Source: Acidimicrobiia bacterium
GTDB taxonomy: Bacteria; Actinomycetota; Acidimicrobiia; Spongiisociales; SHLN01
Reading direction: 5' to 3'
Length of the DNA: 64,000 nucleotides
Assembly (NCBI GenBank): GCA_041619515.1
Contig: JBFKDW010000001.1
Span: 15,129 to 79,128 of the forward strand
Shown: piece after piece, positions 1-64,000 of the stretch
How the letters are laid out: each line of letters begins with the position of its first letter
How positions within the stretch are numbered: position 1 is the stretch's first letter
Notes under the pieces: model-generated
Database searches by the model: none
What the model was told of the DNA's origin: nothing
What the model saw: only the letters and a program-made list of their open reading frames with translations
Position numbers and translations under genes: made by a program

Positions 1-814
1 CGCCACAGTCGCAACGCCGGCTCCGGAAGACGTCGCCCGTAAGACACTCCGAATGGATGCGAACCAGCACCGAGCCGCCGTCATGAATATCGCCGTGCAC
101 GAGTGCCAGGTGCTCGGCACCCTCGAAATGATCCCTGAATCCGATGGCGCGAAACTCACCCTTCGGAGTCGGCAGGGTCACTTCGCTGGTGCGGGTGACA
201 AGCTGCTCGATCTGGCGCCGGTAGGAGATCAGGTCGGCGATCGTGACGAGCAGGATGCCGTGCTCTTTGGCAAAGAGCTCGAGATCGGCGCCCCGTGCCA
301 TCGTGCCGTCGTCGTTCACGATCTCGCACAGCACCCCGGCCGGATAGAGACCGGCGAGGCGGGCGAAGTCGACGGCCGCCTCGGTATGGCCGGGTCGCCG
401 CAATACACCACCGTCGCAGTAACGGAGGGGGAACACATGCCCAGGCCGAGCCAGATCGGACGGCCTCGTGAGCGGATCGATCATCGCCTGGATGGTTGCC
501 GCCCGGTCCTCGGCGGAGATACCGGTGGTTGTGCCCGGGGTGTAGTCGACCGAAACCGTGAACGACGTTCGGTGGATGTCGGTGTTGTCCGCCACCATGA
601 GTGGCAGGCGCAGATCGTCGAGCCGCTCCCCCACCAGCGGCATGCAAATGAGGCCGCTGGTGTATCGCACCATGAAGGCGATGGCTTCGGGGGTTACCTT
701 TTCAGCGGCGATGATGAGATCGCCTTCGTTCTCGCGATCGACGTCATCGATGACGACCAAGAACTCTCCGCGTGCGATGGCTTCGATCGCCTCTTCGATC
801 GGCGCGTGCTTCAT
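1..814 (-). CDS. ribBA: Bifunctional 3,4-dihydroxy-2-butanone-4-phosphate synthase / GTP cyclohydrolase II (N-terminal part; gene runs off window start)
   Basis: Not in the ORF track because there is no in-window stop. Minus-strand translation from the ATG at 812-814 reads [51 protein letters not shown], the classic RibB signature (DRENEGDL). The ATG overlaps the ribE stop (ATGA). It sits at the position expected for ribA2 in an actinobacterial rib operon. Confidence 0.75.
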
Positions 815-1404
815 GTGCGGTCCTCCAACAGACGTTCGACGTACTTGGCGAGAATGTCCACTTCGACGTTGACGGCCTCCCCGACCCGGCGGGCTCCGAG
901 CACCGTGACTTCGAGGGTGTGCGGGATCAAGACGAGATCAAACGTATCGGTGCCGACCGAGGTGATGGTGAGCGAAACCCCGTCAACGGCGACCGAGCCT
1001 TTCTCGACCATGTACCGAAGCAGGGCAGGCGCGGCGGCGAAGCGGACCCGCCGAGATTCCCCCTCGACGGCGATGTCGGCCACCTGCGCCGACCCGTCGA
1101 TGTGCCCTTGCACGATGTGCCCGTCGAAGCGTCCGGCAGCCGCCATCGGCCGCTCGAGGTTCACCCGGTCTCCGGGCGCAAGGGTTCCGAGATTGGTGCG
1201 CTCCAGGGTTTCGAACACGGCCGTCACCTCAACCAGGCCCGGGGCTGCCCCGACGGCGGTCAGGCACACGCCGTTCACGGCTACCGAGTCCCCGATCTCG
1301 AGGCCGTCGAGTGCCTTGGCGGCGGTGATGATGAGACGGCGGGCATCGTCTCCCTCCGAGACCTCGGCCACGGTGCCAATGCCTTCGACGATTCCGGTGA
1401 ACAT
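811..1404 (-). CDS. ribE: Riboflavin synthase alpha subunit
   Basis: Contains [12 protein letters not shown]...[12 protein letters not shown], and the internal duplication typical of riboflavin synthase is visible. The ATG at 1402-1404 overlaps the ribD stop (ATGA). The 5' part of ORF 811..1572 upstream of MFTGIVE is a read-through extension. Confidence 0.85.
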
Positions 1405-2504
1405 CAGTTGCTCTCGGTCCTGGTGAGGGTCACGTCCACCCGCAGGTCGGGCCCGACCCGCCGCACGTCCTCGATCTCGACGTCGATTGCGTCGTCGAGG
1501 GTGGCGAACGTCCCCGCGAACGGTGATCGTCCTACTCCGGCGGCCAGCTTCGAGCCGAAGTAGAAGACGCACCGGTCGATGAGGCGTGATTCGAGCAGGC
1601 TATCGGACAGTATCGGGCCGCCCTCGACGAGCAAGTCGAGGATCCCGCGGTCACCGAGCTCTCGCATCGCTTTCTCCAGATCGACCCGGTCGCCCGATTC
1701 GATGACCACGACTTCTGTGTCGAGCCGGCGGGTGGTGGGGGCGAATATGAGGGCATTTCGTTCGATGACCCGCAGGTCGTTCGGAAAGGGTCGCTTGCCG
1801 GCGATGACCACCGGGACCGGCTGGCGCCCGTGATAGCCGGGCAGGCGGACCGACAGATCCGGGTTGTCGGCCAGGACGGTGCCGGCACCGACCATAACGG
1901 CGTCGGCCCCGGCTCGCAGCCGATGGCCGTCTTCGCGTGCAGCGGCGGAGGTAATCCACTGCGAGGACCCGTCCAAGGCGGCCACCTGCCCGTCGAGAGT
2001 GAGTGCAGCCTTGAGCGTGACGCGCGGGCGTCCTGTCTTTCGATGGTGAAAGTACCCGGGATCCGCCGCTTCGACCTCGTCGGCAAGGAGCCCGGTGGCC
2101 ATCTCGATGCCGGCCTCTCGCAACCGCTCGACGCCGCTGCCGGCCACACGGGGATCAGGGTCGACGGCGCCGATGACGACGCGGGCGACGCCGGATTCGA
2201 CGATGGCGTCTGTGCAGGGCGGCGTGCGGCCGTGATGGTTGCACGGCTCCAGCGTTACCACCAGCGTGCCGCCCCGTGCGGCGGATCCGGCCTCTAGCAG
2301 AGCCGCCCGTTCGGCGTGGGGTCGGCCGGCCTCGTGGTGAATCGCCCGCCCGATCACGGCTCCGGACTCGTCGAGCACGACAGCGCCGACCCGGGGGTTG
2401 GGGTGCGGATTCACCTGGGAGGCTTCCCCGATGGCGCTCTGCATGTGGTTCCTGTAGTCGTTCACGGCGCTCCAGACAGTCGTGTCGAAGGAGTCCGCGC
2501 TCAC
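1404..2504 (-). CDS. ribD: Bifunctional diaminohydroxyphosphoribosylaminopyrimidine deaminase / 5-amino-6-(5-phosphoribosylamino)uracil reductase
   Basis: Deaminase zinc motif region HAERAALLEAG...TLVVTLEPCNHHGRTPPC, followed by a reductase domain. GTG start at 2504. An alternative ATG (MQSAIGEA) lies at about 2444. Directly downstream of the FMN riboswitch. Confidence 0.85.
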   Translation of the reverse strand: MSADSFDTTVWSAVNDYRNHMQSAIGEASQVNPHPNPRVGAVVLDESGAVIGRAIHHEAGRPHAERAALLEAGSAARGGTLVVTLEPCNHHGRTPPCTDAIVESGVARVVIGAVDPDPRVAGSGVERLREAGIEMATGLLADEVEAADPGYFHHRKTGRPRVTLKAALTLDGQVAALDGSSQWITSAAAREDGHRLRAGADAVMVGAGTVLADNPDLSVRLPGYHGRQPVPVVIAGKRPFPNDLRVIERNALIFAPTTRRLDTEVVVIESGDRVDLEKAMRELGDRGILDLLVEGGPILSDSLLESRLIDRCVFYFGSKLAAGVGRSPFAGTFATLDDAIDVEIEDVRRVGPDLRVDVTLTRTESN

Positions 2505-2514
2505 GCAGAAGCAG

Positions 2515-2632
2515 ACCCTTCTTCTTCCATCCGGACTGTCACCGTCGGCCCCGGAGTTCCACCGAGTCCACCCTTGCGGGGTCGCGGGCTTTCACCGCCG
2601 GTCGGGAATTGCACCCTGCCCTGAAGAAGAGC
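2515..2632 (-). promoter_or_regulatory. FMN riboswitch (RFN element) in ribD leader
   Basis: The minus-strand RNA reads CUUCUUCAGGGCAGGGUGCAAUUCCCGACCGGCGGUGAAAGCCCGCGACCCCGCAAGGGUGGACUCGGUGGAACUCCGGGGCCGACGGUGACAGUCCGGAUGGAAGAAGAAGG. This matches the conserved RFN core (GGGCAGGGUGAAAUUCCCGACCGGCGGU...AGCCCGCGA...CCGGGGCCGACGGU.A.AGUCCGGAUGG) with a P1 stem CUUCUUC/GAAGAAG. Confidence 0.85.
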
Positions 2633-2681
2633 TAGATGAAGTGTATCGCAGCTGCGCCGAAGGGCCGGGGCGAATAGGCGG

Positions 2682-2701
2682 GCCGACTCCCGCGAGTCGG
2701 C
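2682..2701 (-). terminator. GC-rich hairpin (GCCGACUC-GCGG-GAGUCGGC) overlapping the stop codon of the REC-GGDEF gene; possible terminator/insulator ahead of the rib promoter
   Basis: Perfect 8-bp inverted repeat with a 4-nt loop seen in the sequence. The downstream tract (CCGCCUAUUCG) is only weakly U-rich. Confidence 0.3.
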
Positions 2702-3630
2702 TAGGTGTTTCTGCGGTCGATCTCGTAGACGGAGCCCGGCTGGCGCTTGGCGTATTCCTTCATCTCCGAAGCCACCGCAGATGCCTCCCATTGATTGGAG
2801 ATATCACGATCTTTGGTGCTCACCACACCCAGCGAGATCGAGGTATGCGGGAAGGCATGGCGCTCGCCACGGCGATCGGTCACCTCGATGTAGCCGCGCA
2901 AGACGTCGCTGGTGTCGTAGAAATCGAGAATGCCCTCGTCGAAGGTCCTGATGAGGGTTTTGCAGAAGTCCTCCACTCCGTCGGGATCGACGATGGCAAC
3001 GAAGTCATCCCCGCCGACGTGTCCGACGAAGGCCTCGGGGTCATCGAGCCCGGCCTGGGCCTCGAGCATCACGTGGGCGGTGAACTTGATCACCCCGTCT
3101 CCGCGCATGAAGCCGTAGTGGTCGTTGAAGGCTTTGAAGTTGTCGAGATCAGCGTGTACGAGGGCGTACGGCTCACCGCTTTCGGTGCGCCGCTCCAACT
3201 CCTGCGTTATCCGGAAATTCCCGGGGAGACCGGTCAGCGGGGAAAGGTCGCGCATCGCCTTGGCACGCTGGAGCACGGTCCGCACCCGCACCATGAGCTC
3301 GTCGAGCTCGAAGGGCTTCGAGATGTAGTCGTCGGCACCCAGCTCCAGGCCTCGAATCCGATCCTGCGGCAAAGCCTTGGCGGTCAGCACGATGACCGGG
3401 ATGTTGGTGCTCACCGGGTGGGCGCGCATGCGGCGCAGCACGGCGAGACCGTCCATCTCGGGCATCATGATGTCGAGGATGACCAAATCGGGGGCGTTCT
3501 TGGTCACCGCGGCCAGAGCCGCCTTGCCGTCGGTGGCCGATGACACCTCGTAACCCTCGAGCTGCAGGTTCACCGAAACGAACTGGACTATGTCCGGATC
3601 ATCGTCGGCGATGAAAATATGTTCGTTCAT
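2701..3630 (-). CDS. Response regulator with receiver (REC) and GGDEF domains; GGDEF motif reads GGDDF and there is no RxxD I-site
   Basis: REC: IADDDPDIV...DLVILDIMMPEMDG...VIVLTAKA...DDYISKPF. GGDEF domain: ADLDNFKAFNDHYGF...GHVGGDDFVAIV. GGDDF is confirmed at the DNA level (GGC GGG GAT GAC TTC at 3001-3015). The ATG at 3630 overlaps the rpe stop (ATGA). Confidence 0.85.
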   Translation of the reverse strand: MNEHIFIADDDPDIVQFVSVNLQLEGYEVSSATDGKAALAAVTKNAPDLVILDIMMPEMDGLAVLRRMRAHPVSTNIPVIVLTAKALPQDRIRGLELGADDYISKPFELDELMVRVRTVLQRAKAMRDLSPLTGLPGNFRITQELERRTESGEPYALVHADLDNFKAFNDHYGFMRGDGVIKFTAHVMLEAQAGLDDPEAFVGHVGGDDFVAIVDPDGVEDFCKTLIRTFDEGILDFYDTSDVLRGYIEVTDRRGERHAFPHTSISLGVVSTKDRDISNQWEASAVASEMKEYAKRQPGSVYEIDRRNT

Positions 3631-4292
3631 CCGCTCTCGTTCTCTATGGCCGCTCGCAACTCTGCCACGGCATCGACGGGGTCGGGCCGTCCGAAAATGG
3701 CGGTGCCGGCAACGAAGATGTCGGCACCGGCGGCTCTCGCGAGCTTGCCTGTCTCGGGCGTAATGCCCCCGTCGATCTGTATATCGGCGGCAAACCCTTC
3801 AGAATCAATGATTTCCCTCGCATGTTCCACCTTCGTCAGCACGTCCGGGATGAACGCCTGGCCCCCAAATCCGGGATACACCGACATGATCAGCAGGTTG
3901 TCTACGAGGGAGAGGTACGGCTCGACCGCCGTCAGCGGTGTGGGCGGGTTGAGGGTCAGGCCGAATTGGAGGCCTTCGGCCCGGGCGGCCTCGGCCAGGG
4001 TGGTCGGATCGGGAGCCACCTCGATGTGAATCGTCACCATGTCGCATCCGGCCGCCTTGAAGTGAGGAAAGAAGTAGGCGGGGTTGTTCATCATCAAGTG
4101 GGTGTCGAAGAAGAGCCCGGTCGTCGGACGCAGATCTTCGATGACGCTGAGCCCGAAGGAGATATTGGGGACGAAATGACCGTCCATCACGTCGACGTGG
4201 AGCCCATCAACCACCTCCTCCACCCGGGCCACGTCCTCGGCAAGGTGAGCAAAATCTGCAGCCAGCAGTGAGGGGTAGATGCGAGCAGCCAT
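3627..4292 (-). CDS. rpe: Ribulose-phosphate 3-epimerase
   Basis: Contains LHVDVMDGHFVPNISFG...MSVYPGFGGQAF...DGGI, a typical Rpe. Confidence 0.9.
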   Translation of the reverse strand: MAARIYPSLLAADFAHLAEDVARVEEVVDGLHVDVMDGHFVPNISFGLSVIEDLRPTTGLFFDTHLMMNNPAYFFPHFKAAGCDMVTIHIEVAPDPTTLAEAARAEGLQFGLTLNPPTPLTAVEPYLSLVDNLLIMSVYPGFGGQAFIPDVLTKVEHAREIIDSEGFAADIQIDGGITPETGKLARAAGADIFVAGTAIFGRPDPVDAVAELRAAIENESG

Positions 4293-4338
4293 CCCGGGAG
4301 ATTACCGCCGAGCCCGGGTGTGTGGTCGCAGCATGCCG

Positions 4339-5532
4339 TCACGGGCGCACCAGGCTGATGAACATCCCGTCGCTGCCGGTGAGGTGGGGACCGAGCAGCC
4401 AGCCGTTCCCTGCCCGGCGGCCCGGCAAACCCGCAGGAGGTTCCGCCCGTGCGTTGGCCACCACCTCGGTGGTCTCCTCGGGGAACACGGTGCACACGGC
4501 GTACACCACCAGGCCGTCGGGTTTCACCAGCCTGAGTGCTGCGCTCAGGAGCTGCCGTTGGAGGGCTCCGGCCCGGCCCGGGCTGTCGGGCTGCAGCCGG
4601 TGCCGGATCTCGGGCCGCCGCCGCAGGGTCCCCAAGCCGGTGCAGGGGGCATCGAGCAGCACCCGGTCGAAGCTGGCGGTGGCAAATGGAGGGTGCCGGC
4701 CGTCTGCGACCACCAGCGGAATATCGACCCCGAGTCGTTCAAACCGGCGAGCGGCCGTCGCCAGGCGCCGGGCGTGGCGATCGGCCCCGATCACCAGGCC
4801 TCGGCCCTCCAGCTGATCGTGAAGATGCAGCGTCTTGCCACCCGGGGCTGCTGCCAGGTCGAGGATCACCATGCCTGGCCGGGCCCCGACCGCCAGGCCA
4901 ACGGCCACCGACGACGGGTCCATCGGCTCGGAACCCTTGAGATCGGCTCCGGTCTCGACGGCGCCGGCTATTCCCGGGATGGGCCGGCCGGCGCCGGCCC
5001 CCACCGACCGACTACGAGCGGTTCGAGGCGCGGGCTGGAGCGAAGCGGCCAGGAACGCCTCGGCTTCTGGCTGCCCCCACGCGTCGATGAGATTTCGATA
5101 CACCCACGGGTCGACTCCGAGCTCGATGGCCTTCCCGGGAAGCCCGGCAGGAAGCTCTTCCTTCCCGATCTGTACCTTGCGCAGCACCGCATTCACGAAT
5201 CCGGCCGCCCGCTCCCCCGAAGCCTTCCGGGCGGCTTCCACCGCCTCGTGAACGGCCGCATGGGGGGCGCCGCCTCCCAATCGGAGCTCCCAGGCCCCGA
5301 CCCGTAAGAGGTCCAGCACCGCCGGCTCGACATCGGAAAGCGAACGATCGACGGCATCGGCCAAGATTCGATCGATTCGGCCCAGCTGCCGCAACGTGCC
5401 GTAGACGAGCCGGCGCACCAGGGCAGCATCCGGGCCGGTCCCCAGCCCGGCGAGCAGGACGTTGGAATAGGCGCCCGACCTGAGGACCCGCCCGAGGATG
5501 ACCGCCGCCTCCGCTCGCGGTGATCGCTTCAC
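4339..5532 (-). CDS. rsmB: 16S rRNA (cytosine967-C5)-methyltransferase RsmB/Sun
   Basis: N-terminal NusB-like region, SAM-binding VLDLAAAPGGKT, and the DRVLLDAPCTGLGTLRRRPE catalytic motif. The likely GTG start at 5532 overlaps the fmt stop (GTGA). The ORF track extends it to 5568. Confidence 0.8.
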   Translation of the reverse strand: MKRSPRAEAAVILGRVLRSGAYSNVLLAGLGTGPDAALVRRLVYGTLRQLGRIDRILADAVDRSLSDVEPAVLDLLRVGAWELRLGGGAPHAAVHEAVEAARKASGERAAGFVNAVLRKVQIGKEELPAGLPGKAIELGVDPWVYRNLIDAWGQPEAEAFLAASLQPAPRTARSRSVGAGAGRPIPGIAGAVETGADLKGSEPMDPSSVAVGLAVGARPGMVILDLAAAPGGKTLHLHDQLEGRGLVIGADRHARRLATAARRFERLGVDIPLVVADGRHPPFATASFDRVLLDAPCTGLGTLRRRPEIRHRLQPDSPGRAGALQRQLLSAALRLVKPDGLVVYAVCTVFPEETTEVVANARAEPPAGLPGRRAGNGWLLGPHLTGSDGMFISLVRP

Positions 5533-6449
5533 TCCCAGTGGAAGGGCCCTCGGTGGCCGCGCGCCCACACGGCGCCGGGCATCCGGGCCCTGCCGGCTGC
5601 CTGCACCTCGATCAGCTCGAGAGCCCCTGCTGTAGTTCCGACGACCGGCGCGCCATCCTCGAGCCTGGTCTCACCGGCCGCAGCCCTCACCTCCGGGCGG
5701 AGCCGGGCCCGCCATACCTTCAGCCGCGCCCCATCCATCACACCCCAGGCACCGGGCCGGGGGTTGCAGGCGCGAACGATCCGGTCGGCCACCTCTGCCG
5801 GCATCGACCTCGGGTCCAGGCGGGCATCTTCGGCTGTGATCTTGGCGGCGATCGTCATGCCCTCCTCACCCTGAGGAGTGGTGGATGCGCTTCCATCGAG
5901 AATGCGGGGAAGGGTCTCGGCCAGAAGGTCCGCACCCATCCCTGCCAGTCGAGCGGTGAGTGTGCCGGTGGTGTCGGCCGGATCGATGGGTGCGGCTCGC
6001 CGGGCGATGAGCGGGCCCGTATCCATGCCGGCGTCCAGAGCTATGACATCCACCCCCGTGGTTTCGTCCCCGGCGAGGATCGCTCGCGCCACCGGTGCTG
6101 CGCCCCGCCAGCGGGGCAGCCGTGAGAAGTGGACGTTGACGAACCCATGAGCCGGCACTTCCAGCAGGTCGGCCGGGAGGATCTGGCCGTAGGCAACCAC
6201 CACTGCCAGGTCGAGGCCCGCCAGCAGGGGCGCCGTCTCCGCCGACCGCTCGGGCTGGGCCACCGGCAGGCCCCAGGCTTCAGCCGCCTCCTTGATGGCG
6301 GGTGGATGCGGGGCACCGGACCGCCCGCGAGCCTTATCCGGTCTCGTGACCACAGCCTGGACCTCGGTAGCCGCCGCCACGACCGCCAGGAAGGGAACCG
6401 CCGCCGGTGGTGTCCCGAAGAACGCGGTGCGGGCGCGTCGACCAGTCAC
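5529..6449 (-). CDS. fmt: Methionyl-tRNA formyltransferase
   Basis: N-terminal FFGTP...AVP formyltransferase fold and an Fmt C-terminal domain. The start overlaps the def stop. Confidence 0.85.
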   Translation of the reverse strand: MTGRRARTAFFGTPPAAVPFLAVVAAATEVQAVVTRPDKARGRSGAPHPPAIKEAAEAWGLPVAQPERSAETAPLLAGLDLAVVVAYGQILPADLLEVPAHGFVNVHFSRLPRWRGAAPVARAILAGDETTGVDVIALDAGMDTGPLIARRAAPIDPADTTGTLTARLAGMGADLLAETLPRILDGSASTTPQGEEGMTIAAKITAEDARLDPRSMPAEVADRIVRACNPRPGAWGVMDGARLKVWRARLRPEVRAAAGETRLEDGAPVVGTTAGALELIEVQAAGRARMPGAVWARGHRGPFHWE

Positions 6450-6949
6450 TCGCTGGTTGCTATCCCGAGCGCTTCTCTGCGCAGCTCCCGCAGTGCCGCC
6501 TTGCGCTGAAGCCTGCCGAGGCGGTCGAGCAAGAGCGTCCCGTCCAGATGGTCGAGCTCATGCTGCAACATGCGCCCCATCAGCTCATCACCCTCGAGCT
6601 CGAGTGGAGCACCGGTCACGTCGAAGCCGGCCAGCCTGGCGAAAGCGGGGCGAGTTATCGGCCAGAAGCGCTCCGGGACCGAGAGGCAGCCCTCGTCGAA
6701 CTCCCATTCTCCGTGTGCCTCGACGAGCCCGGGATTGACCATGTGGCCGGGACCTTCACCGATGTCGAACACGAAGAGGCGCTTGGAGATCCCAATCTGC
6801 GGTGCCGCCAACCCCACTCCGGGAGCGGCGTACATCGTCTCGAGCATGTCTTCGACGAGGCGCGCCAGATCATCGTCGAAGGCGTCGACGGAGTCGGCGG
6901 CGGTGTTCAAGACCGGATCGCCGAAGGTTCTGATCGGGAATACTGCCAT
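6446..6949 (-). CDS. def: Peptide deformylase
   Basis: Contains GVGLAAPQIG...EGCLSVP...QHELDHLDG (Def motifs 1-3). The true start is the internal ATG at 6949 (MAVFPIRTFGDP). The upstream part of ORF 6446..7357 is a read-through extension. Confidence 0.85.
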   Translation of the reverse strand: MAVFPIRTFGDPVLNTAADSVDAFDDDLARLVEDMLETMYAAPGVGLAAPQIGISKRLFVFDIGEGPGHMVNPGLVEAHGEWEFDEGCLSVPERFWPITRPAFARLAGFDVTGAPLELEGDELMGRMLQHELDHLDGTLLLDRLGRLQRKAALRELRREALGIATSE

Positions 6950-7049
6950 GACGGCGTAGCGTACTCCGGGCCCCGCCGCCAGCGAACCGGCGCGGTCCAG
7001 GACGATCTCCCGTGCCCAAACAGCGCTGCCGCCCAGATCGAGCTGCCCG

Positions 7050-8837
7050 CTACAACTCGAGCGGGTCGACATCGACCCGCACCCGGGTGCCCGCGTCGCG
7101 CCAGCGCTGCACCTGTCGTCGCAGGGCAATGCGGAATGAGCGCAGGTCACTTCCCTGCACCAGCCAGCGGTGGCGCCCCGGCTGGTCGGCCGGCCCAAAG
7201 ACTTCGGCTCGTCCGTTCGCCATCTCCCGAATCTCGCCGTCGGCTGCCCCCACGGTGTCGAGCTCGATGACCAGCACCTCCCCCATCGGGGGTAGCCGGG
7301 TCGCCGCCCGCTGTGCGATTGTCTCCTCGAGGAACTTGAGGGGATCGCCGTGGACAAGCGCAGCGATCACAGGGTGGTCGGGCCGTCCGGTTTGCACCAT
7401 CGTTCTGCGCCCCGATCCGCTCCCCACCGTCTCCGACACCCTGGCGAGCAATCGCAGCGCGTCCTCGGCTGCCCGATAGTGGGGTGCATGAATCAGACCG
7501 TCGGCGTCGACGACCACCGCCAGGTCGACGTTGGAAACCGCCGGCACATCACGCTCGGTGCCCACCCAGACCGGTGCATCCGATCCCACCGACCCGGCCG
7601 CCACCGATCCTGACAGGGTTTCGGCAATCCGCTCTGCGCCCGCCCCGAGCGGTTCAAAGGCTGCACCCCCGCAGGCTCGGCAGGGCCCGATACCGGCGCC
7701 ACAGCGCGGGCACGAGTCTGTCCGGTCGGCACGGGTCTCGCACTCGGGACAGGTCCGCACCAACCGGCAGCTGGCGCATCGGAACGCCGGGGCATATCCC
7801 CGCCGATGGGTGAACACGAACACCCTGCCGCCTCGCCCCACCACAGCACGCATGGCCGCCTGGGAACGGGCCGCCAGGAATCCGCTCCCGGGTGGCTCCT
7901 CATTTCGATCGACCACCTCGACGAGCGGCCAGGCTCTGGTGCCGCCGGTGCGAACCACGGGCATGCCCGAGGCAATGACCTCGGAGCTGGGGACGCCCCC
8001 CGCCAGCACCAGGCCAAACCGCTCGACAGCAGCCCGGCGGCGCACCACCTCGCGAGCGTGAATCGTTGGTGAGCTCTTCTCCTTCATCCCCTTGCGGGCC
8101 TCCCCCACCAGCACCGCCAGCCCCAGATCGGCCAGTGGCCAAAAGCACACCTCCCGGGTCCCCACCACGATCTGACCAGCCTGGGCGGCCGCCCGGTTCC
8201 AGGCAGTCGTGACGGCGCGGGCGTCGTGCGACGAGGTCGCCCGCAGCAGCCGGCCGGGTATCCGCTCCTCGAGAGCATCCGCCAGATGGTTCATCTCAGC
8301 GACGGTCGGCATCACTACCAGCACCGATCTTCCCGCTGCCAGCAGGGGTGTTGCCAGGGCTGCCACCGAGCCGTCCCACGGCTTGCGGCCGAGCAGGAAA
8401 TGCCCCCGCCCGTGAAGTCGGGCCGCCGCCCGGCTGGTGAGCTCTGGGATCGGCGAGTCGCCGTTGACGGCGACGGGAGCCAGCGGCCGGGGACGGGGCC
8501 GGCCGGGGAGGTTGGGCGGCGCCGTCTTGCCCAGCAGCACCGAGAGAGGAGCCACGTAATGGACCGCCAGCGAGCGCAGGGTCTCCAACAGGCGATCGTT
8601 GAAGACCGGCACCGGGGAGGAAACCCGAATGATCGGCTTCAGCTTCGACGAATCGCCGTGGCGCACACTGGTGACATAGCCTCGAACCCGACGCCCGCCC
8701 AGCGGGACCCGTACGATCGACCCGACGGAGACCGCGATGTCGGCCGGGATGGCGTAGCTGAACCCGTCGTCGACGGAAAAGGTGGGGACCGCAGGAACCA
8801 CTTGAGCGATGGTGTCTCCGGGTCCGGCCGGGCTCAT
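7050..8837 (-). CDS. priA: Primosomal protein N' (PriA)
   Basis: PriA-like helicase core with a Cys-rich zinc-binding insert (CASCRLVRTCPECE...CPRCGAGIGPCRACGG). The likely start is MSPAGPG at 8837. ORF 7050..9014 is probably over-extended into coaB. Confidence 0.75.
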   Translation of the reverse strand: MSPAGPGDTIAQVVPAVPTFSVDDGFSYAIPADIAVSVGSIVRVPLGGRRVRGYVTSVRHGDSSKLKPIIRVSSPVPVFNDRLLETLRSLAVHYVAPLSVLLGKTAPPNLPGRPRPRPLAPVAVNGDSPIPELTSRAAARLHGRGHFLLGRKPWDGSVAALATPLLAAGRSVLVVMPTVAEMNHLADALEERIPGRLLRATSSHDARAVTTAWNRAAAQAGQIVVGTREVCFWPLADLGLAVLVGEARKGMKEKSSPTIHAREVVRRRAAVERFGLVLAGGVPSSEVIASGMPVVRTGGTRAWPLVEVVDRNEEPPGSGFLAARSQAAMRAVVGRGGRVFVFTHRRGYAPAFRCASCRLVRTCPECETRADRTDSCPRCGAGIGPCRACGGAAFEPLGAGAERIAETLSGSVAAGSVGSDAPVWVGTERDVPAVSNVDLAVVVDADGLIHAPHYRAAEDALRLLARVSETVGSGSGRRTMVQTGRPDHPVIAALVHGDPLKFLEETIAQRAATRLPPMGEVLVIELDTVGAADGEIREMANGRAEVFGPADQPGRHRWLVQGSDLRSFRIALRRQVQRWRDAGTRVRVDVDPLEL

Positions 8838-8856
8838 CACTTCGTCGCCGCGGCGG

Positions 8857-9507
8857 TCAGCCCCGGCCGGCCCGCATACCGGCCAGGAGATCCCACAGCC
8901 GGGACGCCACTTCGGCCTTCGACAGCAACGGCCAGGGCTCGACGGTGCCGTCCGCCAGGATGACCGTGACTTCGTTGGTGGTGGTCCCAAACCCGGAGCC
9001 GGGTGCCAGGACATCGTTTGCCACCAGGACGTCGACCCCTTTGGAGCGCGCTTTCGTGATTGCCCGTTCGAGAGACCCGGCCTCGGCTGCGAACCCGACG
9101 ACGAGACCGCTGACGTCGGCTGCCACGACCCCGGCCAGGATATCGGGTGCCGGCTCGAGCTCGATGACGGGTGGCCCGTCGGCGCGTGCCAGCTTGTGTT
9201 CGTGCACCCGCACCGGCCTGAAGTCGGCTACGGCGGCGGCCATCACGATGGCATCCTGCCCGGGTGCTCGCTCCCACACCGCCTCGGCCATCTCCGCGGC
9301 CGTCTCAACCGAGATGATGTCTCCCTCCAGGTCCGGCGGGGACACGGTCGTCACGAGCGTTACTTTCGCCCCGCGGGCGGCGGCTTCCAGTGCGATGGCG
9401 TTCCCCATCCTCCCCGACGAGCGGTTGCCGATGTAGCGAACCGGATCGATCGGCTCCCTCGTGCCGCCGGCGGTGACGAGCACCTTCCAGCCGGCCAGAT
9501 CAGCCAT
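8857..9507 (-). CDS. coaB: Phosphopantothenate--cysteine ligase (CoaB)
   Basis: MADLAGWKVLVTAGGTREPIDPVRYIGNRSSGRMG is the CoaB domain signature. The ATG at 9505-9507 overlaps the coaC stop by 8 nt (ATGGCTGA). Confidence 0.8.
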   Translation of the reverse strand: MADLAGWKVLVTAGGTREPIDPVRYIGNRSSGRMGNAIALEAAARGAKVTLVTTVSPPDLEGDIISVETAAEMAEAVWERAPGQDAIVMAAAVADFRPVRVHEHKLARADGPPVIELEPAPDILAGVVAADVSGLVVGFAAEAGSLERAITKARSKGVDVLVANDVLAPGSGFGTTTNEVTVILADGTVEPWPLLSKAEVASRLWDLLAGMRAGRG

Positions 9508-10042
9508 CTTCGAGCAGCTTCTCCACCACCGCCAGTATGTCCTCAGGCTCTGACATTCGACCTGGGCCGACATCTCCACCGGCGAGTTCACCCGAGTCGG
9601 GGCCGACGATCTCATAGCCGTCCTCACGCAGCCGGCCGACGTTGCGCTGGGTTGCCGGGTGCTCCCACATCTCGGTATGCATCGCGGGAGCGATCACGAC
9701 CGGCACCCTGGCAGCCAGCAACGTGTTGCTGAGCAGGTCGTCGGCCAGGCCGTTGGCGATTCGGCCAATGAGATTGGTGGTCGCCGGGGCCACGACGATG
9801 AGCTCGGCCCACCGGGCCAGATCGGTGTGAGGCGACGGGCTGGACCCATCGAACAGGTCTCGCTCAACCGGATTGCCGGTGATGGCGGCAAAGGTCTGCC
9901 GCCCGACGAATCGCTCGGCGGCGGTGGTCATGACGACCCGCACCTCGGCACCTCGCTCGCTGAGACGGCGCGCCAGGTAGGCGCTCTTGTAGGCGGCTAT
10001 CCCCCCGGTGACGCCGAGCAGGATGCGCCGGCCGGTCAGCAC
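9500..10042 (-). CDS. coaC: Phosphopantothenoylcysteine decarboxylase (CoaC flavoprotein)
   Basis: Contains ILLGVTGGIAAYK...VVAPATTNLIGRIANGLADDLL...PAMHTEMWEHP, a CoaC/Dfp N-terminal domain. It ends exactly at the CoaC/CoaB domain boundary. Confidence 0.8.
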   Translation of the reverse strand: MLTGRRILLGVTGGIAAYKSAYLARRLSERGAEVRVVMTTAAERFVGRQTFAAITGNPVERDLFDGSSPSPHTDLARWAELIVVAPATTNLIGRIANGLADDLLSNTLLAARVPVVIAPAMHTEMWEHPATQRNVGRLREDGYEIVGPDSGELAGGDVGPGRMSEPEDILAVVEKLLEDG

Positions 10043-10050
10043 GACCCGTC

Positions 10051-10284
10051 CTACTCCCCGGCTGCGGTGTCGACCTCAACTTTGCCTTCGGCGATCTCCT
10101 CGAGCGAGATGGACAAAGGCTTGCGAGACAACGACGTCACCTGGGGCGGGGCGTAGGTGCCAAGGCCTTCACCGAGCTGGTTGAAATAGGCGTTGATCTG
10201 CCGGGCGCGCCGGGCGGCCAGGACGACGAGCGTGAAGCGGTTGCCTGCCTTGTCGAGGACGGCCTCAATCGGCGGGTTGATCAT
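10051..10284 (-). CDS. rpoZ: DNA-directed RNA polymerase subunit omega
   Basis: MINPPIEAVLDKAGNRFTLVVLAARRARQIN is the RpoZ signature. Start at the ATG at 10284. The upstream part of ORF 10051..10425 is an extension. Confidence 0.8.
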   Translation of the reverse strand: MINPPIEAVLDKAGNRFTLVVLAARRARQINAYFNQLGEGLGTYAPPQVTSLSRKPLSISLEEIAEGKVEVDTAAGE

Positions 10285-10912
10285 GTTCGGAACCTTCCGG
10301 GTGTGCGAACACTGATAGTAGCTCGGCTGCGGCATCAGCGAGGACACCGTTGACGACCCGATGATCGAACTCGTCGGCCATAGCCATCTCCACCCGGGCG
10401 CGTTCGAGGCGCGCCGCAGTGTCACCGGTGTCCCCCCGGCGTGCCAGCCGGGCTTCGAGCTCCTCGAGTGACGGTGGCTCGATGAACACGAAAACCGCCT
10501 CGGGAGCCCGCTCCTTCACCTGCATGGCCCCCTGGACCTCGATTTCGAGGACGACGTCGACGCCCGCCGCCAGCTGATCCTCCACCGGCTGGCGGGGAGT
10601 TCCGTAGCGCTGGCTTGAGAAGTGGGCCCATTCGAGGAACCGATCCTCCTCGACCCACCGGGAGAACTCCTCCTCGGACAGAAAGATGTAGTCGTGACCG
10701 TCCGCCTCGCCGGGGCGGGGAGCACGGGTGGTGGCGCTCACCGAGAGATAGAAGGGCCAGCGTCCGATGACCTCACGCATGAGTGTGTCCTTGCCGACCC
10801 CCGACGGGCCGGCGACAACAAACAGGCGGCCTCGAGCCGGCTCAGGCGAGCCGGTCGAGGAGGGCTTGTCGTTGTCGCTCATTGAGCCCGCGAATCCTTC
10901 GATTGTCGGCAA
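10265..10912 (-). CDS. gmk: Guanylate kinase
   Basis: P-loop GPSGVGKDT and the guanylate kinase fold (SVSATTRAPRPGE...Y.F). The start is uncertain, with an alternative ATG at about 10882. Overlaps the rpoZ start. Confidence 0.8.
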   Translation of the reverse strand: MPTIEGFAGSMSDNDKPSSTGSPEPARGRLFVVAGPSGVGKDTLMREVIGRWPFYLSVSATTRAPRPGEADGHDYIFLSEEEFSRWVEEDRFLEWAHFSSQRYGTPRQPVEDQLAAGVDVVLEIEVQGAMQVKERAPEAVFVFIEPPSLEELEARLARRGDTGDTAARLERARVEMAMADEFDHRVVNGVLADAAAELLSVFAHPEGSEHDQPAD

Positions 10913-11153
10913 TTCCGATCTCGGCCATGATCCGCCCTGCCTTCACCTTGCCGACGCCGGGCAGCGAGGCGACCAGCGAGTAGACCTTCATCCCCGAAAC
11001 CAGCTCGTCGGCGTCGGCCCTCTCGAAGAGCTTGGGGAGGGTGAGGCTGCCGGTCTTCAACAGCTCCTTGAGCTCGGCCCGCAAGCGCCGAGCTGCCGCC
11101 GCCTTTTGCAGAGCGGCCTGGCGCTGCTCCGGGGTCGATGGAGGGACTCCCAT
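10842..11153 (-). CDS. mihF: Integration host factor MihF (actinobacterial mIHF)
   Basis: About 103 aa. EQRQAALQKAAAARRLRAELKE...SLVASLPGVGKVKAGRIM...RRIRGLNERQRQALL resembles mycobacterial mIHF. Confidence 0.8.
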   Translation of the reverse strand: MGVPPSTPEQRQAALQKAAAARRLRAELKELLKTGSLTLPKLFERADADELVSGMKVYSLVASLPGVGKVKAGRIMAEIGIADNRRIRGLNERQRQALLDRLA

Positions 11154-11180
11154 GATGGCTATCTCCAGTAGTTGGCTGGC

Positions 11181-11870
11181 CTAGGACTCTACAGCCTCGG
11201 CGATTGCCGCGGCTGCGGCAACGGGATCCGTGGCTCCGGTGATCGGGCGTCCGATGACGAGGTAGTCGGCACCACGCTCGATGGCCTCGGAGGGGCTCAT
11301 CGTCCGCTCCTGGTCGCCCGCCTCCGCACCGGGTGGTCGGATGCCGGGGGTGACTTTCAGGAGATCTGGAGCTATCTGGGACACCACACCAAGTTCTCTC
11401 GGGGAACAGATGACCCCCTCACAACCGGCCTCACCGGCGGTACGCGTCAACCGGGAAGTGAGCTTGCCGGGGCTGCTTCCCGGTGCCAGCCGTTCAACGT
11501 CGGCGTCGCTCATGCTGGTGAGCACCGTCACGGCCAGGATGCCGCTTCCGGTGGCAGCGGCGGCTGCCCCGGTAACGGCCGCCGTGAGAACGGGGACCCC
11601 CCCGGAGGCGTGGGCCGTTATCCACCTGGCGCCGAGAGCCGCCAGCCGCCGGGCGGCACGCTCCACCTGGCTCGGGATGTCATGCAGCTTGGCGTCGGCA
11701 AACACCGGCTTGCCGATCTCGGCCACGGCGGCGATCGTTGCAGGGCCGGGCCCGAACAGGAGCCCGAGGCCCACCTTGAAGCCGCCGACATGGGGAGCCA
11801 GGCCCCGGGCGAGACGCACCGCGTCCTCAGCCGTCGGCAGGTCGAGCGCAACCAGAATGCGGTCGCTCAC
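11181..11870 (-). CDS. pyrF: Orotidine 5'-phosphate decarboxylase
   Basis: Contains ILVALDLP...GFKVG...DAKLHDIP...VIGRPI. The GTG start at 11870 overlaps the pyrD stop (GTGA). The long N-terminal part of ORF 11181..12620 is an artefact overlapping pyrD. Confidence 0.8.
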   Translation of the reverse strand: MSDRILVALDLPTAEDAVRLARGLAPHVGGFKVGLGLLFGPGPATIAAVAEIGKPVFADAKLHDIPSQVERAARRLAALGARWITAHASGGVPVLTAAVTGAAAAATGSGILAVTVLTSMSDADVERLAPGSSPGKLTSRLTRTAGEAGCEGVICSPRELGVVSQIAPDLLKVTPGIRPPGAEAGDQERTMSPSEAIERGADYLVIGRPITGATDPVAAAAAIAEAVES

Positions 11871-12768
11871 GCCCGGTGGGCCCGCGCCGTGAGCCGACGA
11901 AGCGCTCCGATGTCCTTCCGCCGGCACCAGGCGTCCACCTGCCGGAGTACGCGGGTCCCCACCCTCGGCTCGGCGAAATGGGCGCTCCCGATGGCGACGG
12001 CGCTCGCTCCGGCCAGGAAGTACTCGATGACGTCTTCGCCAGTGCGAATTCCCCCGCAGCCGACGATCGGGACTTCGAGCGCAGCCGCCACTTCCCACAC
12101 GCACCGGAGCGCGATCGGCTTGAGGGGGGGCCCCGAGTATCCGCCGACTTCCCCCGATAGCGCTGGGCGTTGGGTGACGAGGTCGATCCCCATCCCCCAC
12201 ACGGTGTTCGTCAGCACCAGAAAGTCGGCGCCGGCCTCGGTTACGGCCCTGGCTGCACCGACGATGTCCTCGCTGTTTGGCGACAGCTTGGCTCCCAGCG
12301 GCAGGTCGGTCGCATCCCGGACTGCCGCGACGACCTTCCCGGCGGCGCCCGGGTCGAGGGCGAACATGGTTCCCTCCTCCAGGTTTGGGCAGGACAGGTT
12401 CACCTCCACCGCTGCGACGCCCGCGGCGGTCAAGCCCTTGGCGACGAGAGCAAACTCGGCGGGGCTGGTGCCAACTGCCGATCCCCACACCGGGACCGGC
12501 AGGGTCGACACGTCCGGCATGTTCGTTCGCCATTCGTCGATGCCGGGGTTCTGGATGCCGATTCCGTTGAGCATGCCGATTCCGGCAGGTGCGATGCGGG
12601 GTGGGGGCCGGCCCGGCCATGGCTCATGGCTGACCGACTTGGCCACCGCGGCGCCGTACACCTCGAGGGCGGCGACGTCGGCGAAGTCGTAGACCGATCC
12701 CACCGTCCCGGCCGCTGCGATCAGCGGTGATCGCAGCTCGAGCGCTCCGAGCGAAACCGTCAGGTCGG

Positions 12769-12772
<4 letters not shown>
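11867..12772 (-). CDS. pyrD: Dihydroorotate dehydrogenase, class 1 (active-site Cys: NLSCPN)
   Basis: [23 protein letters not shown]...EVNLSCPN...[12 protein letters not shown]. The ATG at 12772 overlaps the carB stop (ATGA). There is no N-terminal membrane anchor, so it is class 1. Confidence 0.85.
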
Positions 12773-16007
<3,235 letters not shown>

Positions 16008-16008
<1 letters not shown>

Positions 16009-17156
16009 CAGGCCAGCTCCATCAAGTCGACGAACCGATCGAAGAGCCCGACCGCGTCCCGCGGGCCGGGCGCCGCTTCGGGATGGAATTGGACGCCGAA
16101 GGCAGGCACGTCGAGGAACTCGAGGCCTTCGAGCGTCCCATCGTTGAGGTTCTGATGGGTGGCTGCCACCGCTCCGAAATCCGAGCCCACCCTGGCCGGC
16201 AGGAGCTCCGGCCCCGGCACCCCCACCCGGGCCGGGGGCGAGCCGTCCGAACGCGACCACAGGTCCACTGCGAAGCCATGATTCTGCGCCGTGATCGCCA
16301 CCGCTCCGGTGGCGAGGTTTCGCACCGGATGGTTGCTGCCGTGATGACCGAACGGGAGCTTGAAGGTCCGGGCGCCCAGCGCCAGCCCCAGCAGCTGATG
16401 ACCGAGACAGATGCCGAACACGGGGACCCGTCCGAGCAGATCACAGATGGCAGTGACGGTGGTGGTCAGTGGCTCCGGATCCCCCGGCCCGTTCGAGAGG
16501 AAGACGCCGTCGGGAGCCTCGGCGAGAATGTCGGCTGCTGGGGTTGCCGCCGGCACCACCGTGACCGCCAGGCCCCGGCCGGTGAGCTGGTCGAGGATGT
16601 CGCGTTTGATTCCGAGGTCGATTGCAACCACGGTGCCGACGGGTGGCCCCGCCGGCGTCACGCCGTACGGCTCTCTCGTCGTGACGGAACCGACGAGGTC
16701 CCGGCCCTCCATCGGCAGCGCCGACTCTGCCCGCCGGTGCAGCTCTCCTTCGTCGATTCCGGCTCCCATCGCCATCGGCATGGCTCCCCTGACCCGCAGA
16801 TGGCGGGCGAGCCGCCTCGTGTCGACGCCGGAAAGGGCCACCACTCCGGCTTCGACGAGATAGTCGGACAACTCGCCGCCCGCCCGCCAGCTCGAGGCTC
16901 GCGGGCTGAGCGACCTGACAACGACGCCGGCGCAGAACGGATGCGGAGCCTGGTCGTCTTGGGCCGCCACACCGTAGTTGCCGATATGAGGGGATGTCAT
17001 CACCACCACCTGCCCGGCGTAGGAGGGGTCGCTGAGGACCTCCTGATAGCCACTCATCGACGTGTTGAACACGGCTTCACCGGTGGCAACTCCGTCGGCG
17101 CCGACCGATTCGCCCTCGAAGCGGGTCCCGTCGGCGAGCACGAGCAGGCCGCTCAT
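16008..17156 (-). CDS. carA: Carbamoyl-phosphate synthase small subunit (glutamine amidotransferase)
   Basis: N-terminal CPSase small-subunit domain and the class I GATase catalytic triad region (GICLGHQLL). Confidence 0.9.
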
Positions 17157-18424
17157 GCGTCTTCCAGCTGATAGGAGAGCTCACCGTCCCGGACCGTTGC
17201 TTTGACGCGGCCCAGCAGCGGTCGGCCGACAAAGGGCGAATTGCTCGATCGCGACAGGAACCGCTGCGGGGTCCACTCCATCGCGGGGTCGAACACCACC
17301 AGGTTGGCGGCGGAACCAACTGCGACAGGCTGTCCGTGGTCTCGGAAGCCCCCGAGCCGGGCCGGCGCAATCGCCATGCGATCGAAGAACACCTCGGGGC
17401 TCAACGCCAGGGCCGTGTTCACGGCGCCGGCGGCGGTTTCCAAGCCGATCACGCCGAACGCACCGGCTTCGAGGCCCGCCGCAACAGTCTCGTCGGGCGT
17501 GTGCGGCGCGTGGTCGGTGGCGACGATGTCGATGATTCCTTCCACGACTGCTTCCCGGATGGCGGCAACATCGGCCGGTGTTCGCAAGGGAGGCTTCATC
17601 TTGAAGCGCGGGTCACGCGCTTTGAGCTCGGTGTGGTCGAAGGTGAGGTGATGCGGCGTCGCCTCCGCCGTGACGTTCAATCCTTCCGACTTGGCCGCTG
17701 CGATCAGCTCGACGGTTGCTTCCGTGCTCACATGCTGCACGTGAATGGCGCCGCCCGTCTCCCTGGCGAGCAGCAGGTCGCGGGCCACGATCAACGACTC
17801 GGCAACCCAAGGCATGCCGGGGACACCGAGAAGCGCCGACACTTCACCCTCATGCATGACGCCCCCCGCCGTCAACGAGGCGTCCTCGGCGTGCTCGGAG
17901 ACGACGGAACCCGATGGCAGGAGCGCCCGGAGGGCAGTGCGAAGGAGCTGGGCGGTGGTGACGCTGTCGCCATCATCGGTGAACCAGCGGACGCCTGCTG
18001 CCAGCATGCCCTCCAGATCGGCCAACGTGACTCCGGCCCGCCCCTCCGTGACGGCGCCGGCGACGCCGATCTCGACCGCTCCGGCCCCACGGCCGAGCTC
18101 CAGCGCCTCGGCTGCCCGTTCACCGGTATCGACCGCCGGGGTGGTGTTCGGCATCGCGAGAATGGCGGTGTATCCGCCGGCGGCTGCCGCCCGGGCACCG
18201 GAGGTCATGTCCTCCTTGTGTTCTTGGCCGGGCTGGCGCAGATGGGTGTGGAGATCGACGAAGCCCGGGCCGACCCAGCAGCCCGTGCAGTCGATGATGA
18301 CATCAGCGGCCCGGGAGCCATCGATCTCGGCGACTCGTCCGTCCTCGATGAGAATGCCGGCCCGGCGACGCACGCCCGAGGCGGTCAGCACGTCTCCACC
18401 GGCCAGCAGCAGGGTCGCCGTCAT
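17153..18424 (-). CDS. pyrC: Dihydroorotase
   Basis: Contains VDLHTHLRQPG...AMPNT...DHAPH, typical amidohydrolase metal ligands of PyrC. Confidence 0.85.
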   Translation of the reverse strand: MTATLLLAGGDVLTASGVRRRAGILIEDGRVAEIDGSRAADVIIDCTGCWVGPGFVDLHTHLRQPGQEHKEDMTSGARAAAAGGYTAILAMPNTTPAVDTGERAAEALELGRGAGAVEIGVAGAVTEGRAGVTLADLEGMLAAGVRWFTDDGDSVTTAQLLRTALRALLPSGSVVSEHAEDASLTAGGVMHEGEVSALLGVPGMPWVAESLIVARDLLLARETGGAIHVQHVSTEATVELIAAAKSEGLNVTAEATPHHLTFDHTELKARDPRFKMKPPLRTPADVAAIREAVVEGIIDIVATDHAPHTPDETVAAGLEAGAFGVIGLETAAGAVNTALALSPEVFFDRMAIAPARLGGFRDHGQPVAVGSAANLVVFDPAMEWTPQRFLSRSSNSPFVGRPLLGRVKATVRDGELSYQLEDA

Positions 18425-18582
18425 CCGCCCGCCTCGGGAGAGGAGCGATTCTCGATGCTGCGACTCCGGCCGGGCAATGGGGGATGGGCCGGACGAACGC
18501 GTGTTTCACCCTGCTCGGGGGTTGCTCGGGTCTCCACCTTCTCCACCCTGGCCGGCGGTCGCTGAGCCGGCCGGTTGGGATT

Positions 18583-18975
18583 CTACCCGCCCGGCCGGCT
18601 GCCTCCGTGCACCTCCACCGGCCGCTCCTGCGCCGCCAGGGTGGCGAGTACGCCGTTGACGAAGCTCCCGCTCTGCTCGGTGGAGTATCGCTTGGCCAAC
18701 TCGACCGCTTCATCGATGATCGTGCCCACCGAGGCGCGCCGGTTGTGACGCAACTCATAGAGGCCGATGCGAAGGATGGCCCGGTCTACCGGGGGCATCC
18801 GCTCGACCCGCCAGTTCGTTGACACCAATTCGAGGGTGGCATCGAGGGCGTCGCGTTCGTCCTGCACGCCGGCGACGATTCTTCCCACCCGGCCCCCGAT
18901 TGGATCTGCTTCCTCCCGGCGCTGGTCGGCCTCGTAGAGGATCCGCAGCGCAGCCTCCCGGGCTGATCCCTTCAT
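18583..18975 (-). CDS. nusB: Transcription antitermination factor NusB
   Basis: 130 aa, containing AREAALRILYEADQ...DRAILRIGLYEL...IIDEAVELAKRY. Confidence 0.85.
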   Translation of the reverse strand: MKGSAREAALRILYEADQRREEADPIGGRVGRIVAGVQDERDALDATLELVSTNWRVERMPPVDRAILRIGLYELRHNRRASVGTIIDEAVELAKRYSTEQSGSFVNGVLATLAAQERPVEVHGGSRPGG

Positions 18976-19532
18976 GTCACCCGGGTCATGTATCCGCCGG
19001 TGCGGGTATCCACCTTGACGACGTCGCCGGCTTCGACGAAGAGGGGTGCCTGGATGACCAGTCCGGTTTCGAGCGTGACCGGCTTGGTTGCTCCCGAGAC
19101 CCGATCACCCTTGACGCCCGGCTCGGCTGCCGTCACCGCCAGATCGACCGACGCCGGCAGATCCACGGAAATCGGCCGGCCGCCGTACATGGGCAGGAGC
19201 GCGGTCATGCCCTCGGTCAGATAGGCGGCGGCTTCGCCGACGTCGTCAGAGGAGACCACCAGCTGGGCATAGGTCTCGTTGTCCATGAAATGGAACCCGA
19301 GATCATCGCGGTAGAGGAACTGATGCTCGCGCTTGTCGATGACCGCCCGATCGACGTTCTCGTCGGGCCGAAAGGTGCGTTCCACAACCCCGCCCCCATC
19401 GAGGTTCTTGAGCTTCATCTTCACGAAGGCCTTGCCCTTGCCAGGCTTGGTGTGAGAGTGTTCGATTATCTGGAACAGGCCGTCGTCGAGGGCGAGAGCC
19501 TGTCCGGTTTTGAGGCTGTTGGCTGCCGGCAT
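18972..19532 (-). CDS. efp: Elongation factor P
   Basis: Contains LKTGQALALDDGLFQIIEHSHTKPGKGKAFVKMKLKNL (KOW-like domain with the conserved Lys loop). Start probably at MPAANS. Its stop overlaps the nusB start. Confidence 0.85.
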   Translation of the reverse strand: MPAANSLKTGQALALDDGLFQIIEHSHTKPGKGKAFVKMKLKNLDGGGVVERTFRPDENVDRAVIDKREHQFLYRDDLGFHFMDNETYAQLVVSSDDVGEAAAYLTEGMTALLPMYGGRPISVDLPASVDLAVTAAEPGVKGDRVSGATKPVTLETGLVIQAPLFVEAGDVVKVDTRTGGYMTRVT

Positions 19533-19569
19533 GGGACGAGTGTACAAACGGCGCGTGTGCTGGAGGTGC

Positions 19570-20592
19570 TTAGCTGCGTGAGGCGGCTACTGCGCCCAGC
19601 CCGATTCGAACTGCGTCGTCCTCGACCGCAACCACGATCGGACGGCCGATCGCCTCGAGCAGCACCATGTTGAGGCCGTCGGCATCGCGTTTCTTGTCCA
19701 GCCCGATGAGATCAAGGACACGCTCGGCATCGAACTCGATGGAGGTCGGCAGTCCGAGGTGGCGGATGATGGCAGTGACGCGGGCCGACTCGCTGAACCC
19801 GGTCCGGGCGGCGGAAACCGCACCGGCCGCGACCATCCCGATGGCGACCGCCTCGCCGTGGCTGATCCCGGTCGCCACCTCGATGGCGTGTCCGATCGTG
19901 TGGCCGTAATTGAGGATGGCGCGTCGTCCCGCCTCTCGGAAGTCTTCGGCCACCACCGTGGTCTTGACCGCCACCGCCCGATGGACTATCTCCTCCAGGT
20001 CGGCGCCGGGCCCGGCCCGTTCCAAGACCTCCACCAGGGCCGGGTCACCGATCAGCCCGGCCTTGAGCACCTCAGCCATACCCTGGGCGCGCAGCTCCTG
20101 CGGTAGCGCATCGAGCACGTCGAGATCGATCACGATGCGGGCCGGATGGGAGAAGGTGCCCACCAGGTTCTTTCCCTCCACGTTGATGCCCGTCTTGCCC
20201 CCGATGGCGGCATCCACCGCCCCCAGCAGGGTGGTGGGGCAGAACACCGCCTCGATGCCGCGCAAATAGGTGGCCGCCACAAAGCCTCCGAGATCGGTCA
20301 CCGATCCGCCGCCTATTGCCAGCAGGGTGTCGTGCCGGGTGACGCCGAGATTGTTGAGTCGCCGGTAGACGTCCTCTGCCACGGCCAGGGTCTTGGCTGC
20401 CTCACCATCGGGAACCATGATCAGTTCGACCGCCAACCCCTCGGCGCGCAGGCCTTCGGCTACGTTCCCGGCATACTCCCCCGGGGCCTGCTGACTGAGG
20501 AGCGCAACCCGGGCCCGGCCCTCACGGACGGGAAGCATCTCGCCGGCCACGGCCGCCCGCGTGATGACGATGTCCGGCCCGTTCAGATCCAT
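19570..20592 (-). CDS. aroB: 3-dehydroquinate synthase
   Basis: Contains GGGSVTDLGGFVAATYLRGI...GGKTGIN...LNYGHTIGHAIE. Confidence 0.85.
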   Translation of the reverse strand: MDLNGPDIVITRAAVAGEMLPVREGRARVALLSQQAPGEYAGNVAEGLRAEGLAVELIMVPDGEAAKTLAVAEDVYRRLNNLGVTRHDTLLAIGGGSVTDLGGFVAATYLRGIEAVFCPTTLLGAVDAAIGGKTGINVEGKNLVGTFSHPARIVIDLDVLDALPQELRAQGMAEVLKAGLIGDPALVEVLERAGPGADLEEIVHRAVAVKTTVVAEDFREAGRRAILNYGHTIGHAIEVATGISHGEAVAIGMVAAGAVSAARTGFSESARVTAIIRHLGLPTSIEFDAERVLDLIGLDKKRDADGLNMVLLEAIGRPIVVAVEDDAVRIGLGAVAASRS

Positions 20593-21077
20593 GCGCTCAC
20601 CTCTGCGGCAACCTCTGCCGGGGTGCGGCCGTCGGTGCTGACGGTGTGATGCGCAGCCCGCTCGTAGGCATTGCGGCGGCTCTCCAGCAGCTCTGCCAAG
20701 CGGGCTTCCCCGCCGCCCCCGAGAACCGGACGATCCAGTGAGCCGACCACCCGGCCGGCAAGCACGGAGGGCGGTGCCTGCAGCCAGACGACCGTTCCCG
20801 ACCGGCGCATCGCCCGACGGTTGGCTTTGCTGAGGATGGCCCCGCCTCCGGTGGAGACCACCGCTTCGCCGCCCGCAGCCAGCTCCGCGATGATGGTGGT
20901 TTCGATGGCACGAAAGGCACCTTCTCCCTCACGCTCCCACAGGTCGGGGATGCTCGTCCCGAGCCTCGCCTGCACGAGCAGGTCGACGTCGTAGAACGGC
21001 CGACCTTTCAGCACTCCGACCAAACGGCCGACGGTGGTCTTGCCCGATCCCATCATTCCGACCAGCCAGAGATTCAT
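20583..21077 (-). CDS. aroK: Shikimate kinase
   Basis: MNLWLVGMMGSGKTTVGR (P-loop) and a GGG lid. Confidence 0.85.
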   Translation of the reverse strand: MNLWLVGMMGSGKTTVGRLVGVLKGRPFYDVDLLVQARLGTSIPDLWEREGEGAFRAIETTIIAELAAGGEAVVSTGGGAILSKANRRAMRRSGTVVWLQAPPSVLAGRVVGSLDRPVLGGGGEARLAELLESRRNAYERAAHHTVSTDGRTPAEVAAEVSAWI

Positions 21078-21081
21078 CTGT

Positions 21082-22230
21082 TCAGAAGCGGGTCAACCGT
21101 TTGCGGTAATGGTCGACCGCCGCCTGCAGATCGTCGACGGTGTCGCCACCGAACTTGCGCTGAACCTCCTGCGCCAGGACGATGGCCACCATCTGCTCGG
21201 CTACCACGCCTGCGGCGGGCACGGCACATACGTCGGATCTCTCCCGGATCGCCTTTTCCGGCTCCTTCGACGTGACGTCGACCGTCTGGAGGGCGCGCAT
21301 GAGGTTTGAGAGCGGCTTCATGGCCGCCCGCACCCGGATGATTCCGCCCATGCTCATGCCACCTTCGATCCCACCCGCCCGGTTGGTGTCTCGCACGAAC
21401 CCATCCTCGAAGCGGATCTCATCATGTGCCTTCGACCCGCGGCGGGTGGCTCCGGCCAGGCCGTCCCCGATTTCGACGGCCTTGATCGCCTGGATGGACA
21501 TGAGCGCCGCCGCCAGGCGAGCATCCAGCCGGCGGTCGTAGTGGACGTGGCTCCCGAGGCCCGGCATGGCGCCGTGCGCCACAACCTCTACGACACCGCC
21601 GAGCGTGTCGCGATCGGCCTTGGCAGCCTCGATCTCGGCGATCATCGCTTCGGCGCCTGCCGCGTCGAAGGCTCGCACCGGGGACGAATCGATGGCGGGA
21701 AGATCGGCCAGGGTCGGCACCGGGCCATCGGGAGCCCGGGCGGCTCCGATCGCCACGACGTGGCTGACGACCGTGATCTCAACCGCCGCCAGGAGCTCTT
21801 TGGCGAGGCTGCCGGCCACAGTGCGGGCTGCCGTCTCGCGCGCCGAGGCCCGCTCCAGGATGTCACGGGCATCATGCGTGTCGTACTTCTGCATGCCCGC
21901 CAGGTCGGCGTGACCGGGACGGGGGGCGGTCGCCGGGCGCTGTGACTCCCCAGGGAGAGGAGACATCTCACTGCTCCATTTATCCCATTCTGTGTTCCGG
22001 ACTACCACCGCCACCGGCGACCCGAGGGTCTTGCCGAACCGAACGCCGCCGAGAATCTCCAGTTCGTCGCGTTCGAGCTTCATGCGCGGTCCGCGGCCGA
22101 ACCCGAGTCTGCGGCGAGCCAGCTCGGCGGCGATGACCTCGGGGTCGACCCGGAGGCCCGCCGGAAGGCCCTCAACGATGGTGGTGAGGCCCGGGCCGTG
22201 CGACTCGCCGGCGGTCAGAAAACGCAACAT
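21082..22230 (-). CDS. aroC: Chorismate synthase
   Basis: MLRFLTAGESHGPGLTTIVEGLPAGL...GGRSSARETA. Start at the ATG at 22230. ORF 21082..22287 is over-extended. Confidence 0.85.
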   Translation of the reverse strand: MLRFLTAGESHGPGLTTIVEGLPAGLRVDPEVIAAELARRRLGFGRGPRMKLERDELEILGGVRFGKTLGSPVAVVVRNTEWDKWSSEMSPLPGESQRPATAPRPGHADLAGMQKYDTHDARDILERASARETAARTVAGSLAKELLAAVEITVVSHVVAIGAARAPDGPVPTLADLPAIDSSPVRAFDAAGAEAMIAEIEAAKADRDTLGGVVEVVAHGAMPGLGSHVHYDRRLDARLAAALMSIQAIKAVEIGDGLAGATRRGSKAHDEIRFEDGFVRDTNRAGGIEGGMSMGGIIRVRAAMKPLSNLMRALQTVDVTSKEPEKAIRERSDVCAVPAAGVVAEQMVAIVLAQEVQRKFGGDTVDDLQAAVDHYRKRLTRF

Positions 22231-22313
22231 GTAGAGGATGGTAGGCGGGAACCCAGGGCCGGCGTAGCTCCTTGCAGAGGTCTCCAACCACTAGGCGAAC
22301 ACGGCCGGCGAAG

Positions 22314-22856
22314 CTACTTGAGGATCTCTTCACCCACTGCAAGGGCAAACGGGCTGTCGCCGAACAAGAACGTGCCGCCCGTGTCGGTGAGGGTGACGAC
22401 CTGATAGCTGCCTGCAAACGTGTCGCCGACGCCAACCGTGTAGTCGGTTCCGGAGACGCGTACAACCGCTTGTCGCGTGCCGTCGCCGAGTGTGGTGACC
22501 GAGATCAGTGAGACCGGCGTGCCCCCCGGGTCGAAGCCGCCGTTGCCGCCGTCGCCGGTCCCATCGCCTTCCTCAGTGATGAGCGGCCGGAATGGATCGC
22601 GGGGCTGGGAGATCTGAAAGTCGTCGATCAACCGCATGCCGGGCAGGAGGTCGGCCGGCTGCTGGGAGACGATCCCCGCGTCGGCCAGCACCGTCGGCTC
22701 CAGCCGGTTGAGCGAAGATGACCCGATGAGGCTGGGAGCCACGAGCAGCCAGACGGCCGCGACCAGCAGCCCACCGACCAGGATCGAGCCGGTGCTGCTG
22801 GCAATGTGCTCTCGCAGACGAAGCAGCCGGCTGTCACGATATTCGAACTTCATCAT
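22314..22856 (-). CDS. PilP-like pilus assembly protein (N-terminal TM/signal anchor, Gly/Asp-rich linker, RDPF motif, C-terminal beta domain)
   Basis: N-terminal hydrophobic helix ILVGGLLVAAVWLLVAP, the conserved PilP-type motif RDPFRP, and a C-terminal beta-rich segment. The ATG overlaps the pilO stop (TAATG). No secretin follows; aroC is the next gene. Confidence 0.55.
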   Translation of the reverse strand: MMKFEYRDSRLLRLREHIASSTGSILVGGLLVAAVWLLVAPSLIGSSSLNRLEPTVLADAGIVSQQPADLLPGMRLIDDFQISQPRDPFRPLITEEGDGTGDGGNGGFDPGGTPVSLISVTTLGDGTRQAVVRVSGTDYTVGVGDTFAGSYQVVTLTDTGGTFLFGDSPFALAVGEEILK

Positions 22857-23446
22857 TATTCGCCGGCTCCATCGACAGGCTCGCCGGCATTTGCGACCGG
22901 GGCGCCGGCGAGATCGGATAGCGAGAAGGCGGTCGCAGTCATGGATACGGTCAAGATGTTTGTCCCGTCCTCATCCAGAGCCGAATCGATGCTGATCTGA
23001 TCGACCCGGACCAGGCGCTCGAGGTCCTCAATGGCAAAGAGAACGCTCAGTACCTTGAAATACGGTGCTTCGAAACGGATCGTCGTTGATATCTCGAAGA
23101 GGCCCTCCACGACGCTCGGAACGGGCGGGGTGGGGTTCAACGTGAGCAAGTCGACACCGGTGTCGACTGCGATGCTGTTGATGTCCTCGATGAGCGCCGC
23201 TCCGTCGGGGAAGGCGGGGATCGAGTTCTGAATCTCACTCAGCGCCAGGAGAAACTCTCCCTCCTTGGCGGCGAGCGCTTGCAGTTCGTTGCGGCGCGCC
23301 TCGAGAGTGGATTGCTCGATTTGCGCTGCCGCCTCTTGATCCTGGAAATCACTGATCTCGGTCGACTTGCCGGCCATGAACAGGAACCACCACCCGGCCG
23401 TTATCACGAGCACTCCCAGCACTCCGAAGATGAGCCCGCGCCGCAT
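22856..23446 (-). CDS. pilO: Type IV pilus inner-membrane alignment protein PilO
   Basis: Single N-terminal TM (LIFGVLGVLVITAGWWFLF), a coiled-coil region and a PilO-like periplasmic domain. Start at the ATG at 23446, overlapping the pilN stop. ORF 22856..23572 is over-extended. Confidence 0.7.
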   Translation of the reverse strand: MRRGLIFGVLGVLVITAGWWFLFMAGKSTEISDFQDQEAAAQIEQSTLEARRNELQALAAKEGEFLLALSEIQNSIPAFPDGAALIEDINSIAVDTGVDLLTLNPTPPVPSVVEGLFEISTTIRFEAPYFKVLSVLFAIEDLERLVRVDQISIDSALDEDGTNILTVSMTATAFSLSDLAGAPVANAGEPVDGAGE

Positions 23447-24069
23447 CAGGGGATCTCCGGTATTCGTTCGAACAACCTGCCGGACAGTGCGTCGGAGGTC
23501 AGACTGGTCGTCGAGCCAAACGTGACGACATCCTCCTCGGCGATCTGGCTCGCGATGATGCCGCTCGCCCACGTTCCCACCACACCGGGATAGCGGTCCG
23601 AGTCCAGGATCCGAATCCAGGCCGCCACGTCGGGCGGGGCGAATGCCGTGCCCGAAAAGGTGACCTCGCCGATGCTCGTGACGTCACCGGTGGGTGCAAC
23701 CGGGTTGGTGGTACCCGTGTAGTTGGTCACCCACACTCGATCGGGTATCAGCCTCCCGAGATCGTTGAGCAGCCGGCCCCAGCTGACGTCGTTGACGAGG
23801 GCGCTTCCCAGGAGCGTCACGCCGGCCTCGAACTCGTTGCGCACCGCCTCGGCCCCGGCCAGCGAGCTGACCTCCGCCTGGAGCTGCTGGTTGGTGGCCA
23901 GCTGAGCCTGCAGGTCGGCCTCGGCGTCGTTGACCGCCCCCTGTCGCCAGACGGCCACCGCGCCGAGCAGCAAGACATAGAGCACACCGAGGGCGAGCCA
24001 GAGGGCGAGCCGATTCCTCGCCTCGCTCGCTTTCTTCCCCGTCTGGGGTATGAGGTTGATCGTGCGCAT
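23446..24069 (-). CDS. pilN: Type IV pilus assembly protein PilN
   Basis: N-terminal INLIP motif (the PilM-binding INLLP motif), one TM helix and a coiled-coil. The ATG overlaps the pilM stop. Confidence 0.75.
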   Translation of the reverse strand: MRTINLIPQTGKKASEARNRLALWLALGVLYVLLLGAVAVWRQGAVNDAEADLQAQLATNQQLQAEVSSLAGAEAVRNEFEAGVTLLGSALVNDVSWGRLLNDLGRLIPDRVWVTNYTGTTNPVAPTGDVTSIGEVTFSGTAFAPPDVAAWIRILDSDRYPGVVGTWASGIIASQIAEEDVVTFGSTTSLTSDALSGRLFERIPEIP

Positions 24070-25160
24070 CAGCCCCCCCAGAGCGCCAGGCCGACGGGGA
24101 TGGGTATCACCGGCTGCATCGCGGAGATCTCAGCCTCGGACAGCTTGCCGGTGTTCAAGCCTTCGATGACCCGGGCGGGCTCGATCCGCGCACCGAGGGT
24201 GTCGCCGAGCCGGTTGGCGAGGTGCGGCAGCCGGGCTCCGTTGCCGGATACGATGATACGGCTGAGCTCGGCGTCATCGGACTGGCCCAGGTAGAAATTC
24301 ACCGAGCCGCGTACTTCGTCGATGAATCTCTCCGCCTGGGCATCGAGGATGGTTCGAGCTCGGTCCTCCAGCGCCGACACCGACGCGTCTCCGTCGTCGG
24401 CTGTGGGGGTGATGGCGGCGGCTTCCCCCCCAACCGGGGTCAGTCCCACCTGGCGCTTGAGGTCCTCGGCCTCTTCCCAGGTGACGTCGAGGCCGTCGAC
24501 CAGTGCGGCAGTGAAATCCTCTCCACCCTGCTGGAGCAAGCGGACAAAGCGCGGCTCCCCGGCGCGTACCAGCAACACCTGGGAGACCCCCGAGCCGATG
24601 TCGACGACCGCCGCCACGCTACCGATATCGAAATCACCGTAGAACAGGGCGCGGATGAGCCCGAAGGCTTGCAGGTCGAGGGCAATCGGCGTGATCCCGG
24701 CAGCATTGACCGCTGCGAGCAACGTTTCCACCATGTCCCGCTGCGCGGCCACGACGAGGATCGAGAGCATCGGCTCACCGTCGGGGGTGGTGAACTCCTC
24801 GATGGGGACGAAGTCCAGGAAGGTCTCCTCGACGGGGATTGGGATGTACTCCTGGACCTGGAACGGGAGTGCCTCGACCAGCTCGAGCTCACTCATGCGG
24901 GGAACGTCAACCTGGCGGACGATCACGCGTTGGTTGGCGAGGCCGAGCACGATGCGGCGCTTCGGCAGCTTGGTCTCCTTCCAGAGGCGGGAGATGGCGG
25001 CGGTCACGGCTTCGGGATCGACGATCTCGCCGGCCACCACCGCCCCGCGCTCGATGTCGACCTGGCCGATCCGGCGGATAACCGGGGGCTGTTTCCCGGT
25101 GTCGAGGGCGACGGCGCGCACACCGGTTGCGCCGATGTCCAGCCCCACGTTGACCGCCAT
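24069..25160 (-). CDS. pilM: Type IV pilus assembly ATPase-like protein PilM (actin/FtsA fold)
   Basis: MAVNVGLDIGATGVRAVAL... and an FtsA/PilM-like fold through to the C-terminus. An SD sequence GGAG lies 6 nt upstream. Confidence 0.85.
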   Translation of the reverse strand: MAVNVGLDIGATGVRAVALDTGKQPPVIRRIGQVDIERGAVVAGEIVDPEAVTAAISRLWKETKLPKRRIVLGLANQRVIVRQVDVPRMSELELVEALPFQVQEYIPIPVEETFLDFVPIEEFTTPDGEPMLSILVVAAQRDMVETLLAAVNAAGITPIALDLQAFGLIRALFYGDFDIGSVAAVVDIGSGVSQVLLVRAGEPRFVRLLQQGGEDFTAALVDGLDVTWEEAEDLKRQVGLTPVGGEAAAITPTADDGDASVSALEDRARTILDAQAERFIDEVRGSVNFYLGQSDDAELSRIIVSGNGARLPHLANRLGDTLGARIEPARVIEGLNTGKLSEAEISAMQPVIPIPVGLALWGG

Positions 25161-25193
25161 TGTTACTCCGCCTCAAGACACGAGCGCAGTGCC

Positions 25194-25207
25194 TTGTAAT
25201 TACAAGA
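25194..25207. promoter_or_regulatory. Perfect 14-bp AT-rich palindrome CTTGTAATTACAAG in the pilM upstream region (candidate operator)
   Basis: Seen in the sequence inside the only conspicuously AT-rich 100-bp stretch in the window (25161-25261). It lies about 35-47 bp upstream of the pilM ATG. A direct repeat ATTCGGG-N16-ATTCGGG lies 5 bp further upstream. Confidence 0.3.
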
Positions 25208-25261
25208 ATGTCATTCGGGAGATTAACAAACGATTCGGGCAGCGCAAGTCATAGCGGCGGC

Positions 25262-26038
25262 TCACCGGCCGAGATACCAGTCGACGAGCTGCTGCCCGAT
25301 CACCAGGGCCAGGTACGAGCCAAAGATCATGGCGGGTCCGAACGGGATCTTCGCCTTGCGGGTGGCTCTGCCGGCCAGCAGAAGGGCAATCGCGACCACC
25401 CCGCCGATGGCGATTCCGAGGGCAACGCCGGCGCCGAGCACCTCCCACGATCGATAGGTCAGGAAGAGCCCCAGGAAGAAGGCGAGCTTTACGTCACCCA
25501 GACCAAAGCCGCCGCGGGCGACGAGGGCAAGGGCGAGGAAGATCGCGAAATATAGGCTTGCCCCGGCGAGCGCCCGGCCAAAGGAAGCGAGATCTCCATC
25601 AGCGATGGCCGCCACGAGCAAGAGCGCAGCACCGACCAGCGTCGACGGATAGAGGATGCGATTCGGCAGCCGATGGACATCCAGGTCGGTGAGAACCAGC
25701 GCAAGGCCGACTCCCGCAAACCACAGGTAGGCCGGGAGCTCGGGCTCGATCCCAATAACGAGGACCGCAGACGCGAAGAGGATGGCGGCGCCCACCTCGA
25801 CGATCGGGTAGCGGACGCTGATATGGCCTCCACAGTCCCGGCAACGACCCCGCAGCAACACCCACGACAGCACGGGAATGTTGTCTCGCGGCCGGATGGC
25901 TGCCCGGCACACCGGGCAGGCGGACGGTGGTGAGACGACCGAGTGGCCGGCCGGGACCCGGTAGGCAACCACGTTGATGAACGAGCCGAAGATGAGGCCG
26001 AACAGTGCGGCCACGGCTACCGCAGGAAGGGCATCCAT
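25262..26038 (-). CDS. pilD: Prepilin peptidase (A24 family) PilD
   Basis: N-terminal zinc tetracysteine motif CPVC...CRDC, a polytopic membrane protein with catalytic Asp motifs (DLDVHRLP, GLGDVKL). Confidence 0.85.
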   Translation of the reverse strand: MDALPAVAVAALFGLIFGSFINVVAYRVPAGHSVVSPPSACPVCRAAIRPRDNIPVLSWVLLRGRCRDCGGHISVRYPIVEVGAAILFASAVLVIGIEPELPAYLWFAGVGLALVLTDLDVHRLPNRILYPSTLVGAALLLVAAIADGDLASFGRALAGASLYFAIFLALALVARGGFGLGDVKLAFFLGLFLTYRSWEVLGAGVALGIAIGGVVAIALLLAGRATRKAKIPFGPAMIFGSYLALVIGQQLVDWYLGR

Positions 26039-26066
26039 GAGGCCTCGACCCTAGTGACCGGGGGCG

Positions 26067-26543
26067 TTACCAGCCTGAAGCCGACCAGGTCCCGACGCCC
26101 GGGGGGCCGGCGGCGCTGCACGCACCGAACGGGTTCGCCGAGTGGCGGCCGAATTGGGTGCCACCGGCCGAGTTCTCCCAGATGGCGAGGAACTCACCGC
26201 GCGGGGTCCTGGCAACGAGACACACCACCTGAGCGGTGGGATCGATGGTGACGGCGACGGGGTCGAAGGTGTTGACGGCCGGGCTGGCACCGGTGACGTT
26301 GAACAAGCTCGGCTCGATCGCCGACAGCAGATCGAGATCGTCCGTGAACTGGGCTGCCCCGCCGGCGTAGTACGCCTTCTCCGTGGTGAGAGCGTTCCTG
26401 AGGTGGCTCTTGGCGGCCGAATCCTCCGCCTCCTTGCGTTGACCGAGGAAGGTCGGGATCGCAATGGCGATGAGGATCGCCACGATGAGGACGACGATCA
26501 TCAATTCGATGAGGGTGAATCCTCGGTCGTCTCTGCTCCACAT
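26067..26543 (-). CDS. pilA: Type IV major pilin paralog (class III signal peptide RG|FTLIELMIVV)
   Basis: MWSRDDRGFTLIELMIVVLIVAILIAIAIPTF..., a C-terminal Cys pair and ...SASGW. An SD sequence GAGAAGG lies upstream of the ATG at 26543. The rest of ORF 26067..26864 is an extension. Confidence 0.8.
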   Translation of the reverse strand: MWSRDDRGFTLIELMIVVLIVAILIAIAIPTFLGQRKEAEDSAAKSHLRNALTTEKAYYAGGAAQFTDDLDLLSAIEPSLFNVTGASPAVNTFDPVAVTIDPTAQVVCLVARTPRGEFLAIWENSAGGTQFGRHSANPFGACSAAGPPGVGTWSASGW

Positions 26544-26629
26544 GGCGGCGCCTTCTCGTTGACTGTACGTCGGGTTTTCGGCGCGGACCGACCGGCTCTT
26601 GAGCGATATGCGTCGCGAATCCGATGGCT

Positions 26630-26661
26630 CCCAACAACAGGAAACGGGCCCCGAAGGGCCC
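26630..26661 (-). terminator. Intrinsic terminator after the first pilin gene: GGGCCC-UUCG-GGGCCC stem-loop followed by GUUUCCUGUUGUUGG
   Basis: Seen in the sequence on the minus-strand RNA about 30 nt after the pilA1 stop. It has a GC stem, a UUCG tetraloop and a U-rich tail. Confidence 0.55.
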
Positions 26662-26688
26662 GAATCCGGTTTGCTTATCGAGCTGGGT

Positions 26689-27153
26689 TTACCAGCCGCC
26701 TGGCGTCCACGGAGCGCCGGGCTGGGCGACCGGGCAAGGCGCCGTAGTCGGAGCCGCCGCAGCTTTGTAGTAGACGGTTCCGGCAGTGGTCCCATCCCAG
26801 ACGGCGAAGTAGTCGCCGCCATCGCTCTGCTGCACGAGGCAGACAGAGACGCCACCAGCACCAATGGTCACCGTGACCGGGTCCGCACCGGTGCCGAACA
26901 GGTTCGGCTCGATGGCGGCAAGGTCGGCGGTGGTCGCCGTGAAGACCTGGTTCACGGAGAAGTAGGCCTTCTCGGTCGCCAGGGCGTTACGGACGTTGCT
27001 CTTGGCAGCGCTGTCCTGTGCGTTCTTCCGCTGACCCAGGAAGGTGGGGATGGCAATGGCGACCAGAATGGCAATAATCAGCACCACGACCATCAGCTCG
27101 ATGAGTGTGAAGCCCTCGTCCTTGTTGAGACGGGACCGCATCGCTTTGAGCAT
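26689..27153 (-). CDS. pilA: Type IV major pilin (class III signal peptide EG|FTLIELMVVV)
   Basis: MLKAMRSRLNKDEGFTLIELMVVVLIIAILVAIAIPTF..., a C-terminal Cys pair and ...TPGGW. A strong SD sequence AAGGAG lies 8 nt upstream of the ATG at 27153. Confidence 0.85.
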   Translation of the reverse strand: MLKAMRSRLNKDEGFTLIELMVVVLIIAILVAIAIPTFLGQRKNAQDSAAKSNVRNALATEKAYFSVNQVFTATTADLAAIEPNLFGTGADPVTVTIGAGGVSVCLVQQSDGGDYFAVWDGTTAGTVYYKAAAAPTTAPCPVAQPGAPWTPGGW

Positions 27154-27333
27154 CTGATGTTCTCCTTGCGAGCATCTACGGCCGAGCCTTTACCCGACCT
27201 TCGTACCCATGAGCTATCGACACGCTGGGTGACGAGTTGAGGCTTTTCCGTGGCTATTACCGGGCGCACCGACGCACTAGCGCGTCGAGCGGTGCTGCCT
27301 CGGTGGGGGCTGATGCGGCAGGTGCGGGAGCAC

Positions 27334-28554
27334 CTAGCCGACGACGTTGACCAGGTTGAACATCGGCAGGTAGAGAGCCACGAGGATGCCGCCGACCGTC
27401 AATCCCATGAAGGCGATCAGGAGCGGCTCGAGCAAGCTGGTGAGGGCGTCGACGGTGTCGTTGACCTCCTGGTCGTAGAACGACGCCACCTTCTCCAGCA
27501 TGGCGTCGACGGCGCCGGTTTCCTCGCCCACTGCGATCATCTGCACGACCATGGACGGAAACACCTTGTGCTTGGCGAGGGGCACGGCGAGCGAGTCGCC
27601 ATCCTTCACCGACTTGGCGACGTCGGCGACTGCGTCGGAAACGATCGCATTGCCGGCCACGTCCCGAACGATCTCCATCGCCTGCAGGATGGGAACTCCC
27701 GTCCGCAGCAGGACGCCGAGCGTCGAGGAAAAGCGGCTGATTGCCGTCTTGTGAACCACTCCCCCGAACACCGGCATCTTCAGCTTGGCGGCGTCCCACA
27801 CGTGCCGTCCGGCGGTCGTGTTGATCCACCGACGGAACCCCCAGACCGACGCCCCCATGAGGGGAAACACGATGAACCAGAAAGACTTCAAGAGGTCTGA
27901 GCCGCCGATGAGGATCTTCGTCGGCACCGGCAGCTCGCCCCCCGCCCCGGCGTAGAGATCCTGAAAGATCGGCACCACGAAGACGAGCATGGCGAGGACC
28001 ACGAGAGCAACCATCGAGAGCACGACGACCGGGTAGGCCATCGCCGACTTGATCTTGCTGCGTAGCGCCACCTGGTTCTCGAGGGCGGCGGCCAGCCGCA
28101 GCAGCGTGTCGTCGAGGACACCACCGGCTTCCCCGGCGCGCACCATCGACGTGTAAAGCTGGCTGAATGCTTTGGGGTGCTTCTCCAGAGCCGCCGAGAG
28201 CCCGACGCCCCGCTCGACGTCGCGCCTCACCTCTCCGATTATCCGGGCCAGCGCTTTGGACTCGGTCTGCTCCTCGAGCACCGAGAGCGACCGCAGCAGC
28301 GAGAGTCCGGCGTTGATCATGGTGGCGAACTGGCGGCTGAAGACCGCCACCTCCTTCGCCTTGACCCGGTCGCTCAGGCCGGGGATGTTGATCTCCGTCT
28401 TCAGGCCGCTCGTCTTGACCTCGTCGACCGCCAGAGGGACTGCCCCTCGTTCCCGCAGGGCCTTGACGACCGCATCCCGGGAGGAACCTTCGATCTGCCC
28501 CTCGAGGACCTTGCCGCTCTTGTCCCGGGCGCGATAGTCGAACATGGTGGCCAT
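27334..28554 (-). CDS. pilC: Type IV pilus platform protein PilC (GspF family)
   Basis: Two T2SS-F repeats and three TM segments. MATMFDYRARDKSGK...FSRQFATMINAGLSL... Confidence 0.9.
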   Translation of the reverse strand: MATMFDYRARDKSGKVLEGQIEGSSRDAVVKALRERGAVPLAVDEVKTSGLKTEINIPGLSDRVKAKEVAVFSRQFATMINAGLSLLRSLSVLEEQTESKALARIIGEVRRDVERGVGLSAALEKHPKAFSQLYTSMVRAGEAGGVLDDTLLRLAAALENQVALRSKIKSAMAYPVVVLSMVALVVLAMLVFVVPIFQDLYAGAGGELPVPTKILIGGSDLLKSFWFIVFPLMGASVWGFRRWINTTAGRHVWDAAKLKMPVFGGVVHKTAISRFSSTLGVLLRTGVPILQAMEIVRDVAGNAIVSDAVADVAKSVKDGDSLAVPLAKHKVFPSMVVQMIAVGEETGAVDAMLEKVASFYDQEVNDTVDALTSLLEPLLIAFMGLTVGGILVALYLPMFNLVNVVG

Positions 28555-30087
28555 TTATCCCCCTCCCAGCAGGTGTTTGAGACCCTCGGCGTCTGCACAA
28601 CGTTCGAATGCGAGCTCGCGGGTTATCTTCCCGCGCTGGACGAGATCCGCCAGAGCCTGGTCCATCGTCTGCATCCCGTGCTGGGATCCGGCCTGCATGG
28701 CGGAGGGGATCTGGTGCACCTTTCCGTCGCGGATCTGGTTGCGAATGGCGGCGGTGGCGATCATGACCTCGACGGCCACTATTCGGCCCTTCCCATCCTG
28801 GGTGGGGAGCAGCTGTTGGCTGACAACGGCCTGCAGGGAGCTTCCCAGCTGGACTCGCACCTGCGATTGCTGATGTGAGGGGAACACGTCGATGACACGG
28901 TCGATGGATTGCGGGGCGCTCTGGGTGTGCAGCGTTCCGAAGACGAGGTGGCCCGTTTCGGCCGCCGTCAGCGCCGCACTGATCGTCTCGAGGTCGCGCA
29001 TCTCCCCGACCAGGATGACATCGGGGTCCTGGCGTAGGACGTGCTTGAGCGCGTGATTGAAGCTGAAGGTATCCGTTCCGACCTCGCGTTGGTTGACCAC
29101 GGCCTTCTTGTGCTTGTGGAGGAACTCGATTGGATCCTCGATCGTCATGATGTGGACCGCTCGCTCCTCGTTGATGCGGTTGACGATGGCGGCGAGCGTG
29201 GTGCTCTTACCGGACCCGGTGGGGCCCGTCACCAGCACCAGTCCTCGATGCAGATTCGCCAGCGAGCCGACCACGGGAGGCATGCCGAGTTTCTCCGGGG
29301 TGACGATCTCGTTCGGGATCGCCCGGAGCACAGCACCCACCGAGTCACGCTGAAAGAACACATTCACCCGGAAGCGGCCGTGGCCCGGCACCGGGTGCGA
29401 GGCATCGAGCTCACGATTTTCCTCCAGGCGCTGACGCTGGTCGGCGGTGAGGATGCCGTAGATCATCCGGCGCAGCTCGGCCGGCATCATGATGCCGAAG
29501 TCCTCCAACGGCTGGAGACGGCCGTTGACACGGATCTGGGGCTCCGTGCCGGCCGTGAGGTGGAGGTCGGACCCGGCGTTGTCCATGAGGATCACGAGCA
29601 GATCGTTGAGATGGATCTCCTGCGAGGTCTCCACCCGGGGAGCATCGTTCTCGCTGAGCGTGAAGTAGTCGCCGAGGATGCGGTCGATGGAGCGCTTGGA
29701 CGCCAGCCCCAGCGATACCGGGCTGCCGCACGCGGTCTCGAGGGTCTCCCGCAAGTTGGCGGTGAAAGGGTCCGCGACAGCCACGACCACCCTCTCCTCC
29801 TCGAGCGCAACGGGCACCGCCACCATGCGGCGCGCGGTGTCGGCGTCGATGCGGTCGAGGGCATCCGGCTGGATGATGGTCTGCTCGAGGTTGATGTAGT
29901 CGATGCCGAGTTGCTCGGCTACCACCATCAGCAAGTCTGCGTCGCTCACGTGACCAGACGTCACGAGCGTCTTGGCGAGGGGAATGCCGCCCCGGCTCTC
30001 CTCGATGAGCAGGTCTTCGAGCACATCCCGGCTCAGGAGGCGCCGGTTCACGAGCGCCTCGCCGAGCTGTCGGCTTACTCGGCTCAT
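28555..30087 (-). CDS. pilT: PilT-family retraction ATPase with an extra ~140-aa N-terminal GspE-N1/MshEN-like domain
   Basis: Core: Walker A GPTGSGKST, Asp box, His box and the C-terminal AIRNQIRDGK (PilT AIRNLIRE motif), with no tetracysteine. The N-terminal extension LGEALVNRRLLSRDVLEDLLIEE ... LAKTLVTSGHVSDADLLMVVAEQ resembles the tandem 24-residue MshEN motifs. The ATG at 30087 overlaps the pilB stop (ATGA). Confidence 0.8.
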   Translation of the reverse strand: MSRVSRQLGEALVNRRLLSRDVLEDLLIEESRGGIPLAKTLVTSGHVSDADLLMVVAEQLGIDYINLEQTIIQPDALDRIDADTARRMVAVPVALEEERVVVAVADPFTANLRETLETACGSPVSLGLASKRSIDRILGDYFTLSENDAPRVETSQEIHLNDLLVILMDNAGSDLHLTAGTEPQIRVNGRLQPLEDFGIMMPAELRRMIYGILTADQRQRLEENRELDASHPVPGHGRFRVNVFFQRDSVGAVLRAIPNEIVTPEKLGMPPVVGSLANLHRGLVLVTGPTGSGKSTTLAAIVNRINEERAVHIMTIEDPIEFLHKHKKAVVNQREVGTDTFSFNHALKHVLRQDPDVILVGEMRDLETISAALTAAETGHLVFGTLHTQSAPQSIDRVIDVFPSHQQSQVRVQLGSSLQAVVSQQLLPTQDGKGRIVAVEVMIATAAIRNQIRDGKVHQIPSAMQAGSQHGMQTMDQALADLVQRGKITRELAFERCADAEGLKHLLGGG

Positions 30088-31748
30088 GCCACCACCCGCA
30101 TGATTTCCTCGAGAGACGTCATGCCGGAGGCCACCTTTTCCAAGCCGTCCTGCCACAGGGTCGTCATACCCTCTTCGATGGCAACGGCCTGGATCTCGTC
30201 GGAGGGGCGCCGCTCGACAGACATCCGCTGAATGTCCTCACTGACGAGCAGAACCTCGTGAAGCGCCAGGCGACCGCGATAACCGGTGTTGGCGCACGAC
30301 TGACACCCGACCGCTTCGAAGACATGCTTGGGCACGTCGAGGCCGGCAGCCTCGAACTTGTCGGCAGCGGGCGCCGCCTCCTGGCGGCACTTGTCACACA
30401 ATCGGCGCGCCAGCCGCTGAGCCAGGATGGCGTCTATCGACGATGCCACCAGATACGGCTCCACGTCCATTTCGATGAGGCGGCCGATGCTGGAAGACGA
30501 GTCATTCGTGTGCAGGGTGGAGAGCACGAGGTGGCCGGTGAGGGCGGCCTCGATCGCGATCTGCGCCGTCTCCCGGTCGCGAATCTCACCGATGAGCGCG
30601 ATGTCGGGGTCGGCGCGCAATATCGACCGTAGCGCCGAGGCAAACGTCAGGCCGGCTTTGCGGTTGACCTGGACCTGGGTGATCCCGGCCAGCCGATACT
30701 CGACCGGGTCTTCCGTCGTGATGATGTTCACTTCCGGCCGGTTGAGCACGTTGAGCGTGGCGTACAGCGTCGTGGACTTCCCAGAACCGGTCGGGCCGGT
30801 CACGAGAATGGCTCCGTAGGGCTTGGTGTAGGACGACTCGAAGCGGGCAAGGTTGTGAGCGCTGAAGCCGAGGTCGGTCAGCTCCAGCAAGATGGAGCTT
30901 CGATCCAGGATCCGAAGCACCACCTTCTCACCGTAGACCGAGGGCAGCGTCGCGACACGCAGGTCGACCTGGCGGCCCTGGACTTTGAGGCTGATACGGC
31001 CATCCTGTGGGATCCGTCGCTCGGCGATATTGATGTCCGCCATGATCTTGAGGCGGCTCACCATGGCGTTGGTTATCGAGCGGGGGGTGGTCATCGCCTC
31101 GTGCAGAACGCCGTCGATCCGGAAGCGGACCCGCAGGTCCTTCTCCCCCGGCTCGATATGGATGTCCGAGGCACGTTCGTTCATTGCCCGCGTGATGATC
31201 GTGTTCACCAGCTTGACGACCGGTGCTTCGTCGACCGAGGCTTCGATGGCGCTGAGGTCCTCGACTTCCGCTCCCTCGTCGAGCAGATCACCGAATTCCG
31301 AGACGGCATCATCGAACTGAGCCATCCTCGAAAGAGCATCCATGACCTCAGTGCGCGTGGCTACCTTGGGGCGGACATCCATGCCGGTGATGGCCCGGAT
31401 ATCGTCGATCGCCAGCACGTTGGCCGGGTCTGCCATTGCGACGATCAGGCTGCCGTCTTCGGAGAATCCGATGGGGATGGCGGCGTAGCGGCGGGCGAGG
31501 GCTTCCGGTACGAGAGCACTCGCCGAGGGATCGATGGTGACCTCGTCGAGGGCGACGAACTCCAGCCCGATATGGCGGGCAAGGGTCTTGACGAGATCGG
31601 TTTCCTTGACGAAACCCTCTTCCACGAGGATCCGCCCGAGAGGCATTCCGCTTTCGGCTTGAATCTCGGTCGCACGATCGAGATCGGCCCTGCTCAGCAG
31701 GCCTTCCTGGAGCAGCATCGTGCCGAGATGCCGCGCTTCGGTAGTCAC
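30084..31748 (-). CDS. pilB: Type IV pilus assembly (extension) ATPase PilB with N-terminal MshEN-type domain
   Basis: GspE-family core with Walker A GPTGSGKST and tetracysteine zinc motif (CDKC...CQSC). The N-terminus HLGTMLLQEGLLSRADLDRATEIQ and LGRILVEEGFVKETDLVKTLARHIG matches the tandem MshEN consensus RLGxxLLxxGLLxxxxLxxxLxxQ. Confidence 0.9.
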   Translation of the reverse strand: MTTEARHLGTMLLQEGLLSRADLDRATEIQAESGMPLGRILVEEGFVKETDLVKTLARHIGLEFVALDEVTIDPSASALVPEALARRYAAIPIGFSEDGSLIVAMADPANVLAIDDIRAITGMDVRPKVATRTEVMDALSRMAQFDDAVSEFGDLLDEGAEVEDLSAIEASVDEAPVVKLVNTIITRAMNERASDIHIEPGEKDLRVRFRIDGVLHEAMTTPRSITNAMVSRLKIMADINIAERRIPQDGRISLKVQGRQVDLRVATLPSVYGEKVVLRILDRSSILLELTDLGFSAHNLARFESSYTKPYGAILVTGPTGSGKSTTLYATLNVLNRPEVNIITTEDPVEYRLAGITQVQVNRKAGLTFASALRSILRADPDIALIGEIRDRETAQIAIEAALTGHLVLSTLHTNDSSSSIGRLIEMDVEPYLVASSIDAILAQRLARRLCDKCRQEAAPAADKFEAAGLDVPKHVFEAVGCQSCANTGYRGRLALHEVLLVSEDIQRMSVERRPSDEIQAVAIEEGMTTLWQDGLEKVASGMTSLEEIMRVVA

Positions 31749-31801
31749 GTTGTCTCCTTGCCTCTATCCCGGTGGGCTTTCGGCAGTGAATGGGTGAGGC
31801 T

Positions 31802-32590
31802 TTAGAGATTCGACCCCGGCGAGTGGTCACGCGCAACGGCCTCTCGCATCGCCGAAAGAGAGGGGGTCACGCCGGTCCAGAGCTCGAAGGAAAGGGCCGC
31901 CTGATGCAGCAGCATTTCGATCCCTTCCACCACGGGTATGCCGAGGCCGGCTGCATGCTCGACTGCCGGAGTTGGGACCGGACCGTAAGGCATATCGAAG
32001 AGTCCGCCGGCCGATTCGAGGAGGCGATCGGGAAGGTGCCGGGCGTGCATCCCGAGCGGGGTGGCGTTGACCACCACTGCCCCATCGATCGGCTCACCCC
32101 AGCGGGCTACCGTGGCTTCGACACCGGTCCTGGTGATCAGCGCCGCGGCTGCCTCGGGGCGTCGCGCGGCCACCATGAGTGGTCGGCCCTCGAGCGCCAC
32201 CATGGCAGCGGCAGCGGCGCCGCCGGCGCCCAGGAGGAGCACCGCACCGTCGGGGAGGCCGTCCCAGGCCCGTCTGATCGCTTCGACATCGGTCGACTCT
32301 CCAATAACGACGCCGTCGGACACGATGAGGGTGTTGACGCTGGCGGCCCGATCGGCCTCAGGCCCGACGACGTCGACCAGGCGGGAGGCCAGCGCCTTGT
32401 GGGGCATGGTGACGTTGGCGCCATCGAGCCCACCGCGCCGCAGGTCGGCGACGGCGGCCTCCATCCCGGCCGCATCGGTTCGGCGTGCCACGTACGATCC
32501 ATCGACGCCGGCCGCTCGCAGCGCGGCGGTGTGCAGCCGTGGCGACAGGCTGTGTGACACCGGGTCACCGAGCAGCGCGAGCTTCAGCAT
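31802..32590 (-). CDS. aroE: Shikimate dehydrogenase
   Basis: Contains LGDPVSHSLSPRLH...NVTMPHK...LLLGAGGAAAAA, an AroE. Confidence 0.85.
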   Translation of the reverse strand: MLKLALLGDPVSHSLSPRLHTAALRAAGVDGSYVARRTDAAGMEAAVADLRRGGLDGANVTMPHKALASRLVDVVGPEADRAASVNTLIVSDGVVIGESTDVEAIRRAWDGLPDGAVLLLGAGGAAAAAMVALEGRPLMVAARRPEAAAALITRTGVEATVARWGEPIDGAVVVNATPLGMHARHLPDRLLESAGGLFDMPYGPVPTPAVEHAAGLGIPVVEGIEMLLHQAALSFELWTGVTPSLSAMREAVARDHSPGSNL

Positions 32591-32649
32591 TCCGGCACGG
32601 TAGTGCTGCCCGGCTCCGGTCCGGCCGATGAGGGCACGGCCGGTGCCTT

Positions 32650-33768
32650 CTAGATCACTCCTTCAGCCCGCGCCTTGGCTACCTTGGCGTTGTGTTCGTC
32701 GAGGGTTGATGAGAAGCCATGGCGGCCGTCGAAGTCCACCACCACGTAGTAGTAGAAGTTGGTGTCGGCCGGATCGGCGGCCGCCTCCAGCGAGGCGCGC
32801 CGGACCGCGCCGATGGGAGTGGGCACCAGGCCGGCATATCTATAGGTGTTGTACAGCGAGTCGATCTCGCGATCTACCGCCAGCGGCACTCCCCGCACCC
32901 CCTTGGCATACACGAGAGCGGCGTCGATGTTGAGCCCCTGGCCGATGGCGAGCCTGTTGTAGATGACGCTGCTGATCAGCGGGCGGTCCTCGTCGAGCTT
33001 CGCCTCGGCCTCGACCATCGAGGCAACGATGAGCGCATCGTAGATGGCTTCGTTGGTGGCGGTCTCGGGATCATCCACGAAGCCGAGCGATTCGAGCCGC
33101 GACCAGTCGACGGCGGCCACGCGGTCTTCCATCGTGGAAACCAGCGTGCCGACAATGGTGTCGGGGGTGGCGTCGACGAAGAACTCATACGTGTCCGGGA
33201 ACAGGAGGCCCTCCCACTGGCTGAGGCGGTCACCGCTCATGGACTCCGGCATGAGGTTGGATGTCACCCGTCCCGACAGGAGCGGCTCGGACAACTCCTC
33301 GGCGGTGTACTCCGTTTGCCTGGCCAGAGACGCAATGACTTCATCGACCCAGAGGCCCTCGATGACGGTGATTCGGAAGGTCTGCCCGCCCACCGGCCCC
33401 CGCACCAGCTCCTCGAGCACGGCGTCGACGCCCATTCCCGTGGTCAGGCTGTAGGAACCGGCTTTCAGGACGGCGTTCAAACCCCGGACTGCGACCTCGT
33501 CGACGAATTCGACCGAAGAGGCGATGACTCCGGCGTCGGCGAGGAGCGAGCCGATGTTGCGGGCAGTGGACCCGCTCGGAATGTCGACTGCCACCGGAAG
33601 CCCTGCCACAAGGGTGGAGGCGGCCTCCGGGCGAACCGCCTCCCCTGCCCAGCTCCCGATCCGGACGGTGGCAAACGCCCCGGCTGTCAGGAGCACCAGG
33701 GTGACGAGCGGCGCCACCCAGAACGGACGGCGCGGCGGAATTGGATCGTATTGAGGGACGACGGTCAT
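32650..33768 (-). CDS. mltG: Endolytic murein transglycosylase MltG (YceG-like)
   Basis: N-terminal TM and a YceG domain (GSYSLTTGM...YNTYRYAGLVPTPI). Confidence 0.8.
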   Translation of the reverse strand: MTVVPQYDPIPPRRPFWVAPLVTLVLLTAGAFATVRIGSWAGEAVRPEAASTLVAGLPVAVDIPSGSTARNIGSLLADAGVIASSVEFVDEVAVRGLNAVLKAGSYSLTTGMGVDAVLEELVRGPVGGQTFRITVIEGLWVDEVIASLARQTEYTAEELSEPLLSGRVTSNLMPESMSGDRLSQWEGLLFPDTYEFFVDATPDTIVGTLVSTMEDRVAAVDWSRLESLGFVDDPETATNEAIYDALIVASMVEAEAKLDEDRPLISSVIYNRLAIGQGLNIDAALVYAKGVRGVPLAVDREIDSLYNTYRYAGLVPTPIGAVRRASLEAAADPADTNFYYYVVVDFDGRHGFSSTLDEHNAKVAKARAEGVI

Positions 33769-34169
33769 CGTTGAGAATCTAGGTGACCCTGCAACATAAC
33801 TGTTGCCGCCATCTTGTCGCGGATATCGCGTCGTTTTTTCCGGCGCACCCCGCCGGCGATGAGGGCGTCCTCCGCCAGCTTGGTCGTGAACCGTTCGTCG
33901 ACGAACACAACTTCCAGGCCGGAATGATCCGCCACCCGCTCCCCGAAGGAGCGGGCCGCGGCTGCCGACGCCCCCTCCTCTCCCGACAGCGCCACGGGAA
34001 GACCGACGATGATGGCATCGATGTCCTCTGCTGCGAGGATCTCATCCAGAGCCGGCAGCAGCTCGGCGGCATCGACCACTGCGTATGGGGATGCGATCAG
34101 GCGTGACGAGTCCGATATCGCAACACCGACCCGCCTGGTTCCGTAGTCGAGGCCGAGCAGGCGTCCCAA
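33765..34169 (-). CDS. ruvX: Putative pre-16S rRNA nuclease / Holliday junction resolvase-like YqgF
   Basis: LLGLDYGTRRVGVAISD...AIIVGLP...FVDERFTT. Confidence 0.85.
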   Translation of the reverse strand: MGRLLGLDYGTRRVGVAISDSSRLIASPYAVVDAAELLPALDEILAAEDIDAIIVGLPVALSGEEGASAAAARSFGERVADHSGLEVVFVDERFTTKLAEDALIAGGVRRKKRRDIRDKMAATVMLQGHLDSQR

Positions 34170-34174
34170 GGTGC

Positions 34175-36790
34175 CTACAGGCTGGAGAGCAGCTCGTGGA
34201 GCTCCCGGCCGGCCACCTCGAGTGCCTCGGCGAGCTGCTCGCCTTTCGGGCCTCCGGCCTGGGCGACTTCGTCGTCGCCCCCACCACCGCCCCCCACGAC
34301 CCGAGCCGGCCCTCCGATGAGGCCCCGTGCCGAGACGCCGCGGCTGACGAGCTCCGGCGAGACGACCGCCACCAGCTGAGCCTTGCCGTCCCGCTCGGTC
34401 CCGAGCACGACGACGGCAGGAGCAACCCGGTCGCGAGCCTGGAACGCGAGCAGTCGCAGGTCTTCGGGGGAGGCGCCGGCCACCGCCGCCACCACGATGG
34501 CGTTGCCGTCGACCCGATCGGGGTCCGCCGCCAGGTTCCCGGCGGCTTCAGCCCGGTACCGGTCCTCGAAAGCGCCGAGACGCTCCTCCTGCTGTCGGGA
34601 TCTGTCCAGCAGGGCCGTCAGGGCCGGTCCCACGTTTCCCACCCCGGTGTGGAGAGCGGCCGCCGCCCCCTCCAGCTCCGCCCGCAGGGCCACAATGTGC
34701 TCGTAGGCCGCCGAGCCCGTCAGCGCCTCCACCCGGCGCATGTTGGAGCCGATCGAGCCCTCGGAGGTGATGATGAGCGGGCCGACCTGGCCGGTGGTCG
34801 CAGTATGAGTTCCCCCACACAGCTCCCGGGAGAAATCCCCCGCCTCGACCACACGCACCGTCTCACCGTACTTGTCGCCGAAGAACGCGATCGCCCCCAT
34901 CGCCTCGGCTTCCTGTTTCGACGTCTCGAATGCAGTCACCCGGGCGTTCTCTATCACGTGATCATTGGAAAGTGCCTCCACAGCAGCCAGCTCTCCGGGA
35001 TCGAGGGCGGCGTGGTGCGAGAAGTCGAATCGGAGCCTTCCCGCCTCTACCAGCGACCCGGCCTGGCGGGCATGGTCGCCGAGAATGGAACGCAGGGCCG
35101 AATGGAGAATATGGGTGCCGGTGTGGCTCTTGCGGATGCGTTCCCGCCGGGCCCGGTCGATCTCGGCGTTGGCATCTTGATCCAGCCGGATGGCCCCCCT
35201 GGTCACCTTGACCTGATGGCTGTTGATGCCCTGAATGGCGAACTGGGTGTCGGTTACGACGGCCGAGCCGGTCTCGGTCCAGAGCGTCCCCGAGTCGCCC
35301 ACCTGCCCTCCGGCTTCGGCGTAGAAGGGAGTTCGGTCGAGGAAGACCTCGCCGCGCTCACCTTCGGCGAGCTGCTCCACCGGCTCGCCTTCCCGGAGCA
35401 GGGCAACAATCCGGCTCTGAGCTTCCTCGAAGTCGTACCCGAGGAAGTCGGTGAGGTCGACCGCCCCCAGCACCCTGCGGTACTCCTCGGTCTCGGCGGC
35501 AGCCCCTCCGCCCTTCCATGCTTCCCGTGCCTGGCGCCGCTGGCGATCCATGGCAGACTCGAACCCGGCCTCGTCGACGGCGATGCCTCGCTCGGCGGCT
35601 ATCTCGGTGGTCACCTCGATGGGGAACCCGTAGGTGTCGTGCAGCTTGAAGGCAACATCTCCAGGCAATGTGTCGGAGACCCGGCCGAGCTCCTGATCGA
35701 GAAGGGTGCTGCCGGTCTCCAGGGTGCGCCGGAAACTGCTCTCCTCACGACCGGCGCTTTCGAGTATGTGGGTGCGACGCTGATGCAAATCCGGGTAGGC
35801 GTTCTCCATCACGTCGATGGTTGCCTGTATGAGCACCTCGGTGACCGGCTCGTTCCCCCCAAGCGTCCAGGCCCGGCGGACCGCACGGCGAATCAGGCGC
35901 CGCAACACGTACCCCCGGCCCTCGTTCGACGGAACCACCCCGTCGTCGATCAGGAAGGTCATGGCCCGGCCGTGGTCGGCGAGAATGCGCAAACTGATGT
36001 CGGTGTGCTCGTCCTCCCCGTAGCGCCTGTCGAGATACCGTTCTGCCGCCTCCCGGACCGGTACGAGGGTGTCGATCTCGAAGACGGTGTCCTTCCCCTG
36101 GAGCACCATCGCCACCCGCTCCAGTCCGGCCCCGGTGTCGATGTTCTTGGCCGGGAGGTCACCGATCACCCGGTATGGCTCGTCCTGGATGTTTTGCATG
36201 AACACGAGGTTCCAGATCTCTGTGAACCGTTCCTCGTCGACGACCGGGCCCCCGTCCGGTCCGTAGGCCGCCCCCTTGTCGTAGAAGATCTCCGAGGACG
36301 GCCCGCACGGGCCAGGTACGCCCATTTGCCAGAAGTTGTCGCGGTCGCGTCGCTGCAGCCGGTCGGCGGGCACTCCGACCCCGTCGAGCCAGATCTCGGC
36401 CGCCTCGTCGTCGTCCTTGTAGACCGTGTACCAAAGACGGTCCGGGTCCAGCCCGAAGACCTCGGTGATGAGGTCGTAGGCATAGGGAATCGCCTTCTCT
36501 TTGAAGTAGTCGCCGAAGCTGAAGTTGCCGAGCATCTCGAAAAACGTGAGGTGGCGGGCGGTTGTCCCGATGATGTCGATGTCACTCGTCCGCGCCACCT
36601 TCTGGACGGTGACGGCTCGCGGATACGGTGGCTTCTCCTCGCCGAGCATGTACGGCTTGAATTGCACCATCCCCGCATTGGTGAGCAACAGTGTCGGGTC
36701 GGGCGGTATCAACGACGCGCTCGGCACCCGGGTGTGGCCCCGGGCGACGAAGAAATCGATGAAACCGTTGCGAATCGCGTTGTGGTCCAT
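34175..36790 (-). CDS. alaS: Alanine--tRNA ligase
   Basis: MDHNAIRNGFIDFFVARGHTRVPSASLIPPDPTLLLTNAGMVQFKP, the class II core, an editing domain (HTGTHILH..CGGTH) and a C-terminal DHHA1. Start at the ATG at 36790. ORF 34175..37309 is over-extended. Confidence 0.85.
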   Translation of the reverse strand: MDHNAIRNGFIDFFVARGHTRVPSASLIPPDPTLLLTNAGMVQFKPYMLGEEKPPYPRAVTVQKVARTSDIDIIGTTARHLTFFEMLGNFSFGDYFKEKAIPYAYDLITEVFGLDPDRLWYTVYKDDDEAAEIWLDGVGVPADRLQRRDRDNFWQMGVPGPCGPSSEIFYDKGAAYGPDGGPVVDEERFTEIWNLVFMQNIQDEPYRVIGDLPAKNIDTGAGLERVAMVLQGKDTVFEIDTLVPVREAAERYLDRRYGEDEHTDISLRILADHGRAMTFLIDDGVVPSNEGRGYVLRRLIRRAVRRAWTLGGNEPVTEVLIQATIDVMENAYPDLHQRRTHILESAGREESSFRRTLETGSTLLDQELGRVSDTLPGDVAFKLHDTYGFPIEVTTEIAAERGIAVDEAGFESAMDRQRRQAREAWKGGGAAAETEEYRRVLGAVDLTDFLGYDFEEAQSRIVALLREGEPVEQLAEGERGEVFLDRTPFYAEAGGQVGDSGTLWTETGSAVVTDTQFAIQGINSHQVKVTRGAIRLDQDANAEIDRARRERIRKSHTGTHILHSALRSILGDHARQAGSLVEAGRLRFDFSHHAALDPGELAAVEALSNDHVIENARVTAFETSKQEAEAMGAIAFFGDKYGETVRVVEAGDFSRELCGGTHTATTGQVGPLIITSEGSIGSNMRRVEALTGSAAYEHIVALRAELEGAAAALHTGVGNVGPALTALLDRSRQQEERLGAFEDRYRAEAAGNLAADPDRVDGNAIVVAAVAGASPEDLRLLAFQARDRVAPAVVVLGTERDGKAQLVAVVSPELVSRGVSARGLIGGPARVVGGGGGGDDEVAQAGGPKGEQLAEALEVAGRELHELLSSL

Positions 36791-36875
36791 GGGTTCTGTG
36801 AGGTTAGCGTTGCCCTCCGGGGCACCCTCGCTCGTCGATGAGACCATCGGCCTGCGACCCGGGGGCGTCTGGCGG

Positions 36876-38207
36876 CTAGCGCCTCTTGCCCAGCGTCTCA
36901 TCCCGGGCCGCCTGGGCGTCCGCCAGGTCGGCCTCCTCGCCGCGGCGCCCGGGGCTGTAGAGAATGGCGTCTTGCAGGCCTTCGGGCAGATAGTGCTGGG
37001 CAACCACGCCGGACGGTGCGTCGTGCGGATACTGGTAGCCGGCGCCGTGCCCGAGCTGGGCGGCACCCGGATAGCTCGATCCTCGCAGGTGAATGGGAAC
37101 TTCGGTCGTGGGTTGGGCGCGGACGGCCTCCCTGGCAGAGCCCATGGCGCGAGTGACCGAATTCGACTTGGGGGCAAGGGCGAGATAGAGCGCGGCGTGA
37201 GAAAGCGCATAGGCGGCCTCCGGCAGCCCGGCATAGGCGAGGGCCCCGGCTGCGTCGGTGGCCACCGCCAGCGCTCTCGAGTCGGCCAGGCCGATGTCCT
37301 CGGAGGCAAGGATGATCATGCGCCTGGCAATGAATTCGGGATCTTCGCCGGCTTCGAGCATCACGTGCAGCCAGTAGATCGCGGCATCGGGATCGGAGCC
37401 CCGCAGGCTCTTGATGAACGCCGAGATGACGTCGTAGTGCCGGTCCCCGCCCTTGTCGTAGCGAATGATTCGACGCTGAAGCGCCTCCTCGACGTCGCCG
37501 ACGGTGATGGACTTCTCTCCCCGGCCGGCGACGAGGGTGGCGGCAGTCTCGAGCGCGTTGAGGGCCAGGCGGGCATCCCCGCCTACCCGCTCCGCAAGTT
37601 CAGTGGCGGCATCGTCATCAAGATCCAGACCCAGCGAGGCAATGCCGCGCTCGTCGTCCGCAAGAGCCCGGTCCAGCAGGATCGAGATGTCGGCCGGCTC
37701 GAGCGGGGCGAGCCGAAACAGGCTGGACCGGCTGATGAGCGGAGAGTTCACCTCGAAGAATGGGTTCTCGGTGGTTGCTCCCACCAGAATGATCGTGCCG
37801 TCCTCCACTCCGGGCAGCAGACCGTCCTGCTGGGCCTTGGTGAAGCGGTGGATCTCGTCGAGAAACAGCACGGTGCGCCCGAGCCCCTCACCCAGCCGCT
37901 CCCGTGCGGCGGCCAGCACTTCCCGCACATCTTTGATTCCGGCCGAAACCGCCGACAGTTGTTCGAAAAAGCCGTCGGTGGTGGTGGCGATGAGGCGCGC
38001 CAGCGTGGTCTTGCCGGTTCCGGGCGGCCCCCACAGGATCATCGAGGGTGGCCGTCCGCTCTCGACGACGGTTCGAAAGGCGGCGCCGCTGCCAACCAGC
38101 GCTTCCTGCCCAACCACCTCATCGAGGGTGCGCGGCCGCATGCGTGCCGCCAGCGGGGCTGCCGCCCCGCGCCGCTGCTCCCGCTCGGCCTCGAACAGAT
38201 CCGCCAT
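36876..38207 (-). CDS. rarA: Replication-associated recombination protein A (AAA+ ATPase RarA/MgsA)
   Basis: Contains ILWGPPGTGKTTLA, DEIHRF, and RarA C-terminal domains. Confidence 0.85.
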   Translation of the reverse strand: MADLFEAEREQRRGAAAPLAARMRPRTLDEVVGQEALVGSGAAFRTVVESGRPPSMILWGPPGTGKTTLARLIATTTDGFFEQLSAVSAGIKDVREVLAAARERLGEGLGRTVLFLDEIHRFTKAQQDGLLPGVEDGTIILVGATTENPFFEVNSPLISRSSLFRLAPLEPADISILLDRALADDERGIASLGLDLDDDAATELAERVGGDARLALNALETAATLVAGRGEKSITVGDVEEALQRRIIRYDKGGDRHYDVISAFIKSLRGSDPDAAIYWLHVMLEAGEDPEFIARRMIILASEDIGLADSRALAVATDAAGALAYAGLPEAAYALSHAALYLALAPKSNSVTRAMGSAREAVRAQPTTEVPIHLRGSSYPGAAQLGHGAGYQYPHDAPSGVVAQHYLPEGLQDAILYSPGRRGEEADLADAQAARDETLGKRR

Positions 38208-40039
38208 CAGGCTCCTCCCTGTGGATCCCCTTCTGGCGCCGAGCCACCGGTGTGTTCGCCCGCCAGCCGGGCGGCTCGCACCTCCGGCAGCAGGTCGATG
38301 CCGAGCTCGGCCAGCTGATGATCCTCCACCGGTGAAGGCGAGCCGGTGAGAGGGTCCACCCCGGTCTGGGTCTTCGGGAATGGGATCACTTCGCGAATGT
38401 TGGGCTCACCCTGCAGGATGCTGACGAGCCGGGCGATACCGATGGCGAACCCGGCGTGGGGCGGTGTGCCATATCCGAGGGCCTCCACGAACCAACCGAA
38501 GCGGCGCTCCGCCTCCTCGGGGTTGATCCCGAGGATCTCGAACACCTTGCGCTGAGTGGCGGCATCGTGGATTCGAACGCTCCCCGACCCGAGCTCGGCC
38601 CCGTTGAGGACGAGATCGTACGCTCGCGAGATGGCGGTTGCCGGGCTGATGCCCATCTCCTCGACATCGACCGGAGCCGTGAACGGATGGTGGGCTGCGA
38701 CGAGCTCGCCGGTGGTGGTTTCTTCGAACACCGGGAAGTCGACCACCCATAGAAAGTTGAGCTCGTCGTGCCCCGGCGGGGAGCCAAACCGGACGCGAAA
38801 CCTCCCGAGCACCTCGGCGGCGACCCTGCTCCGGTCGGCGACGATCAACACGTGGTCACCCGGCGAGGCCGAAAGAGTCGTGGTGACACCCTCGAGCTCT
38901 TCGGCGGAAAGGAACTTGGCGACCGGCGAGCGCACCCCACCGTCATCCTCGACGACCATCCATACCAGCCCGCCGGCTCCGGCGGCTTTGGCGTCGTCGA
39001 CGAGCGCGTCGAGGCCCGATCGGCTCATGTCCTGCCGGCCGATGTTGAGCCCCCTCACAACGCCTCCGCCCGCGATCGCCCCCGAGAAGGCCTTGAACCC
39101 GGTGTCGGCGAAGAGAGCGGTGAGGTCGGCGATCTCCATCCCGAAGCGCAGATCCGGCTTGTCGGTCCCGTAGCGATCCATGGCCTCGCGATAGGTGAGC
39201 CGCGGAAAGGGAGCGGCCAGCCCAACGCCGCGCACATCCTGGACCACGGCCACCACCACCGACTCGATCGTGGCGAGAACGTCTTCCTGATCCCAGAAGG
39301 AACCTTCCACGTCGAGCTGCGTGAACTCCAGCTGCCGATCTGCTCGAAAGTCTTCGTCCCGGTAGCAGCGGGCGATCTGGAAGTAGCGCTCGACTCCACC
39401 CACCATCAGCAGCTGCTTGAACAGCTGAGGACTTTGTGGCAGCGCGTAGAAATCCCCCAGTTGCAGCCGGCTCGGCACCAGCACGTCCCGCGCCCCTTCG
39501 GGTGTGGATTTGATGAGCGTCGGTGTCTCGATCTCGAGGAATCCGGCCTCGTGCAGGGTGCGTCTCATGGCGGCCACCGCTACCGACCGGGCTCGGATGT
39601 TGGCAGCGACCCGGGGTCGGCGCATGTCGAGATACCGGTACTTGAGCCGGACCAGCTCGTCCACGTCGGTGCGTTCGTCGAGCTGGAAGGGCAAGGCCCG
39701 GGAGGGGGAAAGAACGGTCAGCTCGGAGACAACCACTTCGACGTCGCCCGTCGGGAGCTCGAAGTTCTCACTCCCAGCCGGCCGCCGTGCCACCTCCCCC
39801 CTGACCGACACACAGAACTCGCGTTTGAGCGCAACGGCTTCGGGAACCACCTCAGGGTCGATCACCACCTGGACGACCCCCGACGCATCGCGCAGGTCGA
39901 CGAACACGACGCCGCCCTGGTCGCGAATGCGGGCGGTCCACCCGGCCATCAGCACGGTCCGGCCGACGTCCGCCGCCCGCACGTCACCGGCATGGGTGTC
40001 GCGATACTTCACGAGGTCCTCACTCGAGAGTGGATCCAC
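38207..40039 (-). CDS. aspS: Aspartate--tRNA ligase
   Basis: N-terminal OB anticodon-binding domain, class II motifs 1-3 and a GAD insertion. The start may lie slightly downstream of 40039. Confidence 0.9.
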   Translation of the reverse strand: MDPLSSEDLVKYRDTHAGDVRAADVGRTVLMAGWTARIRDQGGVVFVDLRDASGVVQVVIDPEVVPEAVALKREFCVSVRGEVARRPAGSENFELPTGDVEVVVSELTVLSPSRALPFQLDERTDVDELVRLKYRYLDMRRPRVAANIRARSVAVAAMRRTLHEAGFLEIETPTLIKSTPEGARDVLVPSRLQLGDFYALPQSPQLFKQLLMVGGVERYFQIARCYRDEDFRADRQLEFTQLDVEGSFWDQEDVLATIESVVVAVVQDVRGVGLAAPFPRLTYREAMDRYGTDKPDLRFGMEIADLTALFADTGFKAFSGAIAGGGVVRGLNIGRQDMSRSGLDALVDDAKAAGAGGLVWMVVEDDGGVRSPVAKFLSAEELEGVTTTLSASPGDHVLIVADRSRVAAEVLGRFRVRFGSPPGHDELNFLWVVDFPVFEETTTGELVAAHHPFTAPVDVEEMGISPATAISRAYDLVLNGAELGSGSVRIHDAATQRKVFEILGINPEEAERRFGWFVEALGYGTPPHAGFAIGIARLVSILQGEPNIREVIPFPKTQTGVDPLTGSPSPVEDHQLAELGIDLLPEVRAARLAGEHTGGSAPEGDPQGGA

Positions 40040-41253
40040 TCGATGATCCGGTCCTGATCAACCCGCTCCTCCTGTCCGGATGAAAGGCGCTTGGCTGTGA
40101 CCTCACCCTTCGCCCATTCGTCGCCCACCACGAGGGCGGTGGCGGCTCGGCGACGGTCGGCCGCCTTGAACTGAGCCTTCACGCTCCGACGCCCGAGATC
40201 GATGTCCGCCCGTACGCCGGCCGATCTGAGGTCCGCCACCAGCTCGAGCCCGTCGCCCCAGAGGTCCTCGACGGCGACGACCACGAACGCGTCGAGGGCG
40301 GGCTCAGCCGCCTCGTCCTCTTCGAGCGCCAGCATGATGCGGTCGATCCCCAAGCTGAAGCCGACCGCCGGCACGCTGCCCCCTCCGATCGCCTCGGCCA
40401 GCCCGTCGTAGCGCCCCCCGCCCCCGACTGCGTTTTGGGCAGCGTCGAGGCCCGTTGCAACGTACTCGAACACCGTGCGGGTGTAGTAGTCGAGGCCGCG
40501 TACGAGATCCGCCTTCTCCACGAACGGGACGCTGCGCCGGTCGAGGCCGGCCTGCACCTGGTGATAGTGATGACGGGCGGCATCGCTCAGGTGGTCGACC
40601 GGGCGGGGCGCGCCCGCCAGCAGTGCCCGGTCCGGCTTCGAGTCGAACACGCGCAGCGGGTTGGTCTCGATGCGGCGTTGACTGTCGTCGCTGAGCCGAT
40701 CGGCGATCCCGGTGAGGTACTCGGTGAGAGCGCGCCGGTAGGCCACCCTCGTCTCGGCATCGCCGAGCGAGTTGAGCTGAACTTGGAATCCCTTCAGCCC
40801 AATGGCCTCATAGAAACGGAACCCAAGCTCGATCACTTCCACATCTGCTTCAGCCGCGTCCTCACCCAGATACTCGACACCCACCTGCCAGAACGAGCGG
40901 CGGCGGCCCGCTTGCGGCCGTTCGTACCGGAACATGGGGCCCGAATAGGCGAGCTTCATGGGGATCTGGCGGCCGGTATTCAGGTACGCCCGCACCATCG
41001 AGGCCGTCGCCTCCGGGCGCAACGTGAGCGAACGACCGCCCTTGTCCTCGAAGGTGTACATCTCCTTTTGCACGACATCGGTCCCCTCCCCCACGCCGCG
41101 CTCGAACAGGCCCGTCGCCTCGAAGATGGGCGTGATGGCGAGGTCGTAGCCGTAGCGCTCACTCAAGACATCAAAAGTGGCCAGCACCCGACGCCAGCGC
41201 CGCGATTGGGGTGGGAGAAGGTCGTCGGTGCCCTTGGGCGGACGAAAGCTCAT
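40009..41253 (-). CDS. hisS: Histidine--tRNA ligase
   Basis: MSFRPPKGTDDLLP...RYERPQAGRRRSFWQ...GGGRYDGL. Start at the ATG at 41253. The 207-aa upstream part of ORF 40009..41874 is a spurious extension overlapping the MBL gene. Confidence 0.85.
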   Translation of the reverse strand: MSFRPPKGTDDLLPPQSRRWRRVLATFDVLSERYGYDLAITPIFEATGLFERGVGEGTDVVQKEMYTFEDKGGRSLTLRPEATASMVRAYLNTGRQIPMKLAYSGPMFRYERPQAGRRRSFWQVGVEYLGEDAAEADVEVIELGFRFYEAIGLKGFQVQLNSLGDAETRVAYRRALTEYLTGIADRLSDDSQRRIETNPLRVFDSKPDRALLAGAPRPVDHLSDAARHHYHQVQAGLDRRSVPFVEKADLVRGLDYYTRTVFEYVATGLDAAQNAVGGGGRYDGLAEAIGGGSVPAVGFSLGIDRIMLALEEDEAAEPALDAFVVVAVEDLWGDGLELVADLRSAGVRADIDLGRRSVKAQFKAADRRRAATALVVGDEWAKGEVTAKRLSSGQEERVDQDRIIEWIHSRVRTS

Positions 41254-41897
41254 ACGAGGCCTTGCAGGAAGGGGTTGGTGCGCCGTTCGCGGCCAATCGT
41301 AGTGGCGGGCCCGTGGCCGGGAAGCACATCGATGTCGTCGGCCAGGGTGAGCACTTCGGTTTGCATCGACGCGAGCAGCGTGTCCCAATCCCCGCCGGGA
41401 AGATCGGTCCGGCCGACCGAGCCCGCGAACAGCTGGTCGCCGGAGAACAACACCCCTTCGGATTCGAGCAGAAAGCAGCAGTGACCGGGCGTATGCCCCG
41501 GTGTGTGCAGCACCCGCAGGGAGGTTCCGGCCAGATCGAGCTGCTCGTGGGATGCCAGATCGACGAAGGTGTCTGGTGGGTCGAAGTCGCCGGGCGGCAC
41601 CATCCCGAACAGGGATCGCAGTTGAGCCTCGGGAGATGCGGCCAGCCATTCGTCGTCGGGGTGAAGATAGACACTCACCCGATGCCTGCGCGCAAGCGGC
41701 CCGGCTCCACCCAGATGGTCGATGTGGGCGTGAGTCAGCAGCACCGCCACCGGCGTCAGATCGTGAGCGCGCAGCAGCTCGCCGACGCCTTCGGGGTCGG
41801 GCGGGGCGTCGACGACCACCGCCAGCCCTCCGGGCCCGGGCGCCAGCACATAGCAGTTCGTGCCCGCCACCCACAGCTCCCGGTAGTCGATGATCAT
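41250..41897 (-). CDS. MBL-fold metallo-hydrolase (glyoxalase II-like)
   Basis: THAHIDHLGG...HTPGHTPGH...D metal-binding motifs. Its stop overlaps the hisS ATG (ATGA). Confidence 0.75.
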   Translation of the reverse strand: MIIDYRELWVAGTNCYVLAPGPGGLAVVVDAPPDPEGVGELLRAHDLTPVAVLLTHAHIDHLGGAGPLARRHRVSVYLHPDDEWLAASPEAQLRSLFGMVPPGDFDPPDTFVDLASHEQLDLAGTSLRVLHTPGHTPGHCCFLLESEGVLFSGDQLFAGSVGRTDLPGGDWDTLLASMQTEVLTLADDIDVLPGHGPATTIGRERRTNPFLQGLV

Positions 41898-42063
41898 CGC
41901 CTCAGGCTATATCGACCGTCGAGTCGCCCGGCCGGGGTCGTAAAGATGCTGCCGGAGGCTGCCGACACCTTCTCTGCGGGGCGGTGACCAGCCCCGCTGC
42001 GATCGACTGCAATGACACGCCGAAAAGCTTCACAATCTCACACTGTGTGCCGATAGCCACCAC

Positions 42064-43632
42064 ATGAAGTGCGCATCACCGTACCCGAAACTGAATGACG
42101 AACGTGGGTTCGGCCTCATCGAGGCCGTGGTCGCCACTGCGCTGTTTCTCATTCTGTTGGTCATCTCGATCGGACCCATCATGTCGTCGCTCGACCGCCT
42201 CGACACCGCCCGTTTGACGACCGAGGCCGAGAAGCTGGGCGAAGCCCGACTCGAATCTATTCGCGCGCTCGACTTCGACGACGTGGGCCTCACCTTCGGC
42301 AACCCGGCCGGCGTCATCGATCCCTCGATCACCATCACCGGCGACACCGATTGGGAGATCACCACGGACATCCAGTGGGAAGGCGCCATCAACGGGACCG
42401 ACGAGGTCAACTACAAGACGGTCGAGATCGTCGTCACCCATCCCAGCGGAGCGATCGACCCCGTCCGATTCAGCAGCATCGTCTCACCCGACCGGCTCAG
42501 CGACTCCAGCAACAAGGCAACGGTGACGGTGGACCTCACGCTCATGGAGCCGACTCCGTCCGGAGTGACCCCTCCCAAGGTGTTCCTCGTCAAATCGGAT
42601 GGGGCGGGCAACGCCAACGGCTCGGTGTTCCCTCTGGCCGGTGCCACGACCACCCAGTGGGTCTATCCCCTTCTGAATCCGACCGATCCCAACGTCGGCG
42701 ATCCCAATTACGAGATGGTCATGCGGTTGGGGACCGAACTCGACGACATCGACAGCGATGGTTGGTACATCGCCGGCGAAGCCCTGACCAGCGGCGCCGA
42801 TCGATTCCGGCTCTTCCCGGCCGAGATCAAGAACGTGACCCTACCTGTCTACCGGCCGGCTCAGCTGAAGGTCGACGTGACCGACGTCGACACGGGACTG
42901 CTCATCCCAAATGCCTCGCTGACGCTGGATAACGGCGTGCAGTCCGAGACTTTCACTTCCACCGACGGGACCTTCTTCATCGAAAGCGCGTTTGGCTACC
43001 CCCTGGTGCCGGACACCTACGACCTGACCGTGGAGGCCTTCAGCTACGCATCGGAGACCCGCAGCTCGGTGGTCATCCCCGCCGCCTATCCTGACCCGCT
43101 TCATACCGAATCATTCGCGCTCGAGTTCCGGCCTACCGTCCCGGTGATCTTCACTATCGCCGACACCGACGGTTGGCCGATTCCGCTCGCAACCATTTCG
43201 GTCGTGGGCCTCGGCGAGGTCACCACCGACGAGTACGGGCAGGCCACGATGGCGACTCCGGTCGGCACCCGAAGCTGGCCGGCCAATATCACGTCGCCGG
43301 CAGGCCACAAGACCGCCAACATCCCCTTCGACTTCGATACGGGCACCCTGTATGTGGAGCTTGGGGTTCCAAGCTCGTCACACCGGCTGGTGCACTTCTT
43401 CAACGGATCCGGCGACCACTGGGGAGCCAAGGAGACGTCCGGCAGCGAGCCGTATTCGCACATCGAGCCCGATTTCAACGGAAACGGGACGGCGGTGGTC
43501 TACGCCAACAACACCCGATGGGATTTCGGGCTCATCTGCTCGGACGACAGCGTCGAGTGGGAGTGGACGAACGTCCGGGTTCGCTCCCAGACCTCGATCC
43601 TCTCGGTCGACGCCGGTGGTGCTTCGTGCTGA
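42064..43632 (+). CDS. Large prepilin-type minor pilin (class III signal peptide ERG|FGLIEAVVA; 522 aa) with extended C-terminal domains
   Basis: The N-terminus MKCASPYPKLNDERGFGLIEAVVATALFLILLVISIG is a prepilin cleavage/methylation motif with Glu at +5. The long beta-rich C-terminal region has no recognisable enzyme motif. Confidence 0.7.
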   Translation: MKCASPYPKLNDERGFGLIEAVVATALFLILLVISIGPIMSSLDRLDTARLTTEAEKLGEARLESIRALDFDDVGLTFGNPAGVIDPSITITGDTDWEITTDIQWEGAINGTDEVNYKTVEIVVTHPSGAIDPVRFSSIVSPDRLSDSSNKATVTVDLTLMEPTPSGVTPPKVFLVKSDGAGNANGSVFPLAGATTTQWVYPLLNPTDPNVGDPNYEMVMRLGTELDDIDSDGWYIAGEALTSGADRFRLFPAEIKNVTLPVYRPAQLKVDVTDVDTGLLIPNASLTLDNGVQSETFTSTDGTFFIESAFGYPLVPDTYDLTVEAFSYASETRSSVVIPAAYPDPLHTESFALEFRPTVPVIFTIADTDGWPIPLATISVVGLGEVTTDEYGQATMATPVGTRSWPANITSPAGHKTANIPFDFDTGTLYVELGVPSSSHRLVHFFNGSGDHWGAKETSGSEPYSHIEPDFNGNGTAVVYANNTRWDFGLICSDDSVEWEWTNVRVRSQTSILSVDAGGASC

Positions 43633-44264
43633 GACGGCTGCGCTCCGAAGCGGGCTTCACCATCGTCGAGGCCTCGGTCTCGGTGGTCATCATGAGCATT
43701 CTGCTGGGCGCGGTGTTCAGCGTGATCATGCGGGTGCAGACCGACGCTGCCGACCAGATCTCGGCCGCCGACGCCCAGCGGGCGCTGCGCGATGCCGCCC
43801 ACGACATCGACGTCGAGCTGCGCCAGGCCAACGCCGACGGGCCGGACGCGAACCCCGTCAAGCTGCTGGCGTGGGATGAGATCCGCTTCACGTCGTACCT
43901 CAACGCCAGCGCCGGATTGCAGCTCCATCGGTACTTTCTCGACGGCTCTTGTGCCAGCGGGTGCACGCTCAAGAAATCGGTCTATGCACCGGTGCCGGCC
44001 TCCGATCCGGTCGTCTACGAGGCAACACCGCTGTTCACATCCACGCTGGTGGAGGACCTGATCGCCGCGCCCACCAGCCCCGCCTTCGTCGGCCAGGAAT
44101 GGGTAGGGGGCGCGCTCAACGGCATCTCGGCATGCGATGACGCTACCGCCGCCAGATGCGATTTCAGCCTGGTCGAACTGTCGTTTCGGGCCGACCCGAC
44201 CCCATTCGGGGCCGTGGCGGACGTCGTCATCGTTGAGCAAGTAAGGATTCGCAATGCGCGCTAG
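43626..44264 (+). CDS. Prepilin-type minor pilin (PilW/PilV-like; 212 aa)
   Basis: The GTG at 43626 overlaps the upstream stop (GTGCTGA). VLRRLRSEAGFTIVEASVSVVIMSILLGAV has the prepilin motif G|FTIVE. The N-terminal 150 aa of ORF 43173..44264 is an artefact. Confidence 0.6.
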   Translation: MLRRLRSEAGFTIVEASVSVVIMSILLGAVFSVIMRVQTDAADQISAADAQRALRDAAHDIDVELRQANADGPDANPVKLLAWDEIRFTSYLNASAGLQLHRYFLDGSCASGCTLKKSVYAPVPASDPVVYEATPLFTSTLVEDLIAAPTSPAFVGQEWVGGALNGISACDDATAARCDFSLVELSFRADPTPFGAVADVVIVEQVRIRNAR

Positions 44265-45846
44265 AGACATCCATTCCGAGGATTCGGGCGTCGCCCTCAT
44301 CACCGTCATCATGGGCTTCTTCGTGGTGGCGCTGCTGGCCGTTCTCGTCATGTCGAACTCCGAGCGGCAGGTCGACGACGCATTCCGCACGTACCGGGAG
44401 GACCGCAGCCTGGCGGCCGCCGAGGCCGAGCTCGAACGCTATGCCGCCCATCTCAGCGAGAACGGGCTCTACTACCAGTCGAAGGTGGACGAGGCGGAGC
44501 GTGCTCGAGAGTGCACGGTTTCGGCCCTGCCGGCCAGCATCGGTGTCGTGCGGGAGCCCGGGGAGGCGTGGTCCGACCTGCAGTGCAGCGAATGGGACTA
44601 CCAGGAACCGGCCACCGGATGGTACGAGAGCCCGTTCCTGACCGCGGTGGCGGCCGGCGAACGGGTTGAGATCGCAGTCGAGGTCACACCTCCGGTGGCC
44701 GGCAGCGCCCTGCAAGTGCTCGTGGTGGGCCGAAACCTGCTGGGCACCGAGATCCGCTCCGTCAGCGCAGCGATGCGGGCCGAGTCTCTCTCGGAGTATG
44801 TCCGCTCCTCGGCCGGCAACCTGAGCTACGGGAGCAACGTCGACGTCACCGGCAAGATCTTCGCCCAGGGTGACCTCAACTTCAACACCCCGGTCGGGAC
44901 CGTGCACGACGATATCTATGTGTCGGGGCGCCTGCTGCGGGCACCCATCTTCGAGGACGGGGCCATTGCCTACGTCGGGAATCGGACGGTCGCCCAAACG
45001 CCCCCTCAGTACCTGCCGTTCGCCGGATCGCCCGTCGACGGATTCGACTTCGGAACCCTCTGGTCTCAAACCATGGTCGCCAAGTCGGCGGCCTGTCTCG
45101 GTGGCGGCCTCTGTCTCGATGCCATCGGTGACGATGCCGGAGCCCGCAGCTACCTGATCGATCCCGCCGGCGACGACCTTCGCATCTGGTACAGCACCAC
45201 CAGCTTCTCGACCTCGTGCACCAACGCCATCATGGCGTCGGATGGATCGGGGAGCGCCACCTGGAACTGGCTCGGCACATTTCCCATCCCGGAGAACGGC
45301 GCCGTCTGGGCCGCCGGCGACGTCGTGTTCGGAGATCGGGACACCGGCGGCCCCGTCGCCTTGCTCGACACCAGCATCACCATCTACGCCGGCGACTCCC
45401 CGGACCCGGGAGACGACCTGCCCGGAGTTCCCAATGCCGGACCGCAGAACATCATGCTGAACAAATCGACCATGGTCCGTCAACGCGACGGCTCGATGCC
45501 AGGCGGCACGGCGGTACTCGCCCTCCTCACATCCGGCCAGGGGTACTTCAAGCGGGAGGCCGGCGAGATCACGGGTGACGAGCTGATCTTCGAGGGGTCG
45601 CTGCTCACGCAGGGCGGAACCTTCATCGGCACCTCGTGCGGCGCGTCTGGGGTTCCCGTCGCCTTCACGATCCGCGGTTCGCTCACCTCCCTCGGCACCG
45701 GGTCGATGTCGGGCACCTTCTTCCGTCGCAACTACGGTTTCGACCCGAGGCTGGGGTACATCCGCCCACCCTTCTTCCCCCTTGTCAACGACCAGTGGTG
45801 GTGGCAGGACTGGCGCGAGATTCCACCTCCCGACTGGGCCCGATAA
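44254..45846 (+). CDS. PilX-like (PilX N-terminal-domain) pilus-associated protein, 530 aa
   Basis: The N-terminus SGVALITVIMGFFVVALLAVLV is a hydrophobic PilX_N-type segment lacking the Glu+5 of true prepilins. It is followed by a large Gly/Ser/Thr-rich domain with Cys pairs. Co-operonic with the two prepilin genes. Confidence 0.6.
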   Translation: MRARDIHSEDSGVALITVIMGFFVVALLAVLVMSNSERQVDDAFRTYREDRSLAAAEAELERYAAHLSENGLYYQSKVDEAERARECTVSALPASIGVVREPGEAWSDLQCSEWDYQEPATGWYESPFLTAVAAGERVEIAVEVTPPVAGSALQVLVVGRNLLGTEIRSVSAAMRAESLSEYVRSSAGNLSYGSNVDVTGKIFAQGDLNFNTPVGTVHDDIYVSGRLLRAPIFEDGAIAYVGNRTVAQTPPQYLPFAGSPVDGFDFGTLWSQTMVAKSAACLGGGLCLDAIGDDAGARSYLIDPAGDDLRIWYSTTSFSTSCTNAIMASDGSGSATWNWLGTFPIPENGAVWAAGDVVFGDRDTGGPVALLDTSITIYAGDSPDPGDDLPGVPNAGPQNIMLNKSTMVRQRDGSMPGGTAVLALLTSGQGYFKREAGEITGDELIFEGSLLTQGGTFIGTSCGASGVPVAFTIRGSLTSLGTGSMSGTFFRRNYGFDPRLGYIRPPFFPLVNDQWWWQDWREIPPPDWAR

Positions 45847-48036
45847 TCACTGGCTCCCGGCCGGGGTCGGCCGAAATACGTTGTAGATCCCGTCGATGTC
45901 CCGCAGATCGGTGATTGCCTGTTCCAGCTGACTGGGATCGGACAGCTCGACCTCATATCGCAGCGTGGCCGTGCGGTCGGCGCTCACCTGCGAGGACGAG
46001 GAGAGGATGTTCGCACCCAGGTCGGAAAGAACCGAGGTCACGTCCCGCAGGAGACCAGGGCGGTCGAGGGCCTCCACCTGCACCCACACGACGAAGCTGG
46101 CCCCACCGGTTGCCGACCACGCAACGTCGATCATCCGCTCCGAGCGCTCGGATAGATCGCCGAGGTTGGTGCAGTCGGAACGGTGCACCGAGACACCGCC
46201 TCCGACGGTGACGAAGCCGACGATGTCGTCGCCGGGAACCGGATCGCAACAGCGGGCCATGCGGACCGCAAGATCATCGTGTCCCTCGACCACCACCTCG
46301 GGAGCGAGACGCCGCGGATCACGCGAGCGCATGGGCAGCAGCTCGGCAACGTCCTCCTCGGCCACTTCCGGACGCAGCAACCGCACCAGCCGGGTCACCA
46401 CCGAGGACGAGGATACGTTCCCCTCGCCCACCGCCACGTAGAGCGCATCGACGTCCTGGTAGCTGAAGGCGTGTCCCACTTCCTCGAGAAGTCGATCCCG
46501 CCGGGCTCCGGTCAGGCCGAGCCCCTCGCGGGCAATGGCGCTCAGCACGTCCTCCTTACCGGTTGCCAGGGCTTCTTGGCGCCGTTCCCGGTTGAACCAC
46601 TGTCGAATCTTGGCGGCTGCCCGCGAGGTCTGGGCGAACTTCAGCCAGTCGCGGCTCGGGCGAGCCGACTGCGAGCGCGAGGTGGAGATCTCGACGATAT
46701 CGCCAGACTTGAGCTGAGTATTCAGGGCCACCAGCCGGCCGTTGACCTTGGCGCCGACGCAGCGGTGCCCGACCTCGGTGTGGATGGCATACGCGAAATC
46801 GACCGGAGTGGCTCCCTTGGGAAGAGTGATGACCTTGCCCTTGGGCGTTACCGCGAACACCTCGTCGCGGTACAGGTCGATCTTGAGGCCCGCCAGAAAC
46901 AGCTCGGGGTCGACAAAGGTGTCCCGCAGGAAGTGGATGTCGGCCATCCACGCCAGATCGCCGGGAGCCGCCCCCTCCTTGTAGCCCCAATGGGCGGCGA
47001 CGCCTCGCTCAGCCCTCGCATGCATGTCACTAGTTCGGATCTGCACCTCGAGCGGCTTGCCGGCCGGGCCGAGCACCGTCGTGTGGAGGCTCTGATACAG
47101 GTTGAACTTGGGTGTGGCGATGTAGTCCTTGAACCGGCCGTGGACCGGGGCCCACAGCGTGTGGACGACACCGAGGGCACCGTAGCAGTCCGTGATGTCC
47201 TCGGTGATGATGCGGATCCCGATGAGGTCGTGCAGCTCCTCGAACGGGTAGCCCGTCTCGATCATCTTTCGGTAGATCGAATACGGATGCTTCGGCCGAC
47301 CCGTCACCTCGGCCTTGATGCTGGCGCTGGCAAGGGCGGCGGAGACCTCCCGGGTAGCGGCCTCGATCACCCCTTCCCGGGCGGGAGCGCGTTTGGCGAG
47401 CAGCTCGCGGATCTCGGTGTTGCGTCGCGGCTGGAGAATGGCGAAACAGCTGTCCTCCATCTCGTGCTTGATCTCCTGCATGCCGAGACGATGAGCGAGC
47501 GGAGCGTAGATATCCAGCGTCTCCTGGGCGATCCGCTGCTGTTTCTCGGCGGCGAACGGTGCCAGGGTGCGAATGTTGTGCAGGCGATCGGCGAGCTTGA
47601 TCACAAGAACCCGCACGTCGTCGGCCATGGCGATGACCATCTTGCGGATGGTGGCGGCCTGGGCTTCGTCCCGGTCTTCGAACTCCACCCGGTCGAGCTT
47701 GGTGACCCCGTCGATGAGGTCGGCTATCTCATCATCGAAGTCCCGGCGCAGCTGATCGAGATCGACGTCGGTGTCCTCGACCGAATCGTGGAGAATGCCG
47801 GCGACCAGCGTGGCCTCGTCGAGGCCGTAGTCGGCAAGCAGCTGGGTCACGGCCAGCGGGTGGAATATGAACGGCTCACCGGTCAGACGGGTTTGTCCGG
47901 CGTGCAGCTCGTCCGCCAGCTGGAAGGCGCGTTCCAGCAGGGCAGTCGAAGCGTCGGGGTGGAAATCGAGGTAGGCGTCGACGATCCGTTGGAAGGCCGC
48001 GGCGGCGGTGGTCGGAGCCTGCTCAGGGATGCTCAT
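45847..48036 (-). CDS. rel: Bifunctional (p)ppGpp synthetase/hydrolase Rel
   Basis: HD hydrolase domain (HDSVEDT), synthetase domain, TGS and a C-terminal ACT. Its stop codon directly abuts the stop of the convergent PilX-like gene. Confidence 0.9.
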   Translation of the reverse strand: MSIPEQAPTTAAAAFQRIVDAYLDFHPDASTALLERAFQLADELHAGQTRLTGEPFIFHPLAVTQLLADYGLDEATLVAGILHDSVEDTDVDLDQLRRDFDDEIADLIDGVTKLDRVEFEDRDEAQAATIRKMVIAMADDVRVLVIKLADRLHNIRTLAPFAAEKQQRIAQETLDIYAPLAHRLGMQEIKHEMEDSCFAILQPRRNTEIRELLAKRAPAREGVIEAATREVSAALASASIKAEVTGRPKHPYSIYRKMIETGYPFEELHDLIGIRIITEDITDCYGALGVVHTLWAPVHGRFKDYIATPKFNLYQSLHTTVLGPAGKPLEVQIRTSDMHARAERGVAAHWGYKEGAAPGDLAWMADIHFLRDTFVDPELFLAGLKIDLYRDEVFAVTPKGKVITLPKGATPVDFAYAIHTEVGHRCVGAKVNGRLVALNTQLKSGDIVEISTSRSQSARPSRDWLKFAQTSRAAAKIRQWFNRERRQEALATGKEDVLSAIAREGLGLTGARRDRLLEEVGHAFSYQDVDALYVAVGEGNVSSSSVVTRLVRLLRPEVAEEDVAELLPMRSRDPRRLAPEVVVEGHDDLAVRMARCCDPVPGDDIVGFVTVGGGVSVHRSDCTNLGDLSERSERMIDVAWSATGGASFVVWVQVEALDRPGLLRDVTSVLSDLGANILSSSSQVSADRTATLRYEVELSDPSQLEQAITDLRDIDGIYNVFRPTPAGSQ

Positions 48037-48547
48037 ATTGAACGAGTGAGATCAGCTCATACCCGTCCAGCCGCTGGCGGCCGCCAAGAAACTCCAATTC
48101 GACGATCACGCCAACCCCGACAACGGTGGCACCGAGATGTTCGATCAGCTTGGCGGCGGTGATGGCGGTGCCGCCGGTGGCCAGCACGTCGTCGATGATC
48201 ACAACGCGATCCCCGGGCTTGACGGCGTCGCGGTGGAGCTCGAGCGAGTCGGTGCCGTATTCGAGCTCGTAGTCCTCCCGGATCACGTCGTAGGGCAGCT
48301 TGCCCGGCTTGCGGATCGGTACGAAACCGGCTCCCAGCTGCAGTGCGATCGGGGTGGCGAATATGAAGCCGCGGGACTCGATTCCCGCCACGAGGGTCAC
48401 ATCCGCCGAGTGGTAATGCTCGACGAGCGTGCCGACGGCGATCTGCAGTGCGTTGTGGTCGCCGAGCAGCGGCGTGATGTCCTTGAACATGACACCGGGC
48501 TCGGGGAAATCGGGGATGTCTCGAATCAGGTCTGTAAGTGCTTTCAC
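48023..48547 (-). CDS. apt: Adenine phosphoribosyltransferase
   Basis: Contains VVIIDDVLATGGTA, a PRTase motif. 174 aa. Confidence 0.85.
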   Translation of the reverse strand: MKALTDLIRDIPDFPEPGVMFKDITPLLGDHNALQIAVGTLVEHYHSADVTLVAGIESRGFIFATPIALQLGAGFVPIRKPGKLPYDVIREDYELEYGTDSLELHRDAVKPGDRVVIIDDVLATGGTAITAAKLIEHLGATVVGVGVIVELEFLGGRQRLDGYELISLVQYEHP

Positions 48548-48595
48548 GCGATGAGTTTACCCCTCACTTGCCATTTCTTCGGCCCGGTGCCTGCG

Positions 48596-49666
48596 TCAGC
48601 GGCGCTTGCCGCGTCTCTTCTTCGGTGGGCGTGGCTTGGGCCCACCACCGGCAGCCGGGGGCCGGGCGGGTGCCTTCTTCTTCGTCTGCTGGGCCGGTGC
48701 CGCCCGGTCGGGCTTCGGCGTCGGCGCCGGCGCAGCCGCGACTTCCTGCCATTCGGGCTCGGAGGCCTTCCAGGTCGCAAGCAGCGGCGTGGCCACGAAG
48801 ATGGACGAGTAGGTCCCGGCGGCCACGCCGACGAACAACGCGAGGGCGAACTCTCGCAGCGTCGTGGCTCCAAGAAGGAATGAGCCGACGAACAGGAGGC
48901 TGCCAACAGGCAACAGGCTGGTGAGTGAGGTGTTCAGCGAGCGCATCAGGACCGTGTTCATGGAATCGTTGATGACCTGACGCAGTGACCTGCGTCCTTC
49001 GCTGATTTGCACCGTTTCGACGATCTTGTCGAACACCACCACCGTGTCGTACAGCGAGTAGCCGAGAATCGTGAGAATGGCGATCACCGTCGAAGGGGTC
49101 ACCTCGAAGCCGGTCACCGAGTACACGCCGGCGGTGAGAAGCAAATCGTGGAACAGGGCGGCCAACCCGGCCAACGCCATCTTCCATTCGAAGCGCCAGG
49201 CAATGAACAGCGCCACCACGACGAGGAAGATGATGAGTGCCTCGACCGCCGACCGGGTGATCTCCTCCCCAAACGCCGGCCCGACTGCGGTGACGGACGC
49301 ATCGTTGGCCGGCACCCCCGCCACCCCCGCCACTGCGCTCACCACAGCCTCCTCCACCGCGGGGTCTTCGATGATCTCCGCCTCGACCCGGATCCCCTCT
49401 CTGCCGCCGCTCGTCAGCTGAACGGTCGCCGTCTCCAGACCGAACGGCCGCAGCGAGTCGCGCACCTCGGCCACGCTGGCCCCGGACTGGTTGGTTACCT
49501 CGATGACCGTCCCGCCCTCGAAGTCGACCCCGAGGTTGAGCTGGCGGGTCACGAGTGACCCAGCCGACAGCAGGAGCAAGACGGCCGAGATCGTGAAGCC
49601 GATCCGCTTGCGTCCGACGAAATCGAAGGCCGTCTCGTTGCGATACAAACGCGAGAACATGCTCAT
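48596..49666 (-). CDS. secF: Protein translocase subunit SecF (with Lys/Arg/Pro-rich C-terminal tail)
   Basis: SecF TM core, then a C-terminal tail ...KPDRAAPAQQTKKKAPARPPAAGGGPKPRPPKKRRGKRR. Confidence 0.85.
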   Translation of the reverse strand: MSMFSRLYRNETAFDFVGRKRIGFTISAVLLLLSAGSLVTRQLNLGVDFEGGTVIEVTNQSGASVAEVRDSLRPFGLETATVQLTSGGREGIRVEAEIIEDPAVEEAVVSAVAGVAGVPANDASVTAVGPAFGEEITRSAVEALIIFLVVVALFIAWRFEWKMALAGLAALFHDLLLTAGVYSVTGFEVTPSTVIAILTILGYSLYDTVVVFDKIVETVQISEGRRSLRQVINDSMNTVLMRSLNTSLTSLLPVGSLLFVGSFLLGATTLREFALALFVGVAAGTYSSIFVATPLLATWKASEPEWQEVAAAPAPTPKPDRAAPAQQTKKKAPARPPAAGGGPKPRPPKKRRGKRR

Positions 49667-51108
49667 GCGGGTACCTCCGCCATGTCACGTCCGGTGGTGC
49701 CCCGGATGCTGAAACGGCCGCCATCTCCGAGCCGCGTGCCGGCGAGGAGGGCGACGGCATTGCGGGTGAAGAAGTAGGCAACGAACACATCGATGATCGT
49801 GGCGAGCCCGAGAGCGAGCGCGAAGCCCTTGACCGGGCCGATGGCCAGGAACCACAGGAGAATGGCCCCGGTGAACGACACAGTGTCGGCCGTGAGGATG
49901 GTCCGGAATGCCCGGCTGAAGCCCTCTTCGACTGCGTCGTCTACGGTGCGCCCCTGCCGGATCTCCTCCTTGATACGCTCGAAGTACACGATGTACGAGT
50001 CGGAGGTGATTCCGACCGAGACGATGATTCCGGCGACACCGGCCAGCGTCAGCGTGAGGCCCTGGCTGGCTCCCAGCAGCGAGTAGCTCCCGACCACGAG
50101 CGATCCGAAGATCGACAGGCCGAGCACGGTGACCGCGCCGAGCACCCGGTAATAGAAGACCATTGCGGTGGCCACCAGCGCCAGCCCACCAAAGCCGGCC
50201 ACGAGCCCGGCATTGAGCGAGTCGCCTCCCAGCGACGCCGACACGAACTGCACCTGCTCTCGTTCCAGCACAATGGGCAGGGCACCGAACTTGAGCACGA
50301 TCTCCAGGTCGCGGGCCTCCTGCTCGGGGTTCTCGGCTCCTCCCAGCGTGATCTGGGCGCCTCCCGAGATGCCCACATTGGGATCGACATCCGCCGCCAC
50401 CGCCGGAGCAGAGATGACCGAGCCGTCCAGCACGATGGCAAACTGTCTGCGCGGATCGCCCACCGGGTAGGACGCCGCCTCCCGGGTGGCGGCGGCGAAC
50501 TTGTCGTCTCCCTCCCTGGTGAAGTCGAGTGAGACGGCCCACTCGAAGCCGGTGAAGACGGCGGAGGCGTCGGTGAGATCCCCGCCGAGAGCGAAGGCTG
50601 CGTCGACCTCCAGCGGGCCGGCGTTCGGGTCGACGTTTCCGAGTATGGCGGGCTGGGAGGGATCGTCATCGGATGGGTCGATCGGCTCGCCCACCTCACC
50701 AAAGGCTCCGTTGTTGATGACGGGCCGAAACGAGAGTTGTCCGGTCGAGCCGATCGCTTCGAGCGCCCGCTCCCGATCGGTGACCCCGGGCAGCTGGACG
50801 ACGATGTTGTTGTTGCCTGCCACCTGGATCACGGGTTCCTGAACGTTGCCGAGCGCCTCGATCCGTTTGCGCATCACGTTGACCGCCTGGTCCAGCTGCT
50901 CGCCGCTGGTTCCCGACGGCGCCCGCAGTATGACGGAGGTTCCACCGGCCAGGTCGAGGCCCAATTTGGGCGTCGTGTCGGTTGCGTAGACGGCCGCCAA
51001 CCCACCCCATCCGAGCCCCACCATCACGAGGATCGAAACGATACGGCGAAGCCGCACGTTCTTGACCGGTTCAACGTCTTGAGGTCTGCGTTCCTGCCAG
51101 GCGGTCAT
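49663..51108 (-). CDS. secD: Protein translocase subunit SecD
   Basis: SecD periplasmic domain and a 6-TM core. Its stop overlaps the yajC start. Confidence 0.85.
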   Translation of the reverse strand: MTAWQERRPQDVEPVKNVRLRRIVSILVMVGLGWGGLAAVYATDTTPKLGLDLAGGTSVILRAPSGTSGEQLDQAVNVMRKRIEALGNVQEPVIQVAGNNNIVVQLPGVTDRERALEAIGSTGQLSFRPVINNGAFGEVGEPIDPSDDDPSQPAILGNVDPNAGPLEVDAAFALGGDLTDASAVFTGFEWAVSLDFTREGDDKFAAATREAASYPVGDPRRQFAIVLDGSVISAPAVAADVDPNVGISGGAQITLGGAENPEQEARDLEIVLKFGALPIVLEREQVQFVSASLGGDSLNAGLVAGFGGLALVATAMVFYYRVLGAVTVLGLSIFGSLVVGSYSLLGASQGLTLTLAGVAGIIVSVGITSDSYIVYFERIKEEIRQGRTVDDAVEEGFSRAFRTILTADTVSFTGAILLWFLAIGPVKGFALALGLATIIDVFVAYFFTRNAVALLAGTRLGDGGRFSIRGTTGRDMAEVPA

Positions 51109-51389
51109 TCGCCGTCGATCCTGGCGGCGATCGCGGCCCTCACCAGCCGGAGGCGGGTGCCGTCGCTGACCAGCACCACCTGCTCTTCGTCGAGCGACTC
51201 GACGGTTCCGAGAACGCCACCGTACGATCGGACCTCGTCGCCCACTTGCAGGGTGGCGAGGAACGCTGTGCGATCACGGAGGCGCTTGCGTTGTCTGAGG
51301 CTCATGAACAGGAACAGTCCCCCAAAGATGACAATGATCACGATCAGATTCAATGCCCCGGCATCTCCGGATGTTTGCGCAATCAACAT
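51105..51389 (-). CDS. yajC: Preprotein translocase subunit YajC
   Basis: 94 aa with a single TM. ...LQVGDEVRSYGGVLGTVESLDEEQVVL. Confidence 0.8.
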   Translation of the reverse strand: MLIAQTSGDAGALNLIVIIVIFGGLFLFMSLRQRKRLRDRTAFLATLQVGDEVRSYGGVLGTVESLDEEQVVLVSDGTRLRLVRAAIAARIDGE

Positions 51390-51428
51390 GAGGCACGGAT
51401 CGTACTAAGGACTGAGCCGCACCCGGCA

Positions 51429-52526
51429 CTATCCACGGCGCTGAGCCGTGCGCTCCGCCACGAATGAGGCGAAATCGCCCTCCTCGATTGCGGTCCTGAC
51501 CCCCGCCATGAGCCGCATCGTGTAGTGGAGATTGTGAATGCTCAGCAGCCGCTGGGCAGACAGCTCGCCGGTCCCCCGTAGATGGCGCAAGTAGGCGCGG
51601 CTGTAGCGGCTGCAGGTCCGACATTCGCAGCCCTCCTCCAATGGGCGCGGGTCCTGGGCATATTCAGCCCGTTTGATCGAGTAGTCGCCCGATGCAGTGA
51701 ACACCTTTCCGTGCCTCGCCAGCCTGGTCGGCCACACACAGTCGAACAGGTCGCAGCCCCGCCCGACGGCGGCCAGCACCCCCTCCGTGTCGCCCAGCCC
51801 CATCACGTAGCGAACCTTCGTCTCCGGTAGCTCCGCAACTGCGGCATCGATGGCGTCGTTTCGCTCGGCCATCGACTCACCGACCGACAGCCCCCCGATC
51901 CCGAAACCGGGGAATCCGAGAGCGGCGGTGGCTGCCGCGCTCCGGCCTCGCAACTCCGGGTCGACTCCACCCTGGACGATGCCAAACAGCGCCTGATCGA
52001 TCCGGCTGTGCGCCGCGAGCGAACGCTCGCCCCATCGCAGCGTTCGCTCCATGGCCGCTTCCACATGCGACCGGGGGGCGGGCAGGCCGACGAGGACGTC
52101 GAGTTGCATCGCAACGTCGGGCCCGAGCCTCTCCTGCACAGAGACGGCATCCTCGGGGCTGAGGAACACCCGGTCACCGTCGTAGGTGGATTGGAACGCC
52201 ACCCCTTCCTCGGAGACGGCGGGCGCCAGCGAGAAGACCTGATAGCCGCCGGAATCGGTCAGCATCGGGTGGGGCCAGCCCGCGAACTCGTGCAGTCCGC
52301 CCTGACCGGCAACGAGGTCGGCGCCGGGCCGGAGCATGAGGTGATAGGTGTTTGCGAGCACGATCTGAGCGCCGAGGGCCTCGAGATCGCCGCTGTCGAG
52401 CGCTCGCACGCTGGCCCGGGTCCCTACCGGCATGAAGGCCGGGGTCTCGACCGTTCCGTGGGCGGTATGGAGGCGGCCGCGTCGCGCCGGGCCGGATTGG
52501 CCGATCTTCTCCCAGCGGACGCTCAC
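51429..52526 (-). CDS. tgt: Queuine tRNA-ribosyltransferase
   Basis: Contains LHTAHGTVETPAFMPVGT...DSGGYQ, and zinc motif CECRTCSRYSRAYLRHL. Confidence 0.85.
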   Translation of the reverse strand: MSVRWEKIGQSGPARRGRLHTAHGTVETPAFMPVGTRASVRALDSGDLEALGAQIVLANTYHLMLRPGADLVAGQGGLHEFAGWPHPMLTDSGGYQVFSLAPAVSEEGVAFQSTYDGDRVFLSPEDAVSVQERLGPDVAMQLDVLVGLPAPRSHVEAAMERTLRWGERSLAAHSRIDQALFGIVQGGVDPELRGRSAAATAALGFPGFGIGGLSVGESMAERNDAIDAAVAELPETKVRYVMGLGDTEGVLAAVGRGCDLFDCVWPTRLARHGKVFTASGDYSIKRAEYAQDPRPLEEGCECRTCSRYSRAYLRHLRGTGELSAQRLLSIHNLHYTMRLMAGVRTAIEEGDFASFVAERTAQRRG

Positions 52527-53536
52527 CGCACGTCCGGGATGAACATGGCGTCACCAAACGACAAGAACCGGTATCCGCGCTCGAGCGCATGGCGGTAGAT
52601 GCGGTGCCACTCGGGCAGGAAGGCGGCGATCATCACGATGAGGCTGGAGCGGGGCATGTGGAAGTTGGTCAGCACGGCGTCGACGACCCGCAGCTCGTAC
52701 CCGGGACGGATGAACAGGTCGGTCCGGCCGGCGCCGGGGGCAACCGTTCCGGTGGAGGCCGCCGCCTCGAGCGCCCGGACCACAGTCGTGCCGCACGCCA
52801 CCACCCGGCCACCCCGGGCTCGGGCAGCCTGGATTTCCTCTGCGGTCTCGGCCGGGATCTCGTAGCGCTCACGATGCATGGCATGGTCGGCGACAACGGG
52901 CTCTGTGATCGGCCGGAAGGTGTCGAGGCCGATCTCCAGCAGGACGTCGGCCCGTTCGATCCCCCGGCCGGCCAGAGTGTCGAGCAGCTCAGGCGTGAAA
53001 TGCAGTCCGGCGGTAGGAGCCGCCGCCGAACCGATTTCGGTGGCATATATCGTCTGGTATCGCCCCGGATCGGCCGGGCCGATGGTGACGTACGGCGGGT
53101 AGGGCACCGAGCCGACGCGGGCAATGGCCTCTTCGATGCCTTCGCCCGGGTCCGCGGTCCGGAGGCGAACCCGGACGTGCCCTTCCGCTTCCACCGCCAC
53201 GACGGTGGCTGCAAGCTCCCCGAAGGCCAATTCCATGCCGGGACGCAGCTTGCGAGCCGGCCGGGCGAGAGCCTCCCACTCGTCGCCGTCGCCGGCGAGG
53301 AGCAGCACCTCCACCGACCCGCCGCTGGGTCTGGTCCCGAGCAGGCGGGCCGCCCGCACCCGGGTCGTGTTCAGCACCAGCAGGTCGCCTTCCCTCAGGT
53401 AGTCGGGAAGCTTGGCGAACGTCGTATCCACCGGCGGTTCGCCCACCACCAACAAGCGTGAGGCGTCACGCGGCTCGGCCGGCAACTGGGCGATGGCGTC
53501 CGGAGGCAGCTCGTAGTCGAAATCCTCGATGCGCAT
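52523..53536 (-). CDS. queA: S-adenosylmethionine:tRNA ribosyltransferase-isomerase
   Basis: MRIEDFDYELPPDAIAQ...RLLV...VAPGAGRTDLFI. Confidence 0.85.
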   Translation of the reverse strand: MRIEDFDYELPPDAIAQLPAEPRDASRLLVVGEPPVDTTFAKLPDYLREGDLLVLNTTRVRAARLLGTRPSGGSVEVLLLAGDGDEWEALARPARKLRPGMELAFGELAATVVAVEAEGHVRVRLRTADPGEGIEEAIARVGSVPYPPYVTIGPADPGRYQTIYATEIGSAAAPTAGLHFTPELLDTLAGRGIERADVLLEIGLDTFRPITEPVVADHAMHRERYEIPAETAEEIQAARARGGRVVACGTTVVRALEAAASTGTVAPGAGRTDLFIRPGYELRVVDAVLTNFHMPRSSLIVMIAAFLPEWHRIYRHALERGYRFLSFGDAMFIPDVR

Positions 53537-53605
53537 CCGGCAAGGGTAGGGGGCGGGAAGGACGCCAACCGGCCCGGCGCGGGGGCAGCGGCGGCCGGCC
53601 CGCGG

Positions 53606-54628
53606 TCACAGCAGGGTGGGCTGGCCCGGCTCCGGTGGAACGACGCCCAGATGTCGGTAGGCGGTCTCGGTCGCGACCCGTCCCCGCGGCGTTCGCTTGA
53701 GAAACCCGCGTTGAAGAAGGAAAGGCTCGTAGGCGTCCTCAACCGACTCGGGCTCTTCCCCGACGGCGATTGCCAGCGTGGTGAGGCCGACCGGGCCCCC
53801 GCCGAATTTCTCGATGACCGCGGAGAGAATCGCCCGGTCAACGCGGTCGAGCCCGGCGTCGTCTACTTCGAACGTCTTGAGGCCCAGATCGGCAGTCGGC
53901 TCGTCGACACGCCCGTCGCCTCGCACCACCGCGTAGTCGCGGACCCGCCGCAGGAGACGATTGGCGATCCGAGGCGTCCCCCGGCTGCGGGCGGCGATCA
54001 GCGCCGCGCCCGCATCGGTGATCTCCACCTCCAGGATGGCGGCGGTGCGGTGGACGATGCGCTCCAGATCGGCCGGTGGGTAGTAGTCGATCCGGTCGAT
54101 TACGCCGAAGCGGTCGCGCAAGGGTGAGGAGACTCTGCCCAGCCTGGTCGTGGCTCCCACGAGCGTGAACCGCGGCAGCTCGAGGCGGATACTGCGGGCG
54201 GCCGGGCCCTTGCCGACGACGATGTCGAGGGCGAAGTCTTCGATGGCCGGGTAGAGGACCTCCTCCACCATCCTCGGCAAGCGATGGATCTCGTCGATGA
54301 ACAGGATGTCGCCGCGGTCGAGGTTGGTGATGACTGCGGCCAGGTCGCCGGGCCGCTCGAGGGCCGGCCCCGAGGTGATCCGGAACTGACCTCCCATCGT
54401 GTGGGCCAGGATTCCCGCCAGGGTTGTCTTTCCCAGGCCGGGGGGCCCGGAGAACAGGACGTGGTCGAGCGCCTCTCCTCGGCCCTGGGCGGCCTCGATC
54501 AAGATCGAGAGTCGGTTCTTGAGGGCGTCCTGGCCGATGAACTCGCTCAATTCGCGGGGCCGCAGGCCCACCTCGAAGGCTTCCTCTTCGGGGAGCGTCG
54601 GGCCGGCCAGCAAGCCTTCCTCTCTCAT
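53606..54628 (-). CDS. ruvB: Holliday junction branch-migration helicase RuvB
   Basis: Contains [20 protein letters not shown] and a RuvB C-terminal winged helix. Confidence 0.9.
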
Positions 54629-54637
54629 GAGCCCACC

Positions 54638-55210
54638 TTAGGTTCTCCCCAGGGCTTGCAGCGCTTGCTGCAATACGTCCTCTGTGGGCCCGTCGGTGCC
54701 GACTTGCTGAAGCACTCGGCGGATCTCGACGGGTGCGAAGCCGAGCGACTCGAGGGCCGCCCGTACTTCGGCCATGCCGGTCGTCTCTCCCGGGAGCTCC
54801 CCGTCGCCGAGGTCGAGGCGGGGCCGGAGCTCGAGGATCAGCTTCTGGGCAGTCCGTTTTCCGACACCGGGGACGGCCTCGAGCGCAGAGACGTCGTCGG
54901 CGCCGACGGCGCGGCGCAGCTCGGCGGGTGGGAGGGTGGCGATGATCGCCATGGCCAGCTTGGGGCCCACCCCGCTCGCCCCGAGCAGCACCCGGAACAC
55001 GTCGCGCTCGGCCTCCGAGGCGAACCCGTAGAGGGCCTGCTGATCCTCTCGAACGTGCAGATGGGTGTGGACCACCGCTTCTTCTCCCAGCGGAGGCAAC
55101 TCAGAGAGACCGCGGGGCGTGATGGCGATCTCATACCCGATGCCGGCCGCCTCGAGCACGACCACGTCGGGGGCCCGGTGCACCACCACACCGCGGACCC
55201 GGCCGATCAC
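54638..55210 (-). CDS. ruvA: Holliday junction DNA helicase subunit RuvA
   Basis: VIGRVRGVV..., HhH motifs (LLGASGVGPKLA, AVPGVGKRTAQKL). The GTG start at 55210 overlaps the ruvC stop (GTGA). Confidence 0.85.
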   Translation of the reverse strand: MIGRVRGVVVHRAPDVVVLEAAGIGYEIAITPRGLSELPPLGEEAVVHTHLHVREDQQALYGFASEAERDVFRVLLGASGVGPKLAMAIIATLPPAELRRAVGADDVSALEAVPGVGKRTAQKLILELRPRLDLGDGELPGETTGMAEVRAALESLGFAPVEIRRVLQQVGTDGPTEDVLQQALQALGRT

Positions 55211-55716
55211 CGGGCTCTCCCGGTCTGCTCGAGTTGTGCCGGGCGGCCTCCACCGTGCTGGAGGTGACATAGGGCGATGGCGAGCGCGTCCGCGGCGTCG
55301 GCGGGCTCGGGCCGGGCCGCCAGTTTGAGCCGGGACGCAACGATGTACCGAATCTGGTCCTTGGTGGCCCGTCCGTAGCCGGCGACGGCCGCCTTGACCG
55401 CCGAGGGCGTGTACTCATACACGGGTATCGCTGCCTGGGCAGCGACCAGCAGGGCGACGCCGGATGCCCGTCCGACTGAGATGGCGGTCATGAGGTTGCG
55501 ATTCGTGAAGACTTGCTCGATGGCCATCACCTCCGGCCCGTACTCGCCCACCACGGAGCCGAGATCGCGATGGAGCTCGGCCAATCGCTCGGCGATCGCC
55601 TGGTCGGCTCCGGTCCTGATGACGCCGGCGGTGACGGCCCGCTCGGACGCGCCGGACTTTTCGACGATCGCGTACCCGCATGCCGCCAGGCCCGGATCGA
55701 TCCCAAGAACGAACAT
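55207..55716 (-). CDS. ruvC: Crossover junction endodeoxyribonuclease RuvC
   Basis: MFVLGIDPGLAACGYAIVE and catalytic acidic residues. 169 aa. Confidence 0.85.
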   Translation of the reverse strand: MFVLGIDPGLAACGYAIVEKSGASERAVTAGVIRTGADQAIAERLAELHRDLGSVVGEYGPEVMAIEQVFTNRNLMTAISVGRASGVALLVAAQAAIPVYEYTPSAVKAAVAGYGRATKDQIRYIVASRLKLAARPEPADAADALAIALCHLQHGGGRPAQLEQTGRAR

Positions 55717-55828
55717 ATGTTTGGGAGCTTAGGCGAGCAGTGCGACACCGCCAAGGAACCGCCCCACGCGATAGCCGCGGCCGGGATGTCGGGCCTCGCT
55801 GAATTAGCTCTCAACATGACCACTCTGG

Positions 55829-56500
55829 GTGACGAAGCATATCGCCATGTGCACGAAAGAATGCGGCATGACCCAGCCTCCGGATGAGCAGGAGCTGGTG
55901 GAGGCCTTCGAGATCGTGGCTCGGGATGCGTTCGCCTTCCTGGGCCCGGAGCACCAGATGCGGCCGTCGGGACTGGCTACCTTCGTGCTGGACGATGCAA
56001 GCCGGCATCGCCCGGTAGCAGCTTCCGACCTCGCCTATCCATTCCTCGCCGTGCTCGAGTTCACGGGCAGTGGCCCCCCCGTCAGGATCAGCTACGGAAA
56101 TCGGGAGTACCGGCTGGAGGTTGAGATCGCCGCCAACGGGACCGGTTATCACCCGTTGGCAAGCTGGCTGAGCACGCTCGGCATCGACAACCGGGCGCCC
56201 GACCACTCGGGAGTGGCCACGCCGACCGCACTCGCCCGGCATGCCCGGCGGCTCGCTCAGGGACTGCGGGAACACCTCCCCGAGATGCGCGAAGCCGGGC
56301 CCGACGATGTTTCCCGTCTCGGCTCGCACACCGGCCTGACGGCGGCCGCACTCAACCGGAACAGAGACCGGGCGCAGGCCGCTTTCGCCGCCGGTGAGTA
56401 CCAGGCGTACATCGAGCTGCTCGCCCCCTTCGAGAATGCCCTCACCGTCACAGAGAAGCGAAAGATGGAGTTCGCACGCGCCAAACGAGCGGCGGCGTAG
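55829..56500 (+). CDS. Hypothetical protein with no recognisable motif; the only plus-strand gene in a 50-kb minus-strand block
   Basis: 223-aa ORF with protein-like composition (F, Y, E, K present, not Arg/Pro-biased). It fills the 808-bp interval between ruvC and yebC. Alternative starts are the ATGs at about 55847 and 55868. Confidence 0.45.
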   Translation: MTKHIAMCTKECGMTQPPDEQELVEAFEIVARDAFAFLGPEHQMRPSGLATFVLDDASRHRPVAASDLAYPFLAVLEFTGSGPPVRISYGNREYRLEVEIAANGTGYHPLASWLSTLGIDNRAPDHSGVATPTALARHARRLAQGLREHLPEMREAGPDDVSRLGSHTGLTAAALNRNRDRAQAAFAAGEYQAYIELLAPFENALTVTEKRKMEFARAKRAAA

Positions 56501-56524
56501 CGCAGGACCGGCCGGGCCCCCGGA

Positions 56525-57262
56525 TCACACGACCTCGGCCATCACCTCGTCGGAGATGTCGAAGTTGCCGTACACCGTCTGGACGTCGTCGAGGTCGTCG
56601 AGGGCGTCCACCAGCCGCAGCACTCTCGGAGCGGTGGCAGCGTCGACGGGAACCGTCACCGAGGGCAACTGGGTGACGTCGGCACTCTCCACCTCGATCC
56701 CGGCCTCCTCGATGGCGTTGCGCACCGCCGGCAGGTCGGCGGGAGCGGTGATGATCTCCCAGTGGTCACCCGACTGGGCCACATCCTCGGCGCCGCCTTC
56801 GAGCGCGGCCAGCATGACGTCGTCCTCGGGTCCGCTCACGAGCAGATATCCCTTCTGATTGAAGAGATAGGCAACCGACCCCGGCTCACCGAGACTCCCC
56901 CCGTTGCGTGAAAACATGGAGCGCACCTCCGAGGCCGCCCGGTTGCGATTGTCGGTCAGACACTGCACGTAGAGCGCAACGCCACCCGGCGCATACCCCT
57001 CGTACCAGATCTCCTCGTAGGTGACACCTTCCATCTCGCCGGTGCCGCGTTTGATCGCTCGATCGATGTTGTCGGCTGGAACACTGGCGTCCTTGGCCTT
57101 CTGGATAGCGGTGCCGAGTGAGGCGTTCCCGCTCGGATCACCCCCTCCTTCCCGGGCGGCGATCTCGATTGCCTTGACCAGCTTCCCGAACAGCTTGCCG
57201 CGCTTGATGTCCTTGGCAGCCTTCTTGTGCTTTATCGAATGCCACTTCGAATGGCCCGACAT
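56525..57262 (-). CDS. yebC: YebC/PmpR-family DNA-binding transcriptional regulator
   Basis: [28 protein letters not shown]... Start at the ATG at 57262, overlapping the pdxT stop. ORF 56525..57595 is over-extended. Confidence 0.85.
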
Positions 57263-57825
57263 CAGCCCTCCTGCCTCAGTATGAGCTCGTGCACCCGGGT
57301 CTCCCCGGTCAGCTCCGGGTGAAACGCCGTGGCAACGACGTTGCCCTGCCGCACCATGACCGGGTCTCCACCGACCGAGGCCAAGACTTCGACGTCCGCT
57401 CCGACTTTGTCGACAACGGGGGCGCGGATGAACACTGCGTGCAGGGGCTCGTCCATGCCGACCACGTCGAGCTCGACCTCGAAGGAGTCGACCTGGCGCC
57501 CGAAGGCGTTGCGCTCTACCACCACGTCGAGAACCCCGAGTTGGATCTGGCTCGGCCCGGTCGACCCCCCGGCGAGGAAGATGAGCCCGGCGCACGTCCC
57601 GAGCGTGGGAAGGCCGCCTGCGATCACCTCTCGGAGCGGCGTCACCAATCCATAACGATCGGCCAGCTTGCCGATGGTGGTCGACTCACCGCCGGGAATG
57701 ACCAGAGCCTCGACGCCGGCGAGCTCACCGGGCTTGCGGACGAGGACGGGGTCGGCGCCCATTCCCCCAAGGAGGCGGGCGTGCTCCCGGAAGTCGCCCT
57801 GGAGCGCGAGGACACCGACTCGCAT
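57262..57825 (-). CDS. pdxT: Pyridoxal 5'-phosphate synthase glutaminase subunit PdxT
   Basis: [15 protein letters not shown]...GTCAGLIFL (catalytic Cys)...H.E. Confidence 0.85.
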
Positions 57826-57828
57826 CGG

Positions 57829-58710
57829 CTACCAGCCCCGGCCGGCCAGACGCTCGTCCTCTTTCAGCTCGGTGACCCCGATGCCCACCATCGGCTCTCC
57901 CAGGTCGCGTGAGACCTTGGCGATGATGGTCGGGTCCTCGTAGAACGTCGTCGCCTCCACGATCGCCTTGGCACGGGTGGCGGGATCGCCGCTCTTGAAG
58001 ATCCCGGACCCGACGAAGACGCCGTCTACCCCCAGTTGCATCATGAGGGCGGCGTCCGCCGGAGTGGCGATGCCGCCGGCTGCGAAATTGACCACGGGGA
58101 GTGACCCGGTGCTGGCGACTTCTTCGACGAGGTCGAAGGGCGCTCCCAGGTCACGGGCAGCCGACATCAGCTCCTCGTGCTTCATGGTTGCGAGCCGCTG
58201 CATCTCGCCGTTGATCGTTCGGAAGTGGCGGACGGCCTCAACCACGTCGCCGGTGCCGGCTTCTCCCTTGGTCCTGATCATTGCGGCGCCCTCCCCGATC
58301 CGACGCAGTGCCTCCCCGAGATTGCGGGCTCCGCACACAAACGGGACGGCAAAAGCCCACTTGTCGATGTGATGCTCTTCATCGGCCGGGGTGAGGACTT
58401 CGCTCTCGTCGACGTAATCGACGCCGAGGGACTGCAAAACCTGGGCTTCCACGAAGTGGCCGATGCGAACCTTGGCCATCACGGGTATGGACACCGCGGA
58501 CTGGATCCGCTCGATCATGCCGGGATCGGACATGCGAGCCACTCCACCGTCGGCGCGAATGTCGGCGGGAACCCGTTCCAGGGCCATCACCGCCACCGCC
58601 CCGGCCTCTTCGGCGATCCTCGCCTGGTCGGCGTCGACGACGTCCATGATGACCCCGCCTTTGAGCATTTCCGCCAAACCGCGCTTGACCCGATCAGTTC
58701 CTTTTTCCAT
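57829..58710 (-). CDS. pdxS: Pyridoxal 5'-phosphate synthase lyase subunit PdxS
   Basis: [37 protein letters not shown]...[10 protein letters not shown]. Confidence 0.9.
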
Positions 58711-58758
58711 ACACCGAGTGTAGTAGTAGCCCCGTCATCCACACGGGGAACCGAGCGG

Positions 58759-59859
58759 TCAATCCCAGGTAACGTTCCCGGACACCGGGGTCACGTGAAT
58801 CCAGGTGCGGCCCGGCTTGAGGGCGATGCTGTCGCCTTCGCCGGTGCGGAATGCGAAGAAGTCGTCTTCCGCCTGGCGGACCCAGTCGCCTTCGAACACG
58901 CGGCCGTCGCGGAACACCAGCGCCCGGCCGGTGCCGGTGACCTCGTAATCCGGGACCGGCGACCCGGCGGCGTCGACCCGTCCGGTCCTGATCGTGTCGA
59001 CGTAGACCACCACCACCGAATCGGCCGACACGCGGACGTCGTCGGCGTCGACAGACTCCGTGCCATCCTGGGATCGAAGGTAGCGGCCATCCTCGAACGT
59101 CCATGAGAGCGAGTTCCGGCCGGACATGCGCACGTCGATCTCGGCAGCCTCTTCCCCGCCTGCGAGCGGGCCGGCATCGAACTCGAGCATCGGTTCGACG
59201 GTGCCGTCCCATTCGAGATCGGGAAGGTTCTCCACGTCGTACATCAGCGAGTACACGAACTCACGGTCCGCTTCCCGGCGATAGCCGGGGATGCGCCCAT
59301 CCCCCTCGTCGACCGCCACCCGTCCGAGATCACGGCGCACCGCCCACTGGCCCCCGCTGCTCAGGACCCTGGCATCGAAGGGAGCGATCAGTCTCGGATC
59401 GACTTCCCGCAAGCTTCTCACCGGGCCGACGGTTTCGGGGTATGTGCTCTGAAACACGGCCAGCCAGCGTCCGATGCCGCCTTCCACCAGCACCTCCATG
59501 ACGATGTCGGCCTGGTTGATCCCGGCTTGAGGTCGGCCCTTGGGGGCGTTGGACAGCTTGGCGATCAGCACCTGCTGGTCCGAGATCGCCCCGGCGACAC
59601 CGGTGAGCGGCGCGGGAGGGCCGAGGTCGACGGTCGTGGTCGTGGCCGGGACCGCAGTCGTGGTGGTCGGCGCCGACGTGGTGGTCGTCGTCGAGGAATT
59701 CGGGACGCGCGCCAGCTCGGTGGTCAAAGTCACCGGGTCGGGAGCCGCCGCAGCACCGCTGCAGGCTGCAGCCACCAGGCTGACGAGGATGATTAGGACG
59801 CGAATTCTCACAGTAAGTTGAGCGAGGTTACTCGCTCCTATTCTCGACCGCTTCGGCAT
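58759..59859 (-). CDS. Secreted lipoprotein with Thr-rich linker and DUF3048-like domain
   Basis: Signal peptide plus lipobox (LVAAAC|SG), a poly-Thr linker (SSTTTTTSAPTTTTAVPATTTT) and a globular C-terminal domain. Its 5' end overlaps the pimA 3' end by 32 nt. An alternative GTG start lies at about 59811. Confidence 0.55.
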   Translation of the reverse strand: MPKRSRIGASNLAQLTVRIRVLIILVSLVAAACSGAAAAPDPVTLTTELARVPNSSTTTTTSAPTTTTAVPATTTTVDLGPPAPLTGVAGAISDQQVLIAKLSNAPKGRPQAGINQADIVMEVLVEGGIGRWLAVFQSTYPETVGPVRSLREVDPRLIAPFDARVLSSGGQWAVRRDLGRVAVDEGDGRIPGYRREADREFVYSLMYDVENLPDLEWDGTVEPMLEFDAGPLAGGEEAAEIDVRMSGRNSLSWTFEDGRYLRSQDGTESVDADDVRVSADSVVVVYVDTIRTGRVDAAGSPVPDYEVTGTGRALVFRDGRVFEGDWVRQAEDDFFAFRTGEGDSIALKPGRTWIHVTPVSGNVTWD

Positions 59860-60877
59860 ATACCTTGAGGTACTCGGTCATGACCCGTTCCCGATCGAAG
59901 GTCGCCACGCGTTCCCGGGCCCGCCGCTGGTATTCTGCCCGAACTTCCCGGTCCCGCACCATCGTCTTGAGGGCGCGCTCGAGCGCCGCCACATCCTCGG
60001 GCGGGGCGTAGAGGGCAGCGTCGCCCGCCACGAAGCGGAATGCCGGCAGGGCTGAGGCGACGACGGCGCATCCGGAAGCCATCGCCTCCAGGAGCACCAG
60101 GCCGAAGCTCTCACCGCCGGTGTTGGGAGCCACGAACACATCCGCCGACGCCAAGGCCTGGCGCTTGGTCGCCTCGTCGACCGGCCCGAGGAAACGCACG
60201 CCGGGGGCATCGGGTCGGCTGGCGCCGATCACGGTCAGCTCGGTGTCGGGCGTGCTCGATCGCAGCTGCCGGTAGGCGGACAGCAGGACGTCGAGGCCCT
60301 TGCGAGGCTCATCGCGACCGATGAAGACCATGCGTCCTGGGGTCTTGGCCGAGAACGGATCGTATCGCGAGGTGTCGATGCTGTTGGGGATGATGCGAGC
60401 CACACCCACGATCGGCTCGATGGCAGACGCTGCCACCGGGCTGACGGCAACCGCAACCGCCAGGCGCTCGGCCAGCCTTCGCCAGTGGCGCCGCCCGGCG
60501 GTGTAGAGAATCCGCACCCCCCGGCCCGGATCGGCGTGGAACGTACCGACTTTGGCGATGTCTGGTACCCGCAGCGCCCCGAGCGACACCGCCGGCACGA
60601 ACGGCTCGTGAATATGCAGGACATCGGCGCCTGCCACGGCTTGGGAAACCCGGCTCGCCGTCCCCGCATTCAGGCGAACCGGAGCTATCGACCGATTCGT
60701 CCGCAGGTTGGTGGTCCCGCCGAGATGCACCGTGCCTTCCGGCCCCCCGCCCTCGCCCGGTGCAACGAGCCAAGCGTCGTGGTCCGCCCCTCGCAGCCAT
60801 TCGACCAGATCGCATGCCTGGGCCTGAACGCCGCCCATCCGGTCGAGCGAATAGGGCGACACGACCGCGATCCTCAC
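59828..60877 (-). CDS. pimA: GT4-family glycosyltransferase, phosphatidylinositol mannosyltransferase PimA-like
   Basis: C-terminal GT4 region with the ESFGLVLLEAMASG motif. The GTG start at 60877 overlaps the upstream stop (GTGA). The N-terminal 137 aa of ORF 59828..61288 is an extension. Confidence 0.75.
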   Translation of the reverse strand: MRIAVVSPYSLDRMGGVQAQACDLVEWLRGADHDAWLVAPGEGGGPEGTVHLGGTTNLRTNRSIAPVRLNAGTASRVSQAVAGADVLHIHEPFVPAVSLGALRVPDIAKVGTFHADPGRGVRILYTAGRRHWRRLAERLAVAVAVSPVAASAIEPIVGVARIIPNSIDTSRYDPFSAKTPGRMVFIGRDEPRKGLDVLLSAYRQLRSSTPDTELTVIGASRPDAPGVRFLGPVDEATKRQALASADVFVAPNTGGESFGLVLLEAMASGCAVVASALPAFRFVAGDAALYAPPEDVAALERALKTMVRDREVRAEYQRRARERVATFDRERVMTEYLKVYAEAVENRSE

Positions 60878-61842
60878 GGGATGGGGATCCGATCGGACGG
60901 CCACAGCGGTTGCAGCAGGTGCCACTGGGTCGGATGGGCCCTGATGAACTCTTCGAAGTGTCCGGCCAGCTCCTGTGCCATATCCCCGATCGACCCGCTG
61001 GCATCCAGCGGCGGTCGGACCACGAAGTGATGACCGCGGCCGGGTTTGAAATACGTGGCTACCGGCAGCACCGGTGCACCCGACCGCTTGGCGAGCACGA
61101 AGGGCCCGGCCGGCAGGGTGGCTTCTTCGCCAAAGAACTTGACGGCGATCCCGCGTCCCTTGAGGTCGCGGTCGGACGGAAGTGCCAGCGTCTTGCCCTC
61201 CTGCAGCCTGCTCAATAGCTCGACCGAGGCACCGGCCTTGACGAGCACCACTTCGATTCCGAATACCGCTCGCTGAGCGATGAACCACTCGCTGATGAGG
61301 GGGTTGGGCAGCAGTTCGGCTGCCGCGACCAGCTCGAGACCGAGGCCGGCAGCCTCGATGCCGGCTGCTTCCCAGTTTCCGAGGTGGGGAAGCGCCAGGA
61401 TCAACCCACCCCGGTCGCGGTGTGCCAGCACGATGTCGGCTCCTTCTATCGAGGTGTGCGCCGCCATCGCGCGCAAACGCTTCGGCCTGACCCAGAAGGT
61501 CTCGGCCCAGTATCGGCCGTAGGACGAGAACGCTTGCCGGACCAGGCGGTCGATACCCACGTCGCTCTCGAGGACACGGCGCAGGTGGCGGGCCGACATG
61601 CGGCGGCGGTCGCCCGCCACAAAGGACAGCAGCCAGCCGAGCCCCTCACCGGTGCGGCGCATGGCCGCCTCCGGAAGAAGCCCGAACAGGCCCGAGAGCG
61701 CCCGGTAGAGCAGGTAGCCGGGGAGATACTTGGCACGGCTCACCTCAGCGCCGCCCAGGCTTTGGCATAACGCTGCACGACGGTGAGCCCGGTCAGAACA
61801 GCCATGGGCCACAGCATCACCTCGGGGCCCCACCAATCCCAC
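60874..61842 (-). CDS. Lauroyl/myristoyl (HtrB/LpxL-family) acyltransferase, PIM acyltransferase-like
   Basis: Lipid A biosynthesis acyltransferase-family fold, with the HLGNWE motif (acyltransferase HX4D-type region). The start is probably internal (VSRAKYLPGYLLYR), because the ORF overlaps pgsA by 100 nt. Confidence 0.7.
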   Translation of the reverse strand: MGLVGPRGDAVAHGCSDRAHRRAALCQSLGGAEVSRAKYLPGYLLYRALSGLFGLLPEAAMRRTGEGLGWLLSFVAGDRRRMSARHLRRVLESDVGIDRLVRQAFSSYGRYWAETFWVRPKRLRAMAAHTSIEGADIVLAHRDRGGLILALPHLGNWEAAGIEAAGLGLELVAAAELLPNPLISEWFIAQRAVFGIEVVLVKAGASVELLSRLQEGKTLALPSDRDLKGRGIAVKFFGEEATLPAGPFVLAKRSGAPVLPVATYFKPGRGHHFVVRPPLDASGSIGDMAQELAGHFEEFIRAHPTQWHLLQPLWPSDRIPIP

Positions 61843-62327
61843 CCAACCGGACCGATGAGGGCGCAGAACAGGATGATTCGCTCAGCCCGCCCCATGATTC
61901 CGCCCTTGCCGTCGAGCCCCTCTGCTTCGGCCTTCGAACGCACATACGGGATGAGAATCGAATTGCCGAGCGACAGGACGGTGAGAACCACCAGGAGCGG
62001 CTCGTCCGAGACGAACCAGGCCAGGCCGGCAAACATGGCGATCTCTCCGATCCGGTCCGCGACGGTATCGAGAAAGGCCCCTCGCCGCGAGGCGGTGCCG
62101 GTGAGACGGGCAACGGTGCCGTCGACCCCGTCGATACCGCCGCCGAGGCCGATGACGACGGCAGCGGCGCCCGGATGGCCGTTGGCAAGGACGATCGCCC
62201 CGCCGATGGTCACTACCAGCCCGAGGACCGTGATCATCGACGCCGATATGTGCAGGCGGACGAGCACCCTCCCGATTGGGGTTACAACGTACTTGGTGAG
62301 CCACGACCGGCCCCGTTGATCGATCAC
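61740..62327 (-). CDS. pgsA: CDP-alcohol phosphatidyltransferase (phosphatidylinositol phosphate synthase PgsA1-like)
   Basis: DGVDGTVAR...G...DTVADR is the CDP-alcohol phosphatidyltransferase motif. Polytopic membrane protein. Confidence 0.75.
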   Translation of the reverse strand: MIDQRGRSWLTKYVVTPIGRVLVRLHISASMITVLGLVVTIGGAIVLANGHPGAAAVVIGLGGGIDGVDGTVARLTGTASRRGAFLDTVADRIGEIAMFAGLAWFVSDEPLLVVLTVLSLGNSILIPYVRSKAEAEGLDGKGGIMGRAERIILFCALIGPVGWDWWGPEVMLWPMAVLTGLTVVQRYAKAWAALR

Positions 62328-62418
62328 ATACGCCTCGGGAGGAGGGGGTTTGCCGTCGTTAGTATTGCCGACAGAAGACCAAACGTCTTATCGAGCCCCG
62401 ACACCTCGAGGAGAAGGC

Positions 62419-63717
<1,299 letters not shown>

Positions 63718-63733
63718 GCGCCCGCTCGGCAGC

Positions 63734-64000
63734 TCAGGCCTGGTCCGGGTTGTCCTCGACGAGCACGTCCCGAACCTCACCGGTCACCGCGTCGACGCGC
63801 ACCAGCCCGCGCTTGCTGGGCGGGTCATCGGCCGAGAAGACGAGGATATTCCAGATCGGCCGCGCCCGCCATCCCTGGAACCCGATCGCGGCCGAGGCGT
63901 GGCCGACCACGAACTCGGTTTGCTGGTTGGCGACTGCGAGCGCATCAGTGTCCGCCACCCTCAGGGGGAACGCAGCCAGCATGTGGTAGGCGCCGATCAC
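63734..64000 (-). CDS. Hypothetical protein (C-terminal 88 codons only; N-terminus beyond window end)
   Basis: An open minus-strand frame runs to the window edge, convergent with gltA. No motif recognised. Confidence 0.3.
   Translation of the reverse strand: MIGAYHMLAAFPLRVADTDALAVANQQTEFVVGHASAAIGFQGWRARPIWNILVFSADDPPSKRGLVRVDAVTGEVRDVLVEDNPDQA

Follow-up and report, generated by a model that had tools for sequence, protein, structure and literature searches.

In a 64-kb stretch of DNA from an Acidimicrobiia bacterium, the whole of which we call the window, a gene for a response regulator is located between rpe and an FMN riboswitch, and its output domain carries the sequence GGDDF. Is this regulator a decayed diguanylate cyclase that landed in a conserved operon, or a long-standing resident with a catalytic signature of its own? 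A preliminary description of the sequence had leaned toward decay and insertion. Its gene order, its residues, and its relatives could help to decide between the two.

Neighborhood and descent of the regulator gene

The regulator gene (2701..3630, minus strand, stop codon included) is an open reading frame with an ATG start and encodes 309 amino acids, in which Pfam finds both REC and GGDEF, in agreement with the earlier reading as a REC-GGDEF response regulator. More than 7,900 homologues were found; the best 120 are 64–94% identical to it and about 308 amino acids long. Upstream, rpe for ribulose-phosphate 3-epimerase (3627..4292, minus strand) shares an ATGA at 3627–3630 with the regulator, a 4-nt overlap of the rpe stop codon and the regulator start codon, which bears out the proposed translational coupling. 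The same strand block continues with the tightly packed open reading frames of rsmB (4339–5568, minus strand) and fmt (5529–6449, minus strand), and def and priA follow farther upstream of fmt in the window. Downstream of the regulator, an FMN riboswitch aptamer (2515..2632, minus strand; Rfam RF00050, 112.2 bits, E=2.6e-25) heads the rib operon, and the regulator is indeed parked in front of it. The first gene 3' of the riboswitch is ribD for the deaminase/reductase (1404..2504, minus strand), and in related loci RibD homologues are likewise encoded after the regulator. In the window, ribD is followed by ribE for riboflavin synthase (811..1407, minus strand), whose homologues come after ribD in those loci; the open reading frame spans 811–1572, and ribE would start at an internal ATG (MFTGIVEG...).

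A GC-rich hairpin with a 9-bp stem and no T-run (2681..2702, minus strand) overlaps the regulator stop codon. It was detected as a terminator-like site of the plus strand, but a palindromic stem can form in the minus-strand transcript as well, and it may mark the 3' end of a def-fmt-rsmB-rpe-regulator transcript. A promoter scan found no sigma-70-type promoter at 2300–4500. A search of all 64 kb of the window, which included an H-box regular expression, detected no histidine kinase, so the label of an orphan without a nearby kinase stands. In Actinomycetota, the regulator closes the def-fmt-rsmB-rpe block and lies immediately before the rib operon or within it.

The order def-fmt-rsmB-rpe-regulator-ribD-ribE recurs in Acidimicrobiia, Nitriliruptoria, and Micromonosporaceae, and related loci also keep the order PriA-Def-Fmt-RsmB-Rpe-regulator. 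The core of this arrangement, rpe-regulator-ribD with rpe directly upstream of the regulator, is common to at least 42 loci from several Actinomycetota classes. The FMN riboswitch separates the regulator from ribD in 27 of the 42 syntenic loci. At least nine loci lack the riboswitch, with ~42 nt or less between the regulator and ribD, and in two loci (L014 and L011) rpe, the regulator, ribD, ribE, and ribBA form one operon with zero spacer. Across loci, the divergence of the regulator tracks that of its neighbors. Its degree of conservation equals that of Def and exceeds that of Rpe, RibD, RibE, Fmt, RsmB, and PriA; by this measure, the regulator is under strong purifying selection. The order shared by at least 42 loci and the divergence in step with the neighbors suggest that the regulator is old and apparently descends vertically in Actinomycetota. 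These two observations do not support the preliminary description, which had compared the locus with the mycobacterial rpe-ribG order and taken the regulator for an insertion into a conserved operon; loss of the regulator is as likely an origin of the mycobacterial order.

An in-frame fusion of the regulator with RibD was found on one contig (P0138), where the RibD part matches dCMP_cyt_deam_1 and RibD_C. The two parts are connected by a P/G-rich linker of 45 codons, there is no riboswitch, and RibD keeps its own ATG. We did not retain it as a Rosetta-stone link between the two proteins: a single short contig, seen in one run, might simply have lost a stop codon, and the case is anecdotal.

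The window also encodes two pilus ATPases, which the preliminary description had credited with MshEN motifs; among the pilus ATPases is a PilB-like one (30084–31748) with an MshEN-like N-terminal region. Both match Pfam MshEN, but the strict 24-residue c-di-GMP-binding MshEN motif, searched as a regular expression, matched neither of them, with His, Pro, or Gln in place of the Arg at its first position. The regulator is the only candidate source of c-di-GMP in the window, as had been claimed, a statement that holds for these 64 kb and is silent on the rest of the genome. The link to the pilus suggested in the preliminary description would depend on the Pfam MshEN domain, the key Arg of which is substituted.

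Receiver and GGDDF output domain

The receiver domain (residues 5–116; 3283..3618, minus strand) matches Pfam PF00072 with E=7e-33 and 113.6 bits against a cut-off of 30.2, which places it firmly among the receivers. Its acidic pocket DDD consists of residues 9–11, the phospho-acceptor D53 (3472–3474) lies within LVILDIMMP (residues 49–57), and T83 and K105 are found within LTAK and SKPF, respectively. The receiver is therefore complete with an intact phospho-acceptor site, as described earlier. None of the 48 syntenic loci departs from D10, D53, T83, and K105, and D10, D53, and K105 are likewise constant across all 80 genome loci. At position 83, 77 of the 80 loci have Thr and 3 have Ser, with every Ser among the 32 loci outside the syntenic set. 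The receiver leads into the cyclase domain by a long α5 helix (residues 109–128; 3247..3306, minus strand), assigned by DSSP on an AF2 model (pLDDT 91) in which this helix is unbroken. The closest whole-chain structural matches in Foldseek are WspR, PleD, and DgcR.

The output domain (residues 129–309; 2704..3246, minus strand) is recognized by Pfam GGDEF (PF00990) in its N-terminal half only. Residues 131–215 match profile positions 5–89 of 161 (E=2e-11; score 44.3 bits, cut-off 23.8), whereas the GGDEF fold of the domain is indicated by AF2 and Foldseek. For the C-terminal half, after GGDDF, a profile search found no sequence match among solved GGDEF domains. NCBIfam has no family-specific model and gave only receiver-domain matches and a partial PleD match. 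The active-site motif itself (residues 206–210, GGC GGG GAT GAC TTC; 3001..3015, minus strand) is exactly where it had been placed. The canonical diguanylate cyclase motif is defined as [G/A/S]G[D/E]E[F/Y], the fourth residue of which has been described as a catalytic base acting across the dimer; in the regulator this residue is Asp, not Glu, and the motif is thus not matched.

In an alignment with PleD, the residues that bind metal and guanine match, but R366 is His and the C-terminal half could not be aligned. D161, K166, N169, and D178 correspond to D327, K332, N335, and D344 of PleD, and GGDD corresponds to G368–E371, so that the metal-binding Asp (D161 for D327) and the guanine-binding pair (N169 and D178 for N335 and D344) are present. 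The codons of D161, N169, D178, and H204 are at 3148–3150, 3124–3126, 3097–3099, and 3019–3021 of the minus strand. The canonical Arg two residues before the motif, the substrate-contacting R366 of PleD, is replaced by His204, as had been noticed. The RxxD I-site, expected five residues before the motif, is absent, again in line with the earlier reading; D-P-E-A occupies these four positions, which vary across the family. The segment ADLDNFKAFND, previously regarded as DxLT-like, is instead the metal- and base-binding DxD...FKxxND segment, and the DxLTGL-type element of the regulator is SPLTGLPGN (residues 129–138). We abandoned the mapping of the PleD K442 and R446 equivalents by sequence, as the profile of the C-terminal half had no solved GGDEF match, which leaves the predicted secondary structure as a guide: the helix 280–295 ends with K295, and Ser300 falls on the R446 position. 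The invariant Ser300 thereby appears to replace the Arg446 equivalent in the model.

Homologues of the domain form a clade of 792 clusters at 50% identity (E<1e-30). Among the best 150 cluster representatives, 143 align over the whole domain of ~185 residues and, together with the query, make up 144 aligned domain sequences. Of the 120 closest homologues, 119 contain H[VI]GGDDF; among the 144 aligned sequences, 143 have the His and, likewise, 143 the GGDD. All 80 genome loci keep D161, K166, N169, GGDD, H204, R253, K291, K295, and R307 without exception, and position 178 is Asp in 79 of them and Ser in one (L050); across the 144 aligned sequences, these catalytic and clade positions are 94–99% conserved. 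The columns specific to the clade in the C-terminal half (Y238, R253, K291, K295, G-S300, and D305-R-R307) are invariant or nearly so, and the regulator has all of them: Y238, R253, K291, K295, S300, and D305-R306-R307. With G-H-[IV]-GGDDF and a full-length domain alignment, the regulator belongs to this H-x-GGDDF clade. A Ser at the position of PleD D344, the Hypr criterion, is not what the regulator has, its residue being Asp178. This Ser, at the base-specificity position, is found in a HAMP subgroup and a few other members including L050; hence, Asp and Ser switch inside the clade, as expected for nucleotide-using enzymes. Most family members are stand-alone REC-GGDDF proteins without further output. 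The domain is also fused to HD-GYP, EAL-CBS, and canonical GGDEF domains, upstream of which it lies. Outside Actinomycetota, the flanking genes encode histidine kinases in 10 of 41 cases, HD-GYP proteins in 3, and an EAL protein in 1.

The clade has a member that has been studied by experiment. The domain of the regulator is 45% identical, over 181–182 residues with 0 gaps, to HAMP-GGDDF proteins from two Geobacter species, G. metallireducens and G. sulfurreducens. The protein of the latter (P0426; 181 residues aligned) has HAMP, GGDDF, a Ser at the D344 position, and a chromosome position of 2.11 Mb, which fit the published description of GSU1937, and we infer that the two are the same protein. 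The GGDDF domain of GSU1937, grafted on the N-terminal region of GacA, produced cGAMP and c-di-GMP in E. coli, and a GADDF mutant of this chimera lost the activity (PMC8835794). A literature search for HIGGDDF and HVGGDDF found nothing beyond the GSU1937 paper. With a signature invariant in a large clade, intact metal and guanine residues, and the active domain of GSU1937, the suggestion of a weak, inactive, or degenerate cyclase finds no support. GGDDF and the preceding His are near-invariant in 792 clusters and all 80 loci and do not look like degeneration; on the strength of these alignments, H-x-GGDDF is a conserved native signature of a large GGDEF-fold clade, not decay.

Possible mechanism and competing explanations

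With its observed architecture, clade membership, residue conservation, and synteny, the regulator is probably a diguanylate cyclase of the GSU1937-type clade that is switched on by phosphorylation, small and laid out like DgcR and WspR, and an old, vertically inherited orphan, to judge from sequence and from analogy with known cyclases. Asp53 would receive its phosphate from a histidine kinase encoded elsewhere or from a small phosphodonor, upon which the receivers would re-pair and the continuous α5 helices would bring the two C-terminal domains together. The paired domains would then condense two GTP to c-di-GMP, with H-x-GGDDF as the native catalytic signature and with the C-terminal, phosphate-binding half remodeled in this clade. 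Catalysis, product, and activation mechanism are what we infer from sequence here. Asp178 at the base-specificity position predicts GTP as the substrate and c-di-GMP as the product, and the missing RxxD predicts that there is no product inhibition through an I-site.

Several observations speak against a cyclase. The proposed catalytic base is Asp instead of Glu, PleD Arg366 is His, Ser300 apparently takes the place of Arg446, and for the half behind the motif no resemblance to solved cyclases could be detected in sequence. In E. coli, neither wild-type GSU1937 nor three of the four chimeras showed activity (PMC8835794), and earlier P. aeruginosa screens had not revealed a cyclase phenotype of PA3258, which carries GGDDF. 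The two substitutions within and just before the motif, as well as these negative results, could also point to a non-catalytic nucleotide sensor or adaptor, in which GGDDF binds GTP or another nucleotide without cyclization and the protein acts by protein-protein contacts, a role close to the one envisaged in the preliminary description. The fusions upstream of canonical GGDEF, HD-GYP, or EAL domains fit such a regulatory nucleotide-sensing role too and resemble CC3396, which has a degenerate, GTP-sensing GGDEF domain. However, a sensor would be an odd function for a family whose members mostly stand alone as REC-GGDDF proteins with no other output, and binding alone does not demand that D161, which binds metal, and the two Asp of the motif stay invariant over several phyla. 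One chimera with the clade domain showed an activity that the GADDF mutation abolished (PMC8835794), and recent data suggest residual cyclase activity of PA3258 (PMC12900916). We consider the sensor or adaptor unlikely. An active cyclase could also have another product, such as cGAMP, a mixed dinucleotide, or a linear pppGpG-type molecule, if the remodeled C-terminal half changes substrate handling. The sole tested clade member makes cGAMP besides c-di-GMP (PMC8835794), the phosphate-binding half is unlike that of solved cyclases, His replaces the substrate-contacting Arg of PleD, and there is a weak profile match to the palm 2 domain of Cas10 (E=0.051), which uses GGDD with ATP. This match is, however, far under the cut-off (14 against 27 bits), the ATP-permitting Ser is limited to the HAMP subgroup and a few others, and the guanine-reading N169 and D178 are intact and invariant in syntenic orthologues, making a different product quite unlikely.

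The place of the gene invites another explanation, namely that the regulator is tied to riboflavin, pentose-phosphate, or GTP metabolism and that its position between rpe and ribD reflects joint control of GTP or Ru5P. The 42 loci with the rpe-regulator-ribD order in several actinobacterial classes, the at least nine riboswitch-less loci with gaps up to ~42 nt, the zero-spacer rpe-regulator-ribD-ribE-ribBA operons, and the RibD fusion would all be in keeping with it. Yet the entire def-fmt-rsmB-rpe-rib block is a conserved gene order, and outside Actinomycetota the family adjoins kinases, HD-GYP, and unrelated genes but not rib genes. The riboswitch, where present, is downstream of the regulator, which is therefore not under FMN control there, and the fusion, found on one short contig and joined by a P/G-rich linker, may have arisen through loss of a stop codon. 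Such a tie seems very unlikely to us. A bolder version holds that H-x-GGDDF marks a separate cyclase family with a rebuilt phosphate half, in which the canonical Arg would have been lost and the invariant R253, S300, and D305–R307 would take over, and that the actinobacterial regulator, a core enzyme inherited vertically, couples messenger synthesis or GTP sensing to rpe and riboflavin; we give it little probability. If it were true, riboswitch-less lineages would co-translate the regulator with ribD-ribE-ribBA, and it might assume part of the control of the flow of GTP and Ru5P to flavins. The regulator could also be a receptor like PopA or PelD, in which a degenerate GGDEF domain takes up c-di-GMP at its inhibitory site and acts as an effector; the non-canonical motif, the orphan status, and the lack of another output domain could be cited in favor of this. 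Such receptors usually lose the active-site residues that are invariant here, and D-P-E-A, variable across the family, stands where RxxD should be. A receptor of this type is highly improbable, and we rejected one that acts through an I-site on the missing RxxD.

A phosphorylation-activated cyclase would make the regulator a candidate housekeeping diguanylate cyclase of Acidimicrobiia, which, to our knowledge, are an abundant class whose signaling has hardly been studied by experiment. Surveys of c-di-GMP enzymes should not count GGDDF as degenerate, as it characterizes a large conserved clade with at least one active member. Orthologues occur in culturable Micromonosporaceae (Salinispora, Micromonospora, and Actinoplanes), so that the prediction is open to a direct test. 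The deeply conserved place beside the riboflavin genes, in some lineages within their operon, is a concrete association that is accessible to genetics.

Comparison with known cyclases

The palm of Cas10/Cmr2 has a homologous fold with a GGDD in which both Asp residues are catalytic, and these enzymes use ATP. The regulator has no CRISPR context and none of the other Cas10 domains, and we rejected a Cas10-like GGDD cyclase on the missing context and the sub-threshold palm match (PF22335, 14.1 bits against 27, E=0.051). PA3258 of P. aeruginosa, whose homologue in P. fluorescens is RapA, is described in the literature with GGDDF in an EAL-CBS-GGDEF architecture and may belong to the clade; clade members of this architecture (P0140 and P0166) are 42–46% identical to the regulator domain. 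PA3258 is a multidomain protein of the phosphodiesterase type without REC, and its cyclase activity is disputed: with the phosphodiesterase inactivated, there was apparent cyclase activity (PMC12900916).

PleD of Caulobacter and WspR of Pseudomonas are, as is predicted for the regulator, phosphorylation-activated REC-GGDEF cyclases, and the metal and guanine residues align one-to-one. They have GGEEF, Arg366, and an I-site, whereas the regulator has GGDDF, His204, no I-site, and apparently Ser300 for Arg446; PleD has two receiver domains and the regulator one. DgcR of Leptospira biflexa (PDB 6zxb, 6zxc, and 6zxm; the entries include a c-di-GMP complex and an I-site mutant) resembles the regulator in size and in the succession of REC, continuous α5 linker, and cyclase domain. 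It has the highest whole-chain TM-score (0.50) among the top structural matches and a profile match to regulator residues 2–219. The identity is ~25%, and the second half of the regulator domain is not recognizably similar in sequence. DgcR has the canonical motif with the preceding Arg and an RxxD I-site.

Deletion of GSU1937 lowered the output of a cGAMP reporter (PMC8835794). GSU1937 shares with the regulator the output-domain clade, the FVGHVGGDDFV motif, and the PGS...(D/N)RR C-terminal end. The two proteins differ in their inputs, transmembrane HAMP in one case and REC in the other, and at the base-specificity position, where GSU1937 has Ser and makes both cGAMP and c-di-GMP, and the regulator has Asp, with GTP as the only predicted substrate. 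The N-terminal region of GacA, which carried the GGDDF domain in place of GacA's own GGDEF domain in the chimera, is presumably a receiver domain. The active chimera would then be a REC-GGDDF protein like the regulator.

The GGDDF output domain as a distinct clade

The regulator is encoded by an open reading frame of 309 residues with an ATG start (2701–3630, reverse strand). Pfam assigns a receiver domain to residues 5–116 (E=7e-33) and a GGDEF domain to residues 131–215 (E=2e-11, 44.3 bits; cut-off 23.8), the latter match spanning just positions 5–89 of the 161 in the profile. The preliminary description was correct in reporting a complete receiver signature (D9–D11, D53 in LVILDIMMP, T83, and K105), the GGDDF motif (residues 206–210, window 3001–3015), a His in place of the preceding Arg (His204 aligns with PleD Arg366), and the absence of the RxxD I-site, where the four corresponding residues are D-P-E-A. 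It mistook ADLDNFKAFND for the DxLT-like region; this segment is the metal/base-binding one, and the DxLT-type element is SPLTGLPGN (residues 129–138).

The best 120 homologues (64–94% identity, about 308 aa) are mostly labelled Acidimicrobiia, and H[VI]GGDDF is present in 119. We searched 1.84 billion cluster representatives with the C-terminal 189 residues alone and obtained 792 clusters at E<1e-30. The alignment covered the whole domain in 143 of the best 150 representatives, and the His and each GGDD residue are kept in 143 of the 144 aligned domain sequences, query included. The metal- and guanine-binding residues of PleD are near-invariant in the clade alignments, namely D161 (PleD D327), K166 (K332), N169 (N335), and D178 (D344). 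The second half of the domain has clade-specific residues (Y238, R253, K291, K295, S300, and D305-R306-R307) and is so strongly diverged that its profile matches no solved GGDEF domain. Nonetheless, AlphaFold predicts a GGDEF fold (pLDDT 91), with WspR, PleD, and DgcR as the first-ranked Foldseek matches. Both domain types occur in a single protein, P0130, in which the GGDDF-type domain is 45% identical to the window domain over all 189 residues, whereas the canonical GGEEF domain aligns over 69 residues only, indicating distinct clades of one fold. Two features of canonical cyclases, the consensus motif and the preceding Arg, are missing from the regulator, which has every feature tested of the H-x-GGDDF clade, a clade that includes GSU1937-type enzymes. 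Judged from the alignments, GGDDF is thus a clade signature and no decayed GGDEF. In three distant REC-GGDDF relatives (P0128, P0143, and P0155), the receiver has lost its phospho-acceptor Asp along with further residues and the GGDDF domain is fully conserved, so constraint acts on the output domain.

An apparently old association with the riboflavin genes

The regulator gene overlaps the rpe stop codon by ATGA (3627–3630, reverse strand) and is followed by an FMN riboswitch (2515–2632, reverse strand, 112 bits), ribD, and ribE, in agreement with the coupling and position described previously. A GC-rich palindromic hairpin (2681–2702; 9-bp stem, no T-run) overlaps its stop codon and may end a def-fmt-rsmB-rpe-regulator transcript. 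Taken with a −10-like hexamer (TACACT) recognised by eye immediately 5′ of the riboswitch, it suggests that one transcript ends there and that the rib genes then have their own promoter.

A scan with one genome per species confirmed at least 594 relatives, and 80 loci were examined. The order rpe-regulator-ribD was found in 42 of them, mostly inside PriA-Def-Fmt-RsmB-Rpe-regulator-RibD-RibE, from Acidimicrobiia, Nitriliruptoria, unclassified Actinomycetes, and cultured Micromonosporaceae (Salinispora, Micromonospora, Actinoplanes, Phytohabitans, and Nucisporomicrobium). The regulator's identity to the window protein correlates with the identities of its neighbours (Spearman 0.63 for Rpe, 0.81 for RibE, and 0.91 for Def), and it is no less conserved than these, with mean identities in the closest group of 65%, compared with 57% for Rpe, 52% for RibD, 47% for Fmt, and 45% for PriA. 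These observations point to old vertical inheritance under strong selection and not to a recent insertion; an insertion into a conserved operon had been proposed. In mycobacteria, ribG directly follows rpe, an order explained as well by loss of the regulator.

Among the 42 syntenic loci, 27 have the riboswitch between the regulator and ribD; in at least nine, the regulator adjoins ribD within about 40 nt without a riboswitch. In two such Acidimicrobiia loci (L014, 7342–11770; L011, 65–4492), rpe, the regulator, ribD, ribE, and ribBA make up a single operon in which the genes abut or overlap. An in-frame regulator-RibD fusion (P0138; L082, 1095–3236) has a 45-residue P/G-rich linker without a riboswitch, and its RibD part keeps its own ATG; coming from one 3.5-kb contig of one sequencing run, it is anecdotal and might stem from loss of a stop codon or from misassembly.

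Carriers outside Actinomycetota (Chloroflexota, Clostridia, Eisenbacteria, Omnitrophota, Elusimicrobia, and others) show different contexts. Of 41 genes flanking them, ten encode histidine kinases, three HD-GYP proteins, and one an EAL protein, and GGDDF domains are fused to HD-GYP, EAL-CBS, a kinase core, or canonical GGDEF, which fits two-component control and c-di-GMP metabolism.

Surroundings in the window

The approximately 50 open reading frames scanned in the window are housekeeping genes (rib genes, rpe, rsmB, fmt, def, priA, coaBC-like, gmk, pyr genes, efp, aro genes, mltG, alaS, aspS, hisS, relA, secDF, tgt, queA, ruvAB, pdxS, and gltA) and one type IV pilus cluster. None of them was found to encode a histidine kinase, an EAL or HD-GYP protein, or a further GGDEF protein, and a crude motif scan agrees, so the orphan status noted earlier holds for the 64 kb. 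A full-length RelA/SpoT (p)ppGpp synthetase-hydrolase (45847–48036, reverse) and guanylate kinase (10265–10912, reverse) make guanine-nucleotide metabolism and signalling well represented, probably as ordinary housekeeping synteny. Long high-GC3 frames without a Pfam match lie on the forward strand at 44254–45846, 11172–12692, 41211–41987, and 55829–56500; the second is probably a shadow of the opposite-strand pyrF.

The pilus cluster (22.8–31.7 kb) comprises two T2SSE-family ATPases (30084–31748 and 28555–30156) and, between these and the aro genes (22856–28554), PilO-like (22856–23572), PilM (24069–25160), a prepilin peptidase (25262–26038), a pilin with an N-methylation motif (26067–26864), and PilC (27334–28554), all on the reverse strand. 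The MshEN motifs previously ascribed to the ATPases stand as a Pfam domain in both, but neither satisfies the strict c-di-GMP-binding 24-mer. The PilB-like N-terminus has tandem 24-mers, HLGTMLLQEGLLSRADLDRATEIQ and PLGRILVEEGFVKETDLVKTLARH, separated by AESGM, which resemble the binding motif with the first Arg replaced by His or Pro, making c-di-GMP binding uncertain. A link between the regulator and the pilus ATPases is speculation.

Catalysis, rival readings, and proposed mechanism

Beside the observed architecture, clade membership, conservation, and synteny, we infer catalysis, product, and activation: the regulator is rather probably a phosphorylation-activated diguanylate cyclase of the H-x-GGDDF clade. 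Geobacter sulfurreducens GSU1937, whose input is a transmembrane HAMP domain and whose base-specificity residue is Ser, has a GGDDF domain that made cGAMP and c-di-GMP when grafted behind the GacA N-terminal region in E. coli; the GADDF mutant of this construct is inactive, and GSU1937 deletion lowers cGAMP reporter output (PMC8835794). In E. coli, no activity was seen for wild-type GSU1937 or for three of the four chimeras (PMC8835794). Another GGDDF protein, PA3258, showed no cyclase phenotype in early screens; with its EAL domain inactivated, a 2026 study found apparent cyclase activity (PMC12900916). Homology with an active GGDDF domain partly contradicts the earlier reading of the regulator as a weak or inactive cyclase. 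That it is a non-catalytic nucleotide sensor seems unlikely.

Ser occupies position 178 in seven of the 144 aligned sequences; a Pfam scan of six of the seven identifies these as HAMP-GGDDF proteins, the remaining one being P0235 (317 aa). A search from one of the seven returned named Geobacter and Desulfuromonas proteins. Those of G. metallireducens and G. sulfurreducens, which share FVGHVGGDDFV and a Ser aligned with D344, match the window domain gap-free over 181–182 residues (45% identity). The G. sulfurreducens gene lies at 2.11 Mb of the 3.75-Mb chromosome, in agreement with gene number 1937, and is putatively GSU1937. Asp178 in the regulator predicts GTP as substrate and c-di-GMP as product, and a different product is improbable. 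A REC-GGDDF member at L050 (8001–8909) has Ser instead (YGFFAGSEVIK), the substitution giving Hypr GGDEF enzymes ATP use, and its sequence suggests cGAMP-making variants in the REC architecture too. With no I-site, no product inhibition is predicted, and an I-site-type receptor is scarcely credible. Metabolic coupling to the rib locus is very doubtful. The gene, a core and highly conserved regulator of a poorly studied class, keeps its position beside or within the riboflavin operon.

For the preferred diguanylate cyclase, an unlinked kinase would phosphorylate D53, which might re-pair the receiver domains and thereby position two GGDDF domains to condense two GTP molecules. In the AlphaFold model, helix alpha5 (residues 109–128) runs unbroken from the receiver into the cyclase domain, the same layout of REC, continuous alpha5, and cyclase domain as in DgcR and WspR. 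The regulator is predicted to work as these Rec-GGDEF diguanylate cyclases do, although without the canonical motif and the preceding Arg.

Follow-up and report, generated by a model that had tools for sequence, protein, structure and literature searches.

The spacer between the prepilin peptidase gene pilD and pilM in a 64-kb stretch of Acidimicrobiia DNA (the window) contains an 18-bp dyad, AATGACA-TTCT-TGTAATT (7-4-7; 25198-25215, minus strand), which is the universally conserved element of this spacer in related loci. On balance, we consider it probable that this candidate operator serves a dimeric DNA-binding protein, probably a repressor, at an internal promoter specific to pilMNO. The pilM leader downstream encodes a covarying RNA hairpin, and control of the pilMNO genes is probably separate from that of the pilin genes and pilD in this Gram-positive-type pilus cluster.

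Results

Genomic context and conservation of the pilD-pilM spacer

According to profile searches and independent gene calls, the pilus genes occupy the minus strand and form a cluster embedded among housekeeping genes, with aroE, mltG, alaS, and aspS on one side and aroC (21082-22287), aroK, aroB, efp, and nusB on the other. On the minus strand, pilB (30084-31748) is followed by the gene for a second MshEN-domain ATPase (28555-30156), pilC (27334-28554), the pilin genes pilA1 (26689-27153, 154 aa) and pilA2 (26067-26543, 158 aa), and pilD (25262-26038; Pfam domains A24_N_bact and Peptidase_A24), the end of which bounds the 101-bp spacer (25161-25261). The pilM gene (24069-25160; Pfam PilM_2, E=2e-40; ATG at 25160-25158), also found by independent gene calls, heads the series pilM-pilN-pilO-orf180 (pilN, 23446-24069; pilO, 22856-23572; orf180, 22314-22856; all minus strand). 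The related loci likewise have one or more pilin genes and pilD upstream of pilM. The nearest relatives are uncultured Acidimicrobiia, and a search for PilM homologues returned only relatives at the level of Acidimicrobiia, with no cultured host among them.

The GC content of the spacer is 51.5%, and the lowest 100-bp window in it has 49%, against a mean of 66.6% for the whole window (standard deviation of 100-bp windows, 4.8%). A preliminary description of this DNA regarded the spacer as the only strongly AT-rich 100 bp in a window of roughly 69% GC; it is in fact less GC-rich without being strongly AT-rich, and it is one of five minima at or below 50%, the others being located at 3548-3647, 33738-33840, 51286-51415, and 59781-59889. 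These four stretches lie apparently at or close to gene boundaries, and may be further promoter regions.

For comparison we collected 63 Acidimicrobiia loci encoding PilM relatives of 40-90% identity, 15 from genomes and 48 from metagenomes, which yielded 52 distinct pilM-upstream sequences. The motif TGTAATT or its one-base variant CGTAATT is present in 49 of the 52. Anchoring on TGTAATT, with its first T as position 0, produced a gapless alignment of 41 distinct sequences; for the percentages by family, 25 sequence families were weighted equally. At four-fold degenerate sites of pilM the nine closest relatives compared are 41-50% identical to the window, that is, neutral positions are saturated, which also excludes the possibility that these relatives are assembly duplicates. 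Despite this saturation, the spacer retains long invariant blocks in close relatives, and the predicted promoter and the dyad described below are kept across Acidimicrobiia down to about 47% identity of PilM. Judged from these sequences, the pilD-pilM spacer is a conserved regulatory region and no chance AT-rich patch.

The 18-bp dyad

The conserved element has the general form AATsACA-N4-TGTAATT and is two-fold symmetric. All 41 distinct sequences agree in ACA at -7..-5, in G, T, and A at +1..+3, and in T at +6, and 39 of them have T at position 0 (CGTAATT occurs in L010 and L032). Flanking positions are somewhat less conserved, with 72-88% of families retaining AAT at -11..-9, 72% retaining A at +4, and 96% retaining T at +5. 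The N4 segment between ACA and TGT has identical length in all 41 sequences, whereas its bases vary freely. The half-sites are 11 bp apart from centre to centre, or about one helical turn. Symmetric conserved half-sites, fixed spacing, and free spacer sequence are the pattern of a palindromic operator.

The feature noticed originally was a 14-bp palindrome, CTTGTAATTACAAG. It is real and perfect, but it lies at 25193-25206 and not at 25194-25207, and thus 33-46 nt upstream of the pilM ATG in place of 35-47. Its conserved core, TGTAATTACA (25195-25204), is composed of the right half-site of the 18-bp dyad and the adjoining ACA. Perfect 14-bp palindromes of any composition are about as frequent as expected by chance (11 in the window versus 9.0 in shuffled sequences); an AT-rich one is unusual, occurring once versus 0.03 times in shuffles. 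In close relatives the core and TTACAAG are invariant, apart from the final A-G step, where L006/L018 have A in place of G, whereas the two outermost 5' bases of the 14-mer vary (ATTG, CATG, GTTG, ACTG), the 3' side reads ...CAAA in L006, and the outer CT..AG changes without compensation. Among all families, the 3' ACA of the 14-mer (+7..+9) is kept in just 56-80%. The conserved unit is therefore the 18-bp dyad and not the 14-mer.

A direct repeat ATTCGGG-N16-ATTCGGG had also been proposed as an element. The two copies are located at 25213-25219 and 25233-25239, with a gap of 13 nt and not 16 (period 20). The downstream copy is made up of the discriminator and the AAT of the left half-site of the dyad; the upstream one (CCCGAAT on the minus strand, 25233-25239) falls into the variable spacer between the -35 and -10 hexamers and is absent from the relatives, unrelated sequence being found there in L001-L006. 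A single recurrence of a 7-mer in 100 bp is, as we roughly estimate, no more than chance would produce. The upstream copy is no conserved element, and the repeat was rejected as a binding site.

About half of the sequences contain a second, overlapping 7-4-7 dyad, AATTACr-N4-yGTrAnn, for instance, AATTACG-ttcg-CGTGATT in L041 and AGTTACA-tatt-CGTAATC in L007. The window lineage has no right half of this second dyad, and the L007 clade (L007, L008, L014, L029, L030, L031, and L062) has both dyads, arranged as GGTTACA-cttg-TGTAGTTACA-tatt-CGTAATC. The distance from the dyad to the ATG ranges from 44 to 169 nt. The leaders of L010 and L011 reach about 165 nt (that of L032 is also long); in the L010 group the stretch between the dyad and the downstream hairpin is expanded, and short tandem repeats are present in the leaders of L010 and L011, GCACGAACAA occurring about three times in L010.

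Predicted pilM promoter

Hexamers and spacing of the housekeeping-sigma type (sigma-70/HrdB) were found immediately upstream of the dyad. The predicted -35 hexamer TTGCGC (25242-25247, minus strand) lies within the conserved block TGACTTGCG (25243-25251), which is invariant in close relatives; 16 nt further is the predicted extended -10 element, TGT followed by TAATCT (25220-25228; hexamer at 25220-25225). In most families a TTGnnn sequence is present 16-18 nt upstream of the -10 hexamer, which conforms to TAnnnT (TAATCT, TAACCT, TAGTCT, TACGCT, TAGGCT, TAACGT, and others); TGn precedes it in many families, as read by eye from the printed sequences. A generic promoter scan with the E. coli consensus did not report TTGCGC/TAATCT, presumably as these hexamers are too far from that consensus. 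Other assignments, namely a sigma-54 promoter, AATGACA as a -35 box, and TGTAAT as a -10 box, were rejected by eye since their spacings do not fit. Both the promoter function of the hexamers and the position of the start are predicted from consensus and conservation.

In most sequences TAnnnT ends 14-16 nt upstream of TGTAATT; the distance is longer in L041, L044, and L045 (19 nt) and in the L010 group (22 nt), and shorter in L058 (11 nt). The dyad thus keeps its distance to the -10 hexamer, whereas its distance to the ATG is so variable, and therefore it appears to be tied to the promoter and not to translation. Promoter geometry puts the start zone 5-9 nt past the -10 hexamer, at 25212-25216 (minus strand), so that the predicted start falls inside the left half-site. 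The site is therefore positioned downstream of the -10 hexamer and over the predicted start, which replaces its former placement at -35 to -47.

In the L007 clade the TTG/TAnnnT pair is missing from its usual position. Members of this clade share a conserved CTTGCC just 2 nt upstream of the left half-site, which itself overlaps a -10-like TACACT and therefore would not all be transcribable there.

A covarying hairpin in the pilM leader

The predicted leader contains an RNA hairpin, designated hairpin 2, CAAGGCAC[UGCGCUC]GUGUCUUG (25174-25196, minus strand). The final four bases of the palindrome are part of its 5' arm. The preliminary description did not mention this hairpin. Downstream is the Shine-Dalgarno region GAGGCGGAG (25166-25174, minus strand), invariant among close relatives and conforming to G(A/G)G(C/G)GGAG in most families.

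In 22 sequences 89.3% of the cells of hairpin 2 are paired, compared with 53.5% in shuffles; seven of the nine pairs change on both sides, and the covariation score is 0.879 versus 0.243. None of 500 shuffles reached the observed value, and in controls with a slid register pairing fell to 26-64%. G-U pairs outnumber A-C pairs by 28 to 2, therefore the structure is that of the sense-strand RNA. Hairpin 2 thus shows compensatory changes on the transcribed strand, as is expected of a structured RNA. The stems are unrelated between families (CAAGGCGCC, CGCGGTGC, TCCGGTC, TGCGCGT, TTCCGGAC, GGTCGGG, GGGAAGC, GGAGGC, GGGGCC), whereas the loop GyGCU(G) is kept, which suggests specific recognition of the loop.

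The covariance model R1 has hairpin 2 as its only significant match in the window, this sequence being part of the R1 seed. R1 is too short to detect hairpin 2 in families that did not contribute to the seed, and for these the presence of the hairpin was assessed by a direct hairpin search with shuffle controls. A stem of at least 6 bp with a GCU loop was found in 12 of 22 family representatives, where 0-14 of 200 shuffles each match or exceed it; in the remaining representatives the hairpin is weak or absent. Rfam 15 gave no match with E<=1 in 24500-26000, and none at the gathering score in 18 related loci. Two functions were rejected: hairpin 2 has no U-tract (the sequence downstream is AGGCGGAG) and is no intrinsic terminator, and its loop is complementary to the Shine-Dalgarno sequence no more than by chance, the longest complement being 3.15 nt versus 3.22 nt for shuffled loops. 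The roles that we favour for it are in mRNA stability or processing, or in protein binding.

Search for further sites and for a regulator

The 14-mer, its 10-mer core, the full dyad with up to three mismatches, and the degenerate pattern WNACA-N4-TGTNW all identify this site alone in the window, apart from one three-mismatch match to the dyad at 42706, which is within chance expectation. TGTAATT does not occur elsewhere in 299 kb (the window and the related loci), and no regulon is visible in it. Further copies of the palindrome, the search for which had been recommended as a check, are thus lacking both in 64 kb and in 299 kb. The lack of a second copy does not refute the function of the site, because its conservation in orthologous positions shows selection. 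Neither the 64 kb of the window nor the surroundings of pilM in related loci yielded a regulator gene, and no toxin-antitoxin, ribbon-helix-helix (RHH), or relBE-like genes are present nearby.

Discussion

Action at the DNA or at the RNA level

The reading of the dyad as an operator is based on its near-invariant half-sites, fixed N4 spacing, and free spacer bases, and on the lack of RNA covariation. It is also favoured by the L007 clade, where part of the left half-site would lie outside the transcript. Counting against it are the single copy of the dyad in 299 kb, the negative search for a regulator gene in the window and beside pilM, and the unusual promoter region of the L007 clade. In the principal alternative, the transcript starts at approximately AAUGACA, and a 5'-terminal stem-loop presents UGUAAUU and either protects the mRNA from decay dependent on the 5' end or binds a regulator or a small RNA. 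RNAfold does predict 5'-proximal hairpins that include UGUAAUU in many families (L012, L013, L028, L034-L040, L043-L047, and L058). The sense strand of the segment -11..+27 is more stable than the antisense strand in 19 of 26 families (p=0.005), although part of this bias derives from downstream hairpins in the folded segment. A U-G pair is changed to C-G in the L034 clade, in the hairpin that presents UGUAAUU in its loop, and in the L007 clade pairing is rich in G-U (GGUUAC/GUAAUC). In addition, the neighbouring hairpin 2 demonstrates that the leader is under selection at the RNA level. The L034 change and the strand bias make some RNA-level constraint on the dyad bases possible. However, covariation is observed in neither of the pairings tested. 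The dyad halves taken as an RNA stem are paired in 82.6% of cells versus 82.9% in shuffles, with zero compensatory changes and a mismatched central pair in 36 of 41 sequences, and RNAfold never predicted their pairing in the folded sequences; a nested 32-nt long hairpin in a fixed register gives 50.9% versus 49.8%. Both structures were rejected. Depending on the family, UGUAAUU falls into a loop (L034 and L009) or a stem (L043 and the window), but at the DNA level its surroundings are constant: the N4 spacing and the ACA and TGT triplets are invariant whether paired or not, the fixed distance is that to the -10 hexamer and not to the ribosome-binding site, and changes in the outer palindrome bases are not compensated in the window lineage. 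We thus regard RNA action of the dyad as possible but rather unlikely.

Two further alternatives seem very improbable to us. An element of the pilD 3' end (a terminator or processing site), or a relaxed AT-rich spacer with chance repeats, would be in agreement with the location directly after the pilD stop codon and with the lower GC content that intergenic regions of GC-rich genomes often have. Against this, 25161-25261 contains no terminator consisting of a hairpin and a U-tract, the conserved blocks are invariant at a distance where neutral sites are saturated, and the place of the element relative to pilM is kept even in the loci with a long spacer (L007 and L010). The dyad of the window lineage also spells a possible leaderless mini-ORF, AUG ACA UUC UUG UAA (MTFL; 25200-25214, minus strand), translation of which might modulate pilM. 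An ATG and an in-frame TAA or TAG are present within the dyad in the window and in the families with AATGACA, the predicted start coincides with or adjoins the A of this ATG, and TAA or TAG occupies +2..+4 in every aligned sequence. The ATG itself, however, is not conserved, being replaced in AATAACA (L002, L005, and L006) and by ATC, ACC, or GTT elsewhere, so that such a role for the mini-ORF would hardly be expected.

Comparison with known regulatory systems

A literature search on the core palindrome led to relO, the operator of relBE in E. coli, TTGTAATGACAT + TTGTAATTACAA, which is bound by RHH dimers of RelB from -10 to +17 and represses transcription (PMC2812701). The window sequence, AATGACATT-CT-TGTAATTACAAG, matches 9 + 12 = 21 bases of relO with a 2-nt insertion: TTGTAATTACAA is identical, the neighbouring AATGACAT is shared, and both are built of TGTnA-type hexads in alternating orientation. 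Both also extend from about -10 to about +20 of a promoter, the one in the window being predicted. The example of relO shows that an operator of nearly this sequence, placed in this way, is able to repress transcription. Nevertheless, we consider it improbable that the pilM site is occupied in the manner of relO, by RHH dimers of the RelB/CopG type each reading TGT-N4-ACA (TTGTAATTACAA). The relO sequence has four hexads [A/T]TGT[A/C]A in two abutting 12-bp sites that tolerate no spacing, and a 2-nt insertion between the half-sites derepressed relBE transcription 45-fold in E. coli (PMC2812701); the window has three hexads, the leftmost being absent (CCCGAA), with ACA-N4-TGT in place of ACA-N2-TGT. 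The relO pair is head-to-head (TGT..ACA), whereas the universal unit at pilM is the tail-to-tail pair ACA-N4-TGTA, and the 3' ACA of the palindrome is kept in just 56-80% of families. Finally, relO fronts toxin-antitoxin genes and the window site fronts pilM. Neither the architecture nor the location is thus that of a RelB/relO-type operator, and the resemblance may be coincidental.

Another similar sequence is the BldD box of Streptomyces, 5'-TNAC-N5-GTNA-3' (PMC4151990). Both are TnAC...GTnA pseudo-palindromes, and that of BldD is bound by an actinobacterial dimeric repressor, whose activating ligand is c-di-GMP, a messenger with frequent links to pili. Compared by pattern alone, the pilM site is no BldD box: in all sequences it has TnAC-N6-GTnA (14 bp) and not N5 (13 bp), and the flanking AAT/ATT are conserved. 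A BldD gene is not known from this lineage, nor was one seen. We therefore treat relO and the BldD box as leads to how the site may work, not as assignments. The dyad motif bears no relation to the known sites of PilR or AlgR.

In Pseudomonas and Myxococcus, operons of the pilMNOPQ type have their own promoter, separate from pilA and pilBCD. Here pilM likewise heads a separately organized operon for the assembly platform; in contrast to those operons, it belongs to a Gram-positive-type cluster (pilB, the second ATPase, pilC, pilA1, pilA2, pilD, pilM, pilN, and pilO) without pilP and pilQ. Leaders of the ompA type contain 5'-UTR stem-loops that stabilize or gate mRNAs, and hairpin 2 is also a covarying leader stem close to the ribosome-binding site; it differs from them in the conserved loop GyGCU(G) and has no Rfam family.

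Proposed mechanism and significance

Returning to the operator model, we propose that an internal promoter of the housekeeping-sigma type (-35 TTGCGC, 16-nt spacer, and extended -10 TGT-TAATCT) would drive pilM-pilN-pilO-orf180. A dimeric DNA-binding protein would bind AATGACA-N4-TGTAATT over the predicted start and, when bound, would block the binding or escape of RNA polymerase, resulting in repression. The transcript would then carry hairpin 2 just before the ribosome-binding site, where it might act at the RNA level on mRNA stability or processing, or as a protein-binding element. Protein binding and repression at the dyad are the most likely interpretation of the sequence data. The idea that a dedicated site provides separate control of the pilM operon, already put forward in the preliminary description, is favoured by the comparative evidence, whereas the conserved unit and its position turned out to be different and the direct repeat is no part of it.

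The elements considered here, a promoter, an operator, and a leader hairpin, are of ordinary kinds. More speculatively, the dyad and the GyGCU(G)-loop hairpin might together constitute an undescribed two-layer switch, common to the class Acidimicrobiia, that controls assembly-platform genes of the type IV pilus; we regard this as a tentative and rather unlikely idea. If it were true, the promoter would be gated by a dedicated repressor, which might respond to a second messenger, a separate RNA-binding factor or a nuclease would read the loop, and hairpin 2 would represent a new family of cis-regulatory RNAs. To our knowledge, nothing is known about the control of type IV pili in the abundant, mostly uncultured Acidimicrobiia of marine waters and sediments, and our literature search found no paper linking Acidimicrobiia to pilM. 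The results offer two handles on this control: the dyad can be used as bait for DNA-affinity capture of the regulator, and hairpin 2 provides a defined RNA element.

Several other features of the pilus cluster deserve mention. A terminator-like hairpin, CGGGCCCTTCGGGGCCCG, followed by TTTCC, is located at 26645-26662 between the tandem pilin genes pilA1 and pilA2, which suggests that pilA1 encodes the major pilin and is expressed at a high level, whereas pilA2 and pilD would be reached by attenuated read-through. Both secretion ATPases (28555-30156 and 30084-31748, minus strand) have an N-terminal MshEN domain, which in other systems binds c-di-GMP; the second ATPase is therefore unlike the usual short PilT, and the pilus motor may be a target of c-di-GMP. 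Directly after pilO, orf180 (minus strand) encodes 180 aa with gene-like codon composition and without a Pfam match, and may specify an uncharacterized component of the pilus platform. Finally, the longest perfect palindrome of the window, AGTCGACACCGGTGTCGACT, has 20 bp and lies at 23149-23168, within the coding region of pilO.

Follow-up and report, generated by a model that had tools for sequence, protein, structure and literature searches.

Can a retraction ATPase of the type IV pilus carry the N-terminal domain that is used to recognize extension ATPases, and what would the domain do there? The question is raised by a pilT gene of an Acidimicrobiia bacterium, located in a stretch of 64,000 nucleotides that was analysed as a whole and is called the window here. 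Reviews and primary papers take the N1D/GSPII domain as the mark by which PilB, GspE and MshE, which drive extension, are told apart from the retraction motors PilT and PilU, and they argue that PilT, having no N1D, cannot be a direct target of c-di-GMP. PilT and PilU are reported to 'lack the T2SSE_N domain' (PMC4624772). Reviews describe PilT as a two-domain protein, consisting of N2D and CTD with no N1D/GSPII. The PilT encoded here breaks this rule, as an MshEN domain precedes its core. The initial annotation had placed such a domain at 29667-30087, which are codons 1-140 of pilT, and considered it a possible sensor of a nucleotide second messenger that would gate retraction.

The pilT gene and its product

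The open reading frame of pilT consists of 510 codons and a stop. Its product is arranged as N1D (MshEN/GSPII), linker, PilT N2D and C-terminal ATPase domain (Table 1). The order of genes in the operon is pilB-pilT-pilC-pilA-pilA-pilD-pilM-pilN-pilO, in which PilM, PilN and PilO form the inner-membrane platform. The neighbours pilB and pilC are shared with textbook pilT genes. The start of pilC abuts the pilT stop. At the other end, the ATGA overlap is a translational-coupling junction between pilB and pilT, and the purine-rich GGGTGGTGG is found just upstream of the pilT start. The pilB product scores 624.2 bits with TIGR02538, under the equivalog cut-off of 675.65, and contains the tetracysteine (C451, C454, C482 and C485).

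Table 1. Features of the pilT locus, in positions of the window; residue numbers are those of PilT.
Feature	Position	Strand	Basis
pilB, extension ATPase, 554 aa	30084..31748	minus	closest model TIGR02538; NF053729; tetracysteine
ATGA overlap, pilB stop TGA (30086-30084) with pilT ATG (30087-30085)	30084..30087	minus	sequence
pilT, long form	28555..30087	minus	ORF; TIGR01420 480.6 bits; Pfam MshEN 50.6 bits; AF2
MshEN_N four-helix subdomain, residues 7-59	29911..30069	minus	NF053729, motif positions, AF2 helices
Degenerate motif I, residues 7-30	29998-30069	minus	sequence
Degenerate motif II, residues 36-59	29911-29982	minus	sequence
MshEN_C alpha/beta subdomain, residues 60-143	29659..29910	minus	Pfam PF05157; AF2
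Flexible interdomain linker, residues 144-156	29620..29658	minus	low pLDDT; gap-rich alignment columns
Predicted PilT core, residues 157-510	28558..29619	minus	TIGR01420 on residues 160-499; 6ojx match; motifs
pilC, platform protein (T2SSF)	27334..28554	minus	Pfam T2SSF 218.9 bits
pilM	24069-25160	minus	Pfam PilM_2 139 bits
pilN	23446-24069	minus	Pfam PilN 26.6 bits
pilO	22856-23572	minus	Pfam PilO 41.8 bits

As judged from sequence, the pilT product is one polypeptide of 510 aa. We consider this long form to be real because of the ATGA overlap with the pilB stop, the absence of any Met between residues 88 and 168, the constraint on the N-domain and the many clusters that share the architecture. 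The overlap had been named in support of the long form by the initial annotation, and the orthologous locus L082 has an identical junction. The internal Met just before the core, named initially as a start that would refute the long form, does not exist; M168 lies already inside the first core helix. Compared with the L082 orthologue, dN/dS is 0.23 for the N-domain and 0.05 for the core, with identities of 74% and 92%, respectively. More than 100 Acidimicrobiia clusters, with proteins of 494-551 aa, have an N1D followed by a PilT core. With a wrong start, the N-terminal 150 codons would be untranslated and the product would be about 350 aa long and a canonical PilT, as in the 353-aa product given by the NCBI pipeline for a 93%-identical orthologue (P0021). 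However, the orthologous locus contains an in-frame, intact N1D that fills the 468-nt 'intergenic gap', also with an ATGA junction. Together with the lacking Met, the coding-type constraint and the confident fold, this makes a wrong start extremely improbable. Two short database orthologues (343-353 aa) were considered as an N1D-less form and rejected, one being a miscalled start and one a truncation at a contig end.

Residues 157-510 are predicted to be a bona fide retraction ATPase of the PilT family. The PilT/PilU model TIGR01420 gives 480.6 bits against a cut-off of 319.1, with residues 160-499 covering positions 2-340 of the 343 in the model, while the PilB model TIGR02538 gives only 179.1 bits, far under its cut-off. 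Three solved PilTs align end-to-end with the core, namely 6OJX of G. metallireducens (the best solved relative), 3JVV of P. aeruginosa and 2EWV of A. aeolicus, with 413, 356 and 378 bits. The Walker A motif GPTGSGKS is found at residue 288 (29203-29226), the Asp box EDPIE at residue 317, the Walker B motif DPDVILVGEMRD at residue 354 and the His box TGHLVFGTLHT at residue 378. The helix AIRNQIRDGK (residues 447-456, 28720-28749) aligns with AIRNLIREDK of 6OJX. The Zn-binding tetracysteine is absent from the 510-aa protein, in which C120 and C497 are the only cysteines. Walker A and B, the Asp and His boxes, AIRNxIRxxK and the lack of a tetracysteine are all common to textbook PilTs, and the core is as canonical as initially described. 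A second PilB was considered as an identity for this protein and ruled out by the TIGR02538 score, the PilT-specific motifs and the missing tetracysteine. The difference from textbook PilTs is at the N-terminus: these begin at N2D and have about 345-390 aa, whereas a 143-residue N1D and a linker are added here.

In front of the core, residues 1-143 make up a genuine MshEN/GSPII (N1D) domain. The MshEN model of Pfam (PF05157) matches the N-terminus, including residues 60-142, with 50.6 bits (E 2e-13; 53.5 bits when only the domain is counted) against a cut-off of 23.1. The profile of the family N-domains matches MshE (5htl) with E 1.5e-20, and also PilB N1Ds, PilF GSPII domains and XpsE-N. The AF2 model of the N1D has a pLDDT of 88.9, and the mean for the full-length protein is 87.2. 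Foldseek assigns the N1D model a probability of 1.0 to 5htl, 8pdk, 9g1w and 2d27, with PilF GSPII-A 9g1w (E 1.8e-10) and MshEN 5htl (TM 0.65/0.73) as top matches. Profile search and structure comparison (TM 0.65-0.73 to MshEN/PilF) both bear out the first identification of the domain, with a match well outside what chance would give.

The two-subdomain fold is that of MshE. Four helices in MshEN_N are formed by residues 3-14, 20-33, 37-43 and 49-60. The strands and helices of MshEN_C have pLDDT above 90; this subdomain contains the conserved strand-loop VAVADPF, and P74, A90, P92, A103, V104, D106 and P107 are near-invariant across the family. The register of a 24-mer, a 5-residue spacer and a second 24-mer is the same as in the N1Ds of MshE, PilB and GspE, and so is the N-terminal position ahead of the T2SSE ATPase; those N1Ds, however, sit on PilB/GspE-class motors and this one on a PilT-class motor. 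The N-domain of Xanthomonas PilB (7LKM), which acts with PilZ and FimX, has TM 0.62-0.65 to the PilT N1D, at an identity of only 14-15%. Neither a PilZ nor a FimX gene is seen in the 64-kb window. In the linker, pLDDT falls below 50 at residues 144-154 of the full-length model and 148-154 of the domain model, and its length and sequence differ across the family.

State of the c-di-GMP motif

The motif strings are LGEALVNRRLLSRDVLEDLLIEE at residues 8-30 and LAKTLVTSGHVSDADLLMVVAEQ at residues 37-59. With Q7 and P36 as position 1 they make two 24-mers, separated by residues 31-35. As noticed initially, both copies are degenerate and each has lost one Gly, to R16 at position 10 of motif I and to A38 at position 3 of motif II. 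The decay was underestimated, though. When scored with the relaxed motif that Wang et al. published in 2016, Q7 (position 1), R16 (position 10) and E30 (position 24) of motif I and A38 (position 3) and H46 (position 11) of motif II all fail. The c-di-GMP motif model NF053729 gives 32.9 bits (33.8 when only the domain is counted), under its cut-off of 38; the N1D of the co-resident PilB reaches 56.9 bits.

These departures are fixed in the 60 family members compared. Gly never occurs at motif I position 10 (Arg in 43, His in 12, Lys in 5), nor Gln at motif I position 24 (Glu in 47, Ala in 12, Ser in 1), nor Gly at motif II position 3 (Ala in 45, Pro in 6, Ser in 3, Val, Asp and Thr in 2 each). 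The Gly at position 3 of each motif contacts the guanine N7 through its backbone NH, and the replacements in motif II are hard to square with this contact. The counterpart of A38 in motif I, G9, is kept in 60/60. Half-site I is largely intact, as L8 (56/60), L23 (56/60) and L27 (53/60) are also conserved, and a near-invariant R6 directly precedes it. The canonical c-di-GMP site of this N1D has decayed, above all in half-site II, and differs by its five failing positions and its score under the NCBIfam cut-off from receptors of the MshE/PilB/GspE type.

Would such a domain still sense a nucleotide? It may bind c-di-GMP weakly, or another dinucleotide through an altered site, possibly with one ligand sandwiched by half-site I of two protomers. 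Binding would then gate PilT recruitment or ATPase activity and bring retraction under direct control of a second messenger. The MshEN fold, the 24+5+24 register and the conserved half-site I are consistent with this. GSPII domains that bind the ligand can have K, L or P at position 1, and Q→E, at a cost of 77-158-fold, leaves single mutants that bind at 0.46-0.95 µM (PMC11731258). Against this stand the five failures within one domain, the NF053729 score and the lack of any NF053729 match at E ≤ 1e-5 in the actinobacterial-type relatives P0122, P0160, P0130 and the Egicoccus PilT. In MshEN, G40I and G11L show poor c-di-GMP binding, if any (PMC5013675), and A41 in place of Gly costs about 10-fold in GSPII binding (PMC12002112). 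The GSPII-A domain of Thermus thermophilus PilF (9G1W) has a degenerate motif II with the same replacement of the Gly at position 3 (A41 in GSPII-A, A38 in PilT) and was shown not to bind c-di-GMP (PMC12002112); for the PilT N1D non-binding is a prediction. No GGDEF, EAL or PilZ signature is found in the window, which is a weak argument, as it comes from a regex scan of these 64 kb alone. Sensing seems unlikely for the PilT studied here, and the initial proposal does not hold up well against the motif data. A docking handle is more likely than a sensor, because key residues for binding c-di-GMP are lost.

Spread and origin of the architecture

In a large Acidimicrobiia family, an N1D in front of the PilT core is the usual arrangement. 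Among the 150 best cluster representatives for the PilT core, 18 have it, some of them with intact motifs. It is retained down to 55% identity and occurs also in Egicoccus (Nitriliruptoria), whose protein (L002) is the only MshEN-PilT among the matches listed in a profile scan of genome contigs, the others being ordinary PilTs. The candidate L074 was rejected, as its apparent N-terminal coverage belonged to the adjacent pilB. A short PilT is found in at least one Acidimicrobiaceae cluster (L039). In the literature on PilT with an N1D, including the supplements of Wang et al. 2016, no description of such a protein was found; coverage was incomplete and this absence is not proof. The architecture contradicts published generalisations, but it is less rare than the initial annotation implied. 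That MshEN is typical of extension ATPases and not of PilT stands as a published rule and is at odds with the more than 100 N1D-PilT clusters.

PilTs from other lineages have an MshEN that passes the c-di-GMP model, with 63.4 bits for P0226, 56.5 for P0250, 45.8 for P0142 and 100.2 for P0244. These motif-competent proteins come from unrelated genomes of 39-68% GC. The class of MshEN-PilTs probably includes sensors, because of these scores and because two of the four genes adjoin GGDEF or HD-GYP-type genes. A search with the N-domain of P0226 alone gave only 3 matches, and a profile search with the family alignment returned mostly tandem PilT-PilT fusions.

Sequence comparison suggests that the N1D was acquired by PilT in an actinobacterial lineage, represented by Acidimicrobiia and also by Egicoccus. 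Its closest non-PilT relative is the N1D of the co-resident PilB, to which it is 33% identical. On the PilT-N HMM this PilB N1D scores 118.9 bits, and solved PilBs reach at most 90.6 bits. This closeness to a gene immediately upstream, the decayed ligand motif and the faster evolution of the N-domain compared with the core are what would be expected of a functionless relic, left by recombination with or duplication of the adjacent pilB 5′ end. A relic should not, however, be under purifying selection as indicated by the dN/dS of 0.23, nor be intact across so many clusters and in Egicoccus, with a confident AF2 fold and invariant surface and core residues across both subdomains. We give this origin without function very little probability.

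The same resemblance could mean that the N1D alters the motor, so that PilT is bifunctional or assists extension and is not a pure retraction ATPase, either by an extension-competent engagement of the platform or in mixed assemblies with PilB. N1D is otherwise a hallmark of extension ATPases (PMC11656802), and cases in which PilT can promote extension are known from V. cholerae MSHA and from Francisella (PMC9815625, PMC11656802). But a separate, complete PilB with its tetracysteine is encoded immediately upstream, and the core of PilT has all PilT-specific features, including AIRNxIRxxK, and scores far under the PilB model. A changed motor is quite unlikely on these grounds.

Proposed docking to the platform and its meaning

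The explanation we favour, with a confidence a little above even, is that the N1D of PilT serves as a ligand-independent handle for docking or coupling to the pilus platform; the partner and the effect on retraction are inferred. PilT, translationally coupled to pilB and made as a single 510-aa chain, carries the N1D as a folded module that is kept by selection and sits on a flexible tether of roughly 13 residues. This 'landing pad' would dock or couple PilT, as a hexamer, to the platform (PilM/PilN, PilC) on its cytoplasmic side, by a contact of the same kind as that of the GspE/XpsE N1D with GspL/XpsL or of PilF GSPII with PilMN. With homologous handles, PilB and PilT could compete for one machine or alternate on it.

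PilM, PilN and PilO are the presumed docking partner, and the presence of pilM, pilN and pilO in the pilT operon counts for docking. The N-termini of XpsE and EpsE bind XpsL and EpsL, and PilF GSPII-C is needed for stimulation by PilMN; in these systems a GSPII-type domain couples a hexameric ATPase to a PilM-like platform protein (PMC6325625). XpsE-N (2d27/2d28) is a structural match to the PilT N1D. All known couplings of this type belong to secretion or extension ATPases, while for the retraction-type motor here the coupling is only proposed. A landing-pad role was also suggested for the non-binding PilF GSPII-A by its authors (PMC12002112), although that domain sits on an extension ATPase beside two binding GSPII domains and the PilT N1D on a retraction ATPase.

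Several observations count against docking. The conservation of half-site I could reflect ligand binding and not the fold alone. Other GSPII domains with one Q→E or G→A change bind more weakly but still bind (PMC11731258, PMC12002112). PilMN binding in T. thermophilus does not depend on any single GSPII domain, and stimulation needs only GSPII-C (PMC6325625). PilTs of the canonical form need no N1D to dock, and the Acidimicrobiaceae cluster L039 has a short PilT.

The N1D-PilT family is easily missed or misannotated, as at least one NCBI record cuts the gene short and the Pfam architecture (MshEN + T2SSE) is that of a PilB. Being large and conserved, it means that the rule of an extension-only N1D is not general. 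If a sensor were present after all, retraction would be gated by a nucleotide on the retraction motor itself, which is undescribed for any type IV pilus. PilTs of other lineages with an apparently competent MshEN are candidates for such direct c-di-GMP control. The family is also a natural experiment on N1D function: if a motor for retraction retains an N1D that no longer takes its ligand, the core job of the domain is probably docking or coupling to PilM/N/C and would not be specific to extension.

The N-terminal domain and the PilT core

Residues 1–143 of the 510-aa PilT are a genuine MshEN/GSPII (N1D) domain, as the initial annotation had proposed. Pfam MshEN matches residues 60–142 with 50.6 bits (E 2e-13, cut-off 23.1), and the NCBIfam PilB and NfrB models cover residues 5–159. 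Compared with solved structures, a profile of 31 family N-domains matches the PilF GSPII domains, PilB N1Ds and XpsE-N, and also MshE (5htl, E 1.5e-20). The AlphaFold2 model built from the 31-sequence alignment (pLDDT 88.9) consists of a four-helix bundle (H3–14, H20–33, H37–43, H49–60) followed by an alpha/beta subdomain. Its probability-1.0 Foldseek matches in the PDB are GSPII/MshEN domains only: PilF GSPII-A (9g1w, E 1.8e-10), MshE with c-di-GMP (5htl, TM 0.65/0.73), PilF GSPII-B, XpsE-N and Xanthomonas PilB-N/PilZ. In the full-length model (pLDDT 87.2) a disordered linker (residues 144–154, pLDDT <50) lies between the N1D and the N2D and CTD of PilT.

The core is, judged by its sequence, a PilT, and every landmark first named for it is found. 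Residues 160–499 score 480.6 bits with the PilT/PilU family model TIGR01420 (cut-off 319.1), and the product reaches only 179.1 bits with the PilB equivalog (cut-off 675.65). Among solved structures, Geobacter metallireducens PilT (6ojx) matches best, with 413 bits over residues 157–510. Walker A (GPTGSGKS, 288), the Asp box (EDPIE, 317), Walker B (DPDVILVGEMRD, 354), the His box (TGHLVFGTLHT, 378) and AIRNQIRDGK (447) are all present. The protein has two cysteines only (120 and 497) and no tetracysteine, which is found in the adjacent PilB (C451/C454/C482/C485).

The operon and the long form of PilT

Pfam and NCBIfam assignments give the gene order alaS-ruvX-mltG-aroE, pilB-pilT-pilC-pilA-pilA-pilD-pilM-pilN-pilO-orf180, aroC-aroK-aroB-efp-nusB. 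The pil cluster forms a complete type IVa pilus operon of the monoderm type within a shikimate operon; from pilB to orf180 (22314–31748) it interrupts the shikimate-pathway genes at 19570–32590. The gene after pilT begins at 28554, directly behind its stop. No Pfam match is found for orf180, which may be a lineage-specific pilus component. For the second pilin, the listed ORF (26067–26864) reaches far upstream of the likely start. The genome has a GC content of 66.6%, and its organism-named nearest database relatives are Acidimicrobiia MAGs.

Features of the pil cluster and its flanks (window coordinates)
Feature	Position	Strand	Remark
pilT	28555-30087	minus	ORF, 510 codons + stop
N-terminal region of pilT first annotated	29667-30087	minus	codons 1-140
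First tandem pilin gene	26689-27153	minus	N-methylation motif; between pilC and pilD
Second tandem pilin gene	about 26067-26540	minus	N-methylation motif; between pilC and pilD
orf180	22314-22856	minus	180-aa ORF abutting pilO, directly after it
aroE	31802-32590		one flank of pil cluster
aroC	21082-22287		other flank
aroK	20583-21077		same flank as aroC
aroB	19570-20592		same flank as aroC

What the gene really produces is the 510-aa long form. The pilT ATG (30087–30085) overlaps the TGA of pilB (30086–30084) as ATGA, a classical arrangement for translational coupling that had already been taken to favour the long form. An internal Met just before the core had been considered as a possible true start; after residue 88 the next Met is M168, which is already within the core's first helix. 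The MshEN + T2SSE architecture is common to more than 100 clusters at the 90% identity level (494–551 aa, 55–88% identity). In the orthologous locus L082 (GCA_029862705.1, 2530–4062) the 468 nt left unannotated after pilB encode, in frame, an intact N1D whose start overlaps the pilB stop as ATGA here too; the start of this orthologue, P0021, annotated as 353 aa, is miscalled in the public record. Comparison with this locus gives a dN/dS of 0.23 for the N-domain vs 0.05 for the core (dS ~0.8). Two short database orthologues are artefacts, not N1D-less forms: P0022 begins at a contig end, and P0021 is the NCBI call with the miscalled start.

Decay of the c-di-GMP site and a proposed docking role

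The register of the MshEN site is kept, with 24-mers at residues 7–30 and 36–59 and a 5-residue spacer. The relaxed motif used in searches, [RKPN]hGxxhhxx[GAS]hhxxxxhxxxhxx[QNKRYWST] (PMC5013675), fails at Q7, R16 and E30 in motif I and at A38 and H46 in motif II. R16 and A38 had been noted initially; the decay thus goes further than was stated. The NCBIfam c-di-GMP motif model NF053729 gives 32.9–33.8 bits, below its 38-bit cut-off, and 56.9 bits for the neighbouring PilB. These departures are fixed across the family: among 60 sequences, motif I position 10 is R43/H12/K5 and never Gly, position 24 is E47/A12/S1 and never Gln, and motif II position 3 is A45/P6/S3/V2/D2/T2 and never Gly. At the last position the backbone NH hydrogen-bonds guanine N7, and drift among these six residues speaks against a ligand contact that is still maintained.

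Experimental results for relatives likewise point away from c-di-GMP sensing. c-di-GMP does not stabilise the MshEN variants G11L and G40I, as would be expected if they bind it poorly or not at all (PMC5013675). In resurrected PilF GSPII-A, binding drops about 10-fold when G41 is put back to the native A41, and native GSPII-A, with Ala at 41, shows no binding at all (PMC12002112). In PilF GSPII-B each position-24 Q->E change causes a 77–158-fold loss, and with both changes together binding is abolished (PMC11731258). A weak or altered mode of ligand binding would suit the well-preserved half-site I (L8, G9 in 60/60, L23, L27 and a near-invariant R6) and the tolerance of position-1 changes among binding domains; it is nevertheless unlikely. 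The window's PilT belongs to a subfamily with a decayed site; its N1D is probably ligand-dead, and it is probably not a c-di-GMP sensor.

In the likeliest mechanism, which we propose here, PilT would be docked or coupled to the platform by its N1D, serving as a handle that is homologous to PilB's. This would account for purifying selection on both subdomains, the flexible tether and the likeness to the non-binding PilF GSPII-A, for which a 'landing pad' for partner proteins was suggested (PMC12002112). XpsE/EpsE use their N-terminal GSPII-type domains to bind the PilM-like XpsL/EpsL, and PilMN stimulation of PilF requires GSPII-C (PMC6325625); pilM, pilN, pilO and pilC share the operon with pilT. 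The docking partner and the effect on retraction we infer. The nearest non-PilT relative of this N1D is that of the co-resident PilB (118.9 bits on the PilT-N HMM vs <=90.6 for solved PilBs; 33% identity), which fits derivation from the 5' region of an actinobacterial pilB.

Distribution of MshEN-PilTs

A HMMER search covered 1.84 billion cluster representatives. Among the 150 best-scoring PilT-core representatives, the N-terminal extension is below 30 residues in 66 and at least 80 in 76; an MshEN-like N-domain is found in 18 (two copies in P0244), tandem PilT-PilT in 14. Other N-terminal modules are DUF4388, HEAT, WD40 and low-complexity Pro/Ala-rich extensions. The predicted architectures show PilT cores to be modular. 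DUF4388, HEAT repeats or a WD40 propeller precede the core in P0235, P0202 and P0224. Many predicted PilTs carry Pro/Ala-rich extensions of 80–600 residues, and these may reflect either disorder or faulty gene calls. Single-chain tandem fusions with two PilT cores (about 713–766 aa) are highly abundant, especially in Myxococcota, and in a profile search they scored above everything else; examples are P0284 (Chondromyces crocatus, 752 aa), P0287 (Polyangiales), P0357 (Kiritimatiellaeota) and P0394 (Lentisphaerae). In P0166 (539 aa, 2.6-kb contig), a PilT-type C-terminal domain apparently follows a PilB-type N1D and N2D; this chimera is either natural or an artefact of assembly.

Egicoccus sp. 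(Nitriliruptoria; locus L002) has an MshEN-PilT between pilB and pilC. At least one Acidimicrobiaceae MAG (L039) has a short PilT of 376 aa in its cluster. There (540–1505 and 3917–5047), a 321-aa ORF upstream of pilB has MshEN as its sole Pfam match (65.5 bits), which looks like the same parts unfused.

MshEN-PilTs of unrelated genomes (39–68% GC) have PilT cores of 403.6–490.5 bits, above the family cut-off. NF053729 is passed by the N-domains of P0226 (63.4 bits), P0250 (56.5), P0142 (45.8), P0129 (48.7), P0171 (38.1) and P0244 (100.2); at the scan threshold of E <= 1e-5 it is not listed for the actinobacterial-type P0122, P0160, P0130 and Egicoccus PilT. P0142 (L084, 4539–7629 and 14–1327) adjoins a GAF/HD-GYP-type gene and a sigma70-GGDEF gene, and P0250 (L085, 4023–7596) a GAF-GGDEF gene; no such c-di-GMP turnover genes neighbour P0226 and P0244. 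Since such proteins pass the model and some adjoin turnover genes, the second-messenger sensor on a retraction motor first envisaged here is plausible when the architecture is taken as a class, and doubtful for the window's protein with its decayed motifs.

In a literature search of incomplete coverage we found no description of a PilT with an N1D. The architecture combines two known domains in a way the literature says they are not combined; it is common in Acidimicrobiia and also occurs outside them. The family bears on N1D function even if the window's member is ligand-dead, and its members include testable candidates for retraction control exerted directly by c-di-GMP, P0142 and P0250 among them.

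Follow-up and report, generated by a model that had tools for sequence, protein, structure and literature searches.

The question raised by this locus is whether the type IV pilus extension ATPase of an Acidimicrobiia bacterium carries at its N-terminus a working c-di-GMP receptor module, as the preliminary description of this DNA had predicted from a pair of tandem MshEN motifs. The window, that is, the whole 64-kb stretch that we have analysed, contains the gene concerned (pilB) at 30084..31748 on the (-) strand. It encodes a protein of 554 aa with a GTG start, whose translation begins MTTEARHLGTMLLQEGLLSRADLDRATEIQAESGMPLGRILVEEGFVKETDLVKTLARHIG, and the interval in which the motifs had been noticed (31556-31748) corresponds to its codons 1-64. 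A Shine-Dalgarno sequence (AAGGAG, 31754..31759, (-) strand) could be read in the sequence 5 nt 5' of the GTG, which supports the start at 31748 and the long form of the N-terminus, with the HLG of motif I in it. The protein had been called PilB in the first place, a name that was borne out by a Pfam T2SSE match of 466 bits over residues 172-551 and by the pil genes around it. The T2SSE core with its Walker A (GPTGSGKS), the tetracysteine motif CDKC...CQSC (CxxC...CxxC) and an N1 domain are all found in the translation. The NCBIfam model type_IV_pilB (TIGR02538) scored 624 bits, under its equivalog cut-off of 675.65, and the name therefore rests on gene context. The databases hold a 554-aa protein 100% identical to this one, and its close homologues are named PilB by jgi.

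This context is a full pil cluster on the (-) strand (22856..31748). Following pilB come pilT (28555..30087), encoding a retraction-type ATPase of 510 aa and sharing an ATGA overlap of its ATG with the stop codon of pilB, pilC (27334-28554, Pfam T2SSF), two prepilin genes (26689-27153 and about 26067-26534, both N_methyl), pilD (25262-26038, Peptidase_A24), pilM (24069-25160, PilM_2), pilN (23446-24069, PilN) and pilO (22856-23572, PilO). The cluster is flanked on one side by aroE (31802-32590, named from its translation and the conserved gene order) and on the other by aroC (21082-22287, Pfam Chorismate_synt). Related loci of Actinomycetota keep the order mltG-aroE followed by pilB-pilT-pilC. 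We therefore take the gene at 30084-31748 to be pilB within a complete pil cluster.

The MshEN_N unit of 53 residues, two motifs of 24 residues joined by a spacer of five, is present at the N-terminus of this PilB. Motif I (HLGTMLLQEGLLSRADLDRATEIQ) spans residues 7-30 (31659..31730, (-) strand), the spacer AESGM, of canonical length, residues 31-35 (31644..31658, (-)), and motif II (PLGRILVEEGFVKETDLVKTLARH) residues 36-59 (31572..31643, (-)). They are followed by the C-terminal subdomain (GSPII / T2SSE_N1, residues 61-146, 31311..31568, (-)), recognized by Pfam PF05157 and in the AlphaFold model. The register given at first for motif I was confirmed on the translation, while that for motif II (36-60, from LGRIL) was off by one, as LGRIL begins at residue 37 and the motif covers 36-59. 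Scored against the consensus RLGxx(L/V/I)(L/V/I)xxG(L/V/I)(L/V/I)xxxxLxxxLxxQ, with 11 specified positions per motif, motif I matches at nine (misses R1 to H7 and L21 to T27) and motif II at eight (misses R1 to P36, an F at position 11 and Q24 to H59), or nine if the F of the V. cholerae version is counted, giving 17/22 for the two together. The picture is less favourable at the residues that touch the ligand, which according to Wang et al. (2016) are R1, L2, G3, L17, L21 and Q24 of each motif: eight of these 12 are kept, the exceptions being H7, T27, P36 and H59. In the module as they describe it, Arg1 stacks on guanine, Gly3 leaves the backbone NH groups free of any side chain that would keep them from guanine O6/N7, and Gln24 makes hydrogen bonds to ribose and phosphate. 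Both Gly3 residues are retained (Gly9, Gly38), as are five of the six cluster leucines, so that the tri-leucine cluster for guanine 2 is intact (Leu8 of motif I, Leu52 and Leu56 of motif II) and that for guanine 1 is incomplete, with Leu37 and Leu23 but Thr27 at position 21. Gln24 persists in motif I only (Gln30), motif II ending in His59, and Arg is absent from position 1 of both motifs (His7, Pro36), for which the extended consensus allows R, K or L. A fit to the consensus at almost every position, as first stated, is seen in the structural core and at the glycines but not among the contact residues. In our reading of the sequence, "near-canonical" is too strong a term for what is a real but imperfect, partly degenerate MshEN module.

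Profile searches and fold comparison agree on the ancestry of this domain. The NCBIfam model NF053729, which describes the 53-position c-di-GMP motif, matched PilB with 56.9 bits (E=1.3e-15), well over its cut-off of 38, aligning residues 8-58 with model positions 2-52 of 53, and thus the profile check proposed together with the original claim was passed. Residues 1-159 used as a phmmer query retrieved MshE (5HTL) with E=1.6e-17 and the T. thermophilus PilF with 4.6e-52. The AlphaFold2 model of the N-domain (pLDDT 92.4) has helices at 3-14, 20-33, 37-43 and 49-60 followed by an alpha/beta subdomain, as in MshEN_N, and its best Foldseek match was the MshE/c-di-GMP complex 5HTL (E=1e-11, TM 0.74/0.79, rmsd 2.7 A, 34% identity). 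Judged from sequence and model, the PilB N-terminus is a true MshEN_N homologue, and residues 1-146 form an MshEN (GSPII / N1D) domain made of a four-helix bundle (3-60) and the alpha/beta subdomain. Because of this homology the motif match is far above chance.

Homology is, however, as far as these scores go. The Pfam family called MshEN (PF05157, 77.6 bits) covers only the C-subdomain, residues 61-146, and is silent on the motifs, so we rejected it as a test of them. NF053729 gave 61.9 bits on the N-terminal fragment of the window protein, 62-63 on the binders PilF GSPII-B and M. xanthus PilB and 86 on MshE, but the non-binder PilF GSPII-A, with 55.1 bits, also clears the cut-off; the score therefore shows homology and not function, and was discarded as a test for binders. 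The same was concluded for the fold, as Foldseek places binders and non-binders (9g1w, 2d28, 7lkm) at similar scores. A general caution follows for annotation: none of the three, Pfam "MshEN", NF053729 or fold likeness, tells binders from non-binders, and they should not be taken as functional predictions.

More can be learned from individual systems. V. cholerae MshE (5HTL; Wang et al., 2016, PMC5013675) is, like PilB, an extension ATPase with an N-terminal pair of 24-residue motifs and a five-residue spacer, but it has all 12 contact positions against 8/12 here, and 86 bits with NF053729 against 57-62; the replacements from MshE to PilB are Arg9 to His7, Arg38 to Pro36, Leu29 to Thr27 and Gln61 to His59. 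The loss of the arginines has a parallel in domains GSPII-B and GSPII-C of T. thermophilus PilF (8PDK; Neissner et al., 2024, PMC11731258), which are likewise arginine-less and both bind c-di-GMP. GSPII-B, with Lys and Leu at position 1, scores 63 bits with NF053729 (PilB 62), and motif II of GSPII-C begins PLGEILVE, nearly identical to the PLGRILVE of PilB. PilF differs in having three tandem domains instead of one, and Leu21 and Gln24 are still present in the motifs that its domains B and C use, unlike PilB with Thr27 and His59. A single N-terminal MshEN domain, as here, is found in the PilBs of M. xanthus and Chloracidobacterium thermophilum (CtPilB, Kd for c-di-GMP 53-107 nM) and in PilB2 of Clostridium perfringens, the last showing monoderm bacteria to possess the mechanism as well. 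All three, for which binding has been measured, retain Arg/Lys at position 1 and Gln24 in both motifs, in which they differ from our PilB, although the M. xanthus protein binds c-di-GMP lacking Leu at position 21 of motif I (Gln) and Gly at position 10. The non-binders XpsE of Xanthomonas (2D28), X. citri PilB (7LKM) and PilF GSPII-A (9G1W) share the fold of PilB with similar Foldseek scores, but in these N1 domains the glycines and several of the cluster leucines are gone (G11V, G40L, L54H, L58C and Q61V in XpsE; SLA... in PilF GSPII-A), and PilB keeps both Gly and five of six Leu.

Published mutants give an idea of the cost of each deviation. In MshE, G11L abolished binding and G40I lowered it 72-fold, with losses of affinity of 4x for L29V, 28x for L29A and 11.8x for Q61A; in PilF-B, Q190E cost 83x. 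Among natural proteins, PilF GSPII-C binds with Pro at position 1 of motif II (a Kd2 of ~0.3-0.5 uM has been attributed to it), and M. xanthus PilB is reported to bind despite the Gln at position 21 of motif I. In the literature we read, no binder is described as having His at either position 24 or position 1; PilF GSPII-A, whose motif I has His at position 24 and whose motif II is degenerate, is a non-binder. His59 might still donate a hydrogen bond. Since a cluster Leu has given way to Thr27 and a Gln to His59, we would expect the affinity to be moderate, roughly 1-50 uM compared with <=0.5 uM for canonical domains. Binding of c-di-GMP by PilB is then plausible but probably weaker, perhaps micromolar, and overall we give the prediction that the N-domain binds c-di-GMP about even chances.

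The mode of binding that we infer follows the complexes of MshE and PilF GSPII-B. The N-domain would be an arginine-less variant of the c-di-GMP module first described in V. cholerae MshE, and one extended c-di-GMP molecule would lie across the helix bundle. Guanine 1 would be held between His7 and Leu37/Leu23/Thr27, the backbone NH groups of Gly9 and Thr10 forming hydrogen bonds to its Hoogsteen edge. Guanine 2 would lie between Pro36 and Leu8/Leu52/Leu56 and bond to the NH groups in the backbone of Gly38 and Arg39, while Gln30 and His59 would contact the ribose-phosphate. Such binding may make the N-domain more stable and help the PilB hexamer to engage productively with the PilC/PilM platform, and pilus extension would rise with c-di-GMP. 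Control of extension through PilB is a reasonable prediction, if one of little novelty.

The 42 non-redundant Acidimicrobiia-type PilB homologues that we compared show how far the module is maintained in the clade. In motif I, His at position 1 (36/42), Gly3 (41/42) and Gln24 (40/42) are strongly conserved, position 2 is L/I/F, and position 21 is variable, with no constraint for Leu across the set. The Gly34 of the spacer is invariant, and the guanine 2 cluster (Leu8/Leu52/Leu56) is conserved in 39-41 of the 42. Motif II has at position 3 Gly in 18, Thr in 20 and Ser in four, and at position 24 His in 22 and Gln in 18. Relaxed constraint is seen at motif I position 21 and motif II positions 3, 10 and 24. 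As about half of the clade has Thr/Ser at the motif II Gly3, with position 21 unconstrained, ligand binding is not a uniform requirement of these proteins. The His59 and Thr27 of the window lineage are states typical of the degenerate subgroup; at these two positions P0068, the nearest of its more canonical relatives, carries Leu and Gln instead. Among 25 unique close homologues, on the other hand, only 2/12 contact positions vary against 16/31 elsewhere (Fisher p=0.046). A covariation of motif II Gly3 with motif II Gln24 and a hydrophobic residue at motif I position 21 (Fisher p=0.003) was rejected as independent evidence, since a quick NJ tree built from the ATPase part shows only about two changes between Gly and non-Gly, and the signal mostly reflects one clade split.

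The main competing explanation is that this is a structural or mechanical N1D that uses no nucleotide ligand and has decayed from a c-di-GMP-binding ancestor, comparable to the P. aeruginosa/Xanthomonas PilB, XpsE and PilF GSPII-A. Its job would be docking PilB on the PilM/PilC platform or relaying ATP-driven movements, a ligand-independent mechanical role that the review literature does give to N1D, and the motif-like pattern would survive only because the four-helix bundle is built from its hydrophobic and Gly positions. The four lost contacts, the inability of profile and fold to set PilB apart from non-binders, the relaxed positions in the clade (with Thr/Ser in half of the relatives at motif II Gly3), the recent departure of the window lineage from Leu and Gln at two contacts and the absence of a canonical GGDEF gene from the 64-kb window would all fit such a decay. 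It accounts less well for the retention of Gln30 together with both glycines, given that Gln24 has no described structural role, or for contact positions that vary less than the others among close relatives; besides, the PilT N-domain of the same genomes is clearly different and more degenerate, and natural binders with comparable single deviations exist. We regard this explanation as a serious one, if somewhat improbable.

A different possibility, to which we assign a low probability, is that the pocket serves another ligand, for example 3'3'-cGAMP or another cyclic dinucleotide, or a protein partner, His7 and Pro36 then marking altered specificity instead of decay. The strong conservation of His at motif I position 1 is not what random loss would leave, MshEN_N does bind cGAMP weakly (Kd 3.3e-4 M), and the N-domain of X. 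citri PilB, one of the structural matches (7lkm), binds PilZ. But MshEN recognizes the bases through backbone amides, to which only guanine O6/N7 are acceptable, so that side-chain changes are unlikely to switch base specificity, and the window yielded no gene with a PilZ domain. c-di-AMP we discarded on published grounds, as MshEN does not bind it and the backbone amides are guanine-specific. A gene of the window that bears on cGAMP lies at 2701..3630 ((-) strand) and encodes a response regulator with a REC and a GGDEF-like domain of GGDDF signature (Pfam Response_reg 113.6 bits; GGDEF 44.3 bits, over profile positions 5-89 of 161 only). The GGDDF signature is usually considered inactive, and the only active enzyme described with it, GSU1937, is a cGAMP synthase, which speaks for such a ligand; against it, this protein has in GFMRGD an Asp at the PleD base-specificity Asp position (aligned by eye), where cGAMP-type enzymes have a diagnostic Ser. 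Binding of c-di-GMP, probably with reduced affinity, is the reading that we prefer.

This conserved gene, 27 kb from pilB, is the sole candidate for a c-di-GMP-type enzyme in the 64-kb window. HVGGDDF is found in its translation, at least 108 of 120 homologues share the GGDDF, and the best solved relative is PleD. It was revealed by the Pfam scan, having been missed by the GG[DE]EF regular expression: six-frame searches of the window gave no canonical GG(D/E)EF or HD-GYP signature, and what they did return, strings resembling EAL and DxSxxG and a single PilZ-like one in a frame that is not coding, looks like chance matching. Scans of the window found no EAL, HD-GYP or PilZ domain, and an Rfam scan found an FMN riboswitch and none for c-di-GMP. 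The clade had been said to have little documented c-di-GMP biology, which is right for experiments in Acidimicrobiia but overlooks that Wang et al. (2016) had listed Actinobacteria for which no protein receptor of c-di-GMP other than MshEN was known, and that RsiG receptors for c-di-GMP have been reported in three of four Acidimicrobiales species. In Rubrobacter, type IV pilus genes are under the control of an RsiG-WhiG switch. For c-di-GMP binding by PilB, the full pil cluster, the GGDEF-family gene and the reported RsiG receptors count in favour; the GGDDF signature and the failure to find EAL, HD-GYP, PilZ or a c-di-GMP riboswitch in the window count against.

As it stands, the finding of an MshEN module in PilB is, on sequence grounds, an ordinary homology inference: PilBs of this type are known from most phyla, the actinobacterial ones from the same 2016 list. 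If the N-domain does bind c-di-GMP, direct second-messenger control of pilus extension would extend to the Acidimicrobiia, an abundant and mostly uncultured class of aquatic and soil bacteria with no experimental c-di-GMP work, and His and Pro would join the residues tolerated at the guanine-stacking position, allowing a sharper prediction of MshEN receptors.

Three side observations are more unusual than the PilB motif itself, the REC-GGDDF protein described above being one. Another is that the adjoining PilT also carries a degenerate MshEN-like N-domain. The retraction-type ATPase clears the cut-off of NCBIfam pilT_fam (480.6 bits over residues 160-499, cut-off 319.1), and its N-domain gives 50.4 bits with Pfam MshEN, 32.9 with NF053729 (under the cut-off of 38) and an AlphaFold model (pLDDT 85.7) with 5HTL as top PDB match. 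In these paralogues, taken from the same genomes as the PilBs compared above, motif I position 24 is never Gln (changed to Glu/Ala) and motif II position 3 never Gly (changed to Ala), a pattern of loss that, from the sequences, would be the look expected of drift with no ligand, and that by contrast speaks for a ligand in PilB. One could imagine for the monoderm type IV pilus of Acidimicrobiia and many other Actinomycetota a two-level, two-motor switch in which PilB has a ligand-competent, arginine-less His/Pro N1 and PilT a ligand-dead one. c-di-GMP, for which the conserved REC-GGDDF regulator is a possible source, would select the motor whose N1 sits on the platform and would also gate pilB transcription through an RsiG-WhiG-type promoter. 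We think this unlikely, although if true it would be a form of control undescribed for any pilus system.

The third observation is a putative sigma-28/WhiG-like promoter site just 5' of pilB, TAAA-N16-GCCGAAAG, located by consensus match in the aroE-pilB spacer (31777..31804, (-) strand). It is one of only three sites with two or fewer mismatches on both strands of the whole window, and similar sites occur within 160 nt upstream of pilB in five of 52 related loci, where 0.35 would be expected.

The region 31556-31748 covers the 5' end of an ORF of 554 codons (30084..31748, minus strand), which starts with GTG and codes for PilB, the extension ATPase of type IV pili; its nearest relatives are found in uncultured Acidimicrobiia. 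A Shine-Dalgarno sequence, AAGGAG, precedes this GTG by 5 nt, which supports the long N-terminus, MTTEARHLG... Some PilB homologues (P0016, P0018-P0020, P0022 and P0038-P0040) were called from an internal Met11 (MLLQEGLL...), in effect deleting the HLG start of the first motif (31716-31748, minus strand, in the window). Pfam recognised the T2SSE ATPase core at residues 172-551 (466 bits) and MshEN (PF05157) at residues 61-146 only (77.6 bits), a match that leaves the motif region outside.

The published MshEN consensus, RLGxx(L/V/I)(L/V/I)xxG(L/V/I)(L/V/I)xxxxLxxxLxxQ, occurs in two copies with a 5-residue spacer, and six positions of each motif are described as contacting the ligand (R1, L2, G3, L17, L21 and Q24). 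In the window PilB we place motif I (HLGTMLLQEGLLSRADLDRATEIQ) at residues 7-30, the spacer (AESGM) at residues 31-35 and motif II (PLGRILVEEGFVKETDLVKTLARH) at residues 36-59, with 9/11 and 8/11 of the specified positions matching in motifs I and II and 4/6 of the contact positions kept in each. Reference domains were counted likewise, on sequences from PDB alignments. Vibrio cholerae MshE (Kd 0.5 µM) has 21/22 specified and 12/12 contact positions, the GSPII-B domain of Thermus thermophilus PilF (PilF-B, Kd 6 nM) and Myxococcus xanthus PilB, which also binds, both have 18/22 and 10/12, and PilF GSPII-A (PilF-A), which does not bind, has 16/22 and 6/12. With 17/22 and 8/12, the window PilB is thus intermediate among them. 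Its hydrophobic and Gly bundle-forming positions match, and four contact residues deviate: His7, Thr27, Pro36 and His59. The preliminary description had the motifs as near-canonical, almost position by position; the motifs are real, but the wording was too strong for the contact positions, and while its range for motif I holds, that of motif II (36-60) was one off.

The profile match that it had proposed as a check was indeed obtained. NCBIfam NF053729 (“c-di-GMP_motif”), which models this very motif in 53 positions and has a cut-off of 38 bits, aligned with residues 8-58 at 56.9 bits (E=1.3e-15). We calibrated the model on fragments, several of known binding behaviour: the binders MshE, PilF-C (the GSPII-C domain of PilF), PilF-B and M. 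xanthus PilB scored 86.3, 84.1, 63.3 and 62.5 bits, Geobacter PilB 68.1, the N-terminus of the window PilB 61.9, the non-binder PilF-A 55.1, the “PLTR” relative P0069 49.0 and the N-domain of the window PilT 36.7. On these scores, a pass should be taken as proof of homology, not of c-di-GMP binding. An AlphaFold2 model of PilB residues 1-150 (41-sequence alignment, pLDDT 92.4) has four helices (3-14, 20-33, 37-43 and 49-60) followed by an alpha/beta subdomain. In a Foldseek search of the PDB the top match was 5HTL, the complex of MshE with c-di-GMP (E=1e-11, TM 0.74/0.79, rmsd 2.7 Å), closely followed by three non-binders, PilF-A (9g1w), XpsE (2d28) and the N-domain of X. citri PilB (7lkm). 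The fold, like the profile score, does not separate binders from non-binders.

What the four deviations might cost can be approached through studied domains. Position 1 of the motif is tolerant of substitution. PilF-B has Lys and Leu there in its two motifs, and its mutants K167R and L196R lose 25-fold and 4-fold, while K167L gains affinity; the second motif of PilF-C, to which a Kd of ca. 0.3-0.5 µM is attributed, begins with Pro (PLGEILVE, against PLGRILVE in the window PilB), and the reported cost of changing R9 of MshE is below 5-fold. Where the window PilB has Thr27, the MshE mutants L29V and L29A lose 4-fold and 28-fold, yet M. xanthus PilB carries a natural Gln at this position 21 of motif I and binds c-di-GMP. 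Where it has His59, MshE Q61A loses 11.8-fold, and PilF-B Q190E loses 83-fold. Naive multiplication from 0.5 µM gives anything from a few to hundreds of µM. Our best guess is an affinity in the low to middle micromolar range, which would lie at the limit of the c-di-GMP concentrations reported for cells (0.05-10 µM, or up to ca. 50 µM in another source); mutational effects are not additive across backgrounds.

Among 42 non-redundant Acidimicrobiia-type PilBs, motif I has His at position 1 in 36 (Arg once only), Gly at position 3 in 41 and Gln at position 24 in 40, while position 21 is variable (R, V, I, Q, T or A, with Leu rare). Motif II begins with Pro, Ser or Ala, has Gly at position 3 in only 18 of the 42 (Thr in 20, Ser in 4) and ends in His (22) or Gln (18). 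Another 39 Actinomycetota PilBs have a motif II nearer to canonical (Gly 38/39, Gln 33/39) and mostly Gln at position 1 of motif I. Gly at motif II position 3 co-occurs with Gln at position 24 and a hydrophobic residue at motif I position 21, and Thr or Ser with His and a polar residue; a quick tree shows only ca. two changes of the Gly/non-Gly state, so this association is essentially one clade split. In the lineage of the window PilB both glycines are retained, but Thr27 and His59 are present; its nearest relative of more canonical type, P0068, has HLG...L..Q / PLG...L...L..Q.

The best-supported reading, to which we give about an even chance, is that this arginine-less MshEN domain still binds c-di-GMP with moderate affinity. 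Through binding, pilus extension would be coupled to c-di-GMP, as it is with V. cholerae MshE; in characterised systems the effect of c-di-GMP is on assembly, not on the in vitro ATPase rate. The main rival, a ligand-free structural N1D, is a serious though less probable possibility, and a minor one, some other ligand or partner, seems unlikely. In 25 unique close homologues 2/12 contact positions (the non-canonical ones included) vary versus 16/31 others (p=0.046), which hints at selection on the pocket in its present form. The PilT N-domains of the same genomes (n=86) never have Gln at motif I position 24 (Glu in 67, Ala in 16) nor Gly at motif II position 3 (Ala in 60), the pattern to be expected of a domain retained for structure only. 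The window PilB adds a member to a kind already known, MshEN-T2SSE being listed for “most bacterial phyla”, and the finding is modest.

The only candidate for c-di-GMP synthesis in the 64-kb window is a response regulator that contains a domain of the GGDEF family (2701-3630, minus strand; Pfam GGDEF 44.3 bits, a partial match), located between ribD and rpe, whose best solved relative is PleD. It belongs to a family of ca. 308 aa with at least 64% identity across Acidimicrobiia, and its signature, shared by at least 108 of 120 homologues, is GGDDF, not GG(D/E)EF. Such a signature is usually taken to mean an inactive enzyme, although one GGDDF protein, GSU1937, has been shown to be active. No EAL, HD-GYP or PilZ domain was found among the scanned ORFs of the window (all but a few), nor any c-di-GMP riboswitch in the Rfam scan of it. 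The sole Rfam family at gathering score was an FMN riboswitch (112 bits, 2515-2632, minus strand) upstream of a ribD-like gene (1404-2504). GGDEF counts in Actinobacteria go from 0 to 80, the experimental work being all on Streptomyces and Mycobacterium, and four Actinobacteria have MshEN as their only known protein receptor (Wang et al., 2016, PMC5013675).

The neighbouring PilT-family retraction ATPase (28555-30087, minus strand; pilT_fam 480.6 bits), which overlaps the pilB stop in ATGA, also has a 150-residue N-terminal MshEN/GSPII-like domain, with motifs at about 29911-30069 and 5HTL as the top PDB match of its AlphaFold model (pLDDT 85.7). Its c-di-GMP motifs are consistently degenerate (Glu/Ala at the end of motif I, Ala in motif II; 33-37 bits with NF053729, under the cut-off of 38). 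According to a 2024 review, the N1D sets extension ATPases apart from retraction ATPases. Over 100 protein clusters have this architecture (where an organism is named, it belongs to Acidimicrobiia), and N1-bearing PilT adjoins pilB in 17 related Actinomycetota loci. Certain PilT homologues (343-353 aa) have gene calls without the N-domain. In many loci of the class Actinomycetes (L006, L008, L010, L014 and others) the PilT ATPase-core match begins ca. 600-900 nt after pilB ends, a gap that is longer than the window PilT N-domain (480 nt) and in which no MshEN-like match appeared at E<=1e-5; these PilTs may have an N-terminal extension that has diverged further, or a small additional gene may lie in between.

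Both ATPases are part of a complete type IV pilus cluster on the minus strand, together with pilC, two prepilins, pilD, pilM, pilN, pilO and an ORF without Pfam family (22314-22856). The entire cluster, pilB to pilO, sits inside a shikimate gene block (21082-32590, minus strand), between aroC-aroK and aroE, the latter being identified by its translation and its conserved place in the gene order, not by a family-library scan. The gene order mltG-aroE...pilB-pilT-pilC is repeated in loci across Actinomycetota. There is a sigma-28/WhiG-type promoter-like site, TAAA-N16-GCCGAAAG (31777-31804, minus strand), whose end lies 29 nt before the pilB start, and another, TCAA-N16-GCCGAAAA (26575-26602, minus strand), is directly upstream of the second prepilin. 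The whole window has only three such sites at up to 2 mismatches, two of them within the pil cluster, and 5 of 52 related loci have one within 160 nt upstream of pilB (0.35 expected), in one of them (L002) at the same distance as here. In Rubrobacter, pil genes are driven by WhiG promoters under RsiG-(c-di-GMP) control.
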